Shown here one piece after another: positions 1 to 64,000 of a stretch of DNA of 64,000 nt; positions within the stretch are counted from its first letter, which is position 1, and each line of letters starts with the position of its first letter. The translations under genes were made by a program, and so were the position numbers. The notes below the pieces were generated by a model, which did no database searches, was not told the origin of the DNA, and saw only the letters and a program-made list of their open reading frames with translations. Source of the stretch: a virus; the IMG/VR virus record IMGVR_UViG_3300050020_000030, positions 1-64,000 of that record; one strand, 5' to 3'.

Positions 1-29
1 AGAAATCACCATTTATTTCAACGGTTTAC

Positions 30-58
30 TTGACACGGCTCTTCGCTTGTGATACAAT
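30..58 (+). promoter_or_regulatory. sigma70-type promoter
   Basis: TTGACA(30-35)-N17-TACAAT(53-58), with TGTG before the -10 as in the other promoters of this genome. Confidence 0.75.
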
Positions 59-135
59 GTATTCAGGGTCGAAGAAACCCAATTTCCCAAATAGGGGTAC
101 CGGGATGACCAAATTTAAGGTACCATCCCCCGAAT

Positions 136-203
136 GTAATACACGTAATATGGAATCTCAGGATTAAGACAGTATTAAGACCATATCGGTAATACACGTA
201 ATA
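136..203. repeat. 15-bp direct repeat GTAATACACGTAATA (candidate operator)
   Basis: Identical copies at 136-150 and 189-203, between the promoter and ORF 210. Confidence 0.8.
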
Positions 204-209
204 CAAGGA

Positions 210-992
210 TTGGAATTCATGGCAAAGAGCGAGACAGGATTTATCTACTTTATTCGTACAGAATCTTCGGACAGGGTTAAGATAGGATATACCGAGGGAA
301 GTCCTAAGAGACGGTTGATCGAACTGTGTATAGGTTCTTCAGATAACTTAGTACTTGAGGGTGGTATACCCGACGGAACCTTCGGGCATTCGGAAAGGTC
401 GCTACATAAGTTTTTTGAGGAGTTTCATATAAGAGGAGAGTGGTTCCGAAGGGAAGGAAATCTAGCACTGTTTATTGATAAGTGCGTGGAAGGGGATTTA
501 GTATTAGCAGAAAAGCTATCGACGCCTGTCCCTATTCTAGAGACATTGAACCAAACAAAATTCAGTACTTTAAAATCCTTTAGAATCCCAAATGACCTTG
601 TCGAAAGAATGGAAAGGCAGGTAGAGAACACCGGGGAGACCGCTAGCAAGATTATCGTAGACTCCTTATATCAGTACTTCGATAATTCTGATAAGGAGGG
701 AAGATACGAGGCCCTTAATTCTAAAGCACCTGAGCCTTCACTTACTCTGGAGGGTATCCGGAGCATATTTGAGGAGTATCTATCTCCGAGACAGACCAAG
801 ACAAAGCCTTTTAAGGCTATCCCGGAGATTGGGGTCGTGGAAGATCAGTCTGAATCCGTTCCGGTCAGCATTCCGGCTGGACTAAGAAATATTCAAAGTC
901 AACAACATTCTGCTCGGTGCGCGTGCTTTATCTGTAAGCCGCCCAAGGATGCGGTGGCCGAGCCTAAGAAAAAGAAGTGGGGGAAGAAATGA
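210..992 (+). CDS. GIY-YIG (T5orf172-like) domain fused to a ribbon-helix-helix domain
   Basis: GFIYFI..VKIGYT..RL..L..E..LH..F..RGEWF at the N-terminus; KSFRIPNDLVERME..TASKIIVDSL RHH-like pattern; true start may be ATG 219. Confidence 0.7.
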   Translation: MEFMAKSETGFIYFIRTESSDRVKIGYTEGSPKRRLIELCIGSSDNLVLEGGIPDGTFGHSERSLHKFFEEFHIRGEWFRREGNLALFIDKCVEGDLVLAEKLSTPVPILETLNQTKFSTLKSFRIPNDLVERMERQVENTGETASKIIVDSLYQYFDNSDKEGRYEALNSKAPEPSLTLEGIRSIFEEYLSPRQTKTKPFKAIPEIGVVEDQSESVPVSIPAGLRNIQSQQHSARCACFICKPPKDAVAEPKKKKWGKK

Positions 993-1156
993 CAGAGAAA
1001 AAGTTGACTCTTTTGGAAATCGAGATGTTAGAAGCCCTAATTGAGGTTCTTCACGCATACGCGGATTATGGAAAAGCGGCACTCAGAGATAGCGACGAGT
1101 ATACCTCCCTTACTGCGGTACGTCGGGCTATCCGAAATGCGAGGGGGAAGAAATGA
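989..1156 (+). CDS. small hypothetical protein (55 aa, not in ORF track)
   Basis: ATGA overlaps with both neighbours; MTEKKLTLLE...NARGKK. Confidence 0.6.
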   Translation: MTEKKLTLLEIEMLEALIEVLHAYADYGKAALRDSDEYTSLTAVRRAIRNARGKK

Positions 1157-1509
1157 GCAAGTACCTTATACCTGACGGGATGCTCCAAGCTGGAAGAGGA
1201 GCGTATGACGCCTACGTGACAGCCGAAGAAGGTTCTCTCCGGATTCTAGAAGCTGGGGCAAAATGGTTGTCCGAAAATCCTATCGTGCCTACTCCCGAGC
1301 AGCTTCAAAGCATCGCAGATAAGAATAATCGGGGTAAGAGCTATCCCGAAGCTATTGAGATGTATGTGATCGGATTTCAGAAGATCATGCTCCTTAAGGC
1401 CGAGCCGGAGATGATCGGGGAAGAAACGGTCGGCCAGTTCTGCGCCCGTCATCAAACCATCGGTAAGGCTGTGATCGAAGCTTACCGGAGAGGAAAGGAA
1501 TCCAAATGA
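1153..1509 (+). CDS. hypothetical protein
   Basis: Translationally coupled ORF chain with purine-rich RBS. Confidence 0.65.
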   Translation: MSKYLIPDGMLQAGRGAYDAYVTAEEGSLRILEAGAKWLSENPIVPTPEQLQSIADKNNRGKSYPEAIEMYVIGFQKIMLLKAEPEMIGEETVGQFCARHQTIGKAVIEAYRRGKESK

Positions 1510-1769
1510 AGTATGCACCCGAAGAACACCGGCAGATGCAGGAAGCCCTCCGAATGCACGAAGGGAAGATCGTAGATACCGTCGTCCTAGATGCAGACGG
1601 CGAAGGAACAAAGTTCACCTTCTTTGGCGGGGGAACGTACTGGCATAGGAATGCTTTTACTGAGGCCGAGCAGCGGCTATACCGAGCGGAGGAAATTATC
1701 CGAAATATCCTACACGATGTTTCTGGAAGCTATGTAGCCGCCGAAGAATTTCTAGAGGAGGCTGAGTGA
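1506..1769 (+). CDS. hypothetical protein
   Basis: ATGA coupling, AAGGA RBS. Confidence 0.65.
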   Translation: MKYAPEEHRQMQEALRMHEGKIVDTVVLDADGEGTKFTFFGGGTYWHRNAFTEAEQRLYRAEEIIRNILHDVSGSYVAAEEFLEEAE

Positions 1770-1960
1770 GTATCCAGACCTTTGAATGTCCCAAGTGCGG
1801 GCACCGGCTAGAAAAGATCATCCGGAATTCGGAAAATGCCATTACAGTTACCAGAGTCTATTGTCCGGAATGTATCGCCCGGCTCCAGTTGGAAGAGATG
1901 AAACAAGTTCTGAGTGTCCCATCCCCGGCCATCTGGAATTGTTCTAAGGGGTCTCTATGA
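1766..1960 (+). CDS. small Zn-ribbon protein (FmdB-like)
   Basis: FECPKCGH...YCPEC, GGAGG RBS. Confidence 0.6.
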   Translation: MSIQTFECPKCGHRLEKIIRNSENAITVTRVYCPECIARLQLEEMKQVLSVPSPAIWNCSKGSL

Positions 1961-2142
1961 ATTGCCCCAGATGCTGGACCGATCTCGGTAATGATCCTAA
2001 CCGTCCGCACTATGAGCCGGGGATTGATTATGTTCCTTGCGAACCGTCCCCCGAGGAGCAGGCATTTAAGAGGGAACTGGACTACCGGATGTGGCTAGTT
2101 TCGGAAGCTGTACGGGATATTGAGAGGGGGCTTAAAAAATGA
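1957..2142 (+). CDS. small CxxC protein
   Basis: MNCPRCWTDL; coupled ORF. Confidence 0.6.
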   Translation: MNCPRCWTDLGNDPNRPHYEPGIDYVPCEPSPEEQAFKRELDYRMWLVSEAVRDIERGLKK

Positions 2143-2360
2143 ATTGTCCGGATTGTGGACGGGACCTAGAAAAGATTCCGGAGCAGTACCGGGATTTTGT
2201 ACACTCTATCCCCGGAAAATCGGACTGGTGCTTGCCTCCTGAAAAGTTCTCTCCGGAAGCAGAAGCTGCTCTAGATAAGCAGGCGGAAGCGTTAACAAAA
2301 CAATTTCGTAAGACCCTAGAGGAGGTACTAAATGGTAACATGGTCATATCGTTGGGATGA
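2139..2360 (+). CDS. small CxxC protein, N-terminus similar to ORF 1957
   Basis: MNCPDCGRDL; coupled ORF. Confidence 0.6.
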   Translation: MNCPDCGRDLEKIPEQYRDFVHSIPGKSDWCLPPEKFSPEAEAALDKQAEALTKQFRKTLEEVLNGNMVISLG

Positions 2361-2649
2361 ATCGAAGAAAGGATGGACCCTTCATCGTAGGGTTGACCAG
2401 AAATATCTGGCCCGGACAGGATTTACTTGGCGCGGGCCGAGTTTGTGGTATAATAAACCTATTGGGCCAATCACCCAGTTTAACCACATTCTTAGAGAGA
2501 CGTTGTTGACGAACTACTATTCAAATTCCTTTTTTAGTAAGTCACCGTTTCTTGGCGGGATGAGGATGTGTCTTCCAGTTCATTCGGGAAAGACGATCCA
2601 GTTCTTTACCTACGGCCTGAAGGAGAAAAATGAAACCCACAGTTCCTGA
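2332..2649 (+). CDS. hypothetical protein ending in a major-capsid-derived segment
   Basis: GGAGG RBS; PFLG..LPVHSGKTIQFFTYGL matches capsid exon 1 (15/26 identical). Confidence 0.7.
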   Translation: MVTWSYRWDESKKGWTLHRRVDQKYLARTGFTWRGPSLWYNKPIGPITQFNHILRETLLTNYYSNSFFSKSPFLGGMRMCLPVHSGKTIQFFTYGLKEKNETHSS

Positions 2650-2896
2650 AGTTCTACCGCTTGTCTGGGACCTATATGATAGAAGTCTGGACGGGTGCTG
2701 CCTGCATATCGTTCTGGACGACGGAAACGTAGATGATGCTTCTGTAAAGTTCTGTATGCGATACGCAGAGGAGATGGTCCACTGGGAGTGCCTATGTCTA
2801 GCTGAAACTTTGCTGCACATGAGTAAAACCCAAAGGACTCAGCTATCTAGCCGAGCCTACGAAAGGCAGCATCTGAGATACCACGGAGGAGCCTAA
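2630..2896 (+). CDS. hypothetical phage protein
   Basis: AGGAG RBS; GCCLHIVLDDGNV motif of a common small phage protein family. Confidence 0.7.
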   Translation: MKPTVPEVLPLVWDLYDRSLDGCCLHIVLDDGNVDDASVKFCMRYAEEMVHWECLCLAETLLHMSKTQRTQLSSRAYERQHLRYHGGA

Positions 2897-3339
2897 TGGA
2901 AGAAACACGAAACAGTAAGCACTGGCTGGTAAGCCCACCACCGCCCGGAATCCTGATCTCGGTGTTTGATACTCGGGATAATCGCGGGTGGCGCGTCATG
3001 TATCCGGAAGAAATTTCAGCCCGCCTCCCGGAGTATCTTTACTGGAGGGTCACTGGAGTAGGAGAAGAAATGGATCACCCAGCCGTGCCTAATGCCGCTG
3101 CGTACTATATTCTCAAGGTCAAGGACTACGGGGATGTGGTCTTCTACGGTACTGAAGTTGAGGCGGAAGACCTAAAGATGACTTGGGAACTCCGGAGCAA
3201 GAGTAGCGTCTTCCTCAAGAAGGCTACTAAGAGTGATCCTAAACACAAGAAGCTGGTATCGGACGAGATCGAAGCTATCCGGTTGGATCGGTCGTTTGGA
3301 ATCCAGATTCCCCCGGTTCAGACAGATGGGTGGTTCTAA
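2896..3339 (+). CDS. hypothetical protein
   Basis: GGAGG RBS, TAATG coupling. Confidence 0.7.
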   Translation: MEETRNSKHWLVSPPPPGILISVFDTRDNRGWRVMYPEEISARLPEYLYWRVTGVGEEMDHPAVPNAAAYYILKVKDYGDVVFYGTEVEAEDLKMTWELRSKSSVFLKKATKSDPKHKKLVSDEIEAIRLDRSFGIQIPPVQTDGWF

Positions 3340-3518
3340 TGCTTACTGAGGAAAGACTCAAAGAAATTTTGGATTACAAGGGCCGCAATCTTGGGGTGTT
3401 TCCCAAGTGTTGTCCTTGGTCGATAGCTACCTACAAAGAAATACTGTCTCTTGCCCAAGAGGTCTTCTGCTGGAGAAACATACAGGATTGGGAAGAGAAG
3501 TACGGGGGAACTAAATGA
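3339..3518 (+). CDS. hypothetical protein
   Basis: TAATG coupling suggests a start at 3339 within track ORF 3330. Confidence 0.5.
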   Translation: MLTEERLKEILDYKGRNLGVFPKCCPWSIATYKEILSLAQEVFCWRNIQDWEEKYGGTK

Positions 3519-3694
3519 AATTCGGTAAAAGTTTTCAAGACGGGGTACTAGAGAATCTCCTCTTCCACCAAGAGCAGGACGCCGTGGCCCACAACAAGAA
3601 GTGGGATAGGATAGCTTTCTGGGGATTTATCTTTGCATGGGCTATGCTTTTTGCTGGGGTAATATGGAGCGATCTAGCAAGAGGAGTCTTATGA
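3515..3694 (+). CDS. small membrane protein (59 aa, not in ORF track)
   Basis: ATGA coupling at both ends; hydrophobic IAFWGFIFAWAMLFAGVIW. Confidence 0.6.
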   Translation: MKFGKSFQDGVLENLLFHQEQDAVAHNKKWDRIAFWGFIFAWAMLFAGVIWSDLARGVL

Positions 3695-4023
3695 GTCAGT
3701 TACTGTTTTCTTTAACTTCGAAGGACTTTGTGTTTCAGACTTTTTGTACCGGGGGTAATGGAGGCCAGCATCGTAATGCTAAGCAGAACGGGGTTCGGTG
3801 TATACATCCTCCTTCTGGAGCGAGGGCGGAGCATAGGGACGGTCGGGACCAGCCTAAGAATAGACAGGAGGCATTTCGGAAGTGCTGCGAAACTCCGGAG
3901 TTCAAGGCTTGGCACCGGACGGAAGTTTTTCGGCGTCTTGGCAAGACAAAAGATATAGAACGGATTGTAGATGAGCAGATGGACTCTAAAAACATAAAGG
4001 TGGAATACTATGAGTCTTTATAA
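3691..4023 (+). CDS. RF-1 domain GGQ peptidyl-tRNA hydrolase (ArfB/YaeJ-like)
   Basis: TGGNGGQHRN..GVRCIHPPSG..RDQPKNRQEAF; GAGGAG RBS before ATG 3691; no codon-recognition domain. Confidence 0.85.
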   Translation: MSQLLFSLTSKDFVFQTFCTGGNGGQHRNAKQNGVRCIHPPSGARAEHRDGRDQPKNRQEAFRKCCETPEFKAWHRTEVFRRLGKTKDIERIVDEQMDSKNIKVEYYESL

Positions 4024-4267
4024 AGAAGGCATACACATGATGTTGCCAAGCGAGGACGAGTCTATCCGCAGGCAGGCCGCGCAGTATTTTCACTACATGT
4101 ACGCGGATCAGGAGACTCTTACCTTCGGGCAGGCTATTGAAGCCTTGGTAATCCTCAACAAGGCTCTTACTGAACGGCTCAGAGCGTATGAGAAGGCGGA
4201 ACTAGATCGGGCGATGCTCTCCGTTTCTCCCGTATACATCACGGATGATCCACTCGCAAAAAGATGA
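4010..4267 (+). CDS. hypothetical protein
   Basis: ORF chain; start 4010 or 4037. Confidence 0.55.
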   Translation: MSLYKEGIHMMLPSEDESIRRQAAQYFHYMYADQETLTFGQAIEALVILNKALTERLRAYEKAELDRAMLSVSPVYITDDPLAKR

Positions 4268-4494
4268 ATACTATAAAGCGACGTGTAACTCTAAGGGTTT
4301 GTATGTTTTGCGGGCACCGATGGCGGTACAAGAAATGCCTTCGGGTCCGGTGCCCGGAGTGCCGGAAGAACCAGACTGAAAAAATACAAAAAGTAAAAAA
4401 GATGACACCAGTTCCGGAAACTGGAAACCAGACGCTCGAAAATATTCGAAAAGAATTTCTCCAGAAATACCTTGACAAGGATAAGGACTTGTGA
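4264..4494 (+). CDS. basic Zn-ribbon protein
   Basis: CMFCGHRW...RCPECRK. Confidence 0.55.
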   Translation: MNTIKRRVTLRVCMFCGHRWRYKKCLRVRCPECRKNQTEKIQKVKKMTPVPETGNQTLENIRKEFLQKYLDKDKDL

Positions 4495-4500
4495 TATAAT
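4472..4500 (+). promoter_or_regulatory. sigma70-type promoter
   Basis: TTGACA-N17-TATAAT with TGTGA extension. Confidence 0.8.
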
Positions 4501-4522
4501 GTACTTAGACTGGAAAAAAGGG

Positions 4523-4753
4523 ATGATACTTCTAGTTCTCGGGATGGCTTCTGCACAGAGTTCCTTACCTCCTGAGACCTTTCAGTCTGAACTGTTTTTG
4601 TCCTCGGTACAATGTCATATCAGAGATGGCGTTGTCTATAACTGTAGGTTGAACAAGGATAAGAAGCTAGACGACGCTGTACAAGAGCTATACGATCTAT
4701 ATCAATCGAGTCTAGACTCCGGGGATGGTCCAGACGAAAGTGCGCCCGAATGA
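4523..4753 (+). CDS. small secreted protein, paralog of ORF 35338
   Basis: Hydrophobic leader ending ASA|QSS; C..C..LDD.V pattern shared with 35338; start uncertain. Confidence 0.55.
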   Translation: MILLVLGMASAQSSLPPETFQSELFLSSVQCHIRDGVVYNCRLNKDKKLDDAVQELYDLYQSSLDSGDGPDESAPE

Positions 4754-4965
4754 TTACCTGCCTTGAGTGCCTAACCCGAGAAGCCTGCCCCGGCTACAGC
4801 CACTGTAAGCAGTGTGAGGGCGCGGGTATTACAGGCGTCGTTCGGTTTGATACTACGGCGCTTTCCAGAGGACTTCGGGAGGAGTTTGATAAATTCGATA
4901 AGCGAATCTACGACCTTGAAGTAGCTCTTGGCCTACGTCAAGGCGTGAACAATAACGAGGGATAA
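4750..4965 (+). CDS. small Cys-rich protein
   Basis: CLEC..CKQC, coupled. Confidence 0.55.
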   Translation: MITCLECLTREACPGYSHCKQCEGAGITGVVRFDTTALSRGLREEFDKFDKRIYDLEVALGLRQGVNNNEG

Positions 4966-4974
4966 AAGGAGAAT

Positions 4975-5220
4975 ATGAAATATTCAAGAGAACAATACGA
5001 GCGGGCAGCAAAGTACTATGATACCTATTTCTCTAGGGGTGGTTTTTATTCTGATCCGGATAGGTGGGTAAAACTGTATGAAGAGGTTGGAAACGGGAGA
5101 AGTACTGACACAGAATTACAAGCAAAACTATTCGTAGAAGGTCTATACGGAGGACCTGCTTTCTCTCTTGGACACAGTAACATTGCTCGTACTGCGACTG
5201 GACTGGGGCGGGTTTTATAA
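4975..5220 (+). CDS. hypothetical protein carrying an 11-aa portal-identical peptide
   Basis: AAGGAG RBS; GHSNIARTATG identical to the portal. Confidence 0.7.
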   Translation: MKYSREQYERAAKYYDTYFSRGGFYSDPDRWVKLYEEVGNGRSTDTELQAKLFVEGLYGGPAFSLGHSNIARTATGLGRVL

Positions 5221-5227
5221 TTTCCAA

Positions 5228-5446
5228 ATGAGGGATAAAATGATATCTTGTGTTTTCAACTTTCCCCTACCCGAAACTCAAGAGGCTATCGACTTCTTGG
5301 TCGTTGAGACTCGTCATGCCGTTCAAAAAGCCCAAGTGGACAACCCGGAGCTTCTAAAGCCCGGAGTGTTTTTTGTAACGATCTCCGCAGGAGATGTTGG
5401 TGTAACCACGGAGGAAGATAAATTTGAGTACCACCCGGAGGGATAG
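5228..5446 (+). CDS. hypothetical protein
   Basis: 3' part of track ORF 5168; start uncertain (5228 or 5240). Confidence 0.45.
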   Translation: MRDKMISCVFNFPLPETQEAIDFLVVETRHAVQKAQVDNPELLKPGVFFVTISAGDVGVTTEEDKFEYHPEG

Positions 5447-5826
5447 TGACTCAGGTAAGAGGGTTTAAGCCTTCGGCAAAGTACCAAAGGCTATACAATA
5501 GGTACAACAAATTGTACTTCTCGGGGGAGCTACCACCATGTATAGTGGGTGCTGCGCCTTTGCTAAAGATTGAATACGTCGAGAACAAAGTTTTTGGAAA
5601 GTCTAAAAAAGTGTCAGGAGGGGAATATGCCTTGCTATGCTGGGAAGATGATCAGTCCTATATTATCCTAGATAAAGGAACTACTGTTTTTCATATAGTG
5701 ATCGCAAAGCAGTCGGTTCTTCACGAGCAAATTCATCTATACTTGGGAACACGAGGCCACGGTAAAGAATTCAAGGACCAGATCAGAAGGATCGCTGCTC
5801 TAGGCGCGTTGGATACCCTAATCTAG
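5446..5826 (+). CDS. SprT-like zinc metalloprotease
   Basis: YNKLYFSGELP...VLHEQIH...GHGKEF. Confidence 0.8.
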   Translation: MTQVRGFKPSAKYQRLYNRYNKLYFSGELPPCIVGAAPLLKIEYVENKVFGKSKKVSGGEYALLCWEDDQSYIILDKGTTVFHIVIAKQSVLHEQIHLYLGTRGHGKEFKDQIRRIAALGALDTLI

Positions 5827-5841
5827 AAGGAAAAGGAAACT

Positions 5842-6219
5842 ATGTATACACTCAGTTTGGTACACAATACGGCCTTCCCCGAACCGGGAGAATTTTTCAA
5901 CAACACTAAGAATGGCGGGGTTCTAACAATGTCTCGTCTTCGTCGAGAAGTCTTGCGGGCGAGTGTCGAAGGTCTGGAAACTTTCGAGGATAAAAAGTAT
6001 CGGGGCTGGATTCATCCCTATGTCCTGCACGACGTTCTTAATGATGCCTCCTTTAACGGATTAACAGATATTATAGCACGCGGAGAGAAGAAAGACAAAG
6101 CATTTGTATCAATAACTCTTGCGGGAGTTGAGTTTATTTCAACGACAGACGTTCGGGTCTCTACCTTTATCTTCGGTAAAAACTCTGATCCCCTCGATCT
6201 TAAACTTATCTACATCTAA
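5842..6219 (+). CDS. stand-alone fragment homologous to the major capsid protein (putative A-domain)
   Basis: 25/50 ungapped identity to capsid exon 2, including NDASFNGLTDI; AAGGA RBS. Confidence 0.8.
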   Translation: MYTLSLVHNTAFPEPGEFFNNTKNGGVLTMSRLRREVLRASVEGLETFEDKKYRGWIHPYVLHDVLNDASFNGLTDIIARGEKKDKAFVSITLAGVEFISTTDVRVSTFIFGKNSDPLDLKLIYI

Positions 6220-6279
6220 AGTAACCAAAATATAGGGTACTAAAGATTTATTTGAAATGGTTACTATTCTGGCCGGATT

Positions 6280-6290
6280 TGTGGTATAAT
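6280..6290 (+). promoter_or_regulatory. extended -10 promoter
   Basis: TGTGGTATAAT. Confidence 0.6.
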
Positions 6291-6315
6291 AGTACTAGTG
6301 ACAAAAATGTTTATA

Positions 6316-6620
6316 GGGGGAGAAGCCTCCCGTAGAAGGCTCAAATCCTCCCCCATCGATTTAAGTTACCGGAAATATCCGGCTACCCTGCCTCGGGGGT
6401 TTGTACTGAGGCACTTTTTGATTCAGGTAATACCTGACCACGCGGTTGTTGGAACCGCATCTGAGCAGATGGCGCTGGAGTAACATACTACCCAGGTATC
6501 TGCTCAACAATTTGATTCCGGAAAATGGAATCTGCCAAGCCGCACGTCCGGAGCAACTCCGGGGGATCGGTTGCATTGCAACGGAGGAGGTCGCTCCTCC
6601 TCTATCTCTTTTCGAAAAGG
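6316..6620 (+). ncRNA. candidate structured RNA or long 5' leader
   Basis: About 9-10 consecutive stems, e.g. TGCCTCGG/CTGAGGCA, TCAGG/CCTGA, GCGGTT/AACCGC, TGAGCAGAT/ATCTGCTCA, CCGGAG/CTCCGG, GAGGAG/CTCCTC. Confidence 0.55.
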
Positions 6621-6630
6621 AATAAATCTT

Positions 6631-7266
6631 ATGGCCGGTATTCTCACTTCTCAATCTATCAAGAATCTTCCCACAGTGCTCCTCACTACCGCTACCGAGA
6701 CCGCTGTTCTGGTCCCCGCTTCTGGTCTTTACTCTGGCTACCCTTCGCCCATTATGCCCGCAGGTTCCGGCTTCGTCCTGATCTCCGATCCGGATGCGCA
6801 GTCGAGTAACCCCACGGCGGCTACGCCCACGTATAGCAACGCTTCATTGGATGGTCAGCCTTTCATCCTTCGTGCAGTGTTCAACGTGAATACGGCGGGT
6901 TCATACACCTTCGTTCCCAAGATTTATCAGGTTCCCGCTTCGGTGGTTGTGAATAATGCTTCGAGCACTCTCGGGTCTTCGACGCTGACGAACGATCACC
7001 TGATCGTTACCGGCGCTACCCTGACTATCAGCGGTAAGGGCCAGTACGTTCTGGAAACCCAGCTTCTGTGGGATTCAGTCTCGGGCAAGCTGAACGGCGT
7101 GTTCGATTCGATCACGGATGCTACCTACACGGGTCCTGCTGCTAATACCGCGCAGCTTACCACGGTCGGTGCGCTTGATTTGAATTTTGTGCTGAGTGTT
7201 ACTCTAGGAACGGCTAATGCCGCCAATTCTTATACGCTCAAAGAATTTTCTCTCAACCGCATCTGA
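6631..7266 (+). CDS. putative virion decoration/structural protein, paralog of ORF 27726
   Basis: AAGGA RBS before ATG 6631; S/T/A-rich beta protein; shares ATET, GxPFxxR, GQ.L.T..WDSV, EFS motifs with 27726. Confidence 0.65.
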   Translation: MAGILTSQSIKNLPTVLLTTATETAVLVPASGLYSGYPSPIMPAGSGFVLISDPDAQSSNPTAATPTYSNASLDGQPFILRAVFNVNTAGSYTFVPKIYQVPASVVVNNASSTLGSSTLTNDHLIVTGATLTISGKGQYVLETQLLWDSVSGKLNGVFDSITDATYTGPAANTAQLTTVGALDLNFVLSVTLGTANAANSYTLKEFSLNRI

Positions 7267-7278
7267 TGAACTAACCAC

Positions 7279-7298
7279 GGGCCTACTTCGGTAGGCCC
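7279..7298 (+). other. cUUCGg hairpin without U-tract (mRNA stability or processing element)
   Basis: GGGCCTAC-TTCG-GTAGGCCC. Confidence 0.6.
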
Positions 7299-7308
7299 AG
7301 AGGTCTCT

Positions 7309-7506
7309 ATGGAGTTCTTTCTAATCATTGCTTTGCTTATTGCTCTTGCCCTGTTGTGGCTAGATCGCGCCTCCACTGTTGCAGAACTCAAGACTCTCGC
7401 AGCGGGAGTGGTTATCGATATTGAAAATATTGCGGCTAAGGCCGGTAAGGGTAGTCTCAAGATTGAACTCTCTGCCGCTGTGGAGAAACTTAAAGACAAA
7501 CTCTGA
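7309..7506 (+). CDS. small membrane protein
   Basis: N-terminal TM helix, GAGG RBS. Confidence 0.6.
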   Translation: MEFFLIIALLIALALLWLDRASTVAELKTLAAGVVIDIENIAAKAGKGSLKIELSAAVEKLKDKL

Positions 7507-7727
7507 TGGGTAATTTTTACCGGCTGTACCTAGATTCCGTTAAGCCGGTAAGGTGGGCTGTAGATACCGGCGATCCTTTGTCCTCTAAACACTTTGAAAT
7601 CGTTATACTTAGTTCTCCGGGATCGACCAACTCTGATCCGGAACCGGGGCGTATTCCTAAAGTCTGGCTAGAATTTTATGATGCCGAACTCCGGGAAGAA
7701 GAAGGGATCGGCTACATCGAGGATTGA
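7506..7727 (+). CDS. hypothetical protein
   Basis: TGATG coupling. Confidence 0.6.
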   Translation: MGNFYRLYLDSVKPVRWAVDTGDPLSSKHFEIVILSSPGSTNSDPEPGRIPKVWLEFYDAELREEEGIGYIED

Positions 7728-8485
7728 TGGCTCGGAAGATTAAGTCGTATTGGTGGACGAGGGTTCCAAACTTTGGAGATGGACTGTCCCCCCTTCTTCT
7801 TTCTAGGTTCGCCAATCTGACCCCTGAATGGAGTTCGGTTGAAGAGGCTTCTGTAGTCTCTATCGGTTCTATTCTGGAGCATATCCCCCCGAATTGGGGT
7901 GGTTTTATTCTAGGATCAGGTAAACTCAGAGAAATTTCAGTTCTTAAGTTCGATCCCAAAGATGTAAAGATTCTCTCCCTTCGGGGGCCGTTATCTGCAA
8001 AAGGGATTCCCGGTGATTATTCTCTCGGTGATCCTGGAGTCTTAGCTAACGAACTAGTCGGACCGCAGGAGAAGCAGTGGGACTTGGGAATAGTTCCTCA
8101 CTGGCAGGATGATGAACTTGCCGACAGGTTCTTAAAACTTATTCCCAGTAAGTTCTCTTGCCGGGTAATTAGCCCTTCATCCGACCCTCTGACTGTAGTT
8201 CGGGAGATAGGGGCTTGTAAGAGAATTGTAACATCTTCCTTACATGGGATGATTGTAGCAGACTCTTTTGGGGGAATCCCTCGCCGGGTTGAGTCCTGCG
8301 ATAAGATGAATGTGGACGGTGGGCTATTCAAGTTTAAAGACTATAGCGCCTCCATAAAAACAGAGTTTGAAATTGGAAAAATGATTGAGCCGTCACGGTT
8401 CCGAGTGGAAGATATTAAATTCAATATCTACGACGCTTACCGCCAACTCGGAGGTTACCGTGCGCAGAATCTACGAGACCTGTAA
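7727..8485 (+). CDS. polysaccharide pyruvyl transferase family protein (ExoV-like)
   Basis: NFGD, IGSIL, GSG, LRGPLS, GDPG, GIVPH, TSSLHGMIVADSFG. Confidence 0.85.
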   Translation: MARKIKSYWWTRVPNFGDGLSPLLLSRFANLTPEWSSVEEASVVSIGSILEHIPPNWGGFILGSGKLREISVLKFDPKDVKILSLRGPLSAKGIPGDYSLGDPGVLANELVGPQEKQWDLGIVPHWQDDELADRFLKLIPSKFSCRVISPSSDPLTVVREIGACKRIVTSSLHGMIVADSFGGIPRRVESCDKMNVDGGLFKFKDYSASIKTEFEIGKMIEPSRFRVEDIKFNIYDAYRQLGGYRAQNLRDL

Positions 8486-9380
8486 AAGGGTAATTTCCTT
8501 CTACCTATCAAAGTTGTTTCATAGGCGGGGATACGGGATCAGTATCTTGGTTCCTTTATGTTTATCAGATGATGGACCCCGAGCCAGAAACTGGGCTTGG
8601 TTACAAGAGTACTGGAGAGAAAACCTTCCCGGTGCTGAAATTGTAGTTGGAGAAGACGCGGACGTTAAAAAAGGTCTTGCCTTCTCCAAATCCGTCGCTG
8701 TGAATAATGCGGTGAGTAAGGCCCTCGGAGACATCTTTGTAGTTGTAGATGCCGATGGGTACATTTCGGTTGAGTCAGTCTTGCTCTGTGCTAAAGAGAT
8801 TCGAACCGAAAGAAAAAGAGGGTACCGGGTCTGGTTCGTTCCTTACCGCAAATTTTTCCGCTTAACGGAAGAAGCTACGAAGAGGGTTTTAGAATCTGAT
8901 CCAAAAAATCCCCACAAGTTTTCTATTCCTCCCTCCGATGACGAAATTCTAAATAAAGGATTTTATAAAGATAGTCCCGAGGCTTCTATCGGGCACTGGT
9001 ACGGGGCCTTAATTCAGATTATGTCCCGCGAAGCCTTCGAGGAAGTCGGAGGATGGGATTCCAGATTTCGTGGATGGGGCGGGGAAGATCATGCGGCGAT
9101 GCGGGCTATGGATACGCTATACGGCCCTCATAAAACTCTACCAAGTCCTGTTCTACATTTATGGCATCCTATTCAATCTTCTACGATAGGGTCTGCCAAA
9201 AACAGAGTGTGGAACAATCAGACTTCTGGAAGTGTTAACGACGCCCTCTCCGGAAGATATTATTGGTCCCAAGGCAATATCCGGCGTATGCGGAGTCTAG
9301 TAGATGAATTTCGGTTTCTCAAAGTAAAAAAGATACAAGAAGTTCTTCCCGATCCTGTTAATGCAAACTACAGTCGTTAA
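8460..9380 (+). CDS. GT-A glycosyltransferase (GT2/GT7-like)
   Basis: FSKSVAVN, DAD motif, GGWDSRFRGWGGED, HLWH; GGAGG RBS before GTG 8460. Confidence 0.85.
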   Translation: MRRIYETCKRVISFYLSKLFHRRGYGISILVPLCLSDDGPRARNWAWLQEYWRENLPGAEIVVGEDADVKKGLAFSKSVAVNNAVSKALGDIFVVVDADGYISVESVLLCAKEIRTERKRGYRVWFVPYRKFFRLTEEATKRVLESDPKNPHKFSIPPSDDEILNKGFYKDSPEASIGHWYGALIQIMSREAFEEVGGWDSRFRGWGGEDHAAMRAMDTLYGPHKTLPSPVLHLWHPIQSSTIGSAKNRVWNNQTSGSVNDALSGRYYWSQGNIRRMRSLVDEFRFLKVKKIQEVLPDPVNANYSR

Positions 9381-9394
9381 GTTAAAGAGGTTCT

Positions 9395-9754
9395 ATGGCA
9401 GCGGCAACAGCCTTCACGATCACAATTTCCACAATCTCATCCGGCCCCTTCAGCTTGGCGACACTCCTAAGTACGGGCGTTGCTCCTTCGGGCTGTACCC
9501 TCGGGGTTGGGGCCGTTATCACGCCTTACACCGCTAAACCTATTGCCTATGTCAGCTTCCAGAATGTGAGCGGCGGAACCCTGTACCTCGGGGATTCTAC
9601 TCTTACTGGAAGTACTAACATGGGCATTTCTATTCCTACAGGGGGAGTAGAGCAGATTGTTCCCGGTCGTGGCGGCTCGGCGTGGGCCAACTTTATTTAC
9701 TTCAATGCTAGCGCAGCAACGGTAGTTAATATCACTGTGATCTACGGAACCTAG
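9395..9754 (+). CDS. putative small virion structural protein
   Basis: S/T/G-rich beta protein, FQNVSGGTLYLG; GAGG RBS. Confidence 0.55.
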   Translation: MAAATAFTITISTISSGPFSLATLLSTGVAPSGCTLGVGAVITPYTAKPIAYVSFQNVSGGTLYLGDSTLTGSTNMGISIPTGGVEQIVPGRGGSAWANFIYFNASAATVVNITVIYGT

Positions 9755-9761
9755 AGGACGG

Positions 9762-9875
9762 ATGAAAAAGCTGCTTCTGTTCCTGTTCTTTAGTACCGTT
9801 TGCTTTGCACAGTCGAGCATCACCGCATCCAACACGGTAGGTATCTTTCGTAGGCGCTGCAACGCCCTCCCGTAA
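9762..9875 (+). CDS. short signal-peptide ORF, possibly truncated or frameshifted (37 aa)
   Basis: GAGGA RBS; MKKLLLFLFFSTVCFA|QSS. Confidence 0.5.
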   Translation: MKKLLLFLFFSTVCFAQSSITASNTVGIFRRRCNALP

Positions 9876-9909
9876 AACAAAAATCTTAAAAAAGTGAAAT
9901 AGGTGAACC

Positions 9910-10230
9910 GTGGCAGATTCCGAGAAGTCCCTCAAGAAACCCGAGAAGTCCAAGAAGAAAAGTTCTTCCAAGAAAAAGCGTCATAAAATCCGGTCCATAC
10001 ATATTCAACCTACTGATAATAATGGTTTTATCGCAACTCATGAACACGAACCAGACGAGGATGACGAGACAGGCCAAGCCCCTCCTTCTACTATTCACGC
10101 TCTTGGTAACCTCGACCAACTTCACCAGCACTTGGATGACACGCTCGGCGGCGCACCGGGCGGCGGACAAGCTCCCCCGGCTGCTCAAGAGGCCCCTCCA
10201 GCGGCTGCTGGCGGAATGGCAGGAATGTAA
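9910..10230 (+). CDS. hypothetical protein with Lys-rich N-terminus
   Basis: AGGTG RBS; His-rich central motif. Confidence 0.7.
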   Translation: MADSEKSLKKPEKSKKKSSSKKKRHKIRSIHIQPTDNNGFIATHEHEPDEDDETGQAPPSTIHALGNLDQLHQHLDDTLGGAPGGGQAPPAAQEAPPAAAGGMAGM

Positions 10231-10364
10231 TGCCTTTAGCTAAAGGTAAAAGCAACAAGACGGTCGGTAAAAATATTAAGACAGAAATTCTGTCAGGCCG
10301 TCCGCAGAAACAGGCAGTTGCGATTGCGCTCAATACAGCGGGTCGCGGAAGGAAAAAGAAATGA
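10230..10364 (+). CDS. small basic phage protein (MPLxKGKS family; not in ORF track)
   Basis: MPLAKGKSNKTVGKNIKTE..GRPQKQAVAIAL. Confidence 0.75.
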   Translation: MPLAKGKSNKTVGKNIKTEILSGRPQKQAVAIALNTAGRGRKKK

Positions 10365-10474
10365 AGAAGCCTGAGAAGCCCTCGAAGGGCAACAAGCCTG
10401 AAATCAAATTGAAAATCAAGGCAAAAGGTAGTCCCGAAGCTGTCAAGGCTGCGGTAAAGAAGATCGTTAAGTAG
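10361..10474 (+). CDS. small Lys-rich protein (37 aa)
   Basis: ATGA coupling; ends just before terL. Confidence 0.55.
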   Translation: MKKPEKPSKGNKPEIKLKIKAKGSPEAVKAAVKKIVK

Positions 10475-10480
10475 GGACCA

Positions 10481-12472
10481 GTGGACCTAGACGAATTTTA
10501 CAGCAAGCACGGAGAAAATCCAGATTGGTCCTCGGTAGACGCCCTAGACTTTTACCTTCTCGTAGATAGTAAGAGGGCAGAGTTCCAAGCTCTTGCGGAC
10601 GAAGGAATCCTCAATCAGCACTATCTCTGGGAGCCTATCCGCCGTAGGACAATTACTGATCTGTACTTTCTGTCCCTCTGCTGCTGGGACTCAATGCCAG
10701 ATGGCGGAATAGAAGTTCCACTATCCGAGAACGTAATGAACCTAGAAAATCACAAAGAGATGATTTCTATGTTCGTAAAGAAAGACCCTGATCTAAGCTT
10801 ATCGAAACAAAAGGGTTTCAAGACTAGACTTATATTATACCCCCGTGGTACCCAGAAGTCGAGTTGGGATTATCTTGATTTGGTTCAGTGGATTCTTCTA
10901 GATCACACCGTTAGGATTCTGGTACTTACCGCCGCTGACGATATGGCGGGCGACACTGTAGATTTAATCAAGGGCTATTTCTTTATAAGAGAGTCCTTTG
11001 TAAGCCTCATGAATCTTTTCTGGCCGGAACACTGCCTACTAGAGAAGGATTCAGGCAAGTCGGGTGACTTTACTACCCCGATGTGGACCAGAAAGCAGAT
11101 CACCCGCAAAGAGCCTACCATCATGGCTCGTGGTATTACCGCCACTATAAGTGGATATCACTTTGAGATCATAGCGGGAGACGATGCAGTTTCCGACAGA
11201 AACTCTTTGACCACGGAACAGTGCGCTGCTGTAAAGAAAAGATACTATCTCACTCGTAAAACTCTTCGCTCTTTCGGTTTCACCAATCTCGTCGGGACTC
11301 GCTACCATGAGGACGATCTTTATGGGGATATAATCTCCAAGACGCAGGTAGGAAATTTCAAGGCAGAGAGCATCAATCTCTGTACAAAGAAAGTTACAAA
11401 CGTCGAAAAGGGTATGGATATCCTGATCGGCGCGGCGATGCAGATCAAGTTAGACTGTTCCGCCGAACTAGCTAAGTTCAATATCCCTCGTCGAGATTGG
11501 TTTAGAAAAGCAGGACGGCTGGGTGTAGAACTAGTCATGCCGGGTAACCCCCACCTGACTTATGATAAGTGGCTAGGCGACTACGAAGATGATCCCGAGA
11601 CCTTCGAGGCGCAGATGAACCAGAATTGCTTGAGCGCAGTTGCCTCCGTCTTTACTGAAGAGCTTCTCCTCAAAGCAGTTATACACTGGAACGAACTTCC
11701 AGTTATGGGTAGACGCTCAATTGCGTTTGACCTTAACGGCGGTAAAGGTAAAAAAGATAATGACTTCGTTGTAGGTAATTGCTGTTTATGGGACGACAAG
11801 GGCATAGGCTATATTATTGATCTAGTTAGGGATGTATTTCCTAATCCCACAGCAATAGCCAAAGCCGTAGTAACATTTTGTACCAAACACCACCCGGACA
11901 TCCTGAGTATTGAAGACGCTCTCGGTTCTAGAATGCTTCAGCCCACTATAGAGGCAGAAGCAGATAAGTATAGAAATCCTAGAACCGGGGAACCAGACGA
12001 GTTCGTGAAAAATCTGGTAAGGCGCATACACTGGAGTCCGATAGACACTAGAGAAGACTCTAAACGAAATAGAATCAACTCCCTCCAACCTTTACTGATG
12101 TATGGCCGGATGCGATTCGTGAACTACCTCCCGTACATGGATCAACTCAAAACTGAGTTTGTCCGGAAGATTACACGCGGGAGTAAAAATGATATTCCAG
12201 ATTCGATAAGTCTCCAAATTCCTTTCATGCCTGTTCCAGCCGCTACTCCTCAGTCGCAAGAAGACAAAGACAAACGGGAGCAAGAACTGAGAAAGCAGCA
12301 GCAGGAAGTCCGAGACAAATCAGCTTGGAATCAAATGTTCGAAGACAGGAATAATATCTGGTATGAAAATCCTGCTCCTCCACAGCAGCAAGAGTACTTG
12401 TTAGATGATTATCAGCAGCCGTCTCACGAGGAGGGACTCGATAACATCCTCGGAGCGGGTTTAATAGGATAA
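10481..12472 (+). CDS. terL: terminase large subunit
   Basis: Walker A PRGTQKS, Walker B IIAGDD, VGTRYH, nuclease AFD...DF..G, IE, NDIPD; upstream of portal. Confidence 0.9.
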   Translation: MDLDEFYSKHGENPDWSSVDALDFYLLVDSKRAEFQALADEGILNQHYLWEPIRRRTITDLYFLSLCCWDSMPDGGIEVPLSENVMNLENHKEMISMFVKKDPDLSLSKQKGFKTRLILYPRGTQKSSWDYLDLVQWILLDHTVRILVLTAADDMAGDTVDLIKGYFFIRESFVSLMNLFWPEHCLLEKDSGKSGDFTTPMWTRKQITRKEPTIMARGITATISGYHFEIIAGDDAVSDRNSLTTEQCAAVKKRYYLTRKTLRSFGFTNLVGTRYHEDDLYGDIISKTQVGNFKAESINLCTKKVTNVEKGMDILIGAAMQIKLDCSAELAKFNIPRRDWFRKAGRLGVELVMPGNPHLTYDKWLGDYEDDPETFEAQMNQNCLSAVASVFTEELLLKAVIHWNELPVMGRRSIAFDLNGGKGKKDNDFVVGNCCLWDDKGIGYIIDLVRDVFPNPTAIAKAVVTFCTKHHPDILSIEDALGSRMLQPTIEAEADKYRNPRTGEPDEFVKNLVRRIHWSPIDTREDSKRNRINSLQPLLMYGRMRFVNYLPYMDQLKTEFVRKITRGSKNDIPDSISLQIPFMPVPAATPQSQEDKDKREQELRKQQQEVRDKSAWNQMFEDRNNIWYENPAPPQQQEYLLDDYQQPSHEEGLDNILGAGLIG

Positions 12473-12516
12473 CCTTAAGACTCGGATTAGAGAACTTTTG
12501 AGTCGGAAAAGGCAAT

Positions 12517-13230
12517 ATGGCACAGGTAGGTTTTGCGATAGGACTCCCTTTTGGCGGTCGTCTGGTCCACCCTAAGTGGGCGGTTAGCCTAAAGACGATG
12601 GATTTTCCAGTTAATACCACGCAATCAATAATCATGATCGAGGGTAAGGAAGTAACAGAAGCCCGGAACATGATTGCGAAAGCAGCGATAGAATCCAAGT
12701 GCAAGTATCTGTGGTTTCTAGACGATGACGTTATCTCCCCCCGCTATGCAGTGCAGTACCTCGGATATCTTCTCGACCAGAACGAAGATGAAGGCGTGAT
12801 GGTATCCACAGGGATTTACTGTACGAAGACAGTTCCCCCGGCTCCCGTTATTTACCGTAGGGAAAGTAGCGGGGCGTTCTGGGACTGGAGTCTGAACGAG
12901 GTCTTTGATATAGATGAGTGTGGCGCAGGCTGCATGTTAATCAATATGAAGGTTTTCGATCACCTTGAGTATCCATATTTCCGGGATACAACGGAATATA
13001 AAAACGGCGAAGATGGCCCAGTAATGCACGCTACCAGCGAAGACATCTATTTCTGTCGTTCGGTAAAAGAAAAAGGATTCAGGATTCAGGCTCACGGAAC
13101 CGTTTTGTGCGCCCACTACGACAACAAAAGCAATAGCTTCTTTACTCTTCCGGAAGACAGCAAGCCTGTCAAGCTAGCCCGAAAGAAAGAAGAAGCTGAA
13201 GCTAAACTTGGAATTTTAAAGGACATCTAA
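12517..13230 (+). CDS. GT-A fold glycosyltransferase-like protein
   Basis: ARN, YLWFLDDD, GAGCMLI, SEDIYFC, LCAH. Confidence 0.85.
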   Translation: MAQVGFAIGLPFGGRLVHPKWAVSLKTMDFPVNTTQSIIMIEGKEVTEARNMIAKAAIESKCKYLWFLDDDVISPRYAVQYLGYLLDQNEDEGVMVSTGIYCTKTVPPAPVIYRRESSGAFWDWSLNEVFDIDECGAGCMLINMKVFDHLEYPYFRDTTEYKNGEDGPVMHATSEDIYFCRSVKEKGFRIQAHGTVLCAHYDNKSNSFFTLPEDSKPVKLARKKEEAEAKLGILKDI

Positions 13231-13550
13231 TGGCAGGCGAAATCATCCAACTTTCCGAAGACCTTATGCACCCGAGAAACTACGTTGCCCCTTCTGCGGA
13301 TAACGACAGGACCGAAGGCAAGGGTAAAGGCCAGATCGCTACTCAGGGTCTGGATCAGATTTATAACAACGATGCACAGTCTAAGGGCGGTCCCGGCGAT
13401 CCCGGAGTCTGGGGCGGTGCGGAACAGTCGGTTAACAAGTCTACAGCCGAAGCGGGTACTTCGGTTGCTCCCGAGTACTTTAATGACTTTACTACAGGTC
13501 AGTGGGGCTGCAAATCAGAGGCTCGTGTCAAGGGCGTTAATCCCCGGTAA
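13230..13550 (+). CDS. hypothetical protein, probably disordered
   Basis: AAGGA RBS, TAATG coupling. Confidence 0.7.
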   Translation: MAGEIIQLSEDLMHPRNYVAPSADNDRTEGKGKGQIATQGLDQIYNNDAQSKGGPGDPGVWGGAEQSVNKSTAEAGTSVAPEYFNDFTTGQWGCKSEARVKGVNPR

Positions 13551-13584
13551 CCGTTCAGTTACTTTACAGACTGTCACCGTTCGG

Positions 13585-13599
13585 TTCCATTTTCCGGAA
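13585..13599. promoter_or_regulatory. recurrent motif TTCCRTTTTCCGGAA (copy before portal)
   Basis: Also at 21637 and 30019 (+), and 6516 and 26388 (reverse). Confidence 0.55.
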
Positions 13600-13611
13600 T
13601 ACTAGGTACCC

Positions 13612-15693
13612 ATGTCTCAGATCGATCCAGCAAACACGCTAGCAGATACACTAACTGAAGAGCAGATCGCCCAAATTCTCCAAACAGGGAAGTGGGCACC
13701 TGACCCTGCTCTTACTCTAGTGCTCCGGGATACCGATAGTGCCGAAACCGCGAAGGCGGCTAAGCAGTGGATCGCGGGGTGGAATTCTGCTAGCATTCTG
13801 TACCAGTCTACGACTACTCCTAAATTTTGGGAAGGCACACAAGTAGAACGGGCTAATGTTCCCTTCTACACCGTGGCTAAAGTTGTGAACTCATTGACGC
13901 CTCAAATTGTCAATGGGCTTTTTTATGACGATCCTCCTTTCATTTTTCAGCCTCGTCCGGGGACAAGTCAAGATACTGTAGAAGCCGTAGCAGATATCAT
14001 TGGATACCAACTCAAAGAAATTGGGTTCAAAGAACAAGTCCGTCTCGGAGTAATGAACGTAGTTCTTTACGGAACGAACATCTGGAAGTGGGGATGGGAC
14101 AGTAAGAAGATTTCTCGTACATACTTCGCCTTGGACGAAAAGAAGGATACTATTCCTTCGGAAATTCCGGGCCAGCCTGATGTAGAATTCCACGATCCGA
14201 ACGCCCCACTAGTTGAAAGAACCGAAGAAATCCGCGTTGAGCAGCCCCGGTTCGAAAATATCACGTCTATCCGAGACGTTTTGGTTGATCCTACGCTTCG
14301 GGTACCCGATATTACCAAGGGAAAGTTTGTAATCCACAGGCTGTATCTCACTTATAATGAGCTAATTGCCCTCAAAGATACCCCCGGATACGACATTCCA
14401 AGCGAGCAAGAAGTCATTTCTTGGTTCACACCCCCGGAAGAAACTGCCCTTCCGGATATGGATGAACGTACCGGAATCAGCCCAATGTGGGATATGCGGG
14501 CCGATCCGAGGTGGGAAAAGGCTACAATTGATCCATTTAATCAGCCTTTAGAGGTTTTAGAGCGTTGGGACAAAGAAAAAGTCATAATCGTAGTCCAGCG
14601 CAAGAAAGTTATCTGTAACGGAAAGAATCCTTACTCCGAAATTCCCTTCCTTTCCTGTAATTTTTGGGATGTACCCGGAGCGTTTTACGGCCTCGGCGTG
14701 GGTCGGACGGTTGGTTCTGAGCAGCGTTTGCAGATGGGAATCGTCAATACTTGGCTTGATTCCGTCGCTCTCTCCCTCTCTGGTGTATACGTTAGGAAGC
14801 GTACCAATAGTATTCCTACCCAGAGTATCCGGATTTCACCGGGCAGGGTTGTTGAACTAGAGAATGTAGAAGACCTGAAGCCTCTCGCCCGTCCTCCGGC
14901 TGTCCCGGAAGCGGCGGAGCACCTCGGAATGTCCGCGAGTCGTGTAGAGCAGAACTCTGGTGCCGGTGAAATATCTTCACAGGGTCAAGCGGGGTCTTCA
15001 GGACATAGTAACATCGCTCGTACCGCGACCGGAGCGGCGGGGCTTCTCCAAGGGCAAGGTATTGGAATCTCAGACCTCGTTGAAAAGTTTTCGTGCAACG
15101 TATTCCTTCCCTTCCTTTACCGCGTGATGGAGATGAACAGAAATCTCCTCCCGGCAGAGACAATTAAAAGAATCTTGAATGATGAACTCCAGAAGGCTTA
15201 TCTCGCAGAAGGCACAGGAACTATTGAAGACATCCGTAAGGCCCGGATGGAGATCGAGATTCAGGCCGGGGCTAAACTCGCAGATCGTAGGGCGGTAAGC
15301 GCGAGTCTTCCCCTCCTAACCTCGTATCTCGGACAGCAGTTTGTTGTTCAAAACCTCGCTACGCAGGGACTCAAAGTAGATCAGAAGATGGTCGTTAAGA
15401 CGATCTTTGAAGCTGCTGGATTCAAGAGCTTCTATAGTCTGATTGTTCCAATGACCGATCAGGAAAAACAGCAGTCGCAAGCTAACTCTCCCGCCGCTAT
15501 GAACCAATCCAAGATTCAGGCAGAATCGCAGATGGCTCTCCAGAAATATCAGGCGCAGTCCCAGCTTAGGGATCAAGAGAATATAGCTAAGGCAGGTATG
15601 GAAGTACTCCGGAAAAATCTCGAAGCCACTAGTACCCCCGAGGCGATGACTGGTCAGGTTGGGGCGAACGAGGGATTCGGATCAAATTTATAA
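13612..15693 (+). CDS. portal protein (P22-like)
   Basis: 693 aa after terL; YGTNIWK, VLVDP, NPY..IPF, FYGLG, ISPG, RTATG, Gln-rich barrel helix. Confidence 0.88.
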   Translation: MSQIDPANTLADTLTEEQIAQILQTGKWAPDPALTLVLRDTDSAETAKAAKQWIAGWNSASILYQSTTTPKFWEGTQVERANVPFYTVAKVVNSLTPQIVNGLFYDDPPFIFQPRPGTSQDTVEAVADIIGYQLKEIGFKEQVRLGVMNVVLYGTNIWKWGWDSKKISRTYFALDEKKDTIPSEIPGQPDVEFHDPNAPLVERTEEIRVEQPRFENITSIRDVLVDPTLRVPDITKGKFVIHRLYLTYNELIALKDTPGYDIPSEQEVISWFTPPEETALPDMDERTGISPMWDMRADPRWEKATIDPFNQPLEVLERWDKEKVIIVVQRKKVICNGKNPYSEIPFLSCNFWDVPGAFYGLGVGRTVGSEQRLQMGIVNTWLDSVALSLSGVYVRKRTNSIPTQSIRISPGRVVELENVEDLKPLARPPAVPEAAEHLGMSASRVEQNSGAGEISSQGQAGSSGHSNIARTATGAAGLLQGQGIGISDLVEKFSCNVFLPFLYRVMEMNRNLLPAETIKRILNDELQKAYLAEGTGTIEDIRKARMEIEIQAGAKLADRRAVSASLPLLTSYLGQQFVVQNLATQGLKVDQKMVVKTIFEAAGFKSFYSLIVPMTDQEKQQSQANSPAAMNQSKIQAESQMALQKYQAQSQLRDQENIAKAGMEVLRKNLEATSTPEAMTGQVGANEGFGSNL

Positions 15694-15694
15694 C

Positions 15695-15723
15695 TTGACA
15701 GGACACCCTATTTGTAGTATAAT
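15695..15723 (+). promoter_or_regulatory. sigma70-type promoter
   Basis: TTGACA-N17-TATAAT. Confidence 0.8.
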
Positions 15724-15743
15724 GTATTTAAGATAAAGGACCC

Positions 15744-16016
15744 ATGAAAACTCTCTCCTCCGCTGTAGCTTTTCTAATCCTATTTGCTATACTCGGTGGA
15801 GTTTTCGCCGTGTATCAGTACAATGTTCTTGTCAACGATATGAACGTAGAATTCTCAGTCCAACAGAAACAGATTCTGAGTCTTGAGAAACAGGTACGCG
15901 ATCTTCAGAAACAGAAACCAGTAAATAAGTTTTACCTCATGCCCCCCTCTCCACAGGCCCAGACTACGGAAAAGCCTAGTTCGTATAGCCCCGACCAATA
16001 TACTTCTAGCCGCTAG
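15744..16016 (+). CDS. membrane-anchored coiled-coil protein (moron-like insert with own promoter)
   Basis: N-terminal TM, coiled coil; AAGGA RBS. Confidence 0.65.
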   Translation: MKTLSSAVAFLILFAILGGVFAVYQYNVLVNDMNVEFSVQQKQILSLEKQVRDLQKQKPVNKFYLMPPSPQAQTTEKPSSYSPDQYTSSR

Positions 16017-16029
16017 TGGAAAGTGGAAT

Positions 16030-16200
16030 ATGGACCCCCGAATCCAGCTACTTGCTATACTTGAGAACATGCGCCACTTATTTGGGTCTACCTCTCCCCA
16101 GTTCTCTTACTGGAAAAGACGAGTAAATTCTGCTCTAGTGGATGATAAAGACCTATTTATTCTGTTGAAAAATACCCAGGATGGACAATTTCATGACTGA
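16030..16200 (+). CDS. small hypothetical protein (56 aa)
   Basis: Fills the gap; MDPRIQLLAILE... Confidence 0.4.
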   Translation: MDPRIQLLAILENMRHLFGSTSPQFSYWKRRVNSALVDDKDLFILLKNTQDGQFHD

Positions 16201-16537
16201 TTACGAAGAGCTTACCCCGGACCAGATCGCGGAAGAGGCTCAAGAACGAATTAACAAAGCGGCTGATCTTCAGTTTACTGTAAATACTAAGGGCTGGAAT
16301 ACTCTGCTTGCTACCTTCGAAGAAATGAAGGACGCCCAGATCGCCAATTTTATGGCAATCCCCCCAGGTTCCGCGAACGAAAAAGATATCATTGCCGCGC
16401 ACAACGTTGCGTATACTACAGCTTTTATTCTAAATGAAGTTGTTAACGCGACTAACCGAGCAATTCAAGATGGGTTCAACGCTCAAGCCGAACTACAATC
16501 TTTTAAGAACCCCGAGGTCAGTTCCGAATGGGAATAA
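16181..16537 (+). CDS. head assembly-associated helical protein
   Basis: ~118 aa helical protein after portal with NTKGW motif, typical position before scaffold. Confidence 0.55.
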   Translation: MDNFMTDYEELTPDQIAEEAQERINKAADLQFTVNTKGWNTLLATFEEMKDAQIANFMAIPPGSANEKDIIAAHNVAYTTAFILNEVVNATNRAIQDGFNAQAELQSFKNPEVSSEWE

Positions 16538-19500
16538 ATAAACTTATAGTGTTTCTTCTCTTGGCGACAGGACTGTGTTATTCACAGTCTGCCCAGAGGA
16601 TTTCCGTTGCCATACAAAGCCCAGCGGCTGCGGCGGGTTACGCTAGAATTATTCCCCATGCCTCTATCTACGTTTGTACATATAACTCTCAGTTGAACTG
16701 CTCTTCCGGTAATTACCTTTCTATTTATTCGGATGTAGGTCTTACGAGCGGAATTGCACAGCCATTGGTTGCTGATTCTGTGGGTGGTTATCAGTATTAT
16801 ATTCAGGCAGGTACGCAGGTAGTCGAGAAGGTTTGTTATACGGGGGCGCAGTGCCAAAGCTACGCGGTGTATATAGGAACTAGTAACCTATCCATATCCG
16901 GGAATGGCGCTCCTACCCAGACGTGTTCTCTCCCCAATCAAGGTCAAATCTATATAGATAACCTGAATGGACAGATTTATTCCTGCAACGGGACTATCTG
17001 GCAAATAGCTGCCACCACCGCCGTGCCAGCTTCTCCCTCCTTTGCGATACAGTTTGCTAACTCGGGGGCTACACACTTTCAGGCGGACTCATCTATAACT
17101 GTGAATCCAACTACGCACACGTTCACAGCACCGAATGTATCTGCAAGCACCGTCGTGGCTGGCGCTATATCGCCCGGATTTACAGTCTCAATCAAAGACC
17201 CGCGCTGCGGTGGCGCAGTGGATGGGGTAACAGACGATGCAGCCGCCTGGACGGCTTGTATCGCACTGGCGTCGGCAAATAGCGGAACCGTCACAACGGA
17301 TGGATTGTCACTGCTGGAAAGCACACCAACGATTCCGAGCACTGGAAATTTCAAGATCGAAGGCACAACTCCTGGCGCGGGAATGCTTTTCTCAAATCCA
17401 TCGGGATGGGCCAGAACGGTCGTCCTCCCGTGGCTTTATGGATCCACAATCAATGCGGGAATTTACGTGCCCTCTGGTGCTTCTAATATCACGATTGAGG
17501 ATATGGCTTTGACCTGCGCACCATCGAGCGCAACAGGTTGCGGAACGCCAATATTCTTGCTCGATGACAACAACATCACGCTACGTAATAATACCTATGG
17601 GGCTGGGATCTGGAGCAACTACGGAAATGGCATTGAGTTTTTCGGAGGTCACGACCTAACTTTCGATGGGGGAACGATCTTCGGGTATAACTCTGCTGGA
17701 ATCCGAGGCAACTACTCGTCTGGATTGAGCGGCACGTCCCTGAGAGTTCATGCGCGGAATCTGAATATTCAAGGCGCTAATCCATCGAGTATATACACCC
17801 CCGGATCGTTGGAGTTTTTCAATTCCCAATCAAGCGATTTTACCAACAACAATATCGACCAAGGTAATGTGTTGAAACCCGTCTCCAACCCTTGCTGTGG
17901 GTACGGCGGACTGTTCTACACGACTGCCAATCATCACATTCCGATTACGTCGCTCTCTGGCATGGGCCATTCGATGACAGCCACGGTCCCAGGTAGCTCA
18001 CCTATCCCGATCACGTCCATGACCACCTCTGGGACGACGACGACAATTACGGTAGGAAGTACACTCTTTCCGTCAGTTCTCGTTCCCGCCCAGACGGTTC
18101 TTTGTGGAAATTATGGAGTTGTTGGAGGCACCGGCACTTTACCAGCAAACGGGTATTGCACAATCATCGGAACCAATCAGGTAATGTTCCCAACACCCAG
18201 TTATGATGCGACCGGGGCTAATCTGACAAACGCTGTCTTCTGGCTTTACGGATTCCTTCCCGACATCGGCCAGCAGTTTTACGTTGACCTGGCCGGTGTG
18301 TTTAGGGGAAACGCATCCATCAGCAGCCTGACCTACACCGCCTCTTATCTGACTGGGACGTTGAGCACCGGGCATTACTCAGTGCAGGACATTGGCACCT
18401 ATTATGCCTGCACAATTGGGGGCATAACCGCGCCCACGTTGCCAAGCATCACCGCAAACGTAGCTGGTGGAGCAATCACCAGCTACACAGTGGTCAGCGG
18501 CGGAGCAAATGCCACCCAGGATTACAGTTTCACCATCACGGATTCGACAGGCACAGGGGCAACCACGGGCGCACAGACATTTAATTCCAGTGGGGCATTG
18601 ACGGCTTTAGCGGCAGGGACAGCTACAGGGTCGGGTTATACAAGCCCGACTGTTACCGTGAGTGGTGGGGATGGGCTGAGCGGTAATTATAGCTGCACGG
18701 TCGCAAGCGCCGCTCCCGATACATTTACGACTCAGTTGCCGGGGCTGCATTCCGTGATTCCGGCAGCAGCGGTGGCGACTGCCACGGTTTCCAGACAGTT
18801 AGGCGTCTCCACGATGGCAACCGTCACTGGGTATGGTTCTTTTACGTTTGGCTTGGCGGGCGGAGACACAACGGGAGTCAATCTCTCTAATAGCATCCTG
18901 TCCATGACGGGCACGACGACGATCACGGTTACAGTTGGAGCGGGCATCCTCCCTCCAGTTGGCTCGACGTTCGTCGCGAACATCATAGGCGTTACGGGCG
19001 GGACCGGAACCCTGAACGGATATTTCTTCTACTCGACAGTCGCATCGCCGACCACATTCACTTTCCAGCAGTCCAAGGCTTCCGCTGTTGGTGCGAACGT
19101 ATCAAGTGCTTATCTAGTGGCGCAGGCTGGCGTAGTTTCCGCGTTCGATACGTCGAGCGGCAACAAGTACAGTAACACTGGCGGCACGGGGATATACTTT
19201 GCAGATTGCAATTTGTGCAGTTCCGAAGGCGATCACTTTTTCAATATCGATCAGCAAGAGCTAGACACCTCGTTGCCGGTTGGAGCCGTGGCAATGAACG
19301 GCGTCATCGGGGGTGTAATTGATGGGGACGTAGTAAACGGGTCAGCAACAAACTGCTTTGAGGCCGAGATTACCTTTGGGTTGGTCATTTCTGGAAGTTC
19401 ATGCAAAGATGCTACTGAAAGCGGCATCAAACTAGCCGGGGTCTTCAACTACAGCATCGGAGATTATACTCAGACGGGAACCTCAAGGTTTGGCGTCAAT

Positions 19501-21099
19501 ATCAACGGAGTTTCTACGGGTGCAACGGGGACGCTCAACATTTCCGGCACTACCTCTGTCGCCATAAATCCATATGGCAGCGCGTCCAGCAATCTGATCT
19601 TCGGAGGCCCCACGAAGATTTTAGCATCGCAAGGATTTTGCTTGGAGGATAACACTACCGCATCATCCTACACCGGTCTCGATTGCAACGGAGTCCCGCT
19701 GATAGTCAGTGGCACAAACCAGAGTTTCGACAACCTGAGCGTTGAGAACATTCCAGCATCTAGTCCGGCGATTACCTTGTTAAATTCAACGAACGCATCA
19801 TTCACAAACCTGATCGCATCTAATCTGTCGAATCTTTTCTACACTTCAGGATTCAATTCGAATCCCAACATAAACGGAGGCCAAGTTTCCAATGTGGCCG
19901 ATCCATACCTTGAAGCCTACCCGGCCTATGTCACCGGGTCTGTGGCCACTGGGTCCAATGTAATTCAATCCATAAGCAGTACACTTGGCGTGGGCGACAT
20001 TGTTTCTGACGCGACAGTGTTTGGCGGCTCTGGACACATACCAATAGGTTCGGTCGTGCTTTCGGTTAACTCCGGGACGGGTTGCACATCGGCATGTGTG
20101 GTCATATCCAACACGGCAACTGGAACCGTTTCGGGGGATATACTTTACGTTTTTGGCTCGGTGACGACGGGTATGAAGTGGTACAACGTAACAGCCACTG
20201 GCGGCGCCGGAGCGGGCCAGGGATTCTTGGCGTACTCGATTCAAGGGCTAGATATGCAGGGTGGCAGTTTCTCGGGCTACTCTGGAAGTGTAATTGATTT
20301 GCGTGGCACAAGCGGAACCAGCACACCCAACTCAGTGAAGGGTGTCACAATCGCAGGCGGGTCTAGAAGCCTTGGCGTGTCTCAGCAAGCGAGCAATACC
20401 ACTGCAACAGCCAACTCCTTCAGCGGGGCAACGTCCGCCGGAATCTCCGATCTCACATCGAATCTGGGAAACAGTTATCTAGGCAACTTCTTATCTGGCA
20501 TAACTGCGCCAACAGCGATCAGCAATGTCAATGCTGTAGTCACCGGAAACGTGGCAGGGATAGGCACGGGGACACCAACCTCGGCAAGCATCCCATGCAA
20601 CGCGAATAGCGTGTCGAATCTTTATTACCAAGCATCGACCGCCAGCGGCAGACAGCCGTGGATGTGCGATCCTGTGACGGTAACATGGGTACAAGTTCCC
20701 GCTCCTAGTGCGGTGCAATTCAACACCGTTAAAACGGTGGCCAGCGTGCCACTGACAACCTACTCAGGTACGGCTGGTATTGGAACAACTACCCTACGGA
20801 CTCCGAGTGCGACCGGACTTTTCCAACTGTGTGTCTATATGGAAGTAGACACGGTGGGAACCGCCGGAAATTTCCAGTTCGGAGTAGGTTACACGTCGGC
20901 ATTCGGGAGCGCCGCGCACAACAGCAATATCGGGACATCTGTTGCCGTCAGCACACCGCACGCAACTACATTTCCGGGGTCTGCGTGTTCGACATTTGGG
21001 GCTAAAGCTGGCACTAATATCGTGTACCAGATCACGGCTACTAGTGTCACGGGCACACCGACAATCGAGTACGGCGCGACGTTGACGCAATTGCAATAG
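16528..21099 (+). CDS. tailspike/receptor-binding protein with signal peptide, head-binding-like domain and beta-helix
   Basis: N-terminal hydrophobic leader; QPLVADS head-binding-like segment; GAVDGVTDDAAA pectate-lyase-3 cap; parallel beta-helix repeats. Confidence 0.8.
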   Translation: MGINKLIVFLLLATGLCYSQSAQRISVAIQSPAAAAGYARIIPHASIYVCTYNSQLNCSSGNYLSIYSDVGLTSGIAQPLVADSVGGYQYYIQAGTQVVEKVCYTGAQCQSYAVYIGTSNLSISGNGAPTQTCSLPNQGQIYIDNLNGQIYSCNGTIWQIAATTAVPASPSFAIQFANSGATHFQADSSITVNPTTHTFTAPNVSASTVVAGAISPGFTVSIKDPRCGGAVDGVTDDAAAWTACIALASANSGTVTTDGLSLLESTPTIPSTGNFKIEGTTPGAGMLFSNPSGWARTVVLPWLYGSTINAGIYVPSGASNITIEDMALTCAPSSATGCGTPIFLLDDNNITLRNNTYGAGIWSNYGNGIEFFGGHDLTFDGGTIFGYNSAGIRGNYSSGLSGTSLRVHARNLNIQGANPSSIYTPGSLEFFNSQSSDFTNNNIDQGNVLKPVSNPCCGYGGLFYTTANHHIPITSLSGMGHSMTATVPGSSPIPITSMTTSGTTTTITVGSTLFPSVLVPAQTVLCGNYGVVGGTGTLPANGYCTIIGTNQVMFPTPSYDATGANLTNAVFWLYGFLPDIGQQFYVDLAGVFRGNASISSLTYTASYLTGTLSTGHYSVQDIGTYYACTIGGITAPTLPSITANVAGGAITSYTVVSGGANATQDYSFTITDSTGTGATTGAQTFNSSGALTALAAGTATGSGYTSPTVTVSGGDGLSGNYSCTVASAAPDTFTTQLPGLHSVIPAAAVATATVSRQLGVSTMATVTGYGSFTFGLAGGDTTGVNLSNSILSMTGTTTITVTVGAGILPPVGSTFVANIIGVTGGTGTLNGYFFYSTVASPTTFTFQQSKASAVGANVSSAYLVAQAGVVSAFDTSSGNKYSNTGGTGIYFADCNLCSSEGDHFFNIDQQELDTSLPVGAVAMNGVIGGVIDGDVVNGSATNCFEAEITFGLVISGSSCKDATESGIKLAGVFNYSIGDYTQTGTSRFGVNINGVSTGATGTLNISGTTSVAINPYGSASSNLIFGGPTKILASQGFCLEDNTTASSYTGLDCNGVPLIVSGTNQSFDNLSVENIPASSPAITLLNSTNASFTNLIASNLSNLFYTSGFNSNPNINGGQVSNVADPYLEAYPAYVTGSVATGSNVIQSISSTLGVGDIVSDATVFGGSGHIPIGSVVLSVNSGTGCTSACVVISNTATGTVSGDILYVFGSVTTGMKWYNVTATGGAGAGQGFLAYSIQGLDMQGGSFSGYSGSVIDLRGTSGTSTPNSVKGVTIAGGSRSLGVSQQASNTTATANSFSGATSAGISDLTSNLGNSYLGNFLSGITAPTAISNVNAVVTGNVAGIGTGTPTSASIPCNANSVSNLYYQASTASGRQPWMCDPVTVTWVQVPAPSAVQFNTVKTVASVPLTTYSGTAGIGTTTLRTPSATGLFQLCVYMEVDTVGTAGNFQFGVGYTSAFGSAAHNSNIGTSVAVSTPHATTFPGSACSTFGAKAGTNIVYQITATSVTGTPTIEYGATLTQLQ

Positions 21100-21199
21100 G
21101 CAACGCCGTGTTGTGCGGGGCAACGGACACGAGCACTTATAACTACGACATCCTGAACTAAGCACTGAAGCTGGCGGCACAGCGGTACCCCGAGGAGCT

Positions 21200-21620
21200 A
21201 TGAAAAATCCAATTCTACCGATTCTACTGACGATCTTTCTATTTGGTGTTGGGGCCTCTGCCCAGTCTACCTACTGGGTACCTGGTAGCGGTGGCACTGT
21301 AACTAGCGTAGCAGGTACCACCAATCAAATTGATGTGGCTACAGGTACGACCACAGCGATTATATCGCTCGATCCGGCCCTAAATTTGGGAGGTACTTTC
21401 ACGGCGCATCAGTTCTACGGCAACAACCGGAACTATCGCTACTATCAATTTCTCTGCCACTCTAGGAGTGGCCCCCGGATTGTGTATCGTCAGCCAGAAT
21501 GGCGGGGGATCCCTATTTGACGTTGGTCACGGGGTCCCGAGTACCGCATCCTTTACCATTACGGCGGGATTAACGGTGGCAGCATCTACCCTGAATGTAG
21601 ACTACAACTGCATTTTGTAA
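21200..21620 (+). pseudogene. internally deleted or frameshifted fibre gene with signal peptide
   Basis: Fibre-like N-terminus (GTVTSVAGTTNQI..HQFYGNN); fibre-tip-like text continues in the +1 frame from 21420 to TAA 21618-21620. Confidence 0.6.
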
Positions 21621-21690
21621 CTTTTTTATAGCAACATTCCGTTTTCCGGAAAAATAACCGGCTCTGGGATTCAGAGCAGTTAAGGACAAT

Positions 21691-22842
21691 ATGCCAGTAG
21701 ACGAACAGAATGAAGTATTCAATGAGTGGTCTCAGGGAGTTAGCCTAGCTAACTCGGACTACTTCCAAGAGGTCCCGACTGAGCTTGATAACCCCGCAAA
21801 CTTTGTGGTTCCAGATCAACCTGTAGCTCCAGAACAAGTACTTCCCGCTGCGCCAGAACAAGTACTTCCTGTAGATAACGAACCTGAAGTTATCCAGCTT
21901 GAAGATGGGGGAACAGTAACCATCGAGAAAACCAGTAAGGGATGGAAGGCCATTCTGGATAGTGGAACCCCCGGTGTCCCCCAGGAGAATTTTTACGGCG
22001 GAACTTGGCGTCAACTTTTGGCCGGTCTTGCGAAGGGTAAGCTCGAAGCCTCGAAGACTATCAAGAAGCTTAAGAAAGAAAAACTGTTAGGTGGAGATGA
22101 AAATACCCCACTCCCGGCCCCGGTCTCCCGACCCCTTAAAGTGAGCGTTCCTACGGCGGACGAGGTTTACGCAGTCAAGAATAAGTTTGATGAGAATATT
22201 GTTGATGGGTTTGATGAGTACTTCCGGAAACGTTTTGGGGTAGACCCAGAAGTTTTTGCCGAGAAGCTGAAGTCAGCAGACGGCGCGGAACGAATCGTTA
22301 ACGCCCAGATTATCAAGAAGGCAATTGATGAAGTTAATGGGGATTTTGTAAGAGAGAACCCGGACTACGTAGAAAATTATACAGGGTCCGATGTATGGCA
22401 GGAAAATGCCCGACTCCTTATCTCCAGAATTAGCAAGACATATTTGAACAAAAAGATTTCCAAGAAGACTCCGGACGAGGAAGTAGACAACACTGTTGCT
22501 GAACTTTACTCGAAAGGTTTTTGGACAGTAGAGAATTTAGAAACCGCGAAGGATGAGTTGATCGATAGCGAATTGCTTAAGCGTTCAACCAAACCCCACG
22601 TTTCTACGACTCAACCCCAGCAAGTGGCGGCACCTGTAGTGACCCGCCCATCCGAGCAACCCGCCCCGCGTATTGCAGCGACTCCCGGACAGCCAATGGT
22701 TCTAGGTTTCTCAGCTAGCAACAGTTCACCCTCTGCTACACCGGAACCCCGAACGTTGACAGACACCGATCTTCAATCCCTCCCAATGGAGCAGCTACGG
22801 AAAATCGCGGCGGCTCAGATACAAGCGATGAGGGGAAGATAG
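21691..22842 (+). CDS. capsid scaffolding protein
   Basis: Acidic Pro-rich N-terminus, helical core, C-terminal LQSLPMEQLRK helix; directly before capsid gene. Confidence 0.75.
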   Translation: MPVDEQNEVFNEWSQGVSLANSDYFQEVPTELDNPANFVVPDQPVAPEQVLPAAPEQVLPVDNEPEVIQLEDGGTVTIEKTSKGWKAILDSGTPGVPQENFYGGTWRQLLAGLAKGKLEASKTIKKLKKEKLLGGDENTPLPAPVSRPLKVSVPTADEVYAVKNKFDENIVDGFDEYFRKRFGVDPEVFAEKLKSADGAERIVNAQIIKKAIDEVNGDFVRENPDYVENYTGSDVWQENARLLISRISKTYLNKKISKKTPDEEVDNTVAELYSKGFWTVENLETAKDELIDSELLKRSTKPHVSTTQPQQVAAPVVTRPSEQPAPRIAATPGQPMVLGFSASNSSPSATPEPRTLTDTDLQSLPMEQLRKIAAAQIQAMRGR

Positions 22843-22866
22843 CAACAATAAACAAGGTGGGTCATA

Positions 22867-23136
22867 ATGGCCTATACTCCCGCAGTAAATACAGTTACCA
22901 GTGGTAACTTTCCTAACGCTTTGGCCGTTTACTATGAGCGTAAAGCAATTCCAAACCTTAAAGCAAGCACTCCGTTTCTGGGGGCAACAAAGCAGTGGCC
23001 TTTGCCGAGGCACTCCGGTAACGTGATTCAGTTCTTCTCCTATAACCTCTTGGGCGCGAATGTCTCTCAGACCACCGAGGGTTTCGTGGGTTCTCCTGTT
23101 CCCGAGAGCGCAGTCAAGATTCAGGCGACAATCGGT
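22867..23136 (+). CDS. major capsid protein (N4-gp56-like), exon 1
   Basis: YYERKA..LPRHSGNVIQF..TEG..ATIG; joins in frame to QYADY. Confidence 0.9.
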
Positions 23137-24052
23137 GAACTTGCTGCTTAACAGCTAACTGGCCGATATAAAATTCCGCTAAATCGGTGAACATCTGTGG
23201 TATAATGGTGTTATGCCAACAGAAAATACCGAGCTAACTCAAATGAAAGATCACACAAAAGCGTATATGGCCGGAGTCCTCGACGGAGACGGTCATCTAG
23301 GAATTCAGAAACACGGGCAGTATAGTCCTAGTATACAGGTTTGTGGTGAGTCTAAATCGCTTATGGAATGGATCGTCCTTAACTTTGGGGGATCAATCCG
23401 CAAAGAAAAAATCAAGAGCGGTAAAGACTTCTACAAATGGATACTCTACGGGAAGAATTCTCAAAAAGATTTCGTAGAAGGTATCACACCTTTTGTGTTC
23501 ATAAAAAGATCACAAGCAGAGATTCTCCAAGAGTTTCTTAATATCAATCGGAGTGACTACGATCCGGAAAAGAGAGAATCTTACTATCTAGCAATTAGGA
23601 AAGCTAGATCATTGAGCAGCGTAGAGACTGACATGCGGAACAAACTAGACAATAAACTGGCTTGCGCTTATGCGGCTGGTCTGGTTGATACAGACGGACA
23701 CATAAATTTATACACGGTTCCCTCGGGAAAGTCTAAAGGTAGCATACGAACAGGAATAGAAATCGTAAATATCTATAGACCTATTCTCGATGAGCTAGCA
23801 AGGCAGTTTGGGGGTCACGTAAGGAAAAGAACAGAAGACGGGTACAAGACTCGGTATCAGTGGTTCGTTACTGATATGAAATCCGAGGAAAAACTCCTTC
23901 TGGCGATGCTCCCTTATATGATTGTGAAGAGAGAAAAAGCAGAAAATCTTCTCAAGCACCTCCGAGAAAGACTTAGTTTGAAGATACAGCCCGAACTCAT
24001 AGGTGACTATGAGAGTGTCCCAGTGGGAACGCTGAAGACCTAAACACGTTTG
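23137..24052 (+). mobile_element. group I intron 1 in capsid gene (916 nt, with LAGLIDADG ORF)
   Basis: Exon ends in U, P1 ATCGGT/GCCGAT; P3 TTCCGC/GCGGAA; P4 TCGGT/ACCGA; R CGTAGAGACTG; S AAGATACAGCC; P9 CTCATAG-GTGA-CTATGAG; ends in G. Confidence 0.92.
23213..24043 (+). CDS. double-motif LAGLIDADG homing endonuclease (intron-encoded)
   Basis: YMAGVLDGDG and YAAGLVDTDG motifs; PF..IK, LPYMIVKRE. Confidence 0.92.
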   Translation: MPTENTELTQMKDHTKAYMAGVLDGDGHLGIQKHGQYSPSIQVCGESKSLMEWIVLNFGGSIRKEKIKSGKDFYKWILYGKNSQKDFVEGITPFVFIKRSQAEILQEFLNINRSDYDPEKRESYYLAIRKARSLSSVETDMRNKLDNKLACAYAAGLVDTDGHINLYTVPSGKSKGSIRTGIEIVNIYRPILDELARQFGGHVRKRTEDGYKTRYQWFVTDMKSEEKLLLAMLPYMIVKREKAENLLKHLRERLSLKIQPELIGDYESVPVGTLKT

Positions 24053-24676
24053 CAATACGCTGATTACACCAATAGCTCTGACCTGTTCTTGGATACGGCG
24101 ATTGACGACAAGGGCGCACTTAGCTCTTTGGCCGAGGAAATGAACTATCGCCTCGCCCTCACCCTGAATCTGTTGGTCTCCACGGCTGCGGATTCTCTGA
24201 ATGGCATCGACGGTTCTGTGAATCAGCAGTTGGCAGTCGGTACCTATCTTACCGCGTCGAACCTGCGTACCATCGCTCAGCAGCTTGAGTCGGTGAACGT
24301 TCGTCCGTTCGAAGCCAACACCTACGCCGGGGTTATCAATCCTCTGGTTGTGCATGATATCTATAATGACGCCAGCTTCAACGGCCTCACGGATATCATG
24401 AAGCGCCAGTCCGATTCTTCGAAGAAGTTGTTCGAAGGTCTGGATCGTGACGCCCCTCTGGAGTTCGCGGGTATTAAGTTCAAGAGCACCACAACCGCAT
24501 CGGCTGTGACCATCTCTTCGAACATTTACTATCCCACGTACATCTTCGGTGACGATGCTCTTCTAAGTATCTTCCTCGGTCCTAATCCGGCTGACAAGAA
24601 CAAGAAGAACTACTCACTGAATATCCAGATGGCTCCCGAAGGCGGCTCGGTCTCCGACCCGGCTCGCTTGATTGGT
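24053..24676 (+). CDS. major capsid protein, exon 2
   Basis: QYADYTNSSDL..YAGVINP..HDI..FAGIKF..YPTYIFG..SDP. Confidence 0.9.
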
Positions 24677-24938
24677 GAACTTGCTGCTTAAGCAGCTAAT
24701 CGGCCAATCTAAAACTCAGCTATATCGGTGAACCTCTCCTAAAATTTTAGGAGACAATACCGAGGGAAGACTAGGGAAAGTACCTAAACCTAGAACCCGT
24801 AACGACTAATACGCTGGGCCTTCGAAAGAAGTGAAGATAGAGTCTGAGCTATACGGCGACGTATAGAGTGTCTCCGGGGTGATCCGGGGGTGGATTAAGT
24901 CCACGATGACCTGAAAAGGCATCTCCAAAACGCAACTG
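24677..24938 (+). mobile_element. group I intron 2 in capsid gene (262 nt, no ORF)
   Basis: P1 GATTGGT/GCCAATC; P3 CTCAGC/GCTGGG; P4 TCGGT/ACCGA; P5 TCTCCTAAA/TTTAGGAGA; R CGTAACGACTA; P8 CTTC-GAAA-GAAG; S AAGATAGAGTC; P9 CTATACG-GCGA-CGTATAG (arms share the flanking G); 3' G at 24938 (alternative 24941). Confidence 0.9.
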
Positions 24939-25034
24939 GGGTGGATTTCATATAACTGTAAGTTCGTGGTCACGCCTCCGCCCGGAGTAGTTATGAGGGC
25001 ACGCAAGCTCCTGAGCCAGACGTCTTCAAGCTAA
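24939..25034 (+). CDS. major capsid protein, exon 3 (missed by ORF track)
   Basis: GWISYNCKFVVTPPPGVVMRARKLLSQTSSS* restores the DP...GW capsid C-terminal motif; total 329 aa. Confidence 0.85.
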   Translation, partial: GWISYNCKFVVTPPPGVVMRARKLLSQTSSS

Positions 25035-25042
25035 ACAAAACA

Positions 25043-25110
25043 AAGGACTTATAGTTTATAGAAAATATTTTCTATAAGTCCTTGACTCAGTGAAGTTTTC
25101 GTGGTATAAT
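25043..25110 (+). promoter_or_regulatory. inverted repeat/palindrome after capsid gene, overlapping a sigma70 promoter
   Basis: AAGGACTTATAG/CTATAAGTCCTT; 22-bp palindrome 25056-25077; TTGACT(25082)-N17-TATAAT(25105). Confidence 0.7.
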
Positions 25111-25204
25111 GTAGTTAGGATCAAACTTCCGGTGTCATGAACCGGAACACCCGAGGGGAGTTAGCTCCTACTTTCTCCCCTCAAAAATTCTTCTAGGAGG
25201 AAGA

Positions 25205-25957
25205 ATGTACGATATTTACGAATATACGAATCTAATTAATAACAAGAAGTATGTCGGGCAGAGTATAGATAAAGATACCCGGAGACGGCAGCACTTATAC
25301 GAGGCTAAAAGGGGTTCTACCTGTCCCTTTCATCGTGCCATAAGAAAATACGGAATAGATAACTTCTCTTTTAGAATTATTGAATCTGTAGATACTCAAA
25401 AAGGCGCTGACGATCAAGAAGACTTTTGGATAAACGAACTAGACACGCGAAGCCGGGATCGAGGATATAATCTCAGGGGTGGGGGGATAGCAGGTCTCTT
25501 AGCTGAAGAGAGTAAGCAAAAAATCAGTAATTCTCTTACTGAGTACTACTCCGATGAAAAGAACCGCGAAACTATTAGGGATTCCTTGAAGAATTACTAT
25601 GAGCAGAACCCGGATCGTGTAGAGAAGATACGGGAGGAGTCCAGAGAGAATATAAAGGAAAGAAAGAGAAATGACTTGGGTCAACTTCTTCCGTCTTCGG
25701 GTGTTCCCGTTCCCGAGAAGACTCCAGAGGAGAAAAAAGCTATTAATAAAAGAAAAAGCGAAATGATGCTTTCCAAGTCTCCCGAAGAAAAGGCTCGGAT
25801 CAGCAAGAAGTTAAGTGATGCCCAGAAAGCCAGATATGCTGCTATGACCCCGGAAGAAAAAGAAGCCTTTTGTAAAAGAAAACGAGAGATTTCAGTTGCA
25901 TATCACGCCAAAAAGAAATCAGGAATCCAATGCACAGTAGCCCAAGAAAATTCGTAA
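25205..25957 (+). CDS. GIY-YIG homing endonuclease with NUMOD-like repeats
   Basis: IYEYTNLINNKKYVGQS..R..H..AIRKYG..GYNLRGGG. Confidence 0.9.
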   Translation: MYDIYEYTNLINNKKYVGQSIDKDTRRRQHLYEAKRGSTCPFHRAIRKYGIDNFSFRIIESVDTQKGADDQEDFWINELDTRSRDRGYNLRGGGIAGLLAEESKQKISNSLTEYYSDEKNRETIRDSLKNYYEQNPDRVEKIREESRENIKERKRNDLGQLLPSSGVPVPEKTPEEKKAINKRKSEMMLSKSPEEKARISKKLSDAQKARYAAMTPEEKEAFCKRKREISVAYHAKKKSGIQCTVAQENS

Positions 25958-26124
25958 TATATACGGAGGCTTCCGTTTCTGATCCAGCCTTCGTTGTTGT
26001 AGCGGAGGAAATTTTTCCAGATAAAAGTCCAGTCCGTTATAGCGATTTCAGCGTTTTGAAATCCATCATTGCTCAAGTAGAAGGAACTCCCGGATACAAC
26101 ACCGGGGTGTATTTTAGGAACTAA
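25930..26124 (+). CDS. hypothetical protein
   Basis: AGGA RBS; fills gap. Confidence 0.45.
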   Translation: MHSSPRKFVIYTEASVSDPAFVVVAEEIFPDKSPVRYSDFSVLKSIIAQVEGTPGYNTGVYFRN

Positions 26125-26134
26125 AAGGAAACCC

Positions 26135-26278
26135 ATGCCTGACGAAAAAGTTGTAGTTCCCGCAGTGGCTCCGGTTGTAGCGGCTCCCGCCGTTCCCGCC
26201 CCTGAAAAATATGTCACCCTCGAAAAGTTTGCAAAACTGGTAACTCTACTTGCCGATCATGGCATTCATCTGAAGTAG
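26135..26278 (+). CDS. small Pro/Ala/Val-rich protein (47 aa, not in ORF track)
   Basis: AAGGA RBS; MPDEKVVVPAVAPVVAAP.. Confidence 0.65.
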   Translation: MPDEKVVVPAVAPVVAAPAVPAPEKYVTLEKFAKLVTLLADHGIHLK

Positions 26279-26455
26279 GGCGGTTTCTAGCGGGATTCGA
26301 CAGGGCCTATCCTTGGCCGGTGACTCCCTGAAGATTGTTTGGTCTCGCAAATACATTCCAAGGCTACCGTAGGCACACCGCCTACTATTCCGGAAAATGG
26401 ACTAGCGGGCCAAGACCTTTCAAGACCTCCCGCAAAATTACTCCCCGCCCCTTCA
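26271..26455 (+). ncRNA. candidate multi-stem structured RNA
   Basis: Closing stem TGAAG..GGGCGG/CCGCCC.CTTCA; internal stems GCGGGAT/GTCTCGC, CAGGG/CCCTG, GTAGGC/GCCTAC, GCGGG/CCCGC; possible pseudoknot CCTTGG/CCAAGG. Confidence 0.5.
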
Positions 26456-26470
26456 ATTTCTTGGAGACCA

Positions 26471-26662
26471 ATGAAAAAGATTTTTATACTGTGCTTCCTT
26501 GCGCTGATCCTCGCCTGTGGGATTAAGGCTAACGCTACCACCTACTGTGTCCACTATACCAAGTGGACTATCGGTTTGGATGGAGTAGACGTGTACCTTA
26601 TGGCGCAGTGCTCCGTTAATGGCATTTGGCAAGACCCTTATGCCATCGCTCAAATCTACTAA
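26471..26662 (+). CDS. small secreted protein
   Basis: GGAG RBS; MKKIFILCFLALILACGIKANA signal peptide; Cys pair. Confidence 0.65.
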   Translation: MKKIFILCFLALILACGIKANATTYCVHYTKWTIGLDGVDVYLMAQCSVNGIWQDPYAIAQIY

Positions 26663-26672
26663 GAGGTAATAT

Positions 26673-27068
26673 ATGTCCGTTACTGCCCAAGCTGTAGGTT
26701 CCGTAAAACTCACAAATAACTTAACGGGCGCGAACTCGTTCACAACTCCTCTTAACCTCGCTTACGCCGGGACGCTCTCCTCGTATGCTCAGGGATTTGC
26801 TATCGCTTCTACCCCCACGACAATTTCAGTTCCTAATCTGAGCGGGCAGTTTCTGTACATCAAGAACCTCGCATCGATAGCGGGGCAGAATGTTTTGGTC
26901 ACCTGGACGCCACAGGGCGGCTCTACAGAGTCAGCCCTTACTTTGTCCGCAGGAGCCTCGATCATCTTCTGTGAAAGCGATACGACAAACGGGATCACCG
27001 CCCTTTCTCTTACCGCAACAGGAACTACCACCACAGGAACCACCGTCGAATTTCTCTTGGTAGGATAA
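26673..27068 (+). CDS. putative virion structural protein
   Basis: T/S-rich beta protein, FLYIKN motif. Confidence 0.6.
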   Translation: MSVTAQAVGSVKLTNNLTGANSFTTPLNLAYAGTLSSYAQGFAIASTPTTISVPNLSGQFLYIKNLASIAGQNVLVTWTPQGGSTESALTLSAGASIIFCESDTTNGITALSLTATGTTTTGTTVEFLLVG

Positions 27069-27070
27069 TT

Positions 27071-27685
27071 TTGGACATCCCGGTGCTCTACCTAATCCGT
27101 CACGGACAAACGAAGCCCAACGCCGCCAACCAGTTTCGTGGGGATTCCGATGTCCCTCTGACCCCAAAAGGTCGTAAAGACGCTGAGGACGTTGCCGAAT
27201 TCCTAAAGGGAATCGAGCCTAGCTTTATTATATCATCGGACAGGTCCCGAGCGATAGAAACTACGCAAATTCTTCAGAAATATTTTGATGCTCCCGTACA
27301 TACGTCCCCCGAACTTCGAGCATGGGATGTGGGGGAATTTACCGGAAAGCCCCGCAATAAAGAAAACTTGGCGGAGATTCAGAAGTATATAGATGATCCT
27401 TGTCTCACCGTTCCGGGCGGGGAATCTTTAGCAGAATTTGCATCGCGGACTATGCCCGCGATTGATGAGTGTTTTCAACTAGCCAACTGCCACGGAGTGG
27501 GGTTCGTCGTCGCACACAGTTCGGTAATCCATCAACTGGGTTCTGATCTGTTAGGAAGCCACACGGCCCTAGTGGTAGACCCCGGTGGGGTTGTTCTGGT
27601 AGGACTATCTGGCGAGGGTTGTTCCGAAGCAGAAGCAATCTTCAAACCAATGGAAAAAGAAGAAAATTCAGAAAGTATCTCGTAA
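27071..27685 (+). CDS. histidine phosphatase (phosphoglycerate mutase family)
   Basis: LIRHGQT, SSDRSRA, GGES, VAHS. Confidence 0.9.
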   Translation: MDIPVLYLIRHGQTKPNAANQFRGDSDVPLTPKGRKDAEDVAEFLKGIEPSFIISSDRSRAIETTQILQKYFDAPVHTSPELRAWDVGEFTGKPRNKENLAEIQKYIDDPCLTVPGGESLAEFASRTMPAIDECFQLANCHGVGFVVAHSSVIHQLGSDLLGSHTALVVDPGGVVLVGLSGEGCSEAEAIFKPMEKEENSESIS

Positions 27686-27725
27686 AGTAGTTCATAGTCG
27701 GTCTGACCGAATAAGGAGAAACATC

Positions 27726-28436
27726 TTGGCAAATTTTGATACAATCGATGCACACGTAGGTGGCACAGGCCGCGAACAAATCAATGTTCTTACCCTTACC
27801 TCCGCAACTGAAACCCTTCTCTTGATGGGTACTGACACTTCCGGTACGACGGTCACCGCCGTTCTTGGAGTTCCCACAGGATCACGTACTGACGCCTCGG
27901 GACATACTCTTCTGTATGGTGCGGGTGCTCCCGTCGAGTTTAACCAGAATGGGGCAGTTAGCTCCCAGAGCAAGGGCCGCAAGGCTTCTGTGTTTACCGC
28001 GTCCCCGAATTTCTCTGTCAGTACGTTTGACTCTGGTCGTCCGTTCCGGATCAGACTTTTTGGGACCGCCTCGGTAGCCGCAGTTACTGTTACTACGGTA
28101 ACTAACTCAATCGTGGTGGCAATTTATCAGGGAACTGCAATCGTGGCTACTCGTCAGGTTTCTATCCTTACAGCGGGCGGAAGCTCTACTAGCACGACCG
28201 CTGCCGCAGTGGGTCAGTTCTTCTTGGATACCACCGTGCAGTGGGACTCGGTAAATCAGGTTCTTGGTGGCTGGTACGGCGGAAACGCTCTTAACACCCT
28301 CACCGCGTTTCACGCGCTGGGTAACGCCGTGTCGGTTACTACGGCCAACAACCTTCAGTTCTGTGCGTCGGCTACCTTCGGTCACGCAGAGGGTGGTACG
28401 GTCACGGTTTCTGAATTCTCGATTGAACAGGTTTGA
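27726..28436 (+). CDS. putative virion decoration/structural protein, paralog of ORF 6631
   Basis: AGGAG RBS, TTG start; shared motifs with 6631. Confidence 0.65.
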   Translation: MANFDTIDAHVGGTGREQINVLTLTSATETLLLMGTDTSGTTVTAVLGVPTGSRTDASGHTLLYGAGAPVEFNQNGAVSSQSKGRKASVFTASPNFSVSTFDSGRPFRIRLFGTASVAAVTVTTVTNSIVVAIYQGTAIVATRQVSILTAGGSSTSTTAAAVGQFFLDTTVQWDSVNQVLGGWYGGNALNTLTAFHALGNAVSVTTANNLQFCASATFGHAEGGTVTVSEFSIEQV

Positions 28437-28525
28437 TGACTTTAGTAATTACTTTTGATTACTTTAATCTGAACAGTTCTCATAAAAGAGTATCATTATA
28501 CCGGAATTTGTGATATAATGGTATA

Positions 28526-29272
28526 ATGAGTAAAATTAAAGATTTGACTAATCAAAAGTTCGGGAAGCTGACGGCAATAAAAAGAATAGGGGCTACGAAG
28601 CAGGGGGCTTCCCTGTGGTTGTGTAAATGCGACTGCGGGGAAACTTCCGAGGTTCGGGCAGCAAGCCTCCTTAACAAATCCACGCAGAGTTGTGGATGTT
28701 CTAAAGTAGAAAACGCCAAGAAGAGGATTCTTGACCTTACCGGACAAAAGTTTGGAAGACTCCTAGTAACAGGACCCACCGATAAACGAGTTACCGGAAG
28801 AATCTGTTGGGAATGCCTATGTGACTGTGGGAAAACAAAAGCAGTTATCTCTAACAACTTGGTACGAGGTATCGCTACGAGTTGCGGGTGCTATAATTTA
28901 GAACTTATACGAGGAAACAAATTTGCCTCCACTCTGGAGTCTGGGGTGAAATATCTTTTAGAAATATACAGAAGTAATGCTCAGACGAAAGACCGGAGCT
29001 TTTGCCTCTCTTTTGAGGAGTTTAAAAATTTAACCTCATCTCCGTGCCATTATTGTGGGTCTATGCCCTCAAAGGTGGCTAAAAGTAGAAAAGCCCGCAT
29101 TCCATATACGTACAACGGGATAGACCGGAAAAACAACGATGTTGGGTACGAAATAGATAATTGTCTTCCCTGTTGTTCGTTCTGTAACCATGCTAAGCAC
29201 ATTTTATCCTATGAAGATTTCCTATCTTGGATTCAACGTTTAGTTCAATTTAACCTTCATCGAGGCAACTGA
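28526..29272 (+). CDS. HNH homing endonuclease
   Basis: Two DLTxQKFGxL..W.C.CDCG..SCGC repeats; CHYCG..GIDRKNN..GY..NC.PCC..CN. Confidence 0.88.
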   Translation: MSKIKDLTNQKFGKLTAIKRIGATKQGASLWLCKCDCGETSEVRAASLLNKSTQSCGCSKVENAKKRILDLTGQKFGRLLVTGPTDKRVTGRICWECLCDCGKTKAVISNNLVRGIATSCGCYNLELIRGNKFASTLESGVKYLLEIYRSNAQTKDRSFCLSFEEFKNLTSSPCHYCGSMPSKVAKSRKARIPYTYNGIDRKNNDVGYEIDNCLPCCSFCNHAKHILSYEDFLSWIQRLVQFNLHRGN

Positions 29273-29916
29273 TGACTGACGATCCGTATGTAAAGCCTTC
29301 ACACAACCTTCTGTTCTCTCCCACTCTTTGTGGTAAAGAATGCCAAGCCTGCCGCCGCGTTCTTCCATACTCAATTTTTCCGACCGATAGTTCTATCAGG
29401 GATGGAAGGGCACTTATTTGTCCAAAATGTAAAGCTACTCCAAGGCTTTCTACAGCCGAGAATGCGTCTCGGGTGCGGGAGGCCAATTTTTCTTCAGACG
29501 CAGTAAGGAAACAGCGTCGAGAGAATGAGGAAGATTTTTTGGACAGGGACCCCCGAGGCCGGGTAATGTACCTCGGGGATTTTGTTCACAAGCTTGAACA
29601 AGCCGGGGTCGTAATTATTGTGGGCGAGGCCCACTTTGCTCAAGAGGTTAGTCTGTACGTTTTTGATCTTCGGCATCCCCCCACAAACGCCTTCTATGTA
29701 GGTTGGCTCCCAACGGGGTTGATTCAAGAATTCTCCGAGTACGAGTACAATAAGTACTCTATTCCCCAGTGGGAAACCGTTCACGGTTACCGGGGAGTTC
29801 TGAAAAATCTTATCAGCAACGGATACCTTACTGAAGATAAGTGTAGCAAAACCTTCGGGCCTTGCGATGAAAAAGTATGGGTCAAGGAAATGTTCGGGAT
29901 TCGTAACAAGCAGTAA
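29272..29916 (+). CDS. hypothetical Zn-finger protein
   Basis: CQAC..CPKC; coupled. Confidence 0.65.
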   Translation: MTDDPYVKPSHNLLFSPTLCGKECQACRRVLPYSIFPTDSSIRDGRALICPKCKATPRLSTAENASRVREANFSSDAVRKQRRENEEDFLDRDPRGRVMYLGDFVHKLEQAGVVIIVGEAHFAQEVSLYVFDLRHPPTNAFYVGWLPTGLIQEFSEYEYNKYSIPQWETVHGYRGVLKNLISNGYLTEDKCSKTFGPCDEKVWVKEMFGIRNKQ

Positions 29917-29942
29917 GCGAGTAAATCGCGCCAATAAGGTGT

Positions 29943-29990
29943 ATTATATTGCACGTTAAGTGCCTTAACGTACATTATATTGCACGTTAA
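29943..29990. repeat. 17-bp direct repeat ATTATATTGCACGTTAA
   Basis: Copies at 29943-29959 and 29974-29990. Confidence 0.85.
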
Positions 29991-30042
29991 CTGATTTGTT
30001 GTATAAGGAAACGGGGTATTCCGTTTTCCGGAAAAGAGATAT

Positions 30043-30636
30043 ATGGCTAAGGAAACTACTACAAACGTCGATACAAACGCCCCGGTTACTTTGTCCGTCG
30101 CGGACCTTCTGACGGTAATTGCTAAGATTCAGGCGGATAATGCCGAAGCTTTGGCTAAGTCCGGGGAGCGGAACGCGGAAGTTTTGTCCTCCTCACTAGA
30201 GAAGTTGAGTCCAAGCTACAAGACTCCGGGCCAGAAGCAGAACGAGCAGCAGCTTAAGCAGGCTTCCCGTGAGGGCGAGCTAAACAAGATTCGCATGAAG
30301 AAGCGTCAACAGCACTTCTGCGATCATGAGATTGGTCAGACTGGTCGGAAGCGACTGGGCGAGGGCGCGTTCTTCCCCATGAAGATGGCTACCGGAGAAG
30401 TGATTGCCGTTTGCTGCTACTGCCAGAAAGTCATTTCCAGTATCAACCCCAAGCATGAGAAGTTCTGGAAGAAGGTCGGCGGAACGATGGGCGAGGCCGG
30501 TCAGATTTCCGGGCTTAACGATCCTATCGAGGCTGCTCTCCAGAGGCTTACTGGTGACGAGCAGGATGCCGTTCGCAAGTCCCGGCTGGAGTATAGGAAG
30601 ATCGTTCCTACGGAAATCGATAACTACGACGACTAA
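30043..30636 (+). CDS. hypothetical protein (CxH...CxxC)
   Basis: Long ORF in late region. Confidence 0.7.
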   Translation: MAKETTTNVDTNAPVTLSVADLLTVIAKIQADNAEALAKSGERNAEVLSSSLEKLSPSYKTPGQKQNEQQLKQASREGELNKIRMKKRQQHFCDHEIGQTGRKRLGEGAFFPMKMATGEVIAVCCYCQKVISSINPKHEKFWKKVGGTMGEAGQISGLNDPIEAALQRLTGDEQDAVRKSRLEYRKIVPTEIDNYDD

Positions 30637-30659
30637 TACTACAAGTAATTTGAGGTACT

Positions 30660-31394
30660 ATGCCAAGTACGATTCCGCTGTCCAAAACGATAGAGTATGC
30701 TAGACGATTCATATACAATTCCCCCCTTCTGTTTACTAATGAAGGTACGTTGGCGTTCTCTATCGCGGACGATGTTCGACAGTTTATTCTCTCTCCTCCT
30801 TTTTGCTGGAGATGGAATCGTGGAACCGTAGCTCCTATTACCTGTCAAGCCGGTCAAACGGATTATCAGGTAAACCTCCCAGATTTTGGGTGGATCGAAA
30901 GAGCTTGGATTACCTTCCCATCAACAGGTATTGACCCTAATCAGCCCCTCCCCACAAAAGAACTTACTGTCAATTCTACCTTGGCTCAGGAAACTGTCCA
31001 AGGCCAGCCCGCGTTCATAAGTGCATTGCTGGATGATAACAATGGTAACATTACCTTTCGGCTTATGGGTACTCCGGATGACGAATATATTCTGAATATT
31101 ATATATCAGAAAGTCCCGCCCAACTTCTCCTCGGTTACTGATACTTGGTACCCGATCCCGGACTATCTATCCTATCTCGTACAAGCCGGTTTTCTCAGTA
31201 AGGCTTACGAATACAAGGGAGACGAACGCCTCGGTTTCTCGTGGCAGCAATTTCTTAAACAGGTAGTCGCAGCCTCGGACGGCTTGACAGAAGCCGAGAA
31301 AAATATTTTCCTCGAACCTAGAATTGCAGCAGCCCGCGAGCAGGGTGCTTTGCAGACGAGTCAGCAAGCCAGAAGCGCACGCGGAGGTGCATAG
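30660..31394 (+). CDS. head-tail adaptor / tail tube A-like protein
   Basis: WRWN..GQTDYQVNLPDFG..PD..Y..Y..PIPD; GAGG RBS. Confidence 0.7.
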   Translation: MPSTIPLSKTIEYARRFIYNSPLLFTNEGTLAFSIADDVRQFILSPPFCWRWNRGTVAPITCQAGQTDYQVNLPDFGWIERAWITFPSTGIDPNQPLPTKELTVNSTLAQETVQGQPAFISALLDDNNGNITFRLMGTPDDEYILNIIYQKVPPNFSSVTDTWYPIPDYLSYLVQAGFLSKAYEYKGDERLGFSWQQFLKQVVAASDGLTEAEKNIFLEPRIAAAREQGALQTSQQARSARGGA

Positions 31395-31675
31395 TGTTTA
31401 AATTTATTTTCGCACATCTCGGAAATCTAGGGACTAGCTTCAAATGGTTTATGACCATGTGCCTCGGAGAAGGCGGAACGATTAGTTTTGGCCGCTCCTT
31501 GAGTGCGTTTTGGAGTCTATATTTTGCTGCTATAGACTGGAATCTATTTGCTAAGTCAGGTCATCTAGTCGATAATGCTACGCTTTTGACACAACTTACT
31601 GTTATTACCACGAGTTACGCGATCACCAAGGCACTGAGAGCAAGCGACGGAGCGAAAGATGATCCTAAAGTTTAA
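31394..31675 (+). CDS. holin-like membrane protein
   Basis: ~93 aa with two hydrophobic segments, ISFGR motif. Confidence 0.45.
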   Translation: MFKFIFAHLGNLGTSFKWFMTMCLGEGGTISFGRSLSAFWSLYFAAIDWNLFAKSGHLVDNATLLTQLTVITTSYAITKALRASDGAKDDPKV

Positions 31676-34259
31676 GTACCTTCTTCCCCTACTGTTAGTA
31701 GCCGCCGCTTTCGGTCAGTCCGGGCAGCGGTCTGGGCAGGCTTTGCTTAAAGGTGGGGGGAATTTTGCGATCATCGCCCCCAGCGCCTCTGTGTATGTGT
31801 GCGTATATAACTCCCAGCTTGCCTGTTCTACCCAAGTAGCTACATGGTCGGACCCCGCTCTTACTGTTCCGGTTTCTCAACCTATTATAGCAGATGTGAA
31901 CGGTGTATATAGCTACTATCTCCCGAGTTCCCAGAGGGTAGTGGAAAAGGTTTGTTCTATACAGAACCAGTGTAGCTCCTACGCGGTAAGTATTCCATAC
32001 GGGGCGAGCGGGTCCTCCGGAGCGGTACTTGCGGTATTCGGGAGATACGGGGCAGTTGTAGCGGGTACTGGGGATTATAGCTTCTCCCAAATATCAAGTA
32101 CACTTCTTCACTCTCAGTTGCCTACTCTCCTTAGTGGGGATATTCCAAACAACATTTCTACCGCTGCGCAGCTAACGTCGGCTTTGGCCGCGTGCGGCTC
32201 GGCAACTTGTTCGTTAACTATCATTGGAAACATTGCAATTGCGTCCAATTTGTCAATCCCTTCTAACGTTAGCCTCACCTTTTCAGGGGGTCAGTTACTA
32301 CCTGGATCAGGTGCTACAGTAACGATTCTTGGAAAGATAACGGACACGTCTTCGCAGATATTCGGTGGTGTAGGTTCTATCGCCGGGTTGACTCTTGATC
32401 GACCTGAGTGGTTCGGAACGGGAGCAACGTGCGTAAGCGGTGCGTGCCCGTCGATTAAGACCGCCATCTCAGCGTTAGGTAGTAACGGGGGTACCGTAAG
32501 ACTGGGCTACGCTTTCTACCGTAGCGGATACGAAGCGGGGACAAACCTGACGCTTCCGAATATCACAGTTCAAGGAGTTCAAGAGCCTGCATTTAATACC
32601 GCTACCCCCACTGCTTTGGTGAACGGATCGATTATTCAAGGTACCTTCGGGGTCGCTGCGGGGGCGAATAACCTCACTATTTCCGGTGTTGGCTTTGATA
32701 CTGGGTCGGCCTTCGTCTCCTCGCAGTATGGAGGTACGTCTTCAGATGCCTTCTCCATCTACGTACCCGGACAAACTACAGGTACAACCCCAATATCAAA
32801 TGTCAATATTAGTAACGCAGCGTGCTTGGTCTCAAGTGCTTCGGCGTTATTCCACTGTTTCTTAGCGGAGAATGTTGTCAACTCCACGTTCCGGGATATC
32901 TCAGGATTTTATGGTGTCCACGGGATGATTATCAAGGGCGTGCACGACACGGCGGACGGACTCTATTTCCACGGTCACAACTACGACTGCTTGATTGTTA
33001 AGTCGGACGACTACGCTCCAACCAGTAATATAACAGTGAGTAATATGCACTGCAATAGCGTGATAGCCGGAGATACGGGAGGCGTAATATTGCAGGCTGA
33101 AACGGCCTCGCTAGCTAACGTGTCTTTAAGCAACTTCGCTATTCAGGGAGCGAACTTCGGTGTTTCTACGATTGTTAGTGCATCTGGGGTCTCTAGGATA
33201 TCAGTTGCAAACGGAACCGTTGACTACGGTGGGCTATCTTCTGCTCCGAGTTCTCAGATGTGTATTGGCGACTCCGGAACAGGAACCTATAATTACTCCA
33301 GCTTTACAAACATAGATTGCAATAACTACCAGTACGCCACGTACTTTCCGACCCGCATGGATGCCTCCATGATCTCAAATCTAACCTCAAATAACTCCGC
33401 ACAGGGCATTTGGCTTAACGGGTCAAACACGGTTATATCTAATGTGTTTGAGGAGGCAGACACGGGGTTCAATTCATCGCTTGTTACCTCAAGTGTAGGT
33501 GGATCGAGTATCTCTGTGCAAAATCTTACCGAGTACGGGGCTTATGGGTACTTATCTATCGTGAGCAACGGTGCGCACATTGCGTTCGGTGATTTACTGG
33601 ACGGAACCGGATTATTTCTCCAGCAGACCATAGAAGTTGGAAGCCCGTACACCGTGCGTGGAGGGACCGGAGCTACTAACGACTTTACCGTACAGGATGC
33701 AACGGGAGTTTATAACAACTGGTTGGTGACAGATGCCGGAATTGGTCATCTACGCGGTGATATGTGGGCCAACAGCTATCTAGTACAAGGGCATATAGCG
33801 ATCCCTGCTACGGCTGGTGGTTATTTAGGTCCGGCAACGGGATATGTCCAGCTTGCCCCCGCTCCTTCGGGTGCTGGCTGTCTCTACCAAAACGGCGCTA
33901 GTACCTATTCATGGGCTACGTGCGGCGGTGTTACGCCGCTGGCGACTCCCGCCTCGGCCATTACAATTTCTCTCCCCCACGGGTACGGAGTTTGTACCGG
34001 GACCTGTACTGTAACGCTACCCGCCCCAACAACAGCGGGGGATGACTTCTGTCTGTGGAACGACGTGGGAGTAAGTACTGCAATTACAATTTCAGGACAT
34101 ACAGGTGTTTTCTTTTCTCAAACTGATTTAAGTGCTTACGGGACAACGGGCGGTACCTTTACTGCCACGGCAGCGGCGGGGAACAAAGTTTGCATGGTGG
34201 CAAGGGATACAACGCACTGGATTCCGCTATCCTATGCAGGAACTTGGACGGCCAATTAG
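31659..34259 (+). CDS. second tailspike/receptor-binding protein with signal peptide
   Basis: Leader ending AAAFG|Q; N-domain homologous to 16528 (VCxYNSQLxCS..QP..AD..VVEKVC..QC.SYAV); PEWFG and beta-helix. Confidence 0.8.
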   Translation: MILKFKYLLPLLLVAAAFGQSGQRSGQALLKGGGNFAIIAPSASVYVCVYNSQLACSTQVATWSDPALTVPVSQPIIADVNGVYSYYLPSSQRVVEKVCSIQNQCSSYAVSIPYGASGSSGAVLAVFGRYGAVVAGTGDYSFSQISSTLLHSQLPTLLSGDIPNNISTAAQLTSALAACGSATCSLTIIGNIAIASNLSIPSNVSLTFSGGQLLPGSGATVTILGKITDTSSQIFGGVGSIAGLTLDRPEWFGTGATCVSGACPSIKTAISALGSNGGTVRLGYAFYRSGYEAGTNLTLPNITVQGVQEPAFNTATPTALVNGSIIQGTFGVAAGANNLTISGVGFDTGSAFVSSQYGGTSSDAFSIYVPGQTTGTTPISNVNISNAACLVSSASALFHCFLAENVVNSTFRDISGFYGVHGMIIKGVHDTADGLYFHGHNYDCLIVKSDDYAPTSNITVSNMHCNSVIAGDTGGVILQAETASLANVSLSNFAIQGANFGVSTIVSASGVSRISVANGTVDYGGLSSAPSSQMCIGDSGTGTYNYSSFTNIDCNNYQYATYFPTRMDASMISNLTSNNSAQGIWLNGSNTVISNVFEEADTGFNSSLVTSSVGGSSISVQNLTEYGAYGYLSIVSNGAHIAFGDLLDGTGLFLQQTIEVGSPYTVRGGTGATNDFTVQDATGVYNNWLVTDAGIGHLRGDMWANSYLVQGHIAIPATAGGYLGPATGYVQLAPAPSGAGCLYQNGASTYSWATCGGVTPLATPASAITISLPHGYGVCTGTCTVTLPAPTTAGDDFCLWNDVGVSTAITISGHTGVFFSQTDLSAYGTTGGTFTATAAAGNKVCMVARDTTHWIPLSYAGTWTAN

Positions 34260-35341
34260 TGAGATATTCTCTCATACTCCTCGTTCTTCTTTGGATTCCT
34301 GGATGCTCTTGGCCCCAGATTCCTGGGGGGCTGATAGGGGGGATCACTCCGGTATCTTCGAATATTTTTTCCCCCGCTGCGGGACATTACAGCACTGCGC
34401 AGAGTGTAACGATCACTGCTCCAGCCGGAACCACTTGTTACTACACCACAGACGGTAGCACTCCAAATATTGCTTCTACCCCCTATACAACTCCAATTAC
34501 TGTTTCAGCAAACACAACCCTGAGTGCCGTATGCGCTGATGTTGTTAAGAGCTACACGAACGTTCAAGCTGACTCGACGCAGGATACCGGCACTAGCAGG
34601 GGTTGGAAGTGTATCACCGCGAGCGGCCTGCCTTCACCTTGCTATTCCGGTGGAGGCGTGGTGGGAACAATCTCGGCGGAATCGCAGACCTATGGTAGTA
34701 CGGGGGTCGAGTCAGCTTCGACGACGGCGAGCACAGGCGAAAATCAACTCCTAGTCGTTTACACACAGTTAGGAGCGGGTGGCCTAGCGTCCGTGCTCGC
34801 AGAAGACAAAATCATTCAACCCTCGCAAGGTTCAACATACGTCGCTAATCAAGAAGCTGATATGAATTTGAACGACTCTACACAGTCTCCTCCCCGGTAT
34901 CATGCAGGAGGTCTTCAGTGTAACCAGCAGTCGGGATCGCTTCAATGGCAGATTGATAATCAGCAGGGAAGTTGGCAAAACATCTCACCGCCCATTACAT
35001 TCGGGTGCCCGTTATCTACCACTCAGGCTACCGAAATCAAATACTCTATGCACTGGACAAACGGAGATACGGGGTGTGGCGGGTATGGATGTGATAGTTA
35101 TGATGTACTAAGTATCTGTGTTGGGGGAACGTGTAACAACTACTCTCTTGGAAGAACACTTGAGGCATACACGGAGACCTGGGGCGACATCATGATTATT
35201 CAGGATCAGACAGACTTGACTAATACAACGCAGTCTGGTGCAAATCCAACTACTTCTACGCGCACCATCACGCAGGATAACATGGCTGCGGGCATTTACT
35301 CAACAATGGTTACAGCTACCGCAGGATATACGATTCCATGA
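34259..35341 (+). CDS. secreted Fn3/chitobiase-C (CHB_HEX_C) domain protein with inserted beta domain
   Basis: Signal peptide from GTG 34259; FSPAAGHY..YYTTDGSTP..YTTPITV; last strand AGYTI at the C-terminus. Confidence 0.75.
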   Translation: MRYSLILLVLLWIPGCSWPQIPGGLIGGITPVSSNIFSPAAGHYSTAQSVTITAPAGTTCYYTTDGSTPNIASTPYTTPITVSANTTLSAVCADVVKSYTNVQADSTQDTGTSRGWKCITASGLPSPCYSGGGVVGTISAESQTYGSTGVESASTTASTGENQLLVVYTQLGAGGLASVLAEDKIIQPSQGSTYVANQEADMNLNDSTQSPPRYHAGGLQCNQQSGSLQWQIDNQQGSWQNISPPITFGCPLSTTQATEIKYSMHWTNGDTGCGGYGCDSYDVLSICVGGTCNNYSLGRTLEAYTETWGDIMIIQDQTDLTNTTQSGANPTTSTRTITQDNMAAGIYSTMVTATAGYTIP

Positions 35342-35601
35342 TACGCGCCCTAGCAATCTTACTGCTCTCGATAAGTATTCCTAGTCACCAGTCTGCTCCT
35401 GTAGCTAGTCTAGTCCAGCCTCCTTCATATCCGCATAATCTTACACTCTATAATCCGAAGGGTGAGCAGGTTATAACCTGTCAAATCGTGGATAACGGAG
35501 ACACCATCAAAGACTGCAAGATTCGGGATGGGTTCACCTTGGACGATGTAATGACATCATGGGCCGATGCTTATAAGGACTTGGAAGGCAAAAAACAGTG
35601 A
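35338..35601 (+). CDS. small secreted protein, paralog of ORF 4523
   Basis: Hydrophobic leader; CQI..CKI..LDDV. Confidence 0.6.
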   Translation: MIRALAILLLSISIPSHQSAPVASLVQPPSYPHNLTLYNPKGEQVITCQIVDNGDTIKDCKIRDGFTLDDVMTSWADAYKDLEGKKQ

Positions 35602-35705
35602 CTCTCGACGTGTTTGTATTTGCGGTTGGACTTATTGGCGGCCTTTTGCTCGCGGGTGTCTTACTCGAAATGTTCTTCACGAAGTTGCTCCAAAAATATT
35701 TATAA
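35598..35705 (+). CDS. small membrane peptide (35 aa)
   Basis: GTGA coupling; single TM. Confidence 0.45.
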   Translation: MTLDVFVFAVGLIGGLLLAGVLLEMFFTKLLQKYL

Positions 35706-35723
35706 GAAAGCAGAGGAGACCCC

Positions 35724-36818
35724 ATTCCCGTCTTTCCAAATCTAGCCCCACCGAGTTCCGTAACTATTCAAAGCGTGGTCGATTACTGCCGAGCGGTGGA
35801 CCCCGCGTGTAACCCTATCCTCCCGGCTGGTGGCTACAACTATGAGCCCGCGCTTACGTTTGCGAATGACGTACTCCAGAAAATCTTGTTTCAAGGAATG
35901 AACTGGAGATGGAATACCTCCTATATTCCGCTGTTCCTTACTAACTGCCTCCAGCAGGATTACATTACGAACGTTAAAGATATTGGTTGGTTTACCTCCG
36001 GCTATATCATCGATATCAATAACTCGACCAACGCCAATAATCAAGCACCTAAACCTATCCGAGGTCTGGAAGTAAACCGGGCAATGGGGATTACTCCCTT
36101 CGCAAATCTTCCTACTGAGTCCTGCTTCATCCTGAACAATCAAGCCAATTTTGGGGTGTGGCAACCTAATACTGCGTACCCCTGTCCTTACGGAGTCGCT
36201 GCTGCCCCGGCTACACCTATCTGCCAAATTGTGGATGGCGTCGGTAACATGCTGTTTTTGGATACCGCGCAGATGGGATTGACGACTAACTCCCCCGGAT
36301 TTCCTAACAATAATTCAATACCCCCGGTCGCGCCCAATAGTCCTTATGGAGTTACAGGAAGCGTAGCACCACTGCTTCCTCCTAACTCTGCTCCGGGTAC
36401 GCAGGTAATTGACGGTACGGTAACGTGGACAGTAGCCGATCCTAACGGGTATGCTATTAGATTTAATCCGCTCCCCGGTCTAGGTGGGCTTGCTTGGCTA
36501 GTGTGGATGGAGTACCAGAGGAAAGCCCCCAAGTGGCTTACTTTACAGAGTACGATTTCTCCTATCCCAGATGACTACGCCTTTTTGTTTCGTCAAGGTT
36601 TCTTGGCTAAGTGCCTGCAAGCGGCAGGGAGCAAGAATGCTCAGGCGGCTTACCAGCAATTCGAAGAGCAGGTAGATCAAGCCCTTCGTGCGTCTACCCG
36701 AGAGATTTCTGCTTTCGGTATGGTTCCGGACAACTCTATGAGTTCTTCCAACAGTTCTATAATGAGCTACCCTGCTGGCCCATCTAATCCGTTTTCCAGC
36801 AATGTCCAGTACTATTGA
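35724..36818 (+). CDS. second adaptor/tail tube A-like protein (probable ATT start)
   Basis: Paralog of 30660 (WRWN, PIPD.Y..L...GFL.K); GAGGAG 5 nt before in-frame ATT 35724; track start is 35775. Confidence 0.65.
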   Translation: MPVFPNLAPPSSVTIQSVVDYCRAVDPACNPILPAGGYNYEPALTFANDVLQKILFQGMNWRWNTSYIPLFLTNCLQQDYITNVKDIGWFTSGYIIDINNSTNANNQAPKPIRGLEVNRAMGITPFANLPTESCFILNNQANFGVWQPNTAYPCPYGVAAAPATPICQIVDGVGNMLFLDTAQMGLTTNSPGFPNNNSIPPVAPNSPYGVTGSVAPLLPPNSAPGTQVIDGTVTWTVADPNGYAIRFNPLPGLGGLAWLVWMEYQRKAPKWLTLQSTISPIPDDYAFLFRQGFLAKCLQAAGSKNAQAAYQQFEEQVDQALRASTREISAFGMVPDNSMSSSNSSIMSYPAGPSNPFSSNVQYY

Positions 36819-36819
36819 T

Positions 36820-36848
36820 TTGACGAGATCAGAACTATGTGATATAAT
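36820..36848 (+). promoter_or_regulatory. sigma70 promoter giving a leaderless transcript
   Basis: TTGACG-N17-TATAAT, ATG 7 nt downstream. Confidence 0.7.
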
Positions 36849-36855
36849 ATAGATA

Positions 36856-37746
36856 ATGGAAAATATAGAACAAAAGCCGTACGGGATTATCTACTTTGCT
36901 TTGAACAAGTTGAATGGAAAGTGCTACGTGGGACAGTCCATCCAAGCCGAAGGGAAAAGGTGGAAGCAGCATATATCCTCCAGTCGCCATAGGGGAAGTA
37001 AACTATATTTTCATAAAGCCATTCACCACTACGGACCCGAAAACTTCGAGTTTCGTACTATCCTATCCTGCCCCGATCAAGCGTCTCTAAACTCCGCTGA
37101 AACCTATTTTATAGAATTCTTCGGTTCTATAGACCCCAAAATAGGATACAATAGTACCCTCGGAGGGGACGCGGAAGTTCCTAGCGAGCAGACCAAAAAG
37201 AACATGATTACTGCTTGGGCTAAGCGCCGGGGAGGGGATATCCCGGATACAGAAACCCTGATTAGGGATTATAAGTCAGGGCTATCTTCCGTTAAGATTG
37301 CAAAAAAATACGGGATATCCAAGTTCTGTGTACTCCGTAGATTTAAAGTGGTGGGGTTTGATACACGATCTAATTCTGAGTCTAAAAGACTGCCCGGAAT
37401 ACCGTCGCTAGGGGATGAGTATCTGGCAGGAAAAGACCTCGGGGTTCTGGCCGAAAAATACGGGGTAACTCCTTCGTGGGTGTGGGGTCAACTAAAACAG
37501 AGCAACGTGCCCCTGAGAACGGCTACGGCCTCCCGCACTCTCAATATGGAGAAAACCGGAGAATTAAGTACACTACCCTCCCCCGAAGATTTGGCAGAAG
37601 AATACCTATCTGGAGTATCTTCCGTAAAGCTTTCGAAGAAGTACAATACAACTAAAACTAGGATATTAGCCTACCTCATCAAGAGTGGAATTACCCTTCG
37701 GACTAAATCCGAGGCTTGGGTAGGGCGAAAACAAAGCAAAACATAA
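36856..37746 (+). CDS. GIY-YIG homing endonuclease with three HTH repeats
   Basis: GIIYF..NGKCYVGQS..RW..H..GYNST.GG; repeated Y.SG.S..K.A.KY. Confidence 0.88.
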   Translation: MENIEQKPYGIIYFALNKLNGKCYVGQSIQAEGKRWKQHISSSRHRGSKLYFHKAIHHYGPENFEFRTILSCPDQASLNSAETYFIEFFGSIDPKIGYNSTLGGDAEVPSEQTKKNMITAWAKRRGGDIPDTETLIRDYKSGLSSVKIAKKYGISKFCVLRRFKVVGFDTRSNSESKRLPGIPSLGDEYLAGKDLGVLAEKYGVTPSWVWGQLKQSNVPLRTATASRTLNMEKTGELSTLPSPEDLAEEYLSGVSSVKLSKKYNTTKTRILAYLIKSGITLRTKSEAWVGRKQSKT

Positions 37747-37755
37747 AAGGATAAA

Positions 37756-40700
37756 ATGCCTAACCAGCTTAGCATAGCAGGCGCGAATCCGGGAAAACAA
37801 ACCAAGAGAACTGCACTTTGGACGGCCCGCTGGTCAGATGGGCTTTTCACGAACTCTGGTGCCCTTAGAGACGTGTCTTCAAGGATCGAAGAGCATTATT
37901 ACGGTGCTCACAATGGCCGTCTTATCGAACCTAGCGAAAATGTCGAGATTACCTCCAAACTGACTCTCAAGAGACGGTATGGTAATTCTGTTTGGAATAG
38001 TAACACCTGGACCGACCTAAATTCTTTCTACGAGTTTCGCCAGTTTAACGCAAACGAAGAACAAATCAAGGTCATGGTTGATACCCAAGGCGCGTTGTAT
38101 GACGCCTCAAATAACCAGCAATTGAATATCTGGTCCAAGGTTCCCACTAGTGGTCAGTCCTATATGCAGAGTGTAGGAAACACTCTATTTTGGGGGGACG
38201 GATACGACCGTAAAAAGTGGCTGACTACCCTGCTCGATAGAATCCCATACAAGGTAAGTCCCTTCCCCGAGCCGCAGAATCCCTATAACTTCACTCCGTA
38301 TAACCTAAACTCCTTTATCATAGATACCAACGGGGATACCGAACAGCTTATCGGTACCGTTTTACAGTTATCTAGCTTCTATATCTTAAATGACACTATT
38401 GTATTCTCCCTGTTATCTACCAAGAACGGACACGCTCTTCCTAGCGCGTATGAAATCTTGGTTCCCGGATTACAAATTTTCTTCCCCGCTGACTCCCAAG
38501 TCTCTCAAACTCTCGGTGAGCCTAACGGGGTAACTTTGTCTATAGGGAGTCTTGTCGGCGGAATAGAGGCCGCGTCGGTTACCTTTGGAGGGTCTGGATA
38601 CACTATTGGAGACATCGTTGCAGTAAACCAGACTTCGCCTCTGGGTAGCATGAACGGTACCCTAAAAGTTCTGAACGTCGGGGCAGCAGTCGGAACAGGA
38701 TATAGTACAGCCACAGTTCCTACTACCACGAAGGGCGGGGGGTCCGGAGCGACCCTGAATATTGCCGCCCCTACGGGATACCTTGTCTCAGCCACTGTGG
38801 GAGCGGGCGGAACCGGATACGTAAACGGGGACTATATTATACCTACGCAGGCAAACGCCTCTGGAGGGTATTTTAAAGTTGTAAGTACCGGGGGTGGCGG
38901 GAGTGTAGTTACCGTAGCCGTAGCTACGAATGCGGCAACAAGTTTAGGAATCCAGACAGCGGGGGAGGGGTACTACAATGCTACCGGAATTCCGGTTTCC
39001 GGAGGAACAGGAACCGGACTTACTGTAAGTATCGTTGACGACGAAACACAGTTCAATGCTCCGTTTACCTACGGCGGTGGACCTGTAGCTACGGTTACTG
39101 TCACCACGCCCGGATCGAACTATAACATCGGGGATGTTATCGTGCCACTTGAGAGTACCCAGACCACTTCTGGAGGGGCGCAGTTTACGGTTACCAACGT
39201 GACCGGAGCGGCTTCTGGAGCAGGTCTTACCTACGGTGGTGCTGCGGTTGCGGGGTACGCTCTAGGCGCAGCCAGTGTATGGCAGACCTCCGGATACGGT
39301 ACCAGTGCAGCTATGACTATTACTGGTGTGTCTGGCGGAGTAATCACCTCGGCTACTACAGCTTATGGGGGGTCTGGGTACTCGTCCGGAGACTTGTTAT
39401 ATATTTCTCAGGGTCCTGTTCGCGGTGCAACTCTTATAGTAAGTACCACGGGAGGCGGAGGGGCAGTTGCCCTTGTCACCGTGCTTAACGGGGGTCCCAC
39501 AGCGTATACTCCAGCTACAGGGGTCGCCACATATACATCCGGGGGAGGCAACGGGGCTACAATAGATATTACCACGGTATCTTCCGGACAGATCACGGCA
39601 GGAGTTTTGAATGCCGGGGGTACTGGATATACTATAGGAGACTTGTTGTACGTTGTACAGACGGGAACTGCCGGGGATGCTTATTTTACAGTAACATCCG
39701 TAACTGCCACGGGCGCAGGAGGGATCACGGGTCTAAGCATTCTTACTCCGGGACACGGCTATATTCAGGAAAGTGGAGTTGTAACTACCGCGCAGACGGG
39801 TACGGGAACGGGAGCTATACTTACCCTCGGGGTAGGCGCAGCGTCTTTCTTCCCACCTTTCGCGCTTTCGGATACACCTACGGTGTTTTCGGGCGGTAAC
39901 CCTATCTCCGACGCGAGAACCAATGCACATATAACATGGGCCGGGGTTGGACAAGAGACTATTGACGGCTCCGCTTTGTGGGTCAACAGGGGAGTATCGA
40001 TAGACGGCGGACCCGTGTATAACTGGGGGATGGCGGGCGGGACTAACGCCCCCTCGGTTGTAGTAAACAACGCAATTGGCGGGTGGGTTGCGGATACTTA
40101 CTACTCCCGCTGGGACTTTATTATAGTTACCGTTTCAGGAAGCAATTACCTGATGCAGGTAGAAGGAAGTGGAAAATCCGGAGCCGCCGCGCCTACGTGG
40201 AATACAGTTGTCGGGCAGAAAACTACCGATGGTACAGTAACATGGATGTGTATTGCAAACGACGGTGATACCTCCTTTACTTGGGCGGCAACTCATACAT
40301 ACACTCCGGGCCACGTTATTGAGGCTACGGTAAGTTCGCTGTCCTGTGTTTTTCGGCTACAGTCCTATTCTGGAATCATGACACAAGGAGTTATTCCTGC
40401 GTATTGCTGGCAACTCGGCTCGCAGTTCGGGACAGACGTAGGGGCCGCAGGAGAGATAAACGTAGGTGGAACTAATGCACCTATGGCTCAGAACGGCGGT
40501 CAGTCTCTAGCTACTGCCACCTATACGGGAAACATGAGCGGGCTATTCCTGACCTCTGGCTCAGGAACTGTAGGAACCCCCGCTGTCTCGGGAAATGGCT
40601 CAGTAGCGGGATCAAGTCCCCAATTGTTCCCGGCTACCTCCGATCTAAATATTGGGATGTTCCCCCAGCTAGTTATTCCCGCAGCAGGGACCTATACGTT

Positions 40701-43101
40701 TACAATCGGTCATCAGGTTGCGATGTTCTGGGGAATAGGTAGTGGAAGTCTAAGTCTGAATGTTACTTCAGTTCAGGTACGTGGTGGAACTCTAACAATC
40801 GTAGCTGACCGGGATTTGACGACTCTTCTTACCCCAGCGGTTAGCCTAACCTTTAATGGGCTGTTGTCTTCTACTTGGCTAAATGGGACTACGGTTGCAG
40901 TTAGTACGGTGACCGGAAATACTTTTACTGCGAATCTTGCTCATGCAAATTACGGGCCTATCACCGACACAGGCACGGCTACTACCGGAGCTACGCTATC
41001 CCCGACTCCTGTTAGTGGGCCGATGACATGGAAAACGGGTAGTCCGAATACCTATAATTTCTCTACGGGTACTCCTGTAAAAGGATATCCGATCATGAGT
41101 GCAAACTACCCCTCATCCGGAGGAACGGTTGTTGAGGATTCTGTTCAGATTTCTTTTCCATCTGCTGGAGTCTACCCCGCTGAGATTCATTATGGAGTCT
41201 GGTACCACACCACGAGTGGGTATACCGCTCCCGTAACTTCTCCTACTCTCCCCGGAACTCCGTTTAGTTTCTATATGGTGTACACCCCTCCGGGGAGCAC
41301 TACTAAATACAATATCCTCCCCGAGTCCCTCGCATGTAGCTCAGCCGGAGCACCTGCATTTCCCGCATGGCCTACTTCGGTAGTTAACATCCAAGCTATC
41401 TCTCCCGCGTATCCGTCTGTAGTAGAAGCCTCGGGGAACTTTACTTGGTGGAATCTTGGTCCTACCTCCCAGCTTGGGTGGACGGCGAATACTAATTACA
41501 CGACCCAAGAGTTCGTTGTAGACCAGAACTCTAACCAAGAAGCGGCGTATGAACCGGGGATAAGTGGAACCGCAATACCTCTGTTCTCTACCACTCTTAA
41601 TGGGGTTACCGCAGATACTATCACTACGGGATCAACGGGACTTCTCTGGGTAAATACTGGCCCAGAAGGGAGTACTCCCACCGGAACTCTTGCTACGACC
41701 CAAGGAGGGTGGAGCTACGCTGTCGCGCTGGTTAATACCCTAGATGACACCGTAAGTAACGCTAGCCCCATATCGGCATATACGGGGAACTTCTTCGCAT
41801 CTACCGGCGTCTATGTTAGCGGAGGTCTCCCCTCAGTTATCGACCCACAGGCCGATTATGTGGCTATTTTCCGCACGCAAGATGGCGGTGCGACCTATTA
41901 CCTGATTCCGGGGCCAATTTCCGGAAATGGGAATACGGAGTATACTCTTCCTCTCAGCGTTTACGAGTCTCAGGGATTCACAGATACTACTCTGGATTCT
42001 GGACTCAATACTCTCTTACAGGCTCCTCTCTCGAAGCAGAACTCAGTTCCGCCGAAGGGGATCATCAACCTTGCCTTCCATGTTAGCAGAATTTTTGGTA
42101 GTGTTGGCAACGTGGTATACTGGAGCACCGGACCAGACACCCCCGTTGGTAACGGGTACAATGGTTTTGCCCCGAATAACTTCGCGGAAGCTCCATCCTT
42201 AGTTACCAAGATCGTTCCCCTGAATGCCGGAACTCTAATCTTTACAGTATCCGATATTTATATTCTTTCGGGTGACGGAACTCCCGGAAACCCATTTATA
42301 CTAGAACCCTACCTGCAAAGGATCGGACTTCTCAGTTACAACGCCCTTACAGTAAATGGAAGCATCGTTTACTTCATGACTACCGACAATCAGATAGTCG
42401 AGCTAAACGTTCATACCGGCGTAAGCGGAATTGGAACGCCTATCGCTGATTTGATAAGCGCCAATATGTCTCCTTCTAAGAGCTATCTAACGTGGCATAC
42501 GAGTGGATACCAGGATCAGTGTTTGTTTGCCGCAGACGGAAGTACCGGCTGGTACAGGATGCTTCCCACGGTCCCCCCTGAGCAGGGGATGCCGTGGTGC
42601 CCGAAGGCGAATATTATTGGCGGGGTTGGCGCAGTACAGTCCGTCGAAACTCTCCCCGGTAACATCCAACTCCTGATGGGTCCTCCTCCTGCTATCTCCG
42701 GTCCCATTCTGTTCAGGGATTACACTACTTATCAGGATAACGGCGCGAACTACCCGGCCAACATTACCTTTGGTCCTATCGTTCTTGCTCATCCGGGCCA
42801 GTTAGCGAGCATCGAGTTTATCACGGTAGATTCCCATAAGTTTACTGGAGCGGTTCCTCTTACCCTAGCTGTCCTTCTCGGGGAACTGTACGGGACCTTT
42901 GAACCCCTAACGGAATACGATTACGATCCGCCCCAACTGGGTCCGAGCGAGTCGGTAAACAACCAGAGGTTCTATCTCTCCCAAAGTAATGACTCGGTTG
43001 AGTGCCGGTACTTCCAACTACAGGTTATCTGGCCTCCCCAGAACTTCGCGGATGAGGTGGAAAGTTTAAGCCCAGTCGGCGGCTACAGCCAGGAAAGTTA
43101 A
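37756..43101 (+). CDS. tail nozzle/stabilisation protein (P22 gp10/T7 gp12-like) with large inserted adhesion domains
   Basis: NVEI..KRRYG N-terminus; H.SRIFG..VYWS propeller and C-terminal RYFQL; central GGxGYxxGD repeats. Confidence 0.7.
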   Translation: MPNQLSIAGANPGKQTKRTALWTARWSDGLFTNSGALRDVSSRIEEHYYGAHNGRLIEPSENVEITSKLTLKRRYGNSVWNSNTWTDLNSFYEFRQFNANEEQIKVMVDTQGALYDASNNQQLNIWSKVPTSGQSYMQSVGNTLFWGDGYDRKKWLTTLLDRIPYKVSPFPEPQNPYNFTPYNLNSFIIDTNGDTEQLIGTVLQLSSFYILNDTIVFSLLSTKNGHALPSAYEILVPGLQIFFPADSQVSQTLGEPNGVTLSIGSLVGGIEAASVTFGGSGYTIGDIVAVNQTSPLGSMNGTLKVLNVGAAVGTGYSTATVPTTTKGGGSGATLNIAAPTGYLVSATVGAGGTGYVNGDYIIPTQANASGGYFKVVSTGGGGSVVTVAVATNAATSLGIQTAGEGYYNATGIPVSGGTGTGLTVSIVDDETQFNAPFTYGGGPVATVTVTTPGSNYNIGDVIVPLESTQTTSGGAQFTVTNVTGAASGAGLTYGGAAVAGYALGAASVWQTSGYGTSAAMTITGVSGGVITSATTAYGGSGYSSGDLLYISQGPVRGATLIVSTTGGGGAVALVTVLNGGPTAYTPATGVATYTSGGGNGATIDITTVSSGQITAGVLNAGGTGYTIGDLLYVVQTGTAGDAYFTVTSVTATGAGGITGLSILTPGHGYIQESGVVTTAQTGTGTGAILTLGVGAASFFPPFALSDTPTVFSGGNPISDARTNAHITWAGVGQETIDGSALWVNRGVSIDGGPVYNWGMAGGTNAPSVVVNNAIGGWVADTYYSRWDFIIVTVSGSNYLMQVEGSGKSGAAAPTWNTVVGQKTTDGTVTWMCIANDGDTSFTWAATHTYTPGHVIEATVSSLSCVFRLQSYSGIMTQGVIPAYCWQLGSQFGTDVGAAGEINVGGTNAPMAQNGGQSLATATYTGNMSGLFLTSGSGTVGTPAVSGNGSVAGSSPQLFPATSDLNIGMFPQLVIPAAGTYTFTIGHQVAMFWGIGSGSLSLNVTSVQVRGGTLTIVADRDLTTLLTPAVSLTFNGLLSSTWLNGTTVAVSTVTGNTFTANLAHANYGPITDTGTATTGATLSPTPVSGPMTWKTGSPNTYNFSTGTPVKGYPIMSANYPSSGGTVVEDSVQISFPSAGVYPAEIHYGVWYHTTSGYTAPVTSPTLPGTPFSFYMVYTPPGSTTKYNILPESLACSSAGAPAFPAWPTSVVNIQAISPAYPSVVEASGNFTWWNLGPTSQLGWTANTNYTTQEFVVDQNSNQEAAYEPGISGTAIPLFSTTLNGVTADTITTGSTGLLWVNTGPEGSTPTGTLATTQGGWSYAVALVNTLDDTVSNASPISAYTGNFFASTGVYVSGGLPSVIDPQADYVAIFRTQDGGATYYLIPGPISGNGNTEYTLPLSVYESQGFTDTTLDSGLNTLLQAPLSKQNSVPPKGIINLAFHVSRIFGSVGNVVYWSTGPDTPVGNGYNGFAPNNFAEAPSLVTKIVPLNAGTLIFTVSDIYILSGDGTPGNPFILEPYLQRIGLLSYNALTVNGSIVYFMTTDNQIVELNVHTGVSGIGTPIADLISANMSPSKSYLTWHTSGYQDQCLFAADGSTGWYRMLPTVPPEQGMPWCPKANIIGGVGAVQSVETLPGNIQLLMGPPPAISGPILFRDYTTYQDNGANYPANITFGPIVLAHPGQLASIEFITVDSHKFTGAVPLTLAVLLGELYGTFEPLTEYDYDPPQLGPSESVNNQRFYLSQSNDSVECRYFQLQVIWPPQNFADEVESLSPVGGYSQES

Positions 43102-43116
43102 TAGAATCAATAACTT

Positions 43117-43890
43117 ATGAGCGCATCTAAGAGGAATATAACGCACTGCAAATACGGCCACGAGTTTACTCCCGAGAACACTAGAATAAATAAAGGAGGA
43201 AAACGGTCGTGTAAAATCTGCGAGTTTTATAAACACCTAAAGAAACAGTACGGAATATCCCCTCAAGAATACCAGCAGGTTATTGATACACAAGGCGGTA
43301 AGTGCCCTCGGTGCGGGATCATTCTATCCGACCCAAACGTTGTCTTCGATAGGGAGACCAAAAAGGTAGAAAGCATTAGATGCTATGCTTGTAGCAGGAT
43401 CAGAGGCGAGTTTAAAATACCTACCCACTGTAGTAAAGGACATGAGCTTACAGAAGATAACCTATTTGTTTACCCGGAAAAACGTATATGGTTTTGCCGA
43501 GAGTGCGGAAGAGCTAACGGCCAAAGGTGGAAAAAAGATAATCCGGACAAAGTAAGATTATCTAACAGTACTCCCGAGGCGCGAGCGAGCCAGAAGCGAA
43601 AAAGAATGAAGAGAAATGCTAAATTTCCTAGATACTATAAAGGAAGAGACCTAAAGAAGTTCTATAAGATGACCCTAGAAGACTGGGATAGGATGTATTC
43701 TGAACAAAAGGGACTCTGCGATATATGTAAGACAGAAGTCGAAAATCCAGTAGTCGATCACAATCACCTAACTGGAAAAGTTCGCGGACTACTCTGCCGA
43801 ACCTGCAATCTAGGTATAGGACACTTACAGGAATCTCCCGAAGTACTTCTGTCTGCCATAGAGTACCTTCAGAAACACAAAGAGTCATGA
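43117..43890 (+). CDS. endonuclease VII-type HNH homing endonuclease
   Basis: THCxxGHE repeats; QKGLCDIC..VDHNHLTGKVRGLLCRTCN. Confidence 0.88.
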   Translation: MSASKRNITHCKYGHEFTPENTRINKGGKRSCKICEFYKHLKKQYGISPQEYQQVIDTQGGKCPRCGIILSDPNVVFDRETKKVESIRCYACSRIRGEFKIPTHCSKGHELTEDNLFVYPEKRIWFCRECGRANGQRWKKDNPDKVRLSNSTPEARASQKRKRMKRNAKFPRYYKGRDLKKFYKMTLEDWDRMYSEQKGLCDICKTEVENPVVDHNHLTGKVRGLLCRTCNLGIGHLQESPEVLLSAIEYLQKHKES

Positions 43891-43905
43891 TAAGAAAGGA
43901 GTTAT

Positions 43906-44145
43906 ATGCCATCAATCTCTAAGTCCCTAACATCTACTCTGGATATGTCTAAGTATAAGCCTTTGGAACCGGCTCCGCCGTCTGCTCCTTCTTCCTTTGG
44001 CACGGCGGAAATTACTCAGAGGAACGCCTTTCTTAGATGTCCAGTTCCCTCCATAAGTAGCTCGGCCACCTCTGATGACCTTAGACAGTTTTACCAAAAC
44101 TCCAGAATCCCACAGTATCGCTCGTTCGTCGGACCCAAGAAATAG
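43906..44145 (+). CDS. hypothetical tail-region protein
   Basis: AAGGAG RBS. Confidence 0.6.
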   Translation: MPSISKSLTSTLDMSKYKPLEPAPPSAPSSFGTAEITQRNAFLRCPVPSISSSATSDDLRQFYQNSRIPQYRSFVGPKK

Positions 44146-44151
44146 GATAAC

Positions 44152-44517
44152 ATGACAGATATCTATCAGAAGACCGCGCTTACGGGAGGCAGATTCCAAG
44201 ACTCACAGGGAAATCCTCTGTCACTCGGATATCTAGTCTTCAAACTCAGCCATGATAGTAATGTAGCCGTATTCGGAAGTCCCACAGGAGAGCAGGTTGT
44301 CGCGGGCAGGAATACAAAGATGTATCTAAACATGAACGGTTCTTTGAACTCCGGATATTCTATCTGGGCAAATAATATATTGGCACCATCAGGTTCTTTT
44401 TACGGGGTGCGTGCATTTAACTCGTCGGGTTTAGAAGTGTGGAGTTCGCCTCAAATATTCCAGCTTACCTACGCTCCGACCCTAGACATCGGATCGGTTC
44501 AGCCCGTAACTCCCTAG
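44152..44517 (+). CDS. putative fibre-attachment beta-sandwich protein
   Basis: GGRFQDSQGNPL..IWAN..P.GSFY.V. Confidence 0.5.
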   Translation: MTDIYQKTALTGGRFQDSQGNPLSLGYLVFKLSHDSNVAVFGSPTGEQVVAGRNTKMYLNMNGSLNSGYSIWANNILAPSGSFYGVRAFNSSGLEVWSSPQIFQLTYAPTLDIGSVQPVTP

Positions 44518-44545
44518 CCTTGGGCCTCCGTTAACAGGAGATTGC

Positions 44546-44887
44546 ATGAACGAGTTTCTTAACGCCTTCTCGTATTTTTCAGATCACGTTCATATCGTGG
44601 GCTGGACATTCATCATAATCATCGCAATTAAAGTATCGTGGAAATTCTCTGCCTTCAAACTATACGTCGAGGGTCTGGTAGCTAAAGCTCAAGAGGTCGA
44701 GAATACAGTAGACCTTTTAGCCACTAATCATTTGCCCCATCTTCAGGCGGGGCTGGACGCAAATATCGAGTCTAATAAAGAGGTGGGAAGATCGGTAGAT
44801 AACCTGCGAACAGACCTTCTTGCGGAGCTTCGCGGTCTTAGGGGCGATATCCTGCAATATGCTTTGAATGACGCGAGGAAGAAATGA
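44546..44887 (+). CDS. single-TM coiled-coil protein (holin-like)
   Basis: TM then NHLPHLQ coiled coil; AGGAG RBS. Confidence 0.55.
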   Translation: MNEFLNAFSYFSDHVHIVGWTFIIIIAIKVSWKFSAFKLYVEGLVAKAQEVENTVDLLATNHLPHLQAGLDANIESNKEVGRSVDNLRTDLLAELRGLRGDILQYALNDARKK

Positions 44888-45309
44888 TTTTTGTCAGGCC
44901 AACCCGACCGGAAGACTCAGAGAAGTTTACTGAGTGGTATTCTAAGCACCCGAGTTTTGATCCAGATGTTATCCGTTTTCCGGAAACTTATACCCTCTGT
45001 GCGTACCGCGCTCCTAGATGTAAAGATGGTAACGGAAAAATTATTGGCTTTATGCCCGTCCAGAGTTTGAGTTTTGTTTCCTCTCAGGTTCTGGACTCTT
45101 TGATAATAAACCCCGAGGCTACTAACCTCGAAATTGCAGAAGCTATGAGAGAGCTAGTTAAACAAGCAATATTTTTAGGCCACCTAAAAGGCTGTGGGAT
45201 GGTTTACTTTGTGGGCGATCATCCAGAAACAAATAAGATAGCCGAAAAGATTTTTGAAAAAGTAGAGTACCCCGTATACAGGCTACGTCTCAAAGATTTG
45301 GAAGGATGA
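44884..45309 (+). CDS. GNAT-fold protein (T7 gp13/P22 gp14 position)
   Basis: VRPTRPED..GKIIGF..; directly before ejection genes. Confidence 0.6.
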   Translation: MIFVRPTRPEDSEKFTEWYSKHPSFDPDVIRFPETYTLCAYRAPRCKDGNGKIIGFMPVQSLSFVSSQVLDSLIINPEATNLEIAEAMRELVKQAIFLGHLKGCGMVYFVGDHPETNKIAEKIFEKVEYPVYRLRLKDLEG

Positions 45310-45310
45310 C

Positions 45311-46090
45311 ATGGGAAACGGCGCATCAAAGGGACAAACAGATATTGCAGCCAGCCAGAAGAACTTTGCTAGCTCTCTTCAGGCTGATTTTGGTACGGCT
45401 TTTGCGGGCCAGCAGAATATCCTTAATGGGCTTACCAAGTCCCTTACGAGTACTCTCGCGGGGGGTCCCAGCCAGTTCGGATTCTCTGAACCGGAGAATA
45501 CCGCTATGAAGACACTGGCTACCTCCGCTAATTCCCAAGCCTACCAAAACGCTAAGGCTGCGGCAGGAGAAGCGGCTGCTGCTGCGGGTGGGGGAGGAGC
45601 CGTTCTTCCTACGGGTTCTCAAGGACAGACCCAAGCAGACCTCGCTTTAAAAACCGCCCAGAACCAGAGTAACTCTTTACTGGGAATTCAGGAAGCCGGG
45701 TACAAGCAGGGTAATGCAAACTACAATGAAGCTGTTTCCGGACTTCAAGGAACTGCTAGTTTAGAGAATCCTAATGGTCTAGCCAGTAATGCAAACTCCG
45801 CAGGGAATGATGCTTTCAACTCTGCAACTACTATCCAGAAAACTAATGCTGCTGCCAGTCCTTGGGCGCAGGTTGGTGGTTTGGTAGGGTCTCTCGGGGG
45901 AGCAGCACTTAATGCCTTTGTCCCCGGAGCAGGAGCTTTGGGAAAAATATCTAATCCCATGTCTGGAACCTCTGCGGCTTCGTTAGGCGGGCTAGGAAAC
46001 GCTCCGGGTGGTAATATCAATATGTCTGGACTAGGAAGTTCTCCCGATCTGTCTATGTTCAATACCTCTTATAATGTTGGTCAGGGGTGA
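45311..46090 (+). CDS. small ejection (internal virion) protein
   Basis: G/A/S/Q-rich, C-terminal hydrophobic GGLVGSLGGAA segment. Confidence 0.7.
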   Translation: MGNGASKGQTDIAASQKNFASSLQADFGTAFAGQQNILNGLTKSLTSTLAGGPSQFGFSEPENTAMKTLATSANSQAYQNAKAAAGEAAAAAGGGGAVLPTGSQGQTQADLALKTAQNQSNSLLGIQEAGYKQGNANYNEAVSGLQGTASLENPNGLASNANSAGNDAFNSATTIQKTNAAASPWAQVGGLVGSLGGAALNAFVPGAGALGKISNPMSGTSAASLGGLGNAPGGNINMSGLGSSPDLSMFNTSYNVGQG

Positions 46091-46092
46091 TT

Positions 46093-46476
46093 ATGGTAAA
46101 CAAAATCGAAGCATTGGCTGACGCCCTCATGACCGTCCACGGGTACTTTAAACCCGACTCGGAGAGCTACAAACTTCGTAACCCCCTCATGCTACGCTCG
46201 TGGGGCCGAGCGGGTAAACACGAAGTTACTGAGGACGGAGTGCGTATATTCCCTAGCTTCCTCGGGGCGTATCGCGCCGGAATTTTCGATATTGAAAAAA
46301 AATTGAGCGGAGAGTCAAACTCGGGAATCCAGAAAACGGATAAACTGAAGAACCTCTTAGGAGTATACGGCGTAAACCAAGAAAAAGATATTCTCGTTGT
46401 GGTCTCCTTCTTGAGGAAGGCTTTGGGGGACCCCTCTATTTCTATCTCTACCCCGCTGTCCTATTTTGCAGTATAG
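46093..46476 (+). CDS. lysozyme-like fold virion protein, probably degenerate
   Basis: Resembles the A..EG...RNNPGN..F.S...G pattern but has VHG and RNPLM. Confidence 0.45.
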   Translation: MVNKIEALADALMTVHGYFKPDSESYKLRNPLMLRSWGRAGKHEVTEDGVRIFPSFLGAYRAGIFDIEKKLSGESNSGIQKTDKLKNLLGVYGVNQEKDILVVVSFLRKALGDPSISISTPLSYFAV

Positions 46477-46505
46477 TTCAATTTTGGAACTAAATTGACA
46501 TAAAC

Positions 46506-46534
46506 TTGACATATACGTAAAAATGTGTTATAAT
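46506..46534 (+). promoter_or_regulatory. sigma70-type promoter
   Basis: TTGACA-N17-TATAAT. Confidence 0.8.
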
Positions 46535-46549
46535 GTACTTGGAGTGAAA

Positions 46550-47251
46550 ATGGGATTCATGGATAGCTTATCGGGCCTTCACCCGGACGCTCAAAAATTC
46601 TTCTCCGAGCTAGGTCCCTCCAGCGGTCCTCAGTCTAAAGTAGATACTTCTTTTCCTCGGAACCAAAGTAAACCTACTGGGTACTCGGATGTTCTGAACG
46701 ATGTAGCCGAAACCTACCCTGCACTCGCGCCTCACGCCAAAAATGCAATCGTGTACGATGCCCCTCCCCCCGCAGAAAATGCTACCGCAAAGTATCCTAA
46801 AGGCTTAGAAACCTATCCTCCGTGGGAAGACTGGAACCCCCATCCCGGAAAGACTACGGTAGAACTTTACAAGTCCTTCCAAAGTAGAGCACAACTTCGG
46901 GATGTTCTGGCCGGGGACATGATCCATATAGCAGGGGCAATTCATCCGGAAACCGGAAAGCCTGTTGACCCCGTTTACTACGGACTTAAGCAGCAGGTAA
47001 AAAAGGCTAGGAGTTCCGAGCAGATTGCTATGGACTACAAAGCATATAAACAGGACCAGAAAGATGGGGAAGATCGTTCCTTTAGCAAATGGTTCAATGA
47101 TAGCCGATCTGAAGCGTATGTTAGGGGAAAACTATTTCCAGACGAAAAAGATGAGTGGAAACATGTCTACGAGAAAAATCCCAAACTAGCTAGCACCATA
47201 GACCGAATTGGAAGTTACCTACGAACAGGTAAAGACATAAAGGAAAAATAA
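46550..47251 (+). CDS. hypothetical protein in ejection cluster
   Basis: GGAG RBS before ATG 46550 (MGFMDSL). Confidence 0.65.
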   Translation: MGFMDSLSGLHPDAQKFFSELGPSSGPQSKVDTSFPRNQSKPTGYSDVLNDVAETYPALAPHAKNAIVYDAPPPAENATAKYPKGLETYPPWEDWNPHPGKTTVELYKSFQSRAQLRDVLAGDMIHIAGAIHPETGKPVDPVYYGLKQQVKKARSSEQIAMDYKAYKQDQKDGEDRSFSKWFNDSRSEAYVRGKLFPDEKDEWKHVYEKNPKLASTIDRIGSYLRTGKDIKEK

Positions 47252-49230
47252 TGGCTTTTCTTGATACCCTCGGACCCGACCCGGACGCTACCTCTAGTAT
47301 TCCTTCTCCGACAACCCCTGCTTCAGGAACTCCTCCGGTGGCGGGAATGTCTATGCCGGGTCAGCCTTTATCCTCACCAGCTACACCCCCTCCCGCCCAG
47401 CCTCAGTCAGAACAGGCTGCACAGGCACATAAGCACATCTGGGATAGCATCGGTAAAGGCGTAGATACTGAGTACAACATCGATCCGCAAACCGGAAAGA
47501 CGGTAGCTACCCAGACTCCTCAGAAGCCGGGGCAGTTCTTCAGGAACATTTTGGCGGCTGCGGCTACTGGAGCAGCGGGTATCGGCCCGAATCACGGAGA
47601 ACAGAACTTCGCACAAGGCTTGATGGCGGGCCTCGGCGGGGGCGTCATGGCCTCAAACAACCTTACCGACAAGCAGAACGCAGAGAAGCGTGCTCAGGCC
47701 CAGCAGGACTACCAGAACCAGCTTAAAGCACAGGAAGAGCAGCGGAAGACGAACGAGGAAACCCGTCAGGTAAAGCAATTCGACTACCAGCAGCAGATGG
47801 ATAAAATCATGCTGGCGAATGAAAAGATCAAAGCGGTCGGTCTCGCCCAGATCGCCCATCAGGGAGAATACGATAGAACTTTGGAGGGCCAAAGCGCGGG
47901 TGTGAATATGCTCATGGTTCATGACAAGGTTAAGGTAGACGCCTACGATAAGGCGGGAATGAAACCTATCGCCACCTATCGGGCGGACGAGCTTGTGGAC
48001 CCCAAAACTGGCGGGATGAGCGAGGAGTTCAAGAAGGCTCATCCGAATTATCTGGGGTACGATCAAGCGGTAATTGGCTCTGAGAAAGTCCCCGTCTTAG
48101 ACGCGGCGGGAAACCAAGCCAAGGATGCAAACGGTATCCTCCAGTACAGGAACGAGGCTGTGTACGCCCTGTATAACCCTCTCGCGGTAGTTACCGATGA
48201 TATGGTTAGTAATGCTAAGTCCAAGGGAGTTGATAAACAAAACCCCAATATGTTCAAAAAGATGGAAGCCATGAACAAGGCTTGGCATACAAACGGTTCC
48301 CCCGACCCGAACACAGTAAAAGCTGAGGACCCCGCGAACAAAGTGTTCACTGTTGGCTATCAGGATATGGGAAATTTCCTCGGGCAGATTCAGAAGTCCA
48401 CCGACCTCCAGAAGCAGCAGGACGACCACCTCGATAAAGTAGCTACTAGGCAGAGATCACAAGCCGAGGCTGCGGACTCCTGGACAAGAAATGCCCTTGC
48501 TAAGAGACAGGTCCTGAAGGAGGATCAGGCAGATCAGGCCAGTAAAGATTCTATCCTGCTTTTCGATAATCAGGGAAATATGAATGACATTGGCAAGAAA
48601 CTTTTAGATAGTACCAAGGACCCCAAGCTTACCGAGGCCCAGAGGAAGCAGGCTACTGAGAGACTCACTAACCTAGAGCAATACCAGACAATGAATAAAG
48701 AAGGCTTGGCGGAAAAACTAGACAAAGGTAAGACGTGGAATAAAGACCAGAACAAGTGGGAATATGCCGATGACTTCGACGTGTTTCACTCCATGCTTAC
48801 TAACTCCAGCAATAAGCTGAGTTCTCTCCAGAATGGTGGCAAAGCGGCCCCATTTTCCGGAGTCGGAGTCGGAGTAGCGTCTAAGCAGCCCTACATGGCT
48901 CAACTTCCTGAAATATCCGCACAGGCTTTTGATACAGTAACAAACGACGAAAAAGGGAATTTAGTCCCCACGGAGTCTGTGGCTTTAGATAACCTGAGAA
49001 AACTCGCGGCAACTCCGGGATTTAGCTCACACGGAGTAGATACAACTCAGGTAGCTAGACAGATTTCCGCTTTCTATAAGGGGAGAGCGCGGGAGACTCA
49101 GGCGGCAAAGGAAGAGGCACTAGCCACAGACGAAAAGGCAAAAGCGGATATCGAAGCTAGTCAGCCCCCCTCATTCTTTAATCCTAGATCGCTAACCGAT
49201 GAAGATGTTTCTCCCTATAATAAGAAGTAG
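47251..49230 (+). CDS. middle ejection (internal virion) protein
   Basis: Gly/Ala hydrophobic segment, Gln-rich coiled coils, gene position. Confidence 0.65.
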   Translation: MAFLDTLGPDPDATSSIPSPTTPASGTPPVAGMSMPGQPLSSPATPPPAQPQSEQAAQAHKHIWDSIGKGVDTEYNIDPQTGKTVATQTPQKPGQFFRNILAAAATGAAGIGPNHGEQNFAQGLMAGLGGGVMASNNLTDKQNAEKRAQAQQDYQNQLKAQEEQRKTNEETRQVKQFDYQQQMDKIMLANEKIKAVGLAQIAHQGEYDRTLEGQSAGVNMLMVHDKVKVDAYDKAGMKPIATYRADELVDPKTGGMSEEFKKAHPNYLGYDQAVIGSEKVPVLDAAGNQAKDANGILQYRNEAVYALYNPLAVVTDDMVSNAKSKGVDKQNPNMFKKMEAMNKAWHTNGSPDPNTVKAEDPANKVFTVGYQDMGNFLGQIQKSTDLQKQQDDHLDKVATRQRSQAEAADSWTRNALAKRQVLKEDQADQASKDSILLFDNQGNMNDIGKKLLDSTKDPKLTEAQRKQATERLTNLEQYQTMNKEGLAEKLDKGKTWNKDQNKWEYADDFDVFHSMLTNSSNKLSSLQNGGKAAPFSGVGVGVASKQPYMAQLPEISAQAFDTVTNDEKGNLVPTESVALDNLRKLAATPGFSSHGVDTTQVARQISAFYKGRARETQAAKEEALATDEKAKADIEASQPPSFFNPRSLTDEDVSPYNKK

Positions 49231-49235
49231 GAAAA

Positions 49236-52200
49236 ATGCCAGAAAACCCATTTACAAATCTATTATATCCCGGAGCACCGACTCCCGGAGAAAGTTCTCA
49301 AGGTACCACGCAGGGGGCGGGGGGAACTTCGTCTGGAAATCCCTTTACAAGTATGCTCTACGGGCGGGGTACTGGCGGTTCTGGGCAATCGTCCCCCGGC
49401 TCTCCGCTTTCCGGAATTAACCCGGAGTCTGGACACGACGAGTCTGACCGCTTCACTCAAGAAGACCCTAACGACAACTGGCTCCAAAAAGGCTGGTCTG
49501 CTCTAAACAAGCCGTTGAGTGAAACTATTGGAACATGGGTGACAGGGAAACCTTTTGGGCAATACCGTTCTGGGGCGGGCGGTCTAGAACGCGGAGCGGA
49601 GAAAGTTCTCTCCGGGATTACCTCCCCTCTCAGCTTACTGACTCTCGCTGCATTCGCACCAGCGAGCATTGGGGAATCCGTCGCCGGAACTGCTATCAAA
49701 GAAGGGCTGATGAGCGAAGTTGCTCCTCTCCTTGGCGAAGGTATGGACGCGGCTAAGGCCGGGAGTACAGTAGAAACCTACGCCAAAGCTTTGGGCGCGG
49801 CTAAGAAAGCCCTAGTAGCAAATACCAATATTGACGAAGCAGTAACCGCTGCTGGCATGGACCCGGCTCACTATACCAAGATTGGAGAATTCCTCCGGTC
49901 TCAGGGTCTCAAAGAAGACGATATGCTGGCCGAAGGTACTGTCCGGAGAGTGGCCGCGCAAGGACTTAAAAAGGCCGGGGTATCTGCTGCCGGTTCCGTG
50001 GCTATCGCTAAAGGCGCGGAAACTCTAGTTAACGCCGGATTTGCCTACCAGCAGATTCAGAGCGCCGTGTACTCTTTCCCCCGATTTACAGACCTAATGG
50101 AGCATGGACAATATGACGAGGCCGGGGAGTACCTTGTTACCGGTGGGGCGGGAGTTCTGTTTGGCGGACTAGGAGCAGCACACTCTCTTCACAGTTTGGA
50201 TACTCTGGTTCCCGGACTAAACGAAAAAGGGGAACTCCAGTATACCGAAGCTAACCGAAGTATGATGAATTTAGTCAAGGGCCGGGATGAAGAAATGGGC
50301 ACGGGAAATACCCGCGTAAATACCCAAGCTAGCAATCTGCACCGAGAAGCCTTTAAACTTGCCGGGATAGATATCCCCGAATCTTTACAGTACAAAGAGG
50401 TTCCTTCTGATTTTGCGGGGCAGGCTAAACAATTCTTTGAGTCCCTCGTAGGGTCGGTCGCCAAAGTCAAAAGTGATGTACTCCACAACTCCCCGGCCAA
50501 CGATCCGCGCTTACAGGCGTTTAGAAAGAAGATCAACTTTTCCATACAAGCCGGAGGGGATAGGAATTCTCTATTCCAGCAGGGAGATGCACTCGCACAC
50601 GCTATGGGTCCGGAGGCGGAAAACGCTTGGCACGCATTTACAAAAGACTATGTTAAGCCCGAAAGAACTGTAGAAAACATCATTGCTCGGCAAACAGAGG
50701 ACTTACAACTAGTCAAGAAACAGGTAGCCACCGGGCAAGAGAACATCAAGTCTCTTTCAGACTCTGTGGCCCGGAAGACTCTAGATCGGGATAGGGCGAA
50801 AAGCCCGGAAGCGAAGGCAGAACACCAAAAAGTTTTGGACGAGTTTCAAGACCAACTTTCGCAAGCTAGAGACACCCAAGAAGCCGCTCAGCAGAAGTTT
50901 GAAAGTCTCCGGAAGTGGGAAGGAAATCCTGATGAGGCTCTTAAGGCCCATCACCAAGACCTAGTACACCAGTTCTACGAAGCAAGGGAGCACCAGCCTT
51001 CTACCGAACCTTCTCCGGAAAATGGAACTGCCCTAGACGAGTTTAACCGCCGCGCTAATCTGATGGGTCGCGTAGGACGAGATGCCCAGATTATTCAGGA
51101 AGCCCACCCCGAATGGTTCAAAAATCAAGAACCTGTCGTTTCTTACCCAGAAAAAGGAACTGAAGGTAAAGTACCAACCTCCGAAGAGCAGACGGCGGAA
51201 GTAAGGCCAGAAGCTAAGTTACAGACTGTCCTCCCCGAAGACCTCGAAGGCTTTCAAGGAAGCAAGAACGCTACGTGGGAACAAGGCCCCCGCCATCCCG
51301 ATCTTCCTGATGACCTCGAAGAACGCGTGGAAAAAGCCAAACCCAAGTTTCAAGAGATGGCTAGGAAAACTCCGAAGGAGTACCAGCACCGCCTAGATAT
51401 CCTCAAGGGGTACGCTGATGCTGCGCGTGGACTCTCCCCGGAAGAACAGGCTTTCGCAGACAAGATCAAGGAAATGGATTTTGAAACCTGGGCTGCTGGA
51501 AGCAATAATAACCTCCTCAAAGGCTTCATAGAGAACCATCTTTACCGCGACTGGAGTAAGGACTCCGGGGTAGGAAATGAACTCCTCGCACAGTCCCGTG
51601 CAGGAAACTTTGCTACTAATGTTATTCAGGCCCGCCATCGTACATTCCAAACCCCGCTAGAGGGTTTTCTCAAAACCAAGAGGATGACGAACTACGACCC
51701 AGTTGAGATGGTTCGCAAGAACGCAAACTGGATTGTAGATGCTGCGGCGAATAGAAAAGTTGTCCATTCCCTCTTGAAGTCCGGACTCACCAACTCTAGG
51801 GGTATGCCCCTGTTTTTACTGAAGGGTTCCGGTAATGTGGCAGAGGGTGTGGATGGAAAACCGTCCGCTGCTATGGTTAACCCCGACAAGGTAATGCCTA
51901 CGGATATTACTCCAGAACAAAAAGCCCGCATGTACGCCAACGGGCAATGGGAGGCTTTACTCGCCACTAGGGAAGTTATAGATCGTACACCTTATGTATC
52001 TCTAGATAACATACCAGAGTGGATCAATTCTGTCAAGAAGAAAATCGCAAAGCTAGAACAAACTAATCCTCTCCTCGGAAATGGGATGACGGAAGCAGCC
52101 CGCCATAAAGCTAGCTGGGAAGAGATAGGAACTTTTGTCAAGGATAGAGCGGCTCGGTCTGCCCAGTATATCCGCGCCACTCTGAAAGCAGCGAAAGCTG

Positions 52201-54467
52201 ATGGCGGTCGAACTTCTACGGACGTTCCTTCCGATATCGCAGTAACTCCCTACATAACCAAGATACTCCACTCGGGGGGAGTCCTGTCCGATAGAGATAT
52301 TCTTCGGGCGAGTCAGCACGCAGATAAACTTGAAACTCAGGCAGAAGGCGCAAGTAGTTCTGCTCACTGGAGGAATCCTAAAGAAGGAGTTATCCGTGCT
52401 CCGGAAGTCGGGGAACTCCTGCGTATGAACAAAAAATTCATCCCCCCCGAACTCCAGAAGTACCTGGATGAACAACACGACAAATTTGCCTACGATAAAG
52501 ACGGTAAGCCTATTCGTACCGCCGATGGTAACTGGGATACCAAGGGTTTAACCAAAGCTATGCAGGCCGTCGAGCACGCCGCGAATAGCGGGGAGTACCC
52601 TCAACTACAGCTAGACCTCAAGGACTTAAGTGAAATTCATGAGAAATACTCCTCAGTAAATCCAATCTCCCAAGCGAATGCTCGACCCGAGGCGGAAAAA
52701 CTTCTTTCGGATATAAACTCTCGCCAGCCCGGAAAATTTCAGTTCGCCCCCAAGCCCGGAGACTATCAGGAGATCGACCACCCTGCATTCCAAAACTGGA
52801 ACTTCATGACCTCTACCCCAGACGGTACCTCAGTACTAGCTAAAACAGGGGTAATGGTAGACAAGAGTATCCATAATTATATTGTAAACAGACTGGGGTT
52901 AGAAACCTCGGCTCTCCGGAAAACGGAAGGGATCGGTAAGCTAACTGCTCCTATCCTCAAGGGCGGGGCTGAAGCTAAATCCCTGCTGTTGAGCGGCTCA
53001 CCTTTCCACGTCATCCAGGAAATGATTCGCGGACTTATGCTGGGGATTAACCCCCTGATCCGTCCTAATCCGGTAGCTGATCTTACTGCAAAGTTCAATA
53101 CAGTACGGGGGGAAAAAGCCCTCTATCAGCTTGGAGTTAGAAACGGTCTAACTATCGGAGGTTCCCACGAAGGCTCGCTATTTTCTGAGGGACTGGCTTC
53201 ACCCTCAAAGCTCGTAGCTAAGATTCCGGTCTGGGGTCCGATCTCGGATGAAATCCATTCGATGTTATTTGATCGATACATTCCTGCACTTAAAGCTTCT
53301 GCTTTCAAGAAGATGTTCGATAAGTACGCTACGGCTCACCCAGACTGGGAAGACGACGCCGTAGCAGAGCACGCGGCTAAACACGTCAACAACGCTTTCG
53401 GTGGGCAGAACTGGAAGGAGATGGGCCGGTCAGCTACCACACAAGACTGGTTCAATCTTGTATCTCTCGCACCTGACTGGCTGGAATCTGAAATGAGATT
53501 CGCGGCTAGCACAATGAACAATGCAGGACTAGGTGCCGGTAAGTACAGAGAAGAAGAAGGCAAGAACTTCTCCCGCCAGCAGGTAGCTGTTATGGCGGCG
53601 GGAACCTACATGATGGCCCGCGTCCTGAATGGTCTGTACTCCGGAGACCCTCATTTTGAAACACCGTTCGGGCTAGCCACTAAGGATAAGGACGGAAAAA
53701 CGATAGAGTTCGGAGTAAGGACTTTACCGGGGGATATCCTGCACATGGCGAGCGATCCTAAAGGATTCCTCACCGGACGCGAAAGTCCCTTTGTCCGCAC
53801 TGCCCAAGAACTTGTTACCGGACGAAACCAGTTCGGTCAGAAGCTCACGGACGGTGAAAAGTTTGCTGATGTGGTTTCCCAGTTCTCGCCAATCGGTTTC
53901 CAGAATGTAATGAAAACTGTCACAGGCACAACCACAGGAACCGACGTTGGTACCCCCGCTCAGATAGCAAAATCCTCCGGCGCAACCGCCTCGGTCTACA
54001 GGTCTCCTGCGCAAAAGTTGGCCGCTAACCTAGCCGCCGAGAGAAGCGAGGAAGGCGCAATGTCTCCACAAAAGGTAGCAAAGCATCGTGTCATTCTTAA
54101 GCTTGAGGAGGATATCAAGGCGGGCAGGCTCACCGGGCAAGGTCTTCAGGACATGGCGGATAGCGGACAGTTAGATCAAGACTCGGTAAAGAACATCCTC
54201 AAGGTCGTAAAGGAGACCGCAGGACTGGACCCAGAAAACACTCGACTATACTCCCGCGTTTCTAGACTCGATGCTCAAGGGGCTATGGATGTGCTTAAGG
54301 ACGCTAACTCTTCTGAACGGCAGATTCTCCTACCCCTGGTGGAGAAAAAAGTGAAGGCTTATTTGAAAAAGAGTAGAACCGGGTCGGTTCCAACAGAAAG
54401 AATGTCAGACCCTACTTTTCTTGAGGCTCGGAAAATGTTCCCACAAACAGTTGAAGCCCCTGATTAA
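49236..54467 (+). CDS. large ejection (internal virion) protein
   Basis: 1743 aa helical protein ending the late operon; A.HVNNAFGG..LAPDW, ELVTGRNQFGQ motifs. Confidence 0.7.
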   Translation: MPENPFTNLLYPGAPTPGESSQGTTQGAGGTSSGNPFTSMLYGRGTGGSGQSSPGSPLSGINPESGHDESDRFTQEDPNDNWLQKGWSALNKPLSETIGTWVTGKPFGQYRSGAGGLERGAEKVLSGITSPLSLLTLAAFAPASIGESVAGTAIKEGLMSEVAPLLGEGMDAAKAGSTVETYAKALGAAKKALVANTNIDEAVTAAGMDPAHYTKIGEFLRSQGLKEDDMLAEGTVRRVAAQGLKKAGVSAAGSVAIAKGAETLVNAGFAYQQIQSAVYSFPRFTDLMEHGQYDEAGEYLVTGGAGVLFGGLGAAHSLHSLDTLVPGLNEKGELQYTEANRSMMNLVKGRDEEMGTGNTRVNTQASNLHREAFKLAGIDIPESLQYKEVPSDFAGQAKQFFESLVGSVAKVKSDVLHNSPANDPRLQAFRKKINFSIQAGGDRNSLFQQGDALAHAMGPEAENAWHAFTKDYVKPERTVENIIARQTEDLQLVKKQVATGQENIKSLSDSVARKTLDRDRAKSPEAKAEHQKVLDEFQDQLSQARDTQEAAQQKFESLRKWEGNPDEALKAHHQDLVHQFYEAREHQPSTEPSPENGTALDEFNRRANLMGRVGRDAQIIQEAHPEWFKNQEPVVSYPEKGTEGKVPTSEEQTAEVRPEAKLQTVLPEDLEGFQGSKNATWEQGPRHPDLPDDLEERVEKAKPKFQEMARKTPKEYQHRLDILKGYADAARGLSPEEQAFADKIKEMDFETWAAGSNNNLLKGFIENHLYRDWSKDSGVGNELLAQSRAGNFATNVIQARHRTFQTPLEGFLKTKRMTNYDPVEMVRKNANWIVDAAANRKVVHSLLKSGLTNSRGMPLFLLKGSGNVAEGVDGKPSAAMVNPDKVMPTDITPEQKARMYANGQWEALLATREVIDRTPYVSLDNIPEWINSVKKKIAKLEQTNPLLGNGMTEAARHKASWEEIGTFVKDRAARSAQYIRATLKAAKADGGRTSTDVPSDIAVTPYITKILHSGGVLSDRDILRASQHADKLETQAEGASSSAHWRNPKEGVIRAPEVGELLRMNKKFIPPELQKYLDEQHDKFAYDKDGKPIRTADGNWDTKGLTKAMQAVEHAANSGEYPQLQLDLKDLSEIHEKYSSVNPISQANARPEAEKLLSDINSRQPGKFQFAPKPGDYQEIDHPAFQNWNFMTSTPDGTSVLAKTGVMVDKSIHNYIVNRLGLETSALRKTEGIGKLTAPILKGGAEAKSLLLSGSPFHVIQEMIRGLMLGINPLIRPNPVADLTAKFNTVRGEKALYQLGVRNGLTIGGSHEGSLFSEGLASPSKLVAKIPVWGPISDEIHSMLFDRYIPALKASAFKKMFDKYATAHPDWEDDAVAEHAAKHVNNAFGGQNWKEMGRSATTQDWFNLVSLAPDWLESEMRFAASTMNNAGLGAGKYREEEGKNFSRQQVAVMAAGTYMMARVLNGLYSGDPHFETPFGLATKDKDGKTIEFGVRTLPGDILHMASDPKGFLTGRESPFVRTAQELVTGRNQFGQKLTDGEKFADVVSQFSPIGFQNVMKTVTGTTTGTDVGTPAQIAKSSGATASVYRSPAQKLAANLAAERSEEGAMSPQKVAKHRVILKLEEDIKAGRLTGQGLQDMADSGQLDQDSVKNILKVVKETAGLDPENTRLYSRVSRLDAQGAMDVLKDANSSERQILLPLVEKKVKAYLKKSRTGSVPTERMSDPTFLEARKMFPQTVEAPD

Positions 54468-54528
54468 GGAGGCTTCATACTTATTAGATGTAACAGAACT
54501 CAAAAGGATTCAAAAAGTTTTCAAAATA

Positions 54529-54555
54529 AAAGCCCACCCCTAAAAGGTGGGCTTT
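54529..54555. terminator. bidirectional intrinsic terminator
   Basis: AAAGCCCACC/GGTGGGCTTT between convergent arms. Confidence 0.8.
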
Positions 54556-54610
54556 GTTCTGGTCTCGCTCTCGGTGGTCTGGGAAAGTTAAGAATTCTTT
54601 CGGCCAAAAC

Positions 54611-54679
54611 TCAAGGGTACTCCGCTTTCTTTCTGGTATCAATATAGATTATTCTACTGTGCCTTGCGGGTGAGTGCAT
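54611..54679 (-). CDS. 22-aa peptide
   Basis: AGGAG RBS; upstream candidate promoter motif. Confidence 0.35.
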   Translation of the reverse strand: MHSPARHSRIIYIDTRKKAEYP

Positions 54680-54762
54680 GTTTTTCTCCTATACCCTATT
54701 AGATGTAGGTTAGGAGAAAAGGTATACTTGCAGTTCAAAAAATGAGTAATAAAAGTAGTAGT

Positions 54763-54785
54763 AAAAAGCCCCCTTTCGGGGGCTT
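54763..54785 (-). terminator. intrinsic terminator of minus-strand operon
   Basis: AAGCCCCC-TTTC-GGGGGCTT with A-run on the left. Confidence 0.8.
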
Positions 54786-55134
54786 AGTTTTTGTCTACGT
54801 GTTTTCTTAGTTGGTCCCAAACATCTTGCGATACCATTAGAGTCCTTGGCGGGAGCCAGTCGTGTACCCGAATTGTCCACCCTTCAAAGCCTCCTTCAGC
54901 CACTACGTCTGAATACTCTTTTTTCCTTCTTTCATACTCTTCTTCCCAGAACTGGGTATTAGCTTCTCCGGGAGTATCTGCTCTAGGGCCGGTGAGCAGA
55001 CACCTAGAACACACACTGTAGTAGTCTTTTTTCTTAGTTGGATTCCACAAAGGGGTAACGGTTTCAACATTCTCTACAAGGTAATCAGCCCCGCAAGTAT
55101 GAAAACATCTCATTATAGTCCTCCTACATCCCAC
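54784..55134 (-). CDS. Zn-ribbon (Lar-like) hypothetical protein
   Basis: CFHTCG..VCSRC..GP..A..W; start probably 55113. Confidence 0.55.
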   Translation of the reverse strand: MGCRRTIMRCFHTCGADYLVENVETVTPLWNPTKKKDYYSVCSRCLLTGPRADTPGEANTQFWEEEYERRKKEYSDVVAEGGFEGWTIRVHDWLPPRTLMVSQDVWDQLRKHVDKN

Positions 55135-55310
55135 CTACGGTTAATCTCGTGGTTGTCTTGCGTGCCGTAAATTTCTGAGACCACCCACACCCTATCGTCG
55201 CCTTTGAGAGAAATCCTCATGGCGACTTTTAGTTTGTATTCGTCACTGGGTAGCCAACAAGTCATTTCGGTTCCCGGCTCACTGAATAGTTTTACTTGGG
55301 TGATTTTCAT
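55113..55310 (-). CDS. hypothetical protein
   Basis: Coupled to nrdJ stop. Confidence 0.65.
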   Translation of the reverse strand: MKITQVKLFSEPGTEMTCWLPSDEYKLKVAMRISLKGDDRVWVVSEIYGTQDNHEINRRWDVGGL

Positions 55311-58126
55311 CGTAGTGGGCAGGCCCCTCCTTCACATTCCATCCCGTCAATCAAACCACCTTCTCCCACGTCTTCGAAGTCAATAGGCTTGATTTTCTTG
55401 GATAGCTTCTCGTACTGTTCCCTCGTGATTGCTTCCTTCGGTGCCTGAACAAATCCGTGATCGCTGGCGCAAAGAAAGCTAATAGACTTGATGTACTGAA
55501 GATTCTCCGCGAGCCAAATCTTCAGCTTAGGGATATCTTCCCGCTTGTAATACACGGTAACAGATACGGCTTGATCCGACCAATGCTTCTGAGCGAACTT
55601 CAGAACATCAAGCTGCTTCCATGTATCCCAGTCTTCGTCTGCTACGGGGAACCCGTCCGGAGCCTTCTGATAGAAGTCTACAACCATCGTATTCGGGTTA
55701 ACCTCCCCAAAGTTGTTCTGAGGCTCCATGTAGTGCCCCGCTGCCCGGAGTTTAGGAATCAGGGGGTCACTTGAGCCGAACCTAACTCTCTGGATCATGT
55801 ACCGGCTATATGCTGCGTGTATCCCCTCGTACCCCATACAGTCAAGAACCTTGCTCATAGTTCCGCTTGGCTTGACCAACGTAGTTCTCTTACTGAGTGG
55901 AATTCCTAGTTCCGCGCTATACTTTCGGTCCTCGTCCTGAACTGCCTCGTAAACCCTGTCTAGTGTACTTGCATTAAAAAGAGGCGAAGCCAGACACCCG
56001 GTAATGCCGATACCCGTCCTGCGGTTCCTCTTAATAACCTCATCGGACAGCTTGTGGTGGTACTTCTCCATAGTAACCCGCTTGGTGTACCTCTGCATTA
56101 GGCGGGCGATTTTTTCAAACTCTTCTTCTGAGTCTACATTCGGGAGAGGGATTTCCGCCAGATTACAGCTTTCCCCATTCTCTAGTTGCGATTCAACACA
56201 CTGCCCAGTAACTACCCCCTCGAAGCATCCTGTGCCATTTTTGGGGTCTGTAAAACAGTAGACCTTCTCGGCAAACCCGGAGTCTTCTACAGATACTACA
56301 GTTACAAATCTTCCTGCATTTCTTTGGGGAGAGAACCCTTCCAGAGGTAGCCTCTCACAGTGTAGTCCGATGCTTACTAATTCCTGCATTTCCTGAGAGC
56401 CAACTAGTAGTCTCCAAGAGTCTTGACAGTCAAAAAGCCTAGTTCCTCCCCGTCCATTGGGCATCAGCCTCTTCCCCGCGAGATTAGCTAGAGTAACCTT
56501 TGTATTTACTCCCAGAGTTGTTAACATCTTTTGGGTGTCAAGAAGAAAAGTTTTATCGACAGAGCATACTTGGGTACCCCCCTCTTTTAGAAGAGTTCCG
56601 TCTCCATCCAACAAACCCGCAAACCAGTTCAGTCGAGAATCTACGTCCCAAACAGTATCTGGGACAAAGGACTTCTTTAGCTTCTGGTAGGTGGGTATTA
56701 CCGTGGCTCTTTCTTGAGATTCTTTATATTCTTTTGCCTCTGCCTGAAGACGGGAAATGCACATAAACTTCGGTCTGTACACATAGAAGTACTTGTAGTC
56801 ATCCATCCCCTCTGCCGAGAGAAAACCCTGTGTATACGCAAAATCATAGTTATACTTTCCGGGAACTATGGGCATATCAAACTTAGCTAAAGGAGTTCCT
56901 ATCGCCAAATCTTTTGCTTTAACTTTTTTTGTCGCCCCGGTATACCCAATAGCAGTTACGAATTCATGGTAGAGGGTGCATGTAAGACTTTGACCAGAAG
57001 AAAGGATAACTTTTACGAGAGGCTGGTTTCCCCCTGTAATCCCCGGACGTACTTTGGAGAATTCAATGCCATTCCAAACTTCTACTTCCTGTCCGATAAG
57101 AGAGTCAATTCTCCGGTACCCCTCTGAGGTAAGAATCTCCGTGTATCCCGGAACGCAAGGATTAAACCCAATCGCCGCGTCGGGTTTCAGTTCTCCCATA
57201 CGCCCGTACTTCTGGGCGTTCTTGATGTTGATAATCCCAAAAGGCTCTCCCTGCTCATAGGTCTTCCAGAACAAGGGATGTAGGTCCTCTATGTCCTCAC
57301 ACACGATACTGTAGTTTGCATTGCTCCTGTGGGGAGGAATCTGCCCAAGGTCCCACCTCTTAGCCTTCAGATACTCCTTGTCCCAGCAGTCCCCTTGGAT
57401 TAGAATCGCGCTTCTGCGAACATTGCCGCTTACTACTAGTTGACCTGTTGCTGTAAGGATATCCGCCGCGTCTATCGGTCTCATATTCTTCCCTTCTCGG
57501 GAGACGAAGATAGCACATAGGTTTTTAACAAATTCAATTAGGGGAAGAGGCCCAGAGGCCGTCCCGCCAAACCCAATAATAGCTTCGTCCCTCCCCCGCA
57601 GACAGATAGTGGAGTAACTGAAACTCTTGCCCGTAACAAAGAAACTTTCAAGAATCCTGTGGAAAAATTCTCCCCACCCTTCTCTACTATCCGGAATAAT
57701 AAAGTCTGCGTCCTTGGTGGGCTTGTGGATAATCACAATACCCTTCTTCACCTTCGGGAGTTTACTGGTGTATTTATGTTCCACACTCATCCCGACCCCT
57801 CCCCCCAGCATGAGGAGGTCGAGAGCGATTACAAAGTTGTACCAGTCTGCCGCTGTCAGGAACCAGCAGTTACAGCACGCGGCTCCGCCCACCTTCTGGT
57901 GGCTAGGTGCCCCCGAGAACCAATACCCCCGTCCTGCGGGACCCCCTTTTCGTTCCTGCCCAATCCTGATAAGCTCTTTGATCTCACTTTCCGGTACGTT
58001 CTTTCCTTTAACATTTCCCATTACGGAACGCTCTACGGTCTGATCCCAGTTCTCTAGGACTCCGGAGTCCTTGCGGGCGTAAGTTCGGCGGTAGACCACA
58101 CGAGCCAAATTGCTCCAATCTTTCAA
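55307..58126 (-). CDS. nrdJ: class II (AdoCbl) ribonucleotide reductase, monomeric type, intein-containing
   Basis: RTYAR, PAGR, NC, GGGVG, GNVRRSA, NP|C.E, CNLAE, KPSGT, C-terminal CEGGACP; 620 aa after splicing. Confidence 0.93.
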   Translation of the reverse strand: MKDWSNLARVVYRRTYARKDSGVLENWDQTVERSVMGNVKGKNVPESEIKELIRIGQERKGGPAGRGYWFSGAPSHQKVGGAACCNCWFLTAADWYNFVIALDLLMLGGGVGMSVEHKYTSKLPKVKKGIVIIHKPTKDADFIIPDSREGWGEFFHRILESFFVTGKSFSYSTICLRGRDEAIIGFGGTASGPLPLIEFVKNLCAIFVSREGKNMRPIDAADILTATGQLVVSGNVRRSAILIQGDCWDKEYLKAKRWDLGQIPPHRSNANYSIVCEDIEDLHPLFWKTYEQGEPFGIINIKNAQKYGRMGELKPDAAIGFNPCVPGYTEILTSEGYRRIDSLIGQEVEVWNGIEFSKVRPGITGGNQPLVKVILSSGQSLTCTLYHEFVTAIGYTGATKKVKAKDLAIGTPLAKFDMPIVPGKYNYDFAYTQGFLSAEGMDDYKYFYVYRPKFMCISRLQAEAKEYKESQERATVIPTYQKLKKSFVPDTVWDVDSRLNWFAGLLDGDGTLLKEGGTQVCSVDKTFLLDTQKMLTTLGVNTKVTLANLAGKRLMPNGRGGTRLFDCQDSWRLLVGSQEMQELVSIGLHCERLPLEGFSPQRNAGRFVTVVSVEDSGFAEKVYCFTDPKNGTGCFEGVVTGQCVESQLENGESCNLAEIPLPNVDSEEEFEKIARLMQRYTKRVTMEKYHHKLSDEVIKRNRRTGIGITGCLASPLFNASTLDRVYEAVQDEDRKYSAELGIPLSKRTTLVKPSGTMSKVLDCMGYEGIHAAYSRYMIQRVRFGSSDPLIPKLRAAGHYMEPQNNFGEVNPNTMVVDFYQKAPDGFPVADEDWDTWKQLDVLKFAQKHWSDQAVSVTVYYKREDIPKLKIWLAENLQYIKSISFLCASDHGFVQAPKEAITREQYEKLSKKIKPIDFEDVGEGGLIDGMECEGGACPLR
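56201..57157 (-). mobile_element. intein with LAGLIDADG endonuclease (319 aa), ending in Gln
   Basis: NP|CVPGYTEILT...CTLYHEF (block B)...AGLLDGDG...VYCFT...VVTGQ|CVE. Confidence 0.92.
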
Positions 58127-58127
58127 T

Positions 58128-58487
58128 TTACTTAATCTCCTTGATACTTATATTTCGTCGGGCGGCTACCATCGCTATGGCGGTGGACTCAATTGCACAC
58201 TCTACGTGTGGGTTAAATTTTCCGGTATGCGGAGTACAGTAAAAGAATCGTAAATGAAGTAGCTCGTGAACTACCGTGACTTCCAGATCATGAACAGCCG
58301 TATGAGTTTCGTCCATGAACTCCGGGTCCAAGACTTCCATCAAGACTGTATTCTGCATAGGCTTAATAGTAGAGCACCCATAGCTAGCGGGGTCTTGTGT
58401 TATTACCGGGGTGATAGCCCAATCTGTTAATCGGAGAGCTTTCTGCCAGTAATGGGTGTGTGCTTTTACTTCCGAGATCAGGCTAAT
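58128..58487 (-). CDS. HExxH metallopeptidase-like protein (probably extends upstream of track start 58358)
   Basis: VVHELLHL; in-frame YWQKALRLTDW upstream; GGAGG 6 nt before ATT 58487. Confidence 0.6.
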   Translation of the reverse strand: MSLISEVKAHTHYWQKALRLTDWAITPVITQDPASYGCSTIKPMQNTVLMEVLDPEFMDETHTAVHDLEVTVVHELLHLRFFYCTPHTGKFNPHVECAIESTAIAMVAARRNISIKEIK

Positions 58488-58686
58488 TTTGGGCCTCCGC
58501 TCTTCGATTCCAGCCTGTAGACACTTTTAGGGGGTCCCAGTGGCCCATCTCGGCAGGGCACTCAGTACAGCGTATTGAGTAAATAAAGGAGCCACCTATT
58601 CCTTCTTGGGAGGTGAGGTCTGTGGTATTCCATATTTTACTACTTCCACAAAAAGGGCAAGGTTTAATACCCGGTGTATATGCCAT
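58483..58686 (-). CDS. Lar family restriction-alleviation-like Zn-finger protein
   Basis: KPCPFCGS..IRCTEC..WNRR. Confidence 0.75.
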   Translation of the reverse strand: MAYTPGIKPCPFCGSSKIWNTTDLTSQEGIGGSFIYSIRCTECPAEMGHWDPLKVSTGWNRRAEAQN

Positions 58687-59258
58687 TAGTTGTTTGCCTC
58701 CCCCTGTAAGTAGTTAAGTAACGCCCCCGCTTGGGCTTCAAGCAGCTTTGTCTGACCTTTCTTTACCGTCAGAAAGTAGTCAGCCTCAATATCGTGTGTC
58801 CCTGTTTCCGAGATATGGTTAGGGTCCCTATCTTGACTAATGTAGGAAATCCCGTCCTTGACCAAAGCTGTTACCCGGACAATAGCCGAAGTCCCTGTAG
58901 GACCTACGCAATATTGCTCCTGAATAAAGGTAGCTTCATTAGGAAACCGCACGTTTGGAATAATCGCCACGTCCCAGAAAGTATTCTCAAGGTCTTCCTC
59001 AAGGAGTTCAACCCAATGATCTACGTTCTCCGCACGGCGGGACATTCCCCTTTCGACCAGTAAGGATACATTGTCCTTGAGGTCTTCTCGTGTAGCCGAC
59101 TTAGGAACTAGCCCGTCACTTTTCAGATCGGCTAGAACGTAGTCAGACAACTCAAAAATCTTGGCCGTAAGACCTTTAGCTTCAGCGGCCTTGAGAATTC
59201 CAAGGGCCACCATAGACTTCCCACTTTTTGCGCGGCCAGTTATCCCCAGCAAAATCAT
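58686..59258 (-). CDS. deoxynucleoside monophosphate kinase
   Basis: GITGRAKSGKS, W, PNVRFPNEA, HISE. Confidence 0.85.
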   Translation of the reverse strand: MILLGITGRAKSGKSMVALGILKAAEAKGLTAKIFELSDYVLADLKSDGLVPKSATREDLKDNVSLLVERGMSRRAENVDHWVELLEEDLENTFWDVAIIPNVRFPNEATFIQEQYCVGPTGTSAIVRVTALVKDGISYISQDRDPNHISETGTHDIEADYFLTVKKGQTKLLEAQAGALLNYLQGEANN

Positions 59259-59704
59259 TGAATTTCCTTTCCGGTTTCCGAAAATTCTTTAAACCTAACT
59301 TTGTAGTCCTTGAGGTCATCGAAGTAGGGGTAAGTATAGGTCACGTAGGGTGCTTGCCACCCCCACGTCCACTTTTCGCTTTGAACCTGATCGACCGCCT
59401 CATTAACGATATTAGAGCCTGTGATAGTCCCGCCAGACTCGACACTGGCCCCCTCAGTATCCTTTACCGCGTCTTTGGTTATTCCTGTAAACACAGTACC
59501 AACCTCGTTGATACTAATTATATCATAGAACTGGTAAGGACCGTCTTGACCGACAGCTTCGGCATAGTCTTCTGCAAGTTCATTTGCTTCTCGAAGGCTA
59601 TTGGCTAGGATTTGGACTTCTTCCTCATCTTGGCTATCTTGGTCGGCTGACTTGTACTTTCGGATTGTAACGTCGTAGAGGGTGCTGAAATTTGGCTCGG
59701 ACAT
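59255..59704 (-). CDS. acidic hypothetical protein
   Basis: GGAG RBS; A.SL.EA motif. Confidence 0.65.
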   Translation of the reverse strand: MSEPNFSTLYDVTIRKYKSADQDSQDEEEVQILANSLREANELAEDYAEAVGQDGPYQFYDIISINEVGTVFTGITKDAVKDTEGASVESGGTITGSNIVNEAVDQVQSEKWTWGWQAPYVTYTYPYFDDLKDYKVRFKEFSETGKEIQ

Positions 59705-59955
59705 GTTTTGGTCTCCAGTTTGACTACTGATTCTATTCTAACACAGTCTCTTCCCTGTGTCAAGTCCAGCCAAGAATTTAATCCAGACTTTGCCTGTTCT
59801 AGCGAGTCTGCCGGAAAGTATACTTCGGCCAAAAGCCGCCCTTTCTTGGTACCATCCGGTTGCTCGGTAAGAGCGCGGTAAAGGTACTTAAACTGAGCGG
59901 CTTGAGGGGTTATCTTAAGATAGAATTCCGGGGTCACTCCTGATTCCCAAGGCAT
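59605..59955 (-). CDS. hypothetical protein
   Basis: ADSLEQA motif; start uncertain, overlaps next gene. Confidence 0.5.
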   Translation of the reverse strand: MPWESGVTPEFYLKITPQAAQFKYLYRALTEQPDGTKKGRLLAEVYFPADSLEQAKSGLNSWLDLTQGRDCVRIESVVKLETKTCPSQISAPSTTLQSESTSQPTKIAKMRKKSKS

Positions 59956-60197
59956 ACTTCGCGGTCGCAGTTTGGGTCTGGTTCTTCCGGATCGGGGTCA
60001 GCTTCTGAGGACCAAACAAAGTCAATCTCGTAGATCGCCTTGATGTCGTAGTCCTCCTCATCAAACCCGTAGTCTTCCAGAGCGACCTCATGGGCTGTTG
60101 ATACCGCGTGTTCAAAACAACACGCACTCACAACGAAGGTTGCATCTTCTTCGTCAGCATTGATAGTTACTTCATAAATCTTGTTCAGATTGAGCAT
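59934..60197 (-). CDS. acidic hypothetical protein
   Basis: TAATG coupling. Confidence 0.6.
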   Translation of the reverse strand: MLNLNKIYEVTINADEEDATFVVSACCFEHAVSTAHEVALEDYGFDEEDYDIKAIYEIDFVWSSEADPDPEEPDPNCDREVCLGNQE

Positions 60198-60724
60198 TAC
60201 CAAGTCTCCCCTGTATGTTTTTGAACCTGTGATTTAATGTCTTCTAGTGAAATTGGCGTGTAGCCAAGAGTCTCAACGCACACTGAAAAATATTTGTCCC
60301 CCACCAGCCACTGATCCTTCTGGTGGGAATGTCCGTGAACGCAGGCGTGATTTTTCCCAAGGCTGTTTGGGTGGATAGGTATGTGTGTAAAGATCATCCT
60401 ATCCAGTAAGCGGCTAGAATAGATAGCCTCGAAGTACGGAGTGTACAACTGGACTTTCCCCCGGTCGTGGTTTCCGAGGATTAGGCGACCGTGGCCGTTC
60501 ATCCTTTTTAAAAACTGAAGTCCGGAGTCCTTCATTGAAACGTCTCCAAGACAGTACCATTTATCTTGCGGACGGACCACGGAGTTGTGCCTATCGACCA
60601 TGTACTCGTCCATCTCCTCTACCGATCCGAAGTCTCGCATAGGGGAGCCGTCGGCCCGCTTGAACGAAAAGATCGTCGCTGCGTGGCTGAAATGGTGGTC
60701 GCTACTCACAAAAACATTTGGCAC
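60197..60724 (-). CDS. calcineurin-like metallophosphoesterase
   Basis: SDHHFSH, LGD, GNHD, THIP, HGHSH. Confidence 0.9.
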   Translation of the reverse strand: MPNVFVSSDHHFSHAATIFSFKRADGSPMRDFGSVEEMDEYMVDRHNSVVRPQDKWYCLGDVSMKDSGLQFLKRMNGHGRLILGNHDRGKVQLYTPYFEAIYSSRLLDRMIFTHIPIHPNSLGKNHACVHGHSHQKDQWLVGDKYFSVCVETLGYTPISLEDIKSQVQKHTGETW

Positions 60725-60725
60725 G

Positions 60726-61877
60726 TTAGTCCTTTTCCGTATGGAATACTATTGAGATAAGTCCTTCTTCCCTGTCCCAGACATAGGCTTCCGCACTGCG
60801 CTTGTTGCCTACGAAGGCATTCTGGGCGTGCCAATCATCCGCTGCACATAATGCTGGGAGTACTCGAACTCGAACGCCGTGCTGCTCGTCTAGCTGGGTC
60901 TTATGAGTATGCCCTGTATGGCATTCCCGATGAGTAGTCTCTCCGAACATGCGTGGCTCCTCTGTTGCCATGACCAGCGGGTAGTCCGACTTCTTACCTT
61001 TATCACCGTGGGTAAAACACAACATCACCTTACCGTGCTGGTGATACTTCCTAGCCCGTGGTCGGTTGTCAATAGTAATCTTATCGTCATTCATGAAGAA
61101 CATCTCGACGCTATCTGCGAGATGCCAGCTACTAAGCTGATCGTGGTTTCCATAAACCGGAATAACCTTTACCGGGGCGAGTTGTTTAAGCCGTTGTATA
61201 GCCTTGATGGTCATAGTCCGAGCTACAGCAAAGGTCTTATGGTACCGAGCGTCAGAACTCACGTAGGTTCCTGCGGTTGTGCGGCCCTCGATGTCATCTG
61301 AATTGAGCAGGTCATTGCCTAAAATATAGATTACCTGATCGAACTTATATCCGGATACCCTGTCGATGAGAGTTTCGAGAGAGCGGTTGAAGGTGGCTTC
61401 CGCAATCTTCACATCGTAGTTCGGCCCACCAGTCTCCGTTCCCCAGGCGAGCTTGCCAATATGTAAATCTGGCGTATTTATTTCCAACATAAGTCCAGAG
61501 GGCTTACGCGGCCTCTCTCGGAGGAGTTCCTGGGGCCACGGAAACTCTATGGCCAGTTTCTTGAGGCTCTCAATCTCCTTCCTGATATTCTCGACTTCTA
61601 CTTTCTTCTTCAAGAACGCCTTGACTTGGAACAAAGGCTCCGTCTTGACCTTAGCGTTGTCCCCTTTACCAACCTTGATTCCCACTTCCCATTTATTAAC
61701 TTGGAATTTTTCCACGGCCCACACAGACTCGTCCACCTTGCAGTAATCGAGGAGTTGGGGGAGAGTATGAATCCTAGTCTTAGGGAGCGAGATAGCCCAC
61801 GTATCCCCAGTAATTTCACTGGTCTCCACTGGACCCTTGCCAACAACATCTTCAGTTTTCAAGCTTTGCCACCTCAA
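60726..61877 (-). CDS. metallophosphoesterase (phage family)
   Basis: PDLHIGK, GND, GNHD, THGD, GHTH; start uncertain. Confidence 0.85.
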   Translation of the reverse strand: MRWQSLKTEDVVGKGPVETSEITGDTWAISLPKTRIHTLPQLLDYCKVDESVWAVEKFQVNKWEVGIKVGKGDNAKVKTEPLFQVKAFLKKKVEVENIRKEIESLKKLAIEFPWPQELLRERPRKPSGLMLEINTPDLHIGKLAWGTETGGPNYDVKIAEATFNRSLETLIDRVSGYKFDQVIYILGNDLLNSDDIEGRTTAGTYVSSDARYHKTFAVARTMTIKAIQRLKQLAPVKVIPVYGNHDQLSSWHLADSVEMFFMNDDKITIDNRPRARKYHQHGKVMLCFTHGDKGKKSDYPLVMATEEPRMFGETTHRECHTGHTHKTQLDEQHGVRVRVLPALCAADDWHAQNAFVGNKRSAEAYVWDREEGLISIVFHTEKD

Positions 61878-62121
61878 AAAGTTTCTTGTGTTTCTTCTTA
61901 AATTCTTTTATTACGGATTTCGCTCCGTAGTATTCTACTCCCCGGAATTCTACGCACCATCCGTTAAGTAGCGGGGAGGTCTGAACATCCCAACAAGGTA
62001 CAGAAGTTTCTCTACTCAGGTCTTCGCTCCTATACATTTCTGGCGCATTTACTTCCAGATAAGTAATGACCTTTTGGATGTGGTCCGGAAAAGGCTGGCT
62101 AAGAATCTCATCAATCTTCAT
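61852..62121 (-). CDS. small winged-helix-like protein
   Basis: Paralog of adjacent 62111 ORF; start MKIDE. Confidence 0.55.
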   Translation of the reverse strand: MKIDEILSQPFPDHIQKVITYLEVNAPEMYRSEDLSRETSVPCWDVQTSPLLNGWCVEFRGVEYYGAKSVIKEFKKKHKKLFEVAKLEN

Positions 62122-62350
62122 TTTGCTGGTCCTCAAACGCAGTAATCGCAGAACTTGACCCGAAATAATTTTTGCCTTGGAAGTTAGTCCTGAACGCTCG
62201 AAGAGTGCTAGAACTCTTGATGGTGCTCTCAGCTACCCCAAACCGTTCAAACAACTCCTGCACTGTGTACACCTCGTCGTCCGGGGAGGTCTCCAAAAAA
62301 GAGATGATACTCTTGATACTCCCACCCTTAATCACGTCTGATACTTTCAT
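62111..62350 (-). CDS. small winged-helix-like protein
   Basis: GGAGG RBS before MKVSD; YTVQELFERFGVAESTI. Confidence 0.6.
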   Translation of the reverse strand: MKVSDVIKGGSIKSIISFLETSPDDEVYTVQELFERFGVAESTIKSSSTLRAFRTNFQGKNYFGSSSAITAFEDQQNED

Positions 62351-62511
62351 TCTTCCTCCAAGGGTTCGAAGCTCACAATATTCGCCACTAGGGTAGTTGG
62401 AAGACCTTCTTCGAGGGCCTCCGCAATCCACAGTTCTATATCGTCCCCTTCAGCTTCTAGGGAATAGTCAGTCACTTCAAGAGTGAGCGCGTACACGCGA
62501 GGGGCGGGCAT
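62347..62511 (-). CDS. small acidic protein (54 aa, not in ORF track)
   Basis: TAATG and ATGA coupling. Confidence 0.55.
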   Translation of the reverse strand: MPAPRVYALTLEVTDYSLEAEGDDIELWIAEALEEGLPTTLVANIVSFEPLEEE

Positions 62512-63272
62512 TACTTGAACACCCCTGTTAGGAACCCGGCGATGAACCCAAGACCGAAACTCTTCAATGTGCTTTTCAAATTATGTGCCTTCAGTACTTT
62601 AATTTGAGCCGTACACTCTTTCTGCTGATCTACAATCTGAGTGTTAAGACCCTTATTAAGATTATCGCAAACCAACCCTTGACTTGTCAAGCCCAAAATT
62701 TGCTTATCATCATTAGACTTGATAAGTATATCGGAGGCTACCTGCTCCTTGAGGGCCGGAATCGTATCTAGGGTAGTCGTCACTCCAACACTTTGGTCGT
62801 GCGTAAGAGTGACCCCGTTAGGGTTAGACTGTATTCCCTGCTGATTCGTTAGCGCGTCGAGCCTTGCAGCGAGTTGATCGTTGTTAAGTCGTTGATCCGA
62901 AGCAGCTTGAGCCGCTGCTGCTTTGTAAGCGTTCGCTGCCTGTTGCGCAAGGGTAGCATTCTGGGCCTGTAGCTGGGCATTAGCCTGCACTGTTTGTATC
63001 TGTAGGGCTGCGTAGCTGGTTTGCAGAGCCTTATTAGACTCCTGCTGGTTGGCAAGAGTTTGCGCGGTAAGAGATTCCTCTGCCTTAACGGAGTTGTAAT
63101 GTCCGTCGATGAATTTATATCCGAGGAACAAAATGAGAAGCAAAACAAAAGTGGTCAGAATGAACTTCTCATGAATGATTAGCCAGCTAATGCCTCCCTT
63201 GATTTCCACCTGTGTCACGCCCGGAATCTCCTGAGCCTGTTCTTTTACCGTATCCAAAAATCCTGCTCCCAT
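62511..63272 (-). CDS. membrane-anchored coiled-coil protein, spanin-like
   Basis: N-terminal TM, long Gln/Ala coiled coil, two Cys, C-terminal hydrophobic GFIAGFLTG. Confidence 0.5.
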   Translation of the reverse strand: MGAGFLDTVKEQAQEIPGVTQVEIKGGISWLIIHEKFILTTFVLLLILFLGYKFIDGHYNSVKAEESLTAQTLANQQESNKALQTSYAALQIQTVQANAQLQAQNATLAQQAANAYKAAAAQAASDQRLNNDQLAARLDALTNQQGIQSNPNGVTLTHDQSVGVTTTLDTIPALKEQVASDILIKSNDDKQILGLTSQGLVCDNLNKGLNTQIVDQQKECTAQIKVLKAHNLKSTLKSFGLGFIAGFLTGVFK

Positions 63273-63766
63273 TACTCCCCCTCGAATCCGTTCCGGTAGT
63301 TTGATTCTCCCGCCAGAAACTTTTGATAATTCCTGATATACTTGGCCGCGTTTTCCAAATACTCTGGGTTATCTTGCCATTTTCTGAGTCCCGAATTAGC
63401 CAGCCAACTGAGTATACCTCTGACACTTAACCGCTTGAGTCGGGCCTTGACCTTGGCCCTAGAAACTGCTTTCAGCCTATCAAATTCTACGAACTTGAGT
63501 CTGCCAATCCCGGAATCCTGCCTGCCATATCCTTTCGGCCAAGAATACCAAACCCCTTGTCCCTTCTCGGATACGATCTTCCACCGCTCAATCTTATGGT
63601 CGTGGTCCACATGAAGACTTACCGTACCTGGGGGGTTACCTGTTATCGAGCACACCCCTCCATTCTTGCGAAGAGCGTCATTGTATTCTTTCTCCGAGAT
63701 CAGAAAGTTCCTGCGAAGGTACTTCTCCCTCTTGGATGCGGGGTTAATCGTTCTTGGCTTCCTCAT
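63272..63766 (-). CDS. endonuclease VII-like nuclease
   Basis: ISEKEY..GGVCSI..LHVDHDH..VRGIL..N.GL..A..Y. Confidence 0.8.
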   Translation of the reverse strand: MRKPRTINPASKREKYLRRNFLISEKEYNDALRKNGGVCSITGNPPGTVSLHVDHDHKIERWKIVSEKGQGVWYSWPKGYGRQDSGIGRLKFVEFDRLKAVSRAKVKARLKRLSVRGILSWLANSGLRKWQDNPEYLENAAKYIRNYQKFLAGESNYRNGFEGE

Positions 63767-63905
63767 TAGTCTCCTCGTGTAGTTTTTTCAGTGAAGGGTA
63801 GCGGGCGGATATCCTAACTATGTGAGAATGGCAGTTCGGGCACGTATCGGTCATTACCCCCTCAAAGAGTATCATACAGTAATCGCAGCGAATAGTCTCT
63901 ATCAT
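63744..63905 (-). CDS. small Zn-finger protein (53 aa)
   Basis: CDYC..CPNC. Confidence 0.45.
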   Translation of the reverse strand: MIETIRCDYCMILFEGVMTDTCPNCHSHIVRISARYPSLKKLHEETNEEAKND

Positions 63906-64000
63906 CCTTCCTTCCCCTCTGCTTTGTCCAGGGCTAAATCGATAGCTTTACAAGCCGCCTTCCATCCGAAGTCAGCCATCCAGTTTCCAGAAAGAATTAT

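Follow-up and report, generated by a model that had tools for sequence, protein, structure and literature searches.

Small accessory genes with diverged capsid and portal protein pieces in a peat-soil phage: candidate competitive mimics

Among the main triggers of bacterial immunity are capsid and portal proteins, and satellites hijack assembly with capsid homologues. The window, i.e., the whole 64,000-nucleotide stretch that was analysed (positions 1 to 64,000 of IMG/VR record IMGVR_UViG_3300050020_000030), derives from a peat-soil phage whose 88.6-kb genome has its own terminase, portal, and major capsid protein (MCP). Three intact mini-genes in a small-gene array, ORFs 2332, 4975, and 5842, each hold a diverged copy of a conserved capsid or portal piece (Table 1), at a distance from the structural genes correctly given by the initial annotation as about 10-20 kb. 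The array is a mosaic, with small genes for zinc-ribbon, RF-1-domain, and SprT-like proteins as neighbours, and no Pfam, PHROGs, or PADLOC family was found for the three ORFs. Separately, ORF 6571-7266 and 27726-28436 form a full-length paralogue pair that the initial annotation did not mention.

Table 1. Coordinates in the window of the fragment ORFs, their parent virion genes, and associated features.
Feature	Coordinates	Strand	Evidence or remark
ORF 2332, 105 aa; copy of the MCP N-arm and first E-loop strand in its last ~45 aa (about 2515-2646)	2332..2649	+	tblastn, blastp against MCP exon 1
Sigma-70-type promoter match, perfect (TTGACA, 17 nt, TATAAT with TG)	4472..4500	+	upstream of ORFs 4750, 4975, 5240, 5446, 5842
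ORF 4975, 81 aa; ends with portal 11-mer GHSNIARTATG (5170-5202)	4975..5220	+	sequence comparison, shuffle control
393-nt stretch, ORF 5842 cassette	5821..6213		missing from a single contig of X15, a peat run (joint 5820->6214)
ORF 5842, 125 aa; predicted HK97-fold A-domain protein of family A1	5842..6219	+	BLASTP, HMMER, alignment A1, hhalign, AF2, tree
Portal gene	13612..15693	+	Pfam SU10_portal, E 1.4e-21
MCP exon 1	22867..23136	+	tblastn with intron-less MCP of relative L006, 87% identity
MCP exon 1 stretch matching ORF 2332	22963-23076	+	
MCP exon 2	24053..24676	+	85% identity to L006 MCP
MCP exon 2 stretch matching ORF 5842	24239-24559	+	
MCP exon 3	24939..25034	+	C-terminal 31 aa and stop; tblastn with L006 MCP

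Both here and in relatives, group I introns and homing endonucleases have inserted heavily into the MCP gene, and a group I intron core starts at 24677, right after exon 2. An AF2 model built for the MCP from alignment A3 reached a pLDDT of 40, too low to map the pieces onto it, and only its strand and helix order was taken, as a hint.

In order to separate real pieces from chance, 20 accessory ORFs were compared with 31 virion-module proteins under 150 residue shuffles, the maximum bit score being kept for each replicate. Shuffle maxima had a mean of 23.5, a 95th percentile of 26.6, and a highest value of 30.8 bits, against observed scores of 60.1 for ORF 5842, 32.7 for ORF 2332, and 30.4 for ORF 4975. 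The presence of virion pieces in accessory ORFs, as claimed by the initial annotation, is consequently upheld for these three, the last of them borderline with respect to the shuffle maximum, while its two weaker candidates, ORFs 4264 (26.6 bits) and 1957 (23.5 bits), fall inside the shuffle range; their match to a 1743-aa protein is shuffle noise. In each of the three ORFs, the motif that is best conserved in the parent protein lies within the copied stretch, a pattern that may reflect detection bias, since such motifs stay detectable longest after divergence.

ORF 5842 is homologous to MCP exon 2, with 36% identity over 107 aa in BLASTP (E 1e-14 to 1e-17). Moreover, alignment of the A1 family profile with the MCP alignment A3 by hhalign gave a probability of 98.7% (E 1.8e-16), and relatives' MCPs were matched by the A1 profile with E values of 1e-17 to 1e-5. 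The AF2 model of ORF 5842 had a pLDDT of 78.8, and about 45 of its 50 top PDB matches (VIA-align) were HK97-fold capsid or encapsulin chains at Z 3.4-6.2, such as residues 254-381 of HK97 1ohg, with all of these matches restricted to the C-terminal half of the capsid chains. The predicted fold is accordingly that of the HK97 A-domain, with the qualification that Z is modest and the argument lies in the consistency of the match list; PF0899 and chorismate mutase, which are small alpha+beta proteins, resemble the A-domain fold at similar Z.

An exhaustive HMMER search placed ORF 5842 among about 11 divergent free-standing A1 members of 119-134 aa, with which it aligns end to end, sharing all three family motifs, i.e., the N-terminal strand MKTL.L.HG, Y[RK]GWIHP, and FG.NSDP.D. 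The N- and C-termini are conserved within A1 and not common to the MCP, and two loops of ORF 5842 are shorter than those of the MCP. In the tree, the A1 small proteins form one clade (support 100/99), with long internal branches and a long branch to all MCPs, from which A1 appears to be an old, fast-evolving family of single origin. ORF 5842 is no closer to the MCP of its own phage than to other MCPs of the clade, and its block NDASFNGLTDI is identical to the variant of that motif in the phage's own MCP. Further searches were made in several collections: tblastn of ORF 5842 and P0002 against 50,697 GenBank phages gave no match, IMG/VR scans with P0002 or P0004 found no relatives and with ORF 5842 found MCP genes only, the JGI metagenome scan with alignment A2 had no matches, and P0010 and P0011 had none in GTDB genomes.

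The last 38 aa of ORF 2332 match MCP exon 1 with 42% identity (E 1.5e-5) through the motifs YY..PFL..LP.HSG.TIQFFTY. Four homologues, all of them intact, were identified (P0029, L044 1468-1788, L014 1554-1817, and L045 233-493), and in alignment A4 nine columns are invariant across the five small proteins and four MCPs. The module P.L ... P...G..IQFF.Y is C-terminal in all five small ORFs, including ORF 2332, and is followed by a short tail and a stop codon. Indeed, this capsid-like module is the conserved part of the five ORFs, which have two different N-terminal halves, either W-rich or coiled-coil. For L014-L045, the sole measurable pair, dN/dS was 0.40, indicating purifying selection; for the C-terminal module alone it was 0.68, on few changes and hence as weak evidence. 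An IMG/VR scan with ORF 2332 found no relatives. The tail EIKFFTY was also seen in an intron-encoded LAGLIDADG ORF of relative L003, and is too short for a call.

Regarding ORF 4975, its last 22 aa share 68% identity with portal residues 458-479, including the exact 11-mer. At the DNA level, 29 of 33 positions of this core are identical to 15001-15033, the portal loop motif that is conserved in the portals of 13 relatives, and all four differences are synonymous third-position changes. A 95%-identical variant, P0030, retains the portal-like block, and no distant homologues were found. This portal match is borderline, since one of the 150 shuffle replicates reached its score, and the all-versus-all E of 6e-4 over 1047 query frames corresponds to about 0.6 matches expected by chance. 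The piece could be a recombination remnant.

The initial annotation had noted for the best-conserved blocks that the DNA differs almost only at synonymous sites, which holds inside the identical-peptide blocks, because it is true there by definition, and does not hold over the whole 5842/MCP alignment, where third positions are saturated (45/60 differ, against 28/60 first and 26/60 second positions). Judged from these substitutions, ORF 5842 and the MCP are old, diverged homologues rather than near-copies. Recent capture from a related phage, which had been offered as an alternative, was therefore rejected for both capsid copies, since their synonymous sites are saturated, in agreement with ORF 5842 being no closer to its own MCP than to others. 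Recent gene conversion from the MCP to the small genes was likewise rejected: the L045 module has no high DNA identity to any of the MCPs compared, and the identical 5842/MCP block contains a Ser TCC/AGC codon-family switch. Neither is the array a decayed second structural module, given that the pieces follow one another as capsid N, portal, and capsid centre, an arrangement not collinear with that of the head module, and that each of them has an intact ORF to itself. Base composition gave no indication of recent foreign acquisition, GC and GC3 being unremarkable.

At least two of the three ORFs belong to conserved gene families, and these are accordingly intact, selected accessory genes and not neutral debris. 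The check proposed by the initial annotation, in which neutral debris would be absent or decaying in relatives, came out in favour of selection for the 5842 and 2332 types, which occur in intact conserved families, with the low dN/dS of the L014-L045 pair. The genes have an accessory character, and their distribution across relatives is patchy. In the records of three relatives, one of them 98% complete, the A1 profile matched the MCP only; in L014 and L001 the syntenic slot is occupied by other sequence; and whole-record self-comparison of two relatives revealed no virion-fragment ORFs. In addition, one peat contig appears to lack exactly the ORF 5842 cassette, a tentative observation from a single contig with 25 nt on its shorter side. 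The microhomology ATCTA, present where the SprT-like gene ends and again where ORF 5842 ends, bounds the skipped stretch.

All three ORFs have good Shine-Dalgarno sites (GGAGG 7 nt upstream of the ATG in ORF 2332, and an AGGAG ribosome-binding site in ORF 4975) and lie in a tightly packed array behind sigma-70-like promoters. The promoter match shown in Table 1 belongs to the motif TGTGrTATAAT, which occurs nine times, always on the + strand. The array is of an early type, and we infer early expression of the three ORFs. A single metatranscriptome run yielded two 151-nt contigs only, both in the neighbouring RF-1 gene (3703-4010).

Taken together, we tentatively propose, as a possibility that falls somewhat short of probable, that the three ORFs are domesticated virion-protein modules acting as small, dispensable, probably early-expressed competitive mimics. 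ORF 5842 encodes no more of an HK97-fold capsid protein than its axial (A) domain, the C-terminal module of ORF 2332 consists of the N-arm and first E-loop strand of the capsid, and the C-terminal tail of ORF 4975 carries the portal loop that is best conserved. Each protein would display a surface that normally belongs to the capsid or portal and occupy whatever binds that surface. As the putative partner, we lean slightly towards a host sensor of capsid or portal, with the small protein as decoy or antagonist, over capsid-assembly partners, whether those of the phage or of a relative infecting the same cell. The most specific version, in which an early battery of mimics (A-domain, N-arm module, and portal loop) binds host immune sensors of capsid and portal and silences them until assembly is underway, seems improbable as a whole.

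Other explanations have to be weighed against competitive mimicry. The modules may target the small proteins to the outside or the interior of the phage's own capsid, where these would act as a decoration protein, a cement, or a packaged internal protein and antagonise nothing. Scaffold and encapsulin cargo-loading peptides dock on HK97-fold shells from the C-terminus, and the modules of ORFs 2332 and 4975 are likewise extreme C-terminal; decoration proteins are typically dispensable and patchily distributed, as these genes are according to the relatives' records and the skipped cassette, and one of the neighbours, ORF 6571-7266, is conserved and has its paralogue in the virion module. However, the genes belong to the small-gene array, with its host-type promoters, and not to the head module, and the same capsid is made by most close relatives in their absence, so that we consider accessory virion components unlikely. 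To a comparable degree we doubt an exaptation without mimicry, in which an ancient recruitment gave the A-domain fold and the short modules a role unrelated to capsid or portal interactions and the similarity reflects fold constraint. The fast evolution of A1, its long branch from the MCPs, its termini not common to the MCP, and the likeness of the A-domain fold at similar Z to PF0899 and chorismate mutase would suit such a recruitment. On the other hand, it would be a strange coincidence for three different virion pieces to meet in a 4-kb array, the ORF 2332 module is no fold at all, since it consists of an extended arm and a single strand that mean little outside the capsid lattice, and the NDASFNGLTDI block of ORF 5842 is that of the phage's own MCP.

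Neutral recombination debris or chance similarity, possibly arising from double-strand-break repair around the capsid gene, appears very unlikely for the set. The abundance of group I introns and homing endonucleases in the MCP gene of this phage and its relatives and the mosaic array would provide the setting, and the portal match, with its 11-22 aa, sharp boundary, borderline controls, and lack of distant homologues among those searched for, is what debris could look like. Nevertheless, none of the fragments adjoins an intron or endonuclease remnant, and debris is excluded for ORFs 5842 and 2332 by intact conserved families maintained over saturated synonymous divergence.

Competitive mimicry, if it applies, has to be placed among known systems. 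The closest likeness is to the N4-gp56 / Phage_capsid_4 MCPs (the phage's own MCP; P0007, L006 6184-7170): ORF 5842 corresponds to the A-domain in sequence and predicted fold, and the ORF 2332 module is homologous to the N-arm and first E-loop strand. By sequence homology ORF 5842 belongs with this MCP type, although its 125 aa, aligned only to MCP residues about 129-260, do not make up the complete fold (N-arm, E-loop, spine helix/P-domain, and A-domain; ~300 aa or more). Indeed, these are dispensable small proteins without spine helix, P-domain, or full E-loop, with their own termini and a clade of their own, and their genes are not part of the head module.

Capsid-sensing immunity is exemplified by the Gol region of T4 gp23, which activates the e14 Lit protease, and by CapRel-SJ46, staphylococcal Thoeris, and CBASS (PMC13728456). 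In these systems the sensors read short or folded parts of the capsid, which is the premise of the decoy idea; unlike the free pieces found here, the capsid piece in these systems is a trigger within the full MCP. In the literature searched, we found no natural phage gene for a free capsid piece that blocks a sensor, nor a description of phage genes that encode only a capsid or portal piece and are selected in accessory regions. If the proteins bind sensors or assembly intermediates via the copied surface, they would make up a new class of factors, for anti-defence or for competition between phages, and would point straight to the epitopes that matter; if they are inert or functionally unrelated, the finding shrinks to an unusual domain domestication. 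The free A-domain family may also serve as a simple, soluble handle for HK97-fold domain evolution.

The capsid targeting sequence of T4 internal proteins is an N-terminal peptide of ~10 aa that is cleaved by the prohead protease. It resembles the present modules, as do encapsulin cargo-loading peptides, in being a short terminal peptide, two of the modules here being C-terminal; the T4 and encapsulin peptides bring a protein to an HK97-fold shell. In contrast, neither kind of tag copies the shell protein, and the modules described here, unlike the N-terminal, cleaved tag of T4, are C-terminal (ORFs 2332 and 4975) or make up the whole protein (ORF 5842), which does not correspond to T4-type targeting. 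Finally, Ccm of cos-type PICIs (SaPIbov5, PDB 7rwz) is a capsid-protein homologue that redirects capsid size. Like Ccm, the small proteins would be capsid-derived and could interfere with the assembly of another element, and 7rwz is among the fold matches of ORF 5842 (Z 3.6). The Ccm type is a full-length paralogue in a satellite without a full virion module, which is not the arrangement seen here: Ccm is a full-length, satellite-encoded HK97-fold protein, whereas the present genes encode fragments and belong to a complete phage.

When the accessory ORFs were compared with all other parts of the genome, at the protein level and in six frames, three matches to virion genes and no others emerged, the same three that the initial annotation had described. 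ORF 5842 resembles exon 2 in the gene for the major capsid protein (MCP), with 36% identity across 107 aa (E 1e-14 to 1e-17), the final 38 aa of ORF 2332 resemble MCP exon 1 (42% identity, E 1.5e-5), and the final 22 aa of ORF 4975 correspond to portal residues 458-479 (68% identity, including an exact 11-mer). As a control, 20 accessory ORFs were compared with 31 virion-module proteins in 150 residue shuffles, and the best score per replicate was retained (mean 23.5 bits, 95th percentile 26.6, maximum 30.8). With real scores of 60.1 and 32.7 bits, the matches of ORF 5842 and ORF 2332 are clearly above chance, whereas that of ORF 4975 (30.4 bits) is borderline at the protein level and gains some added support from the DNA, where 29 of 33 nucleotides are identical to the portal gene and all four differences are third-position synonymous. 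Since no further ORF exceeded the shuffle range in this comparison, the two weaker candidates mentioned earlier are unconfirmed.

The virus record is a single contig of 88,639 bp, its first 64 kb forming the window, and near-unchanged copies of the window sequence were found in 19 peat-metagenome DNA runs (16 studies, 2018-2025). Among GenBank phages no close relative was found, and the sole DNA match was the ArfB-like RF-1-domain gene, whose 71% identity to Tunturiibacter phage Tunturi_3 is a hint of an Acidobacteriota host. Positions 1-54467 read on the + strand. They begin with a dense array of small genes whose stops and starts overlap and which have good ribosome-binding sites; the three ORFs lie in this array (see table). 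The MCP gene is interrupted by two group I introns, giving three exons, and in each of the first two the reading frame continues into ...ELAA-stop where the intron begins. In related peat phages (L003 7681-9283 and the MCP loci of L032-L043) MCP introns occupy many differing positions, several with LAGLIDADG ORFs, and these positions include one directly after the YYER motif and one near IQF/YTY; this clade has an intron hot spot in its capsid gene. Three GIY-YIG homing-endonuclease paralogues (mutual E 1e-11 to 1e-25) were also present in the genome. Two further similarities within the genome were observed: a pair of uncharacterized full-length paralogues, aligned at 30% identity across 159 aa (E 7e-8), which relatives also conserve and of which the first lies left of the terminase and the second downstream of the MCP; and two tailspike-like large proteins with a common N-terminal domain of ~99 aa (45% identity, E 2e-17).

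Coordinates of the features discussed (record positions)
Feature	Position	Strand	Detail
Small-ORF array	1-6219		T5orf172/MUG113 protein, zinc ribbons, RF-1 domain protein, SprT-like protein
ORF 2332	2332-2649		MCP exon 1 match
RF-1-domain gene	3637-4023		ArfB-like
Promoter	4472-4500		TTGACA-17-TATAAT with TG
ORF 4975	4975-5220		portal match
ORF 5842	5842-6219		MCP exon 2 match
TGTGrTATAAT copies	2444, 4490, 6280, 15713, 23196, 25100, 28509, 36838, 46524	+	extended -10
Paralogue pair	6571-7266; 27726-28436		
Large terminase subunit	10481-12472		
Portal	13612-15693		SU10-type
Tailspike-like proteins	16528-21099; 31659-34259		
MCP exon 1	22867-23136		
MCP intron 1 (ORF)	23213-24043		two-domain LAGLIDADG ORF
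MCP exon 2	24053-24676		
MCP intron 2 (core)	24677-24866		Rfam group I core
MCP exon 3	24939-25034		
GIY-YIG gene	25205-25957		free-standing, downstream of split MCP gene
GIY-YIG gene	36856-37746		
GIY-YIG gene	81527-82327	-	

ORF 5842 was searched exhaustively with HMMER against 1.84 billion representative proteins and gave matches of two kinds, true MCPs or MCP exons and ~11 proteins, 119-134 aa long, whose alignment with it runs from end to end (30-46% identity). Members of this small family have three motifs in common, MKTL.L.HG in an N-terminal strand, Y[RK]GWIHP and, C-terminally, FG.NSDP.D, and the first and last of these lie outside the hhalign alignment between its profile (A1, which includes ORF 5842) and the MCP alignment (probability 98.7%, E 1.8e-16, 85 columns). 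Structure prediction of ORF 5842 alone, a check proposed in the initial annotation, agreed with the capsid assignment: the AF2 model (pLDDT 78.8, pTM 0.73), compared with 48,161 PDB representatives, gave HK97-fold capsid or encapsulin chains in ~45 of the best 50 matches, always to the C-terminal half of the chain (e.g., HK97 1ohg residues 254-381), with Z values of 3.4-6.2 that are modest, so that the argument rests on the uniformity of the match list. Neighbours in BFVD and the ESM Atlas were capsid families too.

A maximum-likelihood tree placed the small proteins in a single clade (support 100/99) with a long branch to all MCPs and long internal branches. ORF 5842 is no nearer to the MCP of its own phage (36%) than to other members of the MCP clade (33-41%). 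Its codons differ from those of the MCP at 45/60 third, 28/60 first and 26/60 second positions, the third being saturated, and within the identical block NDASFNGLTDI a serine switches between TCC and AGC. By these observations, ORF 5842 branched off the capsid A-domain long ago and has been retained under purifying selection. A recent MCP copy is ruled out by the saturation, the serine switch and the equal distances, and recent capture, which had been put forward as another source of such fragments, does not account for this ORF.

The distribution of this gene is patchy. The A1 profile matched nothing but the MCP in three relatives whose full records were scanned (one an estimated 98% complete), self-comparison of two whole relatives gave no virion-fragment ORFs, and the closest relatives (portal 81% identical) carry different sequence between the SprT-like gene and a conserved 231-aa gene. 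Moreover, one contig from the peat DNA run X15 tentatively joins 5820 to 6214 (shorter side 25 nt), the missing 393 nt being the ORF 5842 cassette, and this junction falls inside a 5-nt repeat, ATCTA, found at the ends of the SprT-like gene and ORF 5842. Judged from such sequences, the gene is dispensable. ORF 5842 is followed by a 350-nt non-coding stretch (6220-6570) with a promoter motif and hairpins, in which X15 contigs show two more joints (6272->6362 and 6414->6511), so that this region is polymorphic in the population.

For ORF 2332, a search for the same fragment in related phages with dN/dS on its lineage, as initially proposed, recovered four more intact homologues: P0029 (77% identity), L044 1468-1788 (51% over the best-matching segment), L014 1554-1817 and L045 233-493. 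All five proteins share a C-terminal module that aligns with MCP residues ~20-60, and in it nine columns (P, L, P, G, IQFF and Y) do not vary among these five and four MCPs. From HK97 topology and the strand order in a low-confidence MCP model, we infer that the module would represent the end of the N-arm and the first E-loop strand. The N-terminal halves are of two types, W-rich (ORF 2332, P0029, L044) or a lysine-rich coiled coil (L014, L045), and the bulk of the substitutions between P0029 and ORF 2332 lie upstream of the module. Synonymous sites being saturated in deeper pairs, dN/dS is based on L014-L045: 0.40 overall, with 0.24 for the N part and, on few changes, 0.68 for the C module.

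A good ribosome-binding site precedes ORF 4975, which closes with a clean stop, and the following gene most likely starts at 5240, hence without overlap. Its tail copies GHSN[IL]ARTA[TA]G, a motif near-invariant in the portals of 13 relatives, where it lies in a G/S/A-rich loop. The fragment is slightly nearer to its own portal at the DNA level than portals are to one another (22-27/33), and the sole homologue found, P0030, is 95% identical and retains the block. The portal piece may be functional or a younger recombination remnant.

The extended -10 sequence TGTGrTATAAT occurs nine times, against 0.7 expected, three of them directly upstream of homing-endonuclease ORFs, and is probably the phage promoter consensus. 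The perfect promoter within the array carries one of these nine copies and would drive ORFs 4750 to 5842. In the sole peat metatranscriptome run, two 151-nt contigs matched with 100% identity, both in the RF-1 gene, the rest of 1-12000 being uncovered. At 4822-4881, most population SNPs in X15 are at third codon positions of ORF 4750-4965, suggesting that this small ORF is a genuine gene kept by purifying selection.

The three virion-derived modules sit in intact, translatable small genes of an early-type array, and two are members of conserved families. The modules are patchily distributed and dispensable. Such modules would display a capsid or portal surface to whichever partner binds that surface. 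Competitive mimicry, either as an antagonist of immune sensors or as an interferer with assembly, is the reading we tentatively favor, at somewhat short of even odds. About half as probable is that accessory virion components use them for docking or targeting, and exaptation for a function unrelated to capsids appears just as improbable as docking. Debris is the least likely explanation for the set, and is likelier for ORF 4975 taken alone.

Literature searches gave no description of a phage gene for a free fragment of one of its virion proteins. Among known systems, those that come closest are the MCPs themselves, Gol/Lit and further defences that sense capsids (reviewed in PMC13728456), PICI Ccm, and capsid targeting or cargo-loading peptides, none of which is a free piece of a virion protein that the phage itself encodes.

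Follow-up and report, generated by a model that had tools for sequence, protein, structure and literature searches.

The locus and its genomic setting

The window, meaning the whole stretch of DNA that was analysed, comprises the first 64 kb of an 88.6-kb linear uncultivated IMG/VR record with a completeness of 77 % as estimated by CheckV. Its ORF list contains a + strand ORF of 125 AA at 5842-6219, referred to below as the mini-gene and its product as the mini-protein (Table 1). All genes around it have the same + orientation. Small ORFs of early type, including those for a T5orf172/MUG113 protein, an RF-1 domain protein and a SprT-like protein, form an array from position 1 to about 6.2 kb, which is followed by a structural module with the large terminase, an SU10-type portal, the scaffold (21691-22842) and the capsid protein. 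Only 15 nt separate the stop codon of the SprT-like gene from the start of the mini-gene, and the two are therefore probably co-transcribed.

The initial annotation had credited the ORF with its own ribosome binding site, which agrees with the purine-rich stretch AAGGAAAAGGAAA ending 2 nt ahead of the ATG. A scan for the sigma-70 consensus found no + strand promoter near the mini-gene, although this consensus may not represent the promoter type of the host. The gene caller recorded an alternative internal ATG at 5929, which would yield a product of 96 AA. This shorter version was rejected and the start at 5842 preferred, because the N-terminal strand is conserved across the mini-protein family and its motif is common to most members.

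DNA of the same phage was found in 19 peat metagenome runs, and no DNA variants were seen in the mini-ORF across four of these environmental data sets from peat. In one metatranscriptome run, assembled contigs extend over 6327-7250 and none over the mini-ORF; such assembled contigs are uninformative on its transcription. Among cultured phages, Tunturiibacter phage Tunturi_3 (PP885686.1) has the nearest capsid protein, annotated as its major head protein (35 % identity, 98 % query coverage). A MAG of Candidatus Sulfotelmatobacter carries an annotated capsid homologue, and together these findings suggest a host among the Acidobacteria.

Several further features were recorded. The mini-gene is separated by a gap of 410 nt (6220-6630) from the next gene, whose likely ATG is at 6631, with a GC-rich hairpin followed by T residues at 6583-6603. 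This region is a candidate for a long 5' leader or a small RNA; the Rfam search at gathering thresholds reported nothing within 6220-6630. The following ORF (6571-7266) and that at 27726-28436 encode paralogous proteins of about 230 AA of unknown function (E 2.6e-5 in the self-search). Relatives also carry two copies of this gene type, one of them near the capsid gene, and one peat run contains an allele of 6886-7156 that diverges from the window by 31 differences. The RF-1 domain protein among the early genes (3637-4023; Pfam E 6e-10) is peptidyl-tRNA hydrolase/ArfB-like, and in the relative L017 its homologue is located downstream of the capsid gene, adjoining a GIY-YIG endonuclease. In the window, two paralogous GIY-YIG homing-endonuclease-like ORFs were identified by self-search and Pfam (25205-25957 and 36853-37743, E 1e-14), the first of which is free-standing and directly downstream of the capsid gene. 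The two large tailspike-like proteins (16528-21099 and 31659-34259) have a common N-terminal module of about 100 AA with 45 % identity (E 7e-18).

Table 1. Features of the mini-gene and the capsid gene (nucleotide positions in the window) and structural matches of the mini-protein model (range in the matched chain).
Feature	Range	Strand	Basis and details
SprT-like (zinc-metalloprotease-like) gene, upstream neighbour	5446..5826	+	Pfam PF10263, E 2.9e-5, 24.3 bits (slightly below the 25.6-bit cut-off)
Purine-rich Shine-Dalgarno stretch	5827-5839	+	read directly off the sequence; 2 nt between its end and the ATG
Mini A-domain gene	5842..6219	+	125 codons and stop; ORF list, AF2 model
Block NDASFNGLTDI	6040..6072	+	codon-by-codon comparison with capsid 24365-24397
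Capsid exon 1	22867..23136	+	90 codons; tblastn with uninterrupted capsids of relatives
LAGLIDADG ORF inside capsid intron 1	23213-24043		Pfam
Capsid exon 2	24053..24676	+	208 codons (spine helix, A-domain and the beginning of the P-domain strands behind it); tblastn
Part of exon 2 aligned to the mini-protein (capsid A-domain core)	24239..24559	+	BLASTP, tblastn, hhalign
Capsid exon 3	24939..25034	+	31 codons and stop (coding to 25031); tblastn
VIA match 6x8m_A, SrpI encapsulin	143-294		Z 6.2 (top), rmsd 3.4, 97 aligned
VIA match 1ohg_A, HK97 gp5	254-381		Z 4.5, rmsd 3.0, 79 aligned
VIA match 2pk8_A, PF0899			Z 4.3, rmsd 4.3, 79 aligned

The capsid gene

A tblastn search with the uninterrupted 329-AA capsid proteins of relatives resolved the capsid gene of the window into three exons of 90, 208 and 31 AA. 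The spliced 329-AA product that had been claimed before fits these exons, the splicing itself being inferred through the comparison with the uninterrupted relatives. Exon 2 is 80-94 % identical to relatives. The second intron (262 nt) contains no ORF and has a group I intron match at 24677-24866 (E 8e-10) whose 46.3 bits are under the Rfam gathering score of 50 bits. At both interruptions (23137-24052 and 24677-24938), the read-through ORF ends with ELAA and a stop codon directly after the exon. Since the capsid genes of the relatives L004, L006, L015 and L028 are interrupted at other positions, introns can be regarded as rampant and mobile in this capsid family.

The family carries the JGI label 'N4-gp56 family major capsid protein', and the capsid protein matches TIGR04387 of NCBIfam weakly (E 2e-7, 30.7 bits with a cut-off of 60). 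An AF2 model of a relative's capsid protein is poor overall (pLDDT 52), with values of 70-85 at residues 140-255. HK97-fold capsids account for 50/50 of the structural matches listed for it, with Z-scores up to 11.1, and its spine helix corresponds to H110-140.

Relation of the mini-protein to the phage's own capsid protein

The mini-protein matches the ORF of capsid exon 2 (24050-24691) with 38/107 identical residues (36 %, E 1e-17, BLASTP). An ungapped match with 25/50 identities had been described initially; the match is indeed ungapped, with the count corrected to 27/60 over residues 25-84 of the mini-protein, and different codons are used for 20 of these 27 identical residues. The residue pairs LAGVEFISTT/FAGIKFKSTT and TFIFG/TYIFG, also pointed out at that stage, both lie inside the BLASTP alignment. 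In the block NDASFNGLTDI, all 11 residues are identical to the capsid protein at 24365-24397 with 24/33 identical nucleotides, and the codon comparison reproduced the previously reported count of 7/11 synonymously differing codons. When the + strand ORFs of the entire 88.6-kb record were all compared with each other (self-search), this pair was among the strongest internal matches (E 3.6e-15), and a tblastn search of the whole record with the mini-protein returned the mini-ORF and the capsid segment and no match elsewhere.

The codon differences at identical residues would be explained by an old divergence under constraint at the protein level. A recent duplication of the phage's own capsid gene or a gene conversion from it was rejected in view of the 24/33 nucleotide identity, the differing codons and a phylogenetic tree that does not pair the two sequences. 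A detached capsid exon was likewise rejected, because the ends of the ORF match no intron position seen in the capsid family.

Predicted fold of the mini-protein

The HK97 fold consists, in this order, of the N-arm, the E-loop, the spine helix of the P-domain, the A-domain, the strands of the P-domain and a C-terminal return. The helix-strand-helix-sheet core of the A-domain forms the contacts around the centres of pentamers and hexamers in capsid subunits. The profile of the mini-protein family aligns with that of the capsid proteins at a probability of 98.8 % (E 6.5e-17, hhalign), with columns 15-99 of the mini-protein profile matching residues 148-240 of the capsid protein, a segment that directly follows the spine helix H110-140.

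A compact alpha/beta protein was predicted with AF2 from an alignment of 12 sequences (pLDDT 78.8, pTM 0.73), comprising the elements E3-7, H30-42, E53-57, H59-71, E78-80, E90-93, E96-100, E107-111 and E120-124. In a comparison of this model with 48,161 PDB representatives using VIA, a method independent of Foldseek, HK97-fold capsids, encapsulins or PF0899 occupied 48 of the best 50 rows, and in every such row the alignment falls on the A-domain half. The Z-scores are modest (at most 6.2) and not convincing alone; the assignment of the fold rests on the uniformity of this match list together with the sequence homology. The top named matches in BFVD are major capsid proteins (probability 0.96-0.99), and all feature matches in the ESM Atlas are phage capsid clusters, with a structural TM-score by query of 0.64-0.68. 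Foldseek against the PDB gave no match at E <=0.001 for the mini-protein model, with capsids only among the weak rows, and a PDB sequence search with the mini-protein and capsid profiles returned nothing meaningful. No family for the mini-protein was found in Pfam (E up to 1), PHROGs or NCBIfam, including TIGR04387 of NCBIfam and DUF1884 of Pfam, and none was found there for three of its homologues.

The mini-protein thus appears, in these predictions, to retain the helix-strand-helix-sheet core of the A-domain. The reading of the initial annotation as the axial domain of the HK97 fold with shortened loops is borne out by the profile alignment, the AF2 model and the VIA match list, and the lack of a compact fold, which had been named as grounds for abandoning it, is not what the prediction gave. 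At 125 AA and aligned only to capsid residues of about 148-275, the mini-protein lacks the N-arm, E-loop and P-domain, and it can therefore not form a shell. We put the probability that the ORF at 5842-6219 is a real gene whose product is an A (axial) domain of the HK97 capsid fold, free-standing and with trimmed loops, at about 90 %.

Small uncharacterised phage proteins also occur among the capsid matches in BFVD, namely A0A8D9CCE8 (130 AA, uncultured marine phage, probability 0.97), A0A346FJ00 (93 AA) and a 76-AA protein of Haloferax tailed virus 1. Judged from their models, these may be further free-standing A-domain-like proteins.

A family of stand-alone A-domain proteins

About 14 stand-alone proteins, 119-139 AA long, make up the family to which the mini-protein belongs. 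A HMMER search of 1.84 billion cluster representatives gave 21 matches, comprising about a dozen proteins of 98-134 AA, aligned over residues of about 26-125 with 31-46 % identity, while the rest were capsid proteins or pieces of them. A profile search added one further member of 139 AA. The members are rare, each cluster holding one or two sequences. Most come from short contigs of Logan or NCBI, and one lies on an 86.5-kb contig. For one homologue (L046), found on a 1,055-bp JGI contig from soil, the ORF has its own start and stop codons and is followed by an overlapping small gene, which argues that the mini-proteins are products of complete genes and not truncated capsid proteins. The existence of intact homologues had been set as a test of the initial annotation, and such homologues were found.

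Searches of other collections yielded little beyond this. Neither the mini-protein nor two family members had a match in GenBank phages, a scan of IMG/VR with the single mini-protein returned full-length capsid genes only, and scans with two sub-alignments of the family detected no further mini-genes in IMG/VR or GTDB genomes. Scans of JGI metagenomes gave the one locus L046, from one of two scans.

The family is characterised by an N-terminal strand M-K-T-L-x-L-x-H-G, which reads M-x-T-L-x-L/V-x-H in most members and M-Y-T-L-S-L-V-H-N in the window, and by the motif Y-R/K-G-W-I-H-P, both of which are absent from capsid proteins. Two deletions distinguish it further. One removes about 8 residues behind the second helix, at the site of two short additional helices (H202-217) in the capsid model, and the other about 10 residues in a beta-hairpin. 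Near the C-terminus, the motif F-G-x-N-S-D-P-x-D carries a 4-residue NSDP insertion relative to the capsid proteins. As alignments and tree show, the mini-protein of the window has the length, the N-terminal strand, the motifs and both deletions of this family. The motif ND.SFNGL.DI, identical to the capsid protein in the window copy, is degenerate in roughly half of the members and is therefore not a family-wide functional surface.

In the HMMER results, the closest matches of the mini-protein are other mini-proteins, and no full-length capsid protein is closer. A maximum-likelihood tree of the shared region, which is unrooted and has long mini-protein branches, separates 12 mini-proteins from 18 capsid segments with a support of 100/99 and a branch length of 1.39, and the window mini-protein does not group with the window capsid protein. 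The terminal branches amount to 1-5 changes per site for the mini-proteins compared to 0.01-0.5 for the capsid proteins. On the evidence of the shared indels, which are independent of the tree, the family is considered to have left the capsid lineage once, and by the branch lengths it has evolved far faster than the capsid proteins since this split. Besides an arms race, relaxed constraint could account for these long branches. Of the original description as a stand-alone copy of the capsid A-domain, the stand-alone A-domain is retained, whereas its derivation as a copy of the phage's own capsid gene has to be given up, given that it falls into a separate, older mini-protein family and that the closest relatives do not have the gene.

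Patchy occurrence among related phages

Nine related records gave capsid matches only and no mini-gene, including the 112-kb record G001, which is 98 % complete and encodes a capsid protein that is 82 % identical. The slot between its SprT-like gene and its homologue of ORF 6571-7266 is taken up by an ORF of 68 AA, a gene for an HNH-like endonuclease and a tandem repeat. In the corresponding extracted region L045 (G001:83000-87500), the HNH-like endonuclease is encoded at 1996-2874 on the minus strand in the slot of the mini-gene, and the short tandem repeat at 1341-1589 reads KTY/YKF in two frames. The genomic context of the family was read for two members. For L046, the small gene adjoining the mini-gene has homologues downstream of the capsid gene in the close relatives L016 and L017, indicating that the family circulates in the same group of phages and that accessory genes are shuffled there. 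Since close relatives are without the mini-gene and one of them has a homing endonuclease in its slot, the mini-gene is best described, from these genome comparisons, as a real but patchy accessory gene.

This patchiness, together with the variability of the slot and the mobile elements around it (the HNH-like endonuclease in G001 as well as the numerous homing endonucleases and introns of the phage group), would also be expected if the ORF were a non-functional relic, i.e. a piece of a foreign capsid gene that entered a recombination hotspot and has yet to decay. Such a relic is very unlikely, as about 14 divergent homologues keep their length, start, stop, and family-specific indels and motifs, other mini-proteins are closer to the window copy than any full-length capsid protein, and the tree parts all mini-proteins from all capsid proteins. 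The boundaries of the ORF also coincide with no intron site known from the capsid family.

The position of the mini-gene at the border of the early and structural modules could alternatively indicate a minor virion component, for instance a plug or a decoration protein on the capsomer centres, where an A-domain shape could in principle stack. We regard this role as highly improbable: the gene is absent from close relatives with 80-94 % identical capsid proteins, and the mini-protein evolves fast, unlike structural partners of a slowly evolving capsid.

Comparison with known proteins

With the N4-gp56-type capsid proteins (TIGR04387), the mini-protein shares a homologous A-domain core and the motifs Y-x-G-x-I-x-P, D-x-x-N-D-x-S-F-N-G-L-x-D-I and A-G-x-x-F-x-x-T-T. 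In contrast to them, it has no spine helix besides the other missing HK97 elements, namely the N-arm, E-loop and P-domain, gives no match to TIGR04387, and shows the two loop deletions, the 4-residue insertion and an N-terminal strand that is new.

Among described analogues, the Family 4 A-domain encapsulins come closest (PF08967/DUF1884; PF0899 of Pyrococcus furiosus, PDB 2PK8; PMC8346489). Like the mini-protein of the window, these are stand-alone proteins of about 100-125 residues that consist of the HK97 A-domain alone and are encoded directly downstream of an enzyme gene. They differ in their sequence, since the mini-protein has no DUF1884 match, and in their source, which is hyperthermophilic archaea or Rhodothermus and not a peat phage. 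Family 4 genes lie in conserved two-gene operons with GAPDH, DeoC, OsmC or hydrogenase as the enzyme. In the window, the mini-gene follows a SprT-like gene after 15 nt, a pairing that is absent in G001. With 36-46 % identity to capsid proteins, the mini-protein comes from a specific phage capsid lineage, and its origin is therefore independent of Family 4. The Family 4 proteins are thought to bind their partner enzymes, and their function is unknown (Andreas & Giessen 2021, PMC8346489).

By analogy, the fold may have been re-used for a task unrelated to capsids, with the mini-protein serving as a small oligomerising or adaptor protein for an enzyme, perhaps the SprT-like protein. The arrangement of an enzyme gene followed by an A-domain gene resembles the Family 4 operons, for which a complex of GAPDH and the A-domain protein has been reported (PMC8346489), and PF0899 is among the fold matches (Table 1). 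Nevertheless, we consider this role quite unlikely, because the pairing with SprT was seen once, the SprT homologue of G001 has no adjoining mini-gene, and there is no sequence membership in DUF1884.

Possible function of the mini-protein

A small gene in the early region that is patchy in its distribution and fast-evolving while conserving its fold points to an accessory or conflict role and not to a core structural one. In the mechanism that we favour, the mini-protein would act as a soluble mimic of the capsomer-forming face of the monomeric capsid protein and would compete for a partner that normally binds this face. Taken as a whole, this mimicry is given slightly less than even odds. The preferred candidate for the partner is a host immune receptor that senses capsid monomers, against which the mini-protein would serve as a decoy or as a shield on nascent capsid monomers; the second choice is the capsid protein itself. 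Receptors of the first kind have been described, as Avs7, Avs8 and Avs10 bind the penton- and hexon-forming face of the A-domain of the monomeric capsid protein (bioRxiv 10.64898/2026.01.04.697583). The surface that triggers them is a face of the very domain that the mini-gene encodes alone, although the link between the two is hypothetical. A decoy or shield in a conflict with host capsid sensors is accordingly put forward as a tentative proposal, especially as the binding of a free A-domain might activate an Avs-type sensor instead of blocking it.

Mimicry is made plausible in part by two other small early ORFs that end in segments resembling virion proteins. In the 105-AA product of ORF 2332-2649 (+), the last 38 residues (2536-2646) resemble residues 33-70 near the N-terminus of the capsid protein (PFLG...HSG..IQFF.Y.L), with E 8e-6 in the self-search and E 9e-9 against the capsid protein of a relative. 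The 81-AA product of ORF 4975-5220 (+) ends in 22 residues (5152-5217) that are 68 % identical to residues 458-479 of the portal protein (E 4e-6; 3e-4 in the self-search) and include GHSNIARTATG. The more specific idea that the mini A-domain is a decoy or shield against sensors of the A-domain face and, at the same time, one of three early-region mimics of virion proteins (5842, ORF 2332 and ORF 4975) is more doubtful still.

With the capsid protein as the partner, the mini-protein would instead be a competitor in capsid assembly. It would dock on the A-domain face like a neighbouring subunit and, being without P-domain and E-loop, cap or poison the capsomers. The benefit would lie in shutting out related phages that infect the same cell, or in restraining the phage's own capsid monomers until scaffold and portal are in place. 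The A-domain core is kept, and the window copy keeps most capsid-invariant residues, e.g. G, P, D and ND..N-G..D. Satellites are known to redirect assembly with capsid-fold proteins, an example being Ccm of SaPIbov5 (PDB 7rwz), which is among the VIA fold matches of the mini-protein model. Elsewhere, antagonism of particle assembly by truncated capsid homologues is an established principle, as with RTL8 against PEG10 (bioRxiv 10.1101/2023.02.03.527044). Both cases have in common that a partial capsid protein is encoded apart from the full-length one; the RTL8 case is, however, host-encoded and concerns a eukaryotic retroelement Gag fold, whereas the mini-protein is virus-encoded with an HK97 fold, so that the analogy is only one of principle. 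On the other hand, a poison that best matches the phage's own capsid protein would damage the phage itself, the nearest relatives assemble without the mini-gene, and the two deleted A-domain loops may take away part of the contacts between subunits. For these reasons, assembly competition is judged unlikely.

Conclusion

To our knowledge, stand-alone HK97 A-domains have been described only in thermophilic archaea and a few bacteria, with unknown function. No description of phage-encoded stand-alone A-domain proteins, A-domain decoys or capsid decoys was found in the literature. While the free HK97 A-domain as such is known from archaea, the mini-protein is a variant of independent origin that is carried by a phage and belongs to a separate sequence family. 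Here, the phage itself keeps a free A-domain that stems from its own capsid lineage, and its rare, patchy and fast-evolving nature matches the profile of a conflict gene. Because several bacterial immune receptors recognise this domain of capsid monomers, the hypothesis that phages deploy isolated capsid domains as decoys or as assembly competitors is testable. Even as a structural oddity, the mini-protein represents a second, independent route to a free A-domain and offers a minimal foldable A-domain for structural work.

Follow-up and report, generated by a model that had tools for sequence, protein, structure and literature searches.

The major capsid protein gene of a phage (positions 22867-25034; approximately 328 amino acids in three exons) carries two group I introns, and both of them open with the same five codons of the exon frame, which read Glu-Leu-Ala-Ala-stop. 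The gene, whose relatives are labelled 'N4-gp56 family' in the sources, lies in a 64,000-nt stretch of DNA that was analysed as a whole and is referred to here as the window; it belongs to an 88.6-kb IMG/VR virus contig that recurs across many peat metagenomes. A previous sequence-only reading of the window had proposed that these codons constitute a self-encoded quality-control tag, by which the introns send the protein made from unspliced mRNA to ClpXP. This locus raises the question of whether the short tails are kept for the peptide that they encode or whether common descent and RNA structure suffice to account for them.

Boundaries and splicing of the two capsid introns

All features described here lie on the plus strand. 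The first capsid exon (22867-23136) comprises 90 codons and ends in ..ATIG; its end was set by the list of open reading frames (ORFs), by tblastn alignments of intronless homologues, which stop at this position, and by a joint in an RNA contig. The second exon (24053-24676; 208 codons, QYADY..ARLIG) was delimited by the intronless homologues and by the RNA joint, and the third exon (24939-25034; GWISYNCKF..SSS-stop) by the intronless homologues. Such homologues, found in five IMG/VR contigs (L004, L005, L008, L009, and L011), are continuous across ATIG/QYADY and ARLIG/GWISY, and since they fix both junctions, both introns are in phase 0, each following a complete Gly codon (GGT).

Intron 1 (23137-24052; 916 nt) was recognized by its P1 helix, its terminal G, its core elements, and its excision from RNA. 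In P1, the exon sequence AUCGGU (23131-23136) pairs with the internal guide sequence GCCGAU (23162-23167), the splice site being occupied by a U.G pair, and the final base of the intron is a G (24052). The intron holds an ORF for a two-motif LAGLIDADG homing endonuclease (23213-24043; 276 aa) that starts in the P5 loop behind the extended −10 sequence TGGTATAAT and crosses the ribozyme core. Because the ORF splits the core, intron 1 scored only 18.6 bits against the Rfam Intron_gpI model (RF00028). Two parts of the interrupted core were located by hand, namely an R-like element with GCGGAA behind it, which exactly complements the P3 strand UUCCGC (R-like element and P3′ together at 23619-23640), and an S-like element at approximately 23979-23992. 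A contig from metatranscriptome run X20 joins position 23136 to position 24053, with exactly 916 nt missing, and contigs of two DNA runs read through the same region. From the RNA joint we conclude that intron 1 splices in vivo at the predicted sites.

Intron 2 (24677-24938; 262 nt) contains no ORF and was identified by an Rfam match, a P1 helix, a terminal G (24938), and the junction fixed by the homologues. It scored 46.3 bits against RF00028 (E value of 4.4e-10), slightly below the gathering score of 50, and at the gathering threshold Rfam returned zero matches in the window. Its P1 pairs the exon sequence AUUGGU (24671-24676) with the internal guide sequence GCCAAU (24703-24708), and the splice site again falls at a U.G pair. 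In each intron the guide sequence lies 25-26 nt inside the intron and pairs with the last six exon bases, and the difference between the exons (AUCGGU versus AUUGGU) is matched by that between the guides (GCCGAU versus GCCAAU), which represents a compensatory change between the two introns. An RNA contig covering 24719-24923 falls within intron 2, and no RNA contig covers the intron 2 joint. The only match of intron 2 to cultured phages in a blastn search was a generic P7 element. A GIY-YIG ORF downstream (25205-25957) constitutes a free-standing gene that lies outside both the capsid gene and intron 2, behind a terminator-like hairpin.

The shared 15-mer and Ala-Ala-stop in related introns

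The sequence GAACTTGCTGCTTAA is present in the window in exactly two plus-strand copies, at 23137-23151 and 24677-24691, each directly 3′ of a 5′ splice site; shuffling of the window gave an expectation of 0.08 matches, and two copies were found in 0 of 100 shuffles. Both copies read GAA CTT GCT GCT TAA (E-L-A-A-stop) in frame with the preceding exon, so that TAA is the fifth codon of either intron. These exact matches, together with the phase established by the intronless homologues, confirmed the earlier claim that an identical stretch of 15 nt opens both introns and that both lie between codons. The sizes given for the unspliced products, 94 and 302 aa with ELAA at their ends, were also right (the ORF at 22867-23151 encodes 94 aa, and 90, 208, and 4 codons add up to 302). 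However, the accompanying statement that the rest of the two introns had diverged was overstated, as their first 61 nt are 85 % identical.

The same reading had cautioned that GCTGC can pair with a following CAGC, and such a hairpin is indeed predicted by RNAfold in both introns, nested within the P1 loop. In intron 1, GCUG and CAGC pair at 23143-23155 (in the fold of 23128-23168) and the stop codon lies in the hairpin loop; in intron 2, the hairpin GCUGC-UUAA-GCAGC occupies 24683-24696, where the alignment to the Rfam model has its first hairpin. Given the 85 % identity of the flanking sequence and a hairpin over GCTGC, the identity of the 15 nt is by itself weak evidence of anything further. 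The chance of a run of 15 identical positions out of 15 at this level of identity is approximately 0.09, and the presence of two such 15-mers in the window is largely explained by descent, which is the simplest account of their identity. A search for the exact 15-mer across IMG/VR yielded 45 matches, all due to chance and none in an intron context, and the 15-mer as such is therefore not a conserved element.

Capsid genes of this clade contain up to five or six insertions each, which allowed the encoded tails to be compared among relatives. The ortholog of intron 2 in L001 opens with AAA CTC GCT GCT TAA (KLAA-stop); the hairpin is kept, Glu is replaced by Lys, and the change from CTT to CTC is synonymous. 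At another capsid site, the introns of a group of six loci (L066, L086, L093, L105, L132, and L182) open with AAA CTA GCA GCA TAA, which again encodes KLAA, within a plain P1 loop that has no hairpin, and all three third-position changes are synonymous. Many family members instead stop immediately, either with T/AA or T/AG spanning the splice site or with TAA as codon one, as exemplified by L006 and L007 (..IGQ-stop, 4 nt downstream of the intron 1 site), L002 and L003 (..VY-stop), and the GVIH site. As many relatives stop at once, the Ala-Ala tag is frequent but not universal.

For a survey of exon-intron junctions at the DNA level, capsid loci were gathered blind to the 5′ ends of the introns, by an R element and P3-P4 motif, by exon 2, and by capsid alignment, which resulted in 173 loci with 144 distinct exon-insertion junctions; a degenerate DPARxIGGY pattern searched in IMG/VR recovered 5 loci only. 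Within 90 nt past the exon, the 144 junctions had 15 instances of GCN-GCN-stop in frame with the exon, and both alternative frames lacked it entirely. All three stop codons (TAA, TAG, and TGA) were used, and the Ala pairs comprised GCT GCT, GCA GCA, GCC GCC, GCG GCG, GCC GCA, GCT GCA, and GCA GCC. When only tails of at least 2 aa were considered, Ala-Ala ended 14 of the 77 in-frame tails and none of the 217 out-of-frame tails (Fisher p = 2.8e-9). The tails occurred both with and without a hairpin: Ala-Ala-stop forms the 5′ strand of a hairpin in the window, L001, and L397, lies in an open loop in L066, L206, and L101, falls in the 3′ strand of a hairpin in L253 and in the guide sequence itself in L414, and is located 17 and 24 codons into the intron in L419 and L417, respectively. 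In some introns, the Ala-stop is partly fixed by the needs of the RNA, as in the guide GCAUAG of L414 and in the hairpin strand GCUGC of the window, L001, and L397. With respect to position along the protein, Ala-Ala tails were found at 0 of 35 junctions within the first 60 codons and at 15 of the 109 beyond them (p = 0.02 in a post hoc comparison). All these counts are uncorrected for the shared ancestry of intron 5′ modules, and relatedness inflates the p-values; the independent sequence contexts at the DNA level were estimated at 10 or more, and (1/3)^10 equals 2e-5.

The survey was extended at the protein level, where capsid gene calls stopped by insertions were aligned to full-length capsids and their non-homologous C-terminal tails were taken. 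Tails of zero length were left out because they cannot be distinguished from contig ends, and tails known from proteins only (P0027, P0068, P0082, P0103, P0107, P0119, P0095, P0227, P0179, and others) lack a DNA-level check. In the merged DNA and protein data, 44 of 220 distinct intron-cut capsid C-termini (20 %) ended in Ala-Ala, compared with 2.0 % of the background, defined as ORFs of at least 100 aa in the same loci. This corresponds to an approximately 10-fold excess (binomial p = 2e-30, uncorrected for relatedness), and LAA ends were found in 16 of the 220 against a background of 0.74 %. The Ala-Ala tails were spread over some 22 capsid insertion sites, and their share peaked near the C-terminus, at 33 % (protein level). 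At position −3 of the 44 tails, Leu (16) and Lys (13) prevailed, the remainder being Val, Gln, Ile, Tyr, and others; a further 23 tails had Val-Ala ends, and ends of Ile-Ala or Leu-Ala were seen in several. Of the ELAA tail seen in the window, the conserved unit is thus Ala-Ala, with Leu as the commonest residue at −3, Glu is not conserved, and about 40 % of related introns are untagged, with a stop within 0-1 codon at 59 of 136 related junctions.

Confinement to one frame and variation mainly at third positions argue that Ala-Ala-stop is not an RNA motif indifferent to translation; judged from the junction sequences, the constraint acts on the encoded peptide and not on the RNA alone. The in-frame enrichment and the synonymous bias among homologous introns that the sequence-only reading had named as its check were thus both found. 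It had also stated that relatives keeping the hairpin while changing the encoded residues freely, or carrying LAA out of frame, would refute the idea; the outcome in L001, in the L066 group, and in the counts of the three frames favored the degron instead.

These data bear directly on the possibility that descent and RNA structure are all there is, i.e., that the two introns are recent paralogues sharing a young 5′ module with a hairpin, that the stop excludes ribosomes, and that ELAA has no function. The similarity of the first 61 nt, the prediction of the GCUG(C)/(G)CAGC hairpin in both introns and in L001, and the many relatives without an Ala-Ala tail all agree with it, as does the fact that phage group I introns, whose 5′ exons are normally translated, as a rule contain an in-frame stop close to their 5′ end (PMC3073962). 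Yet it accounts for the identity of the window copies only, and it leaves unexplained the restriction to one frame with four different Ala codons and three stops, the tails that have no hairpin (L066, L206, L101) or end 17-24 codons into the intron (L419, L417), and the 10-fold excess of Ala-Ala ends. We consider it unlikely as a full explanation.

The tmRNA tag of the probable host class and the proposed fate of unspliced capsid products

Among cultured phages, a single one has a related capsid (37 % identity across 98 % of the length); its host is Tunturiibacter psychrotolerans (Acidobacteriota, Terriglobia). The host of the phage studied here likely belongs to the class Terriglobia as well, in agreement with the peat origin, although this assignment is indirect and comes from that single 37 %-identical capsid. 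A search for the capsid protein in 301 Acidobacteriota genomes gave three distant matches only (24-29 % identity), and there is consequently no prophage evidence for the host. The tmRNA tags predicted by ARAGORN in 31 Acidobacteriota genomes, nearly all from Terriglobia, ended in ALAA in 20 cases and in AYAA in 11, and ClpX was found in four of five such genomes examined, while neither tmRNA nor tRNA was found on the phage contig. Two of the intron-encoded tails, P0227 (..LALAA) and P0179 (..LAYAA), end in the same five residues as these tags, and P0132 ends in YAA. Among natural tmRNA tags, some consist of no more than Ala-Ala (PMC11915505).

We propose that, whenever splicing failed or was still pending, a ribosome would stop just inside the intron and release a truncated capsid subunit. 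The released chain would end in Ala-Ala preceded by Leu, Lys, Tyr, or another residue, which in the window introns amounts to four sense codons, Glu-Leu-Ala-Ala, and then the stop. Selection at the peptide level would have kept this Ala-Ala end, with Leu at −3, as a copy of the recognition end of the host tmRNA (ssrA) tag, and we infer that ClpXP, or another AAA+ protease reading that end, degrades the tagged fragments. Such degradation would clear fragments able to cap or distort growing shells and thereby interfere with assembly.

We directly observed the intron boundaries, their frames, the tails, the splicing of intron 1, and a frame-specific, codon-independent enrichment of Ala-Ala-stop. 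The degron action itself, ClpXP as its reader, and the harm done by the fragments are inferred, and no degradation experiment stands behind them. On balance, we regard it as probable that the intron-encoded Ala-Ala end serves as an ssrA-like degron for unspliced capsid products. The interpretation of the tail as a self-encoded quality-control tag has accordingly gained support from the relatives, the frame test, the enrichment, and the resemblance to the tags of the probable host class, whereas degradation by ClpXP remains an inference. The scarcity of Ala-Ala tails near the N-terminus fits the idea that longer, assembly-competent fragments are those worth destroying. Several points count against the degron reading: if truncated capsid were strongly toxic, the untagged introns, about 40 % of the total, would be disfavored; Lys ranks second at −3 (13 of 44), with an unknown effect on recognition by ClpX; and the indirect host assignment, the Ala-stops partly fixed by RNA needs, the counts uncorrected for shared ancestry, and the likely descent of the two window 15-mers from one sequence weigh on the same side.

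A broader proposition would hold that, in the structural genes of phages, mobile group I introns encode in cis an imitation of the end of the host tmRNA tag (..LALAA or ..LAYAA in phages of Terriglobia), that unspliced products are destroyed by the ribosome-rescue proteolysis of the host, and that the tag is tuned both to the host tag and to the position of the intron along the protein. For this wider statement we see the balance tipped only slightly in its favor. Destruction of unspliced products would make it less costly for an intron to reside in an assembly gene with high expression, and it would help to explain how a single capsid gene can harbor five or six insertions.

The tail may also mark the truncated capsid for a different fate, being read by ClpAP, Lon, FtsH, or a phage factor, or excluding the fragment from procapsids. 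Several proteases recognize ssrA-type ends, and the 23 Val-Ala tails, the several Ile-Ala and Leu-Ala tails, and the frequent Lys at −3 would be compatible with such a reader. Nothing in our data discriminates among the possible readers, ClpXP included, and while we think any of these fates quite unlikely as the principal one, the idea involves the same peptide-level selection and is for this reason a variant of the degron reading rather than a true rival to it.

C-terminal residues influence the efficiency of termination, and Ala-Ala-stop might have been selected for translation itself, by ensuring fast and clean termination and release of the ribosome on the P1 loop, so that P1 could form and splicing proceed. 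Splicing of phage introns is known to respond both to translation that reaches the 5′ splice site and to a stop close by (PMC3073962 and references therein), and as 12 nt separate the stop from the guide sequence downstream, the guide would be covered by a ribosome terminating there. We nevertheless find this explanation rather improbable, since the natural C-termini of these capsids are ..TSSS or ..TSAS and not Ala-Ala, introns that stop immediately can do without such a context, the absence of Ala-Ala tails from the first 60 codons is not predicted by it, and both the five-residue copies of the host-class tags (LALAA, LAYAA) and the favored Leu at −3 speak for a recognition signal.

Relation to known systems

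Both ingredients of the proposed degron, an in-frame stop in the intron and the ssrA end, are textbook knowledge. The intron tail shares with the tmRNA (ssrA) tag a C-terminus that is free and reads Leu-Ala-Ala (in some Terriglobia, Tyr-Ala-Ala); both are carried by an incomplete protein, and both would serve quality control. In contrast to the tmRNA tag, however, the tail is encoded in cis and added by ordinary translation and termination instead of by trans-translation on a non-stop mRNA, and in the introns studied here it consists of 4 residues only, without the part that binds an SspB-type adaptor. In bacterial ribosome-associated quality control (RQC), C-terminal alanines added by RqcH mark incomplete nascent chains for ClpXP. 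RQC adds these alanines to chains on stalled 50S subunits with no template, whereas those described here are templated by the intron.

Group I introns of phages and bacteria, such as that of T4 td, likewise have a stop in the exon frame a few codons past the 5′ splice site, in the P1 loop, which shields the ribozyme core from ribosomes (PMC3073962). That review covers the stop alone, while in the introns analysed here the codons before the stop are constrained as well, to (Leu/Lys/Tyr..)-Ala-Ala, and a role for the peptide released from introns of this type is not known to have been described. In yeast HAC1, too, the intron encodes a C-terminal tail of the unspliced product that acts as a fail-safe degron (PMC5114014). 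It differs in being eukaryotic, in its non-conventional intron processed by Ire1 and tRNA ligase, and in its ubiquitin-proteasome route (PMC5114014); moreover, HAC1 is one regulatory gene, and the present case concerns a mobile ribozyme in a phage structural gene. Our full-text literature search, whose coverage left out most subscription journals, found no description of such a tag in self-splicing introns of phages or bacteria.

If the tails are degrons, self-splicing introns would also dispose of the protein that results from failed splicing, by means of a quality-control signal of the host. It would amount to a new means by which a selfish element limits the harm done to its host gene and to a bacterial parallel to the intron degron of HAC1, and it would explain why the capsid genes of this phage group tolerate so many introns. 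It would also provide a cue for annotation, in that an in-frame Ala-Ala-stop just inside an interruption of a gene would point to such an intron.

The relatives also carry mini-insertions of 32-56 nt, for which ribosomal bypassing of the T4 gene 60 type was considered; it was rejected as a general explanation, and the one insertion that it fits, with matched take-off and landing codons (CUG..CUG), is that of L336.

Short insertions in the capsid genes of relatives

In a set of related loci (L336/L339, L338, L335, L206/L139, L414 (identical to L014), L080, L100, L067 and L411), the capsid frame is broken by mini-insertions of 32 to 56 nt, which lie at capsid sites 30, 36, 52-54 and 297-299. In each of them, the exon end and an internal guide form a P1-like pairing with a U.G pair, the last base is a G and, at the sequence level, precise deletion of the insertion regains conserved capsid residues. 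Their size is far below that needed for a group I core. A full intron lies 17 to 31 nt downstream of several mini-insertions; the one in L335 has no such neighbor. Collectively, the mini-insertions may represent core-less introns that are spliced by a ribozyme nearby or acting in trans. Another account considered, ribosomal bypassing as in T4 gene 60, is compatible with one case only.

The capsid gene of L414/L014 also carries a frame-shifting 10-nt insertion, TTATAATTTG, between DPAR and QIGGW; a normal intron follows 30 nt downstream. This insertion may reflect an assembly error or mark a frameshift site, although other explanations are possible. Within the window itself, tblastn aligned capsid residues 153-259 with positions 5914-6186; this copy of a capsid segment stands alone, distant from the structural genes.

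Intron tails and tmRNA tags of Acidobacteriota

The tmRNA tags from the Acidobacteriota genomes (L423-L451, L340 and L341) all have 9 to 10 residues and an ALAA or AYAA end (31/31), the Tyr variant being common (11/31). Among the tails translated from unspliced RNA past the 5′ splice site, a second recurrent class ends in Val-Ala and occurs at sites 248-254 and 275-277 of the relatives' capsids (for example, loci L089, L146 and L062 and proteins P0130 and P0225). In this class, GUA doubles as the start of the guide sequence, whose pairing partner is an exon with UAU or UAC as its last bases; RNA pairing therefore dictates part of the tail.

In L066 (also L086, L093 and L105), the intron whose tail reads K-L-A-A-stop has A, not G, before the 3′ exon (CAAACA|ATTATCC). 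This junction is supported by a P10-like AUUAU/AUAAU pairing, and the S element is changed (AAGAGAGAG). The intron may be one with an omega-A.

Ribozyme elements and endonuclease genes of the window

The sequence AUCGGUGAAC is present at the exon 1/intron 1 junction (23131-23140) and again in the P4 5′ strand and J4/5 of both introns (23184-23193 and 24727-24736), and because of this repetition the guide could pair alternatively with P4.

The homing-endonuclease genes of the window have their own sigma-70-type promoters, as judged by sequence motifs. One, TGGTATAAT (23196-23215), lies in the P5 loop of intron 1, with the ATG of the LAGLIDADG open reading frame (ORF) only about 8 nt 3′ of it, making the transcript near-leaderless; the other, TTGACT-17-TATAAT (25085-25113), precedes the free-standing GIY-YIG gene (25205-25957). 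The LAGLIDADG ORF runs through P5, P4′, P6, P7, P3′, P8 and P9, its coding sequence including the R-like element and P3′ (23619-23640). Intron 1 splices in vivo despite this ORF being threaded through the ribozyme elements.
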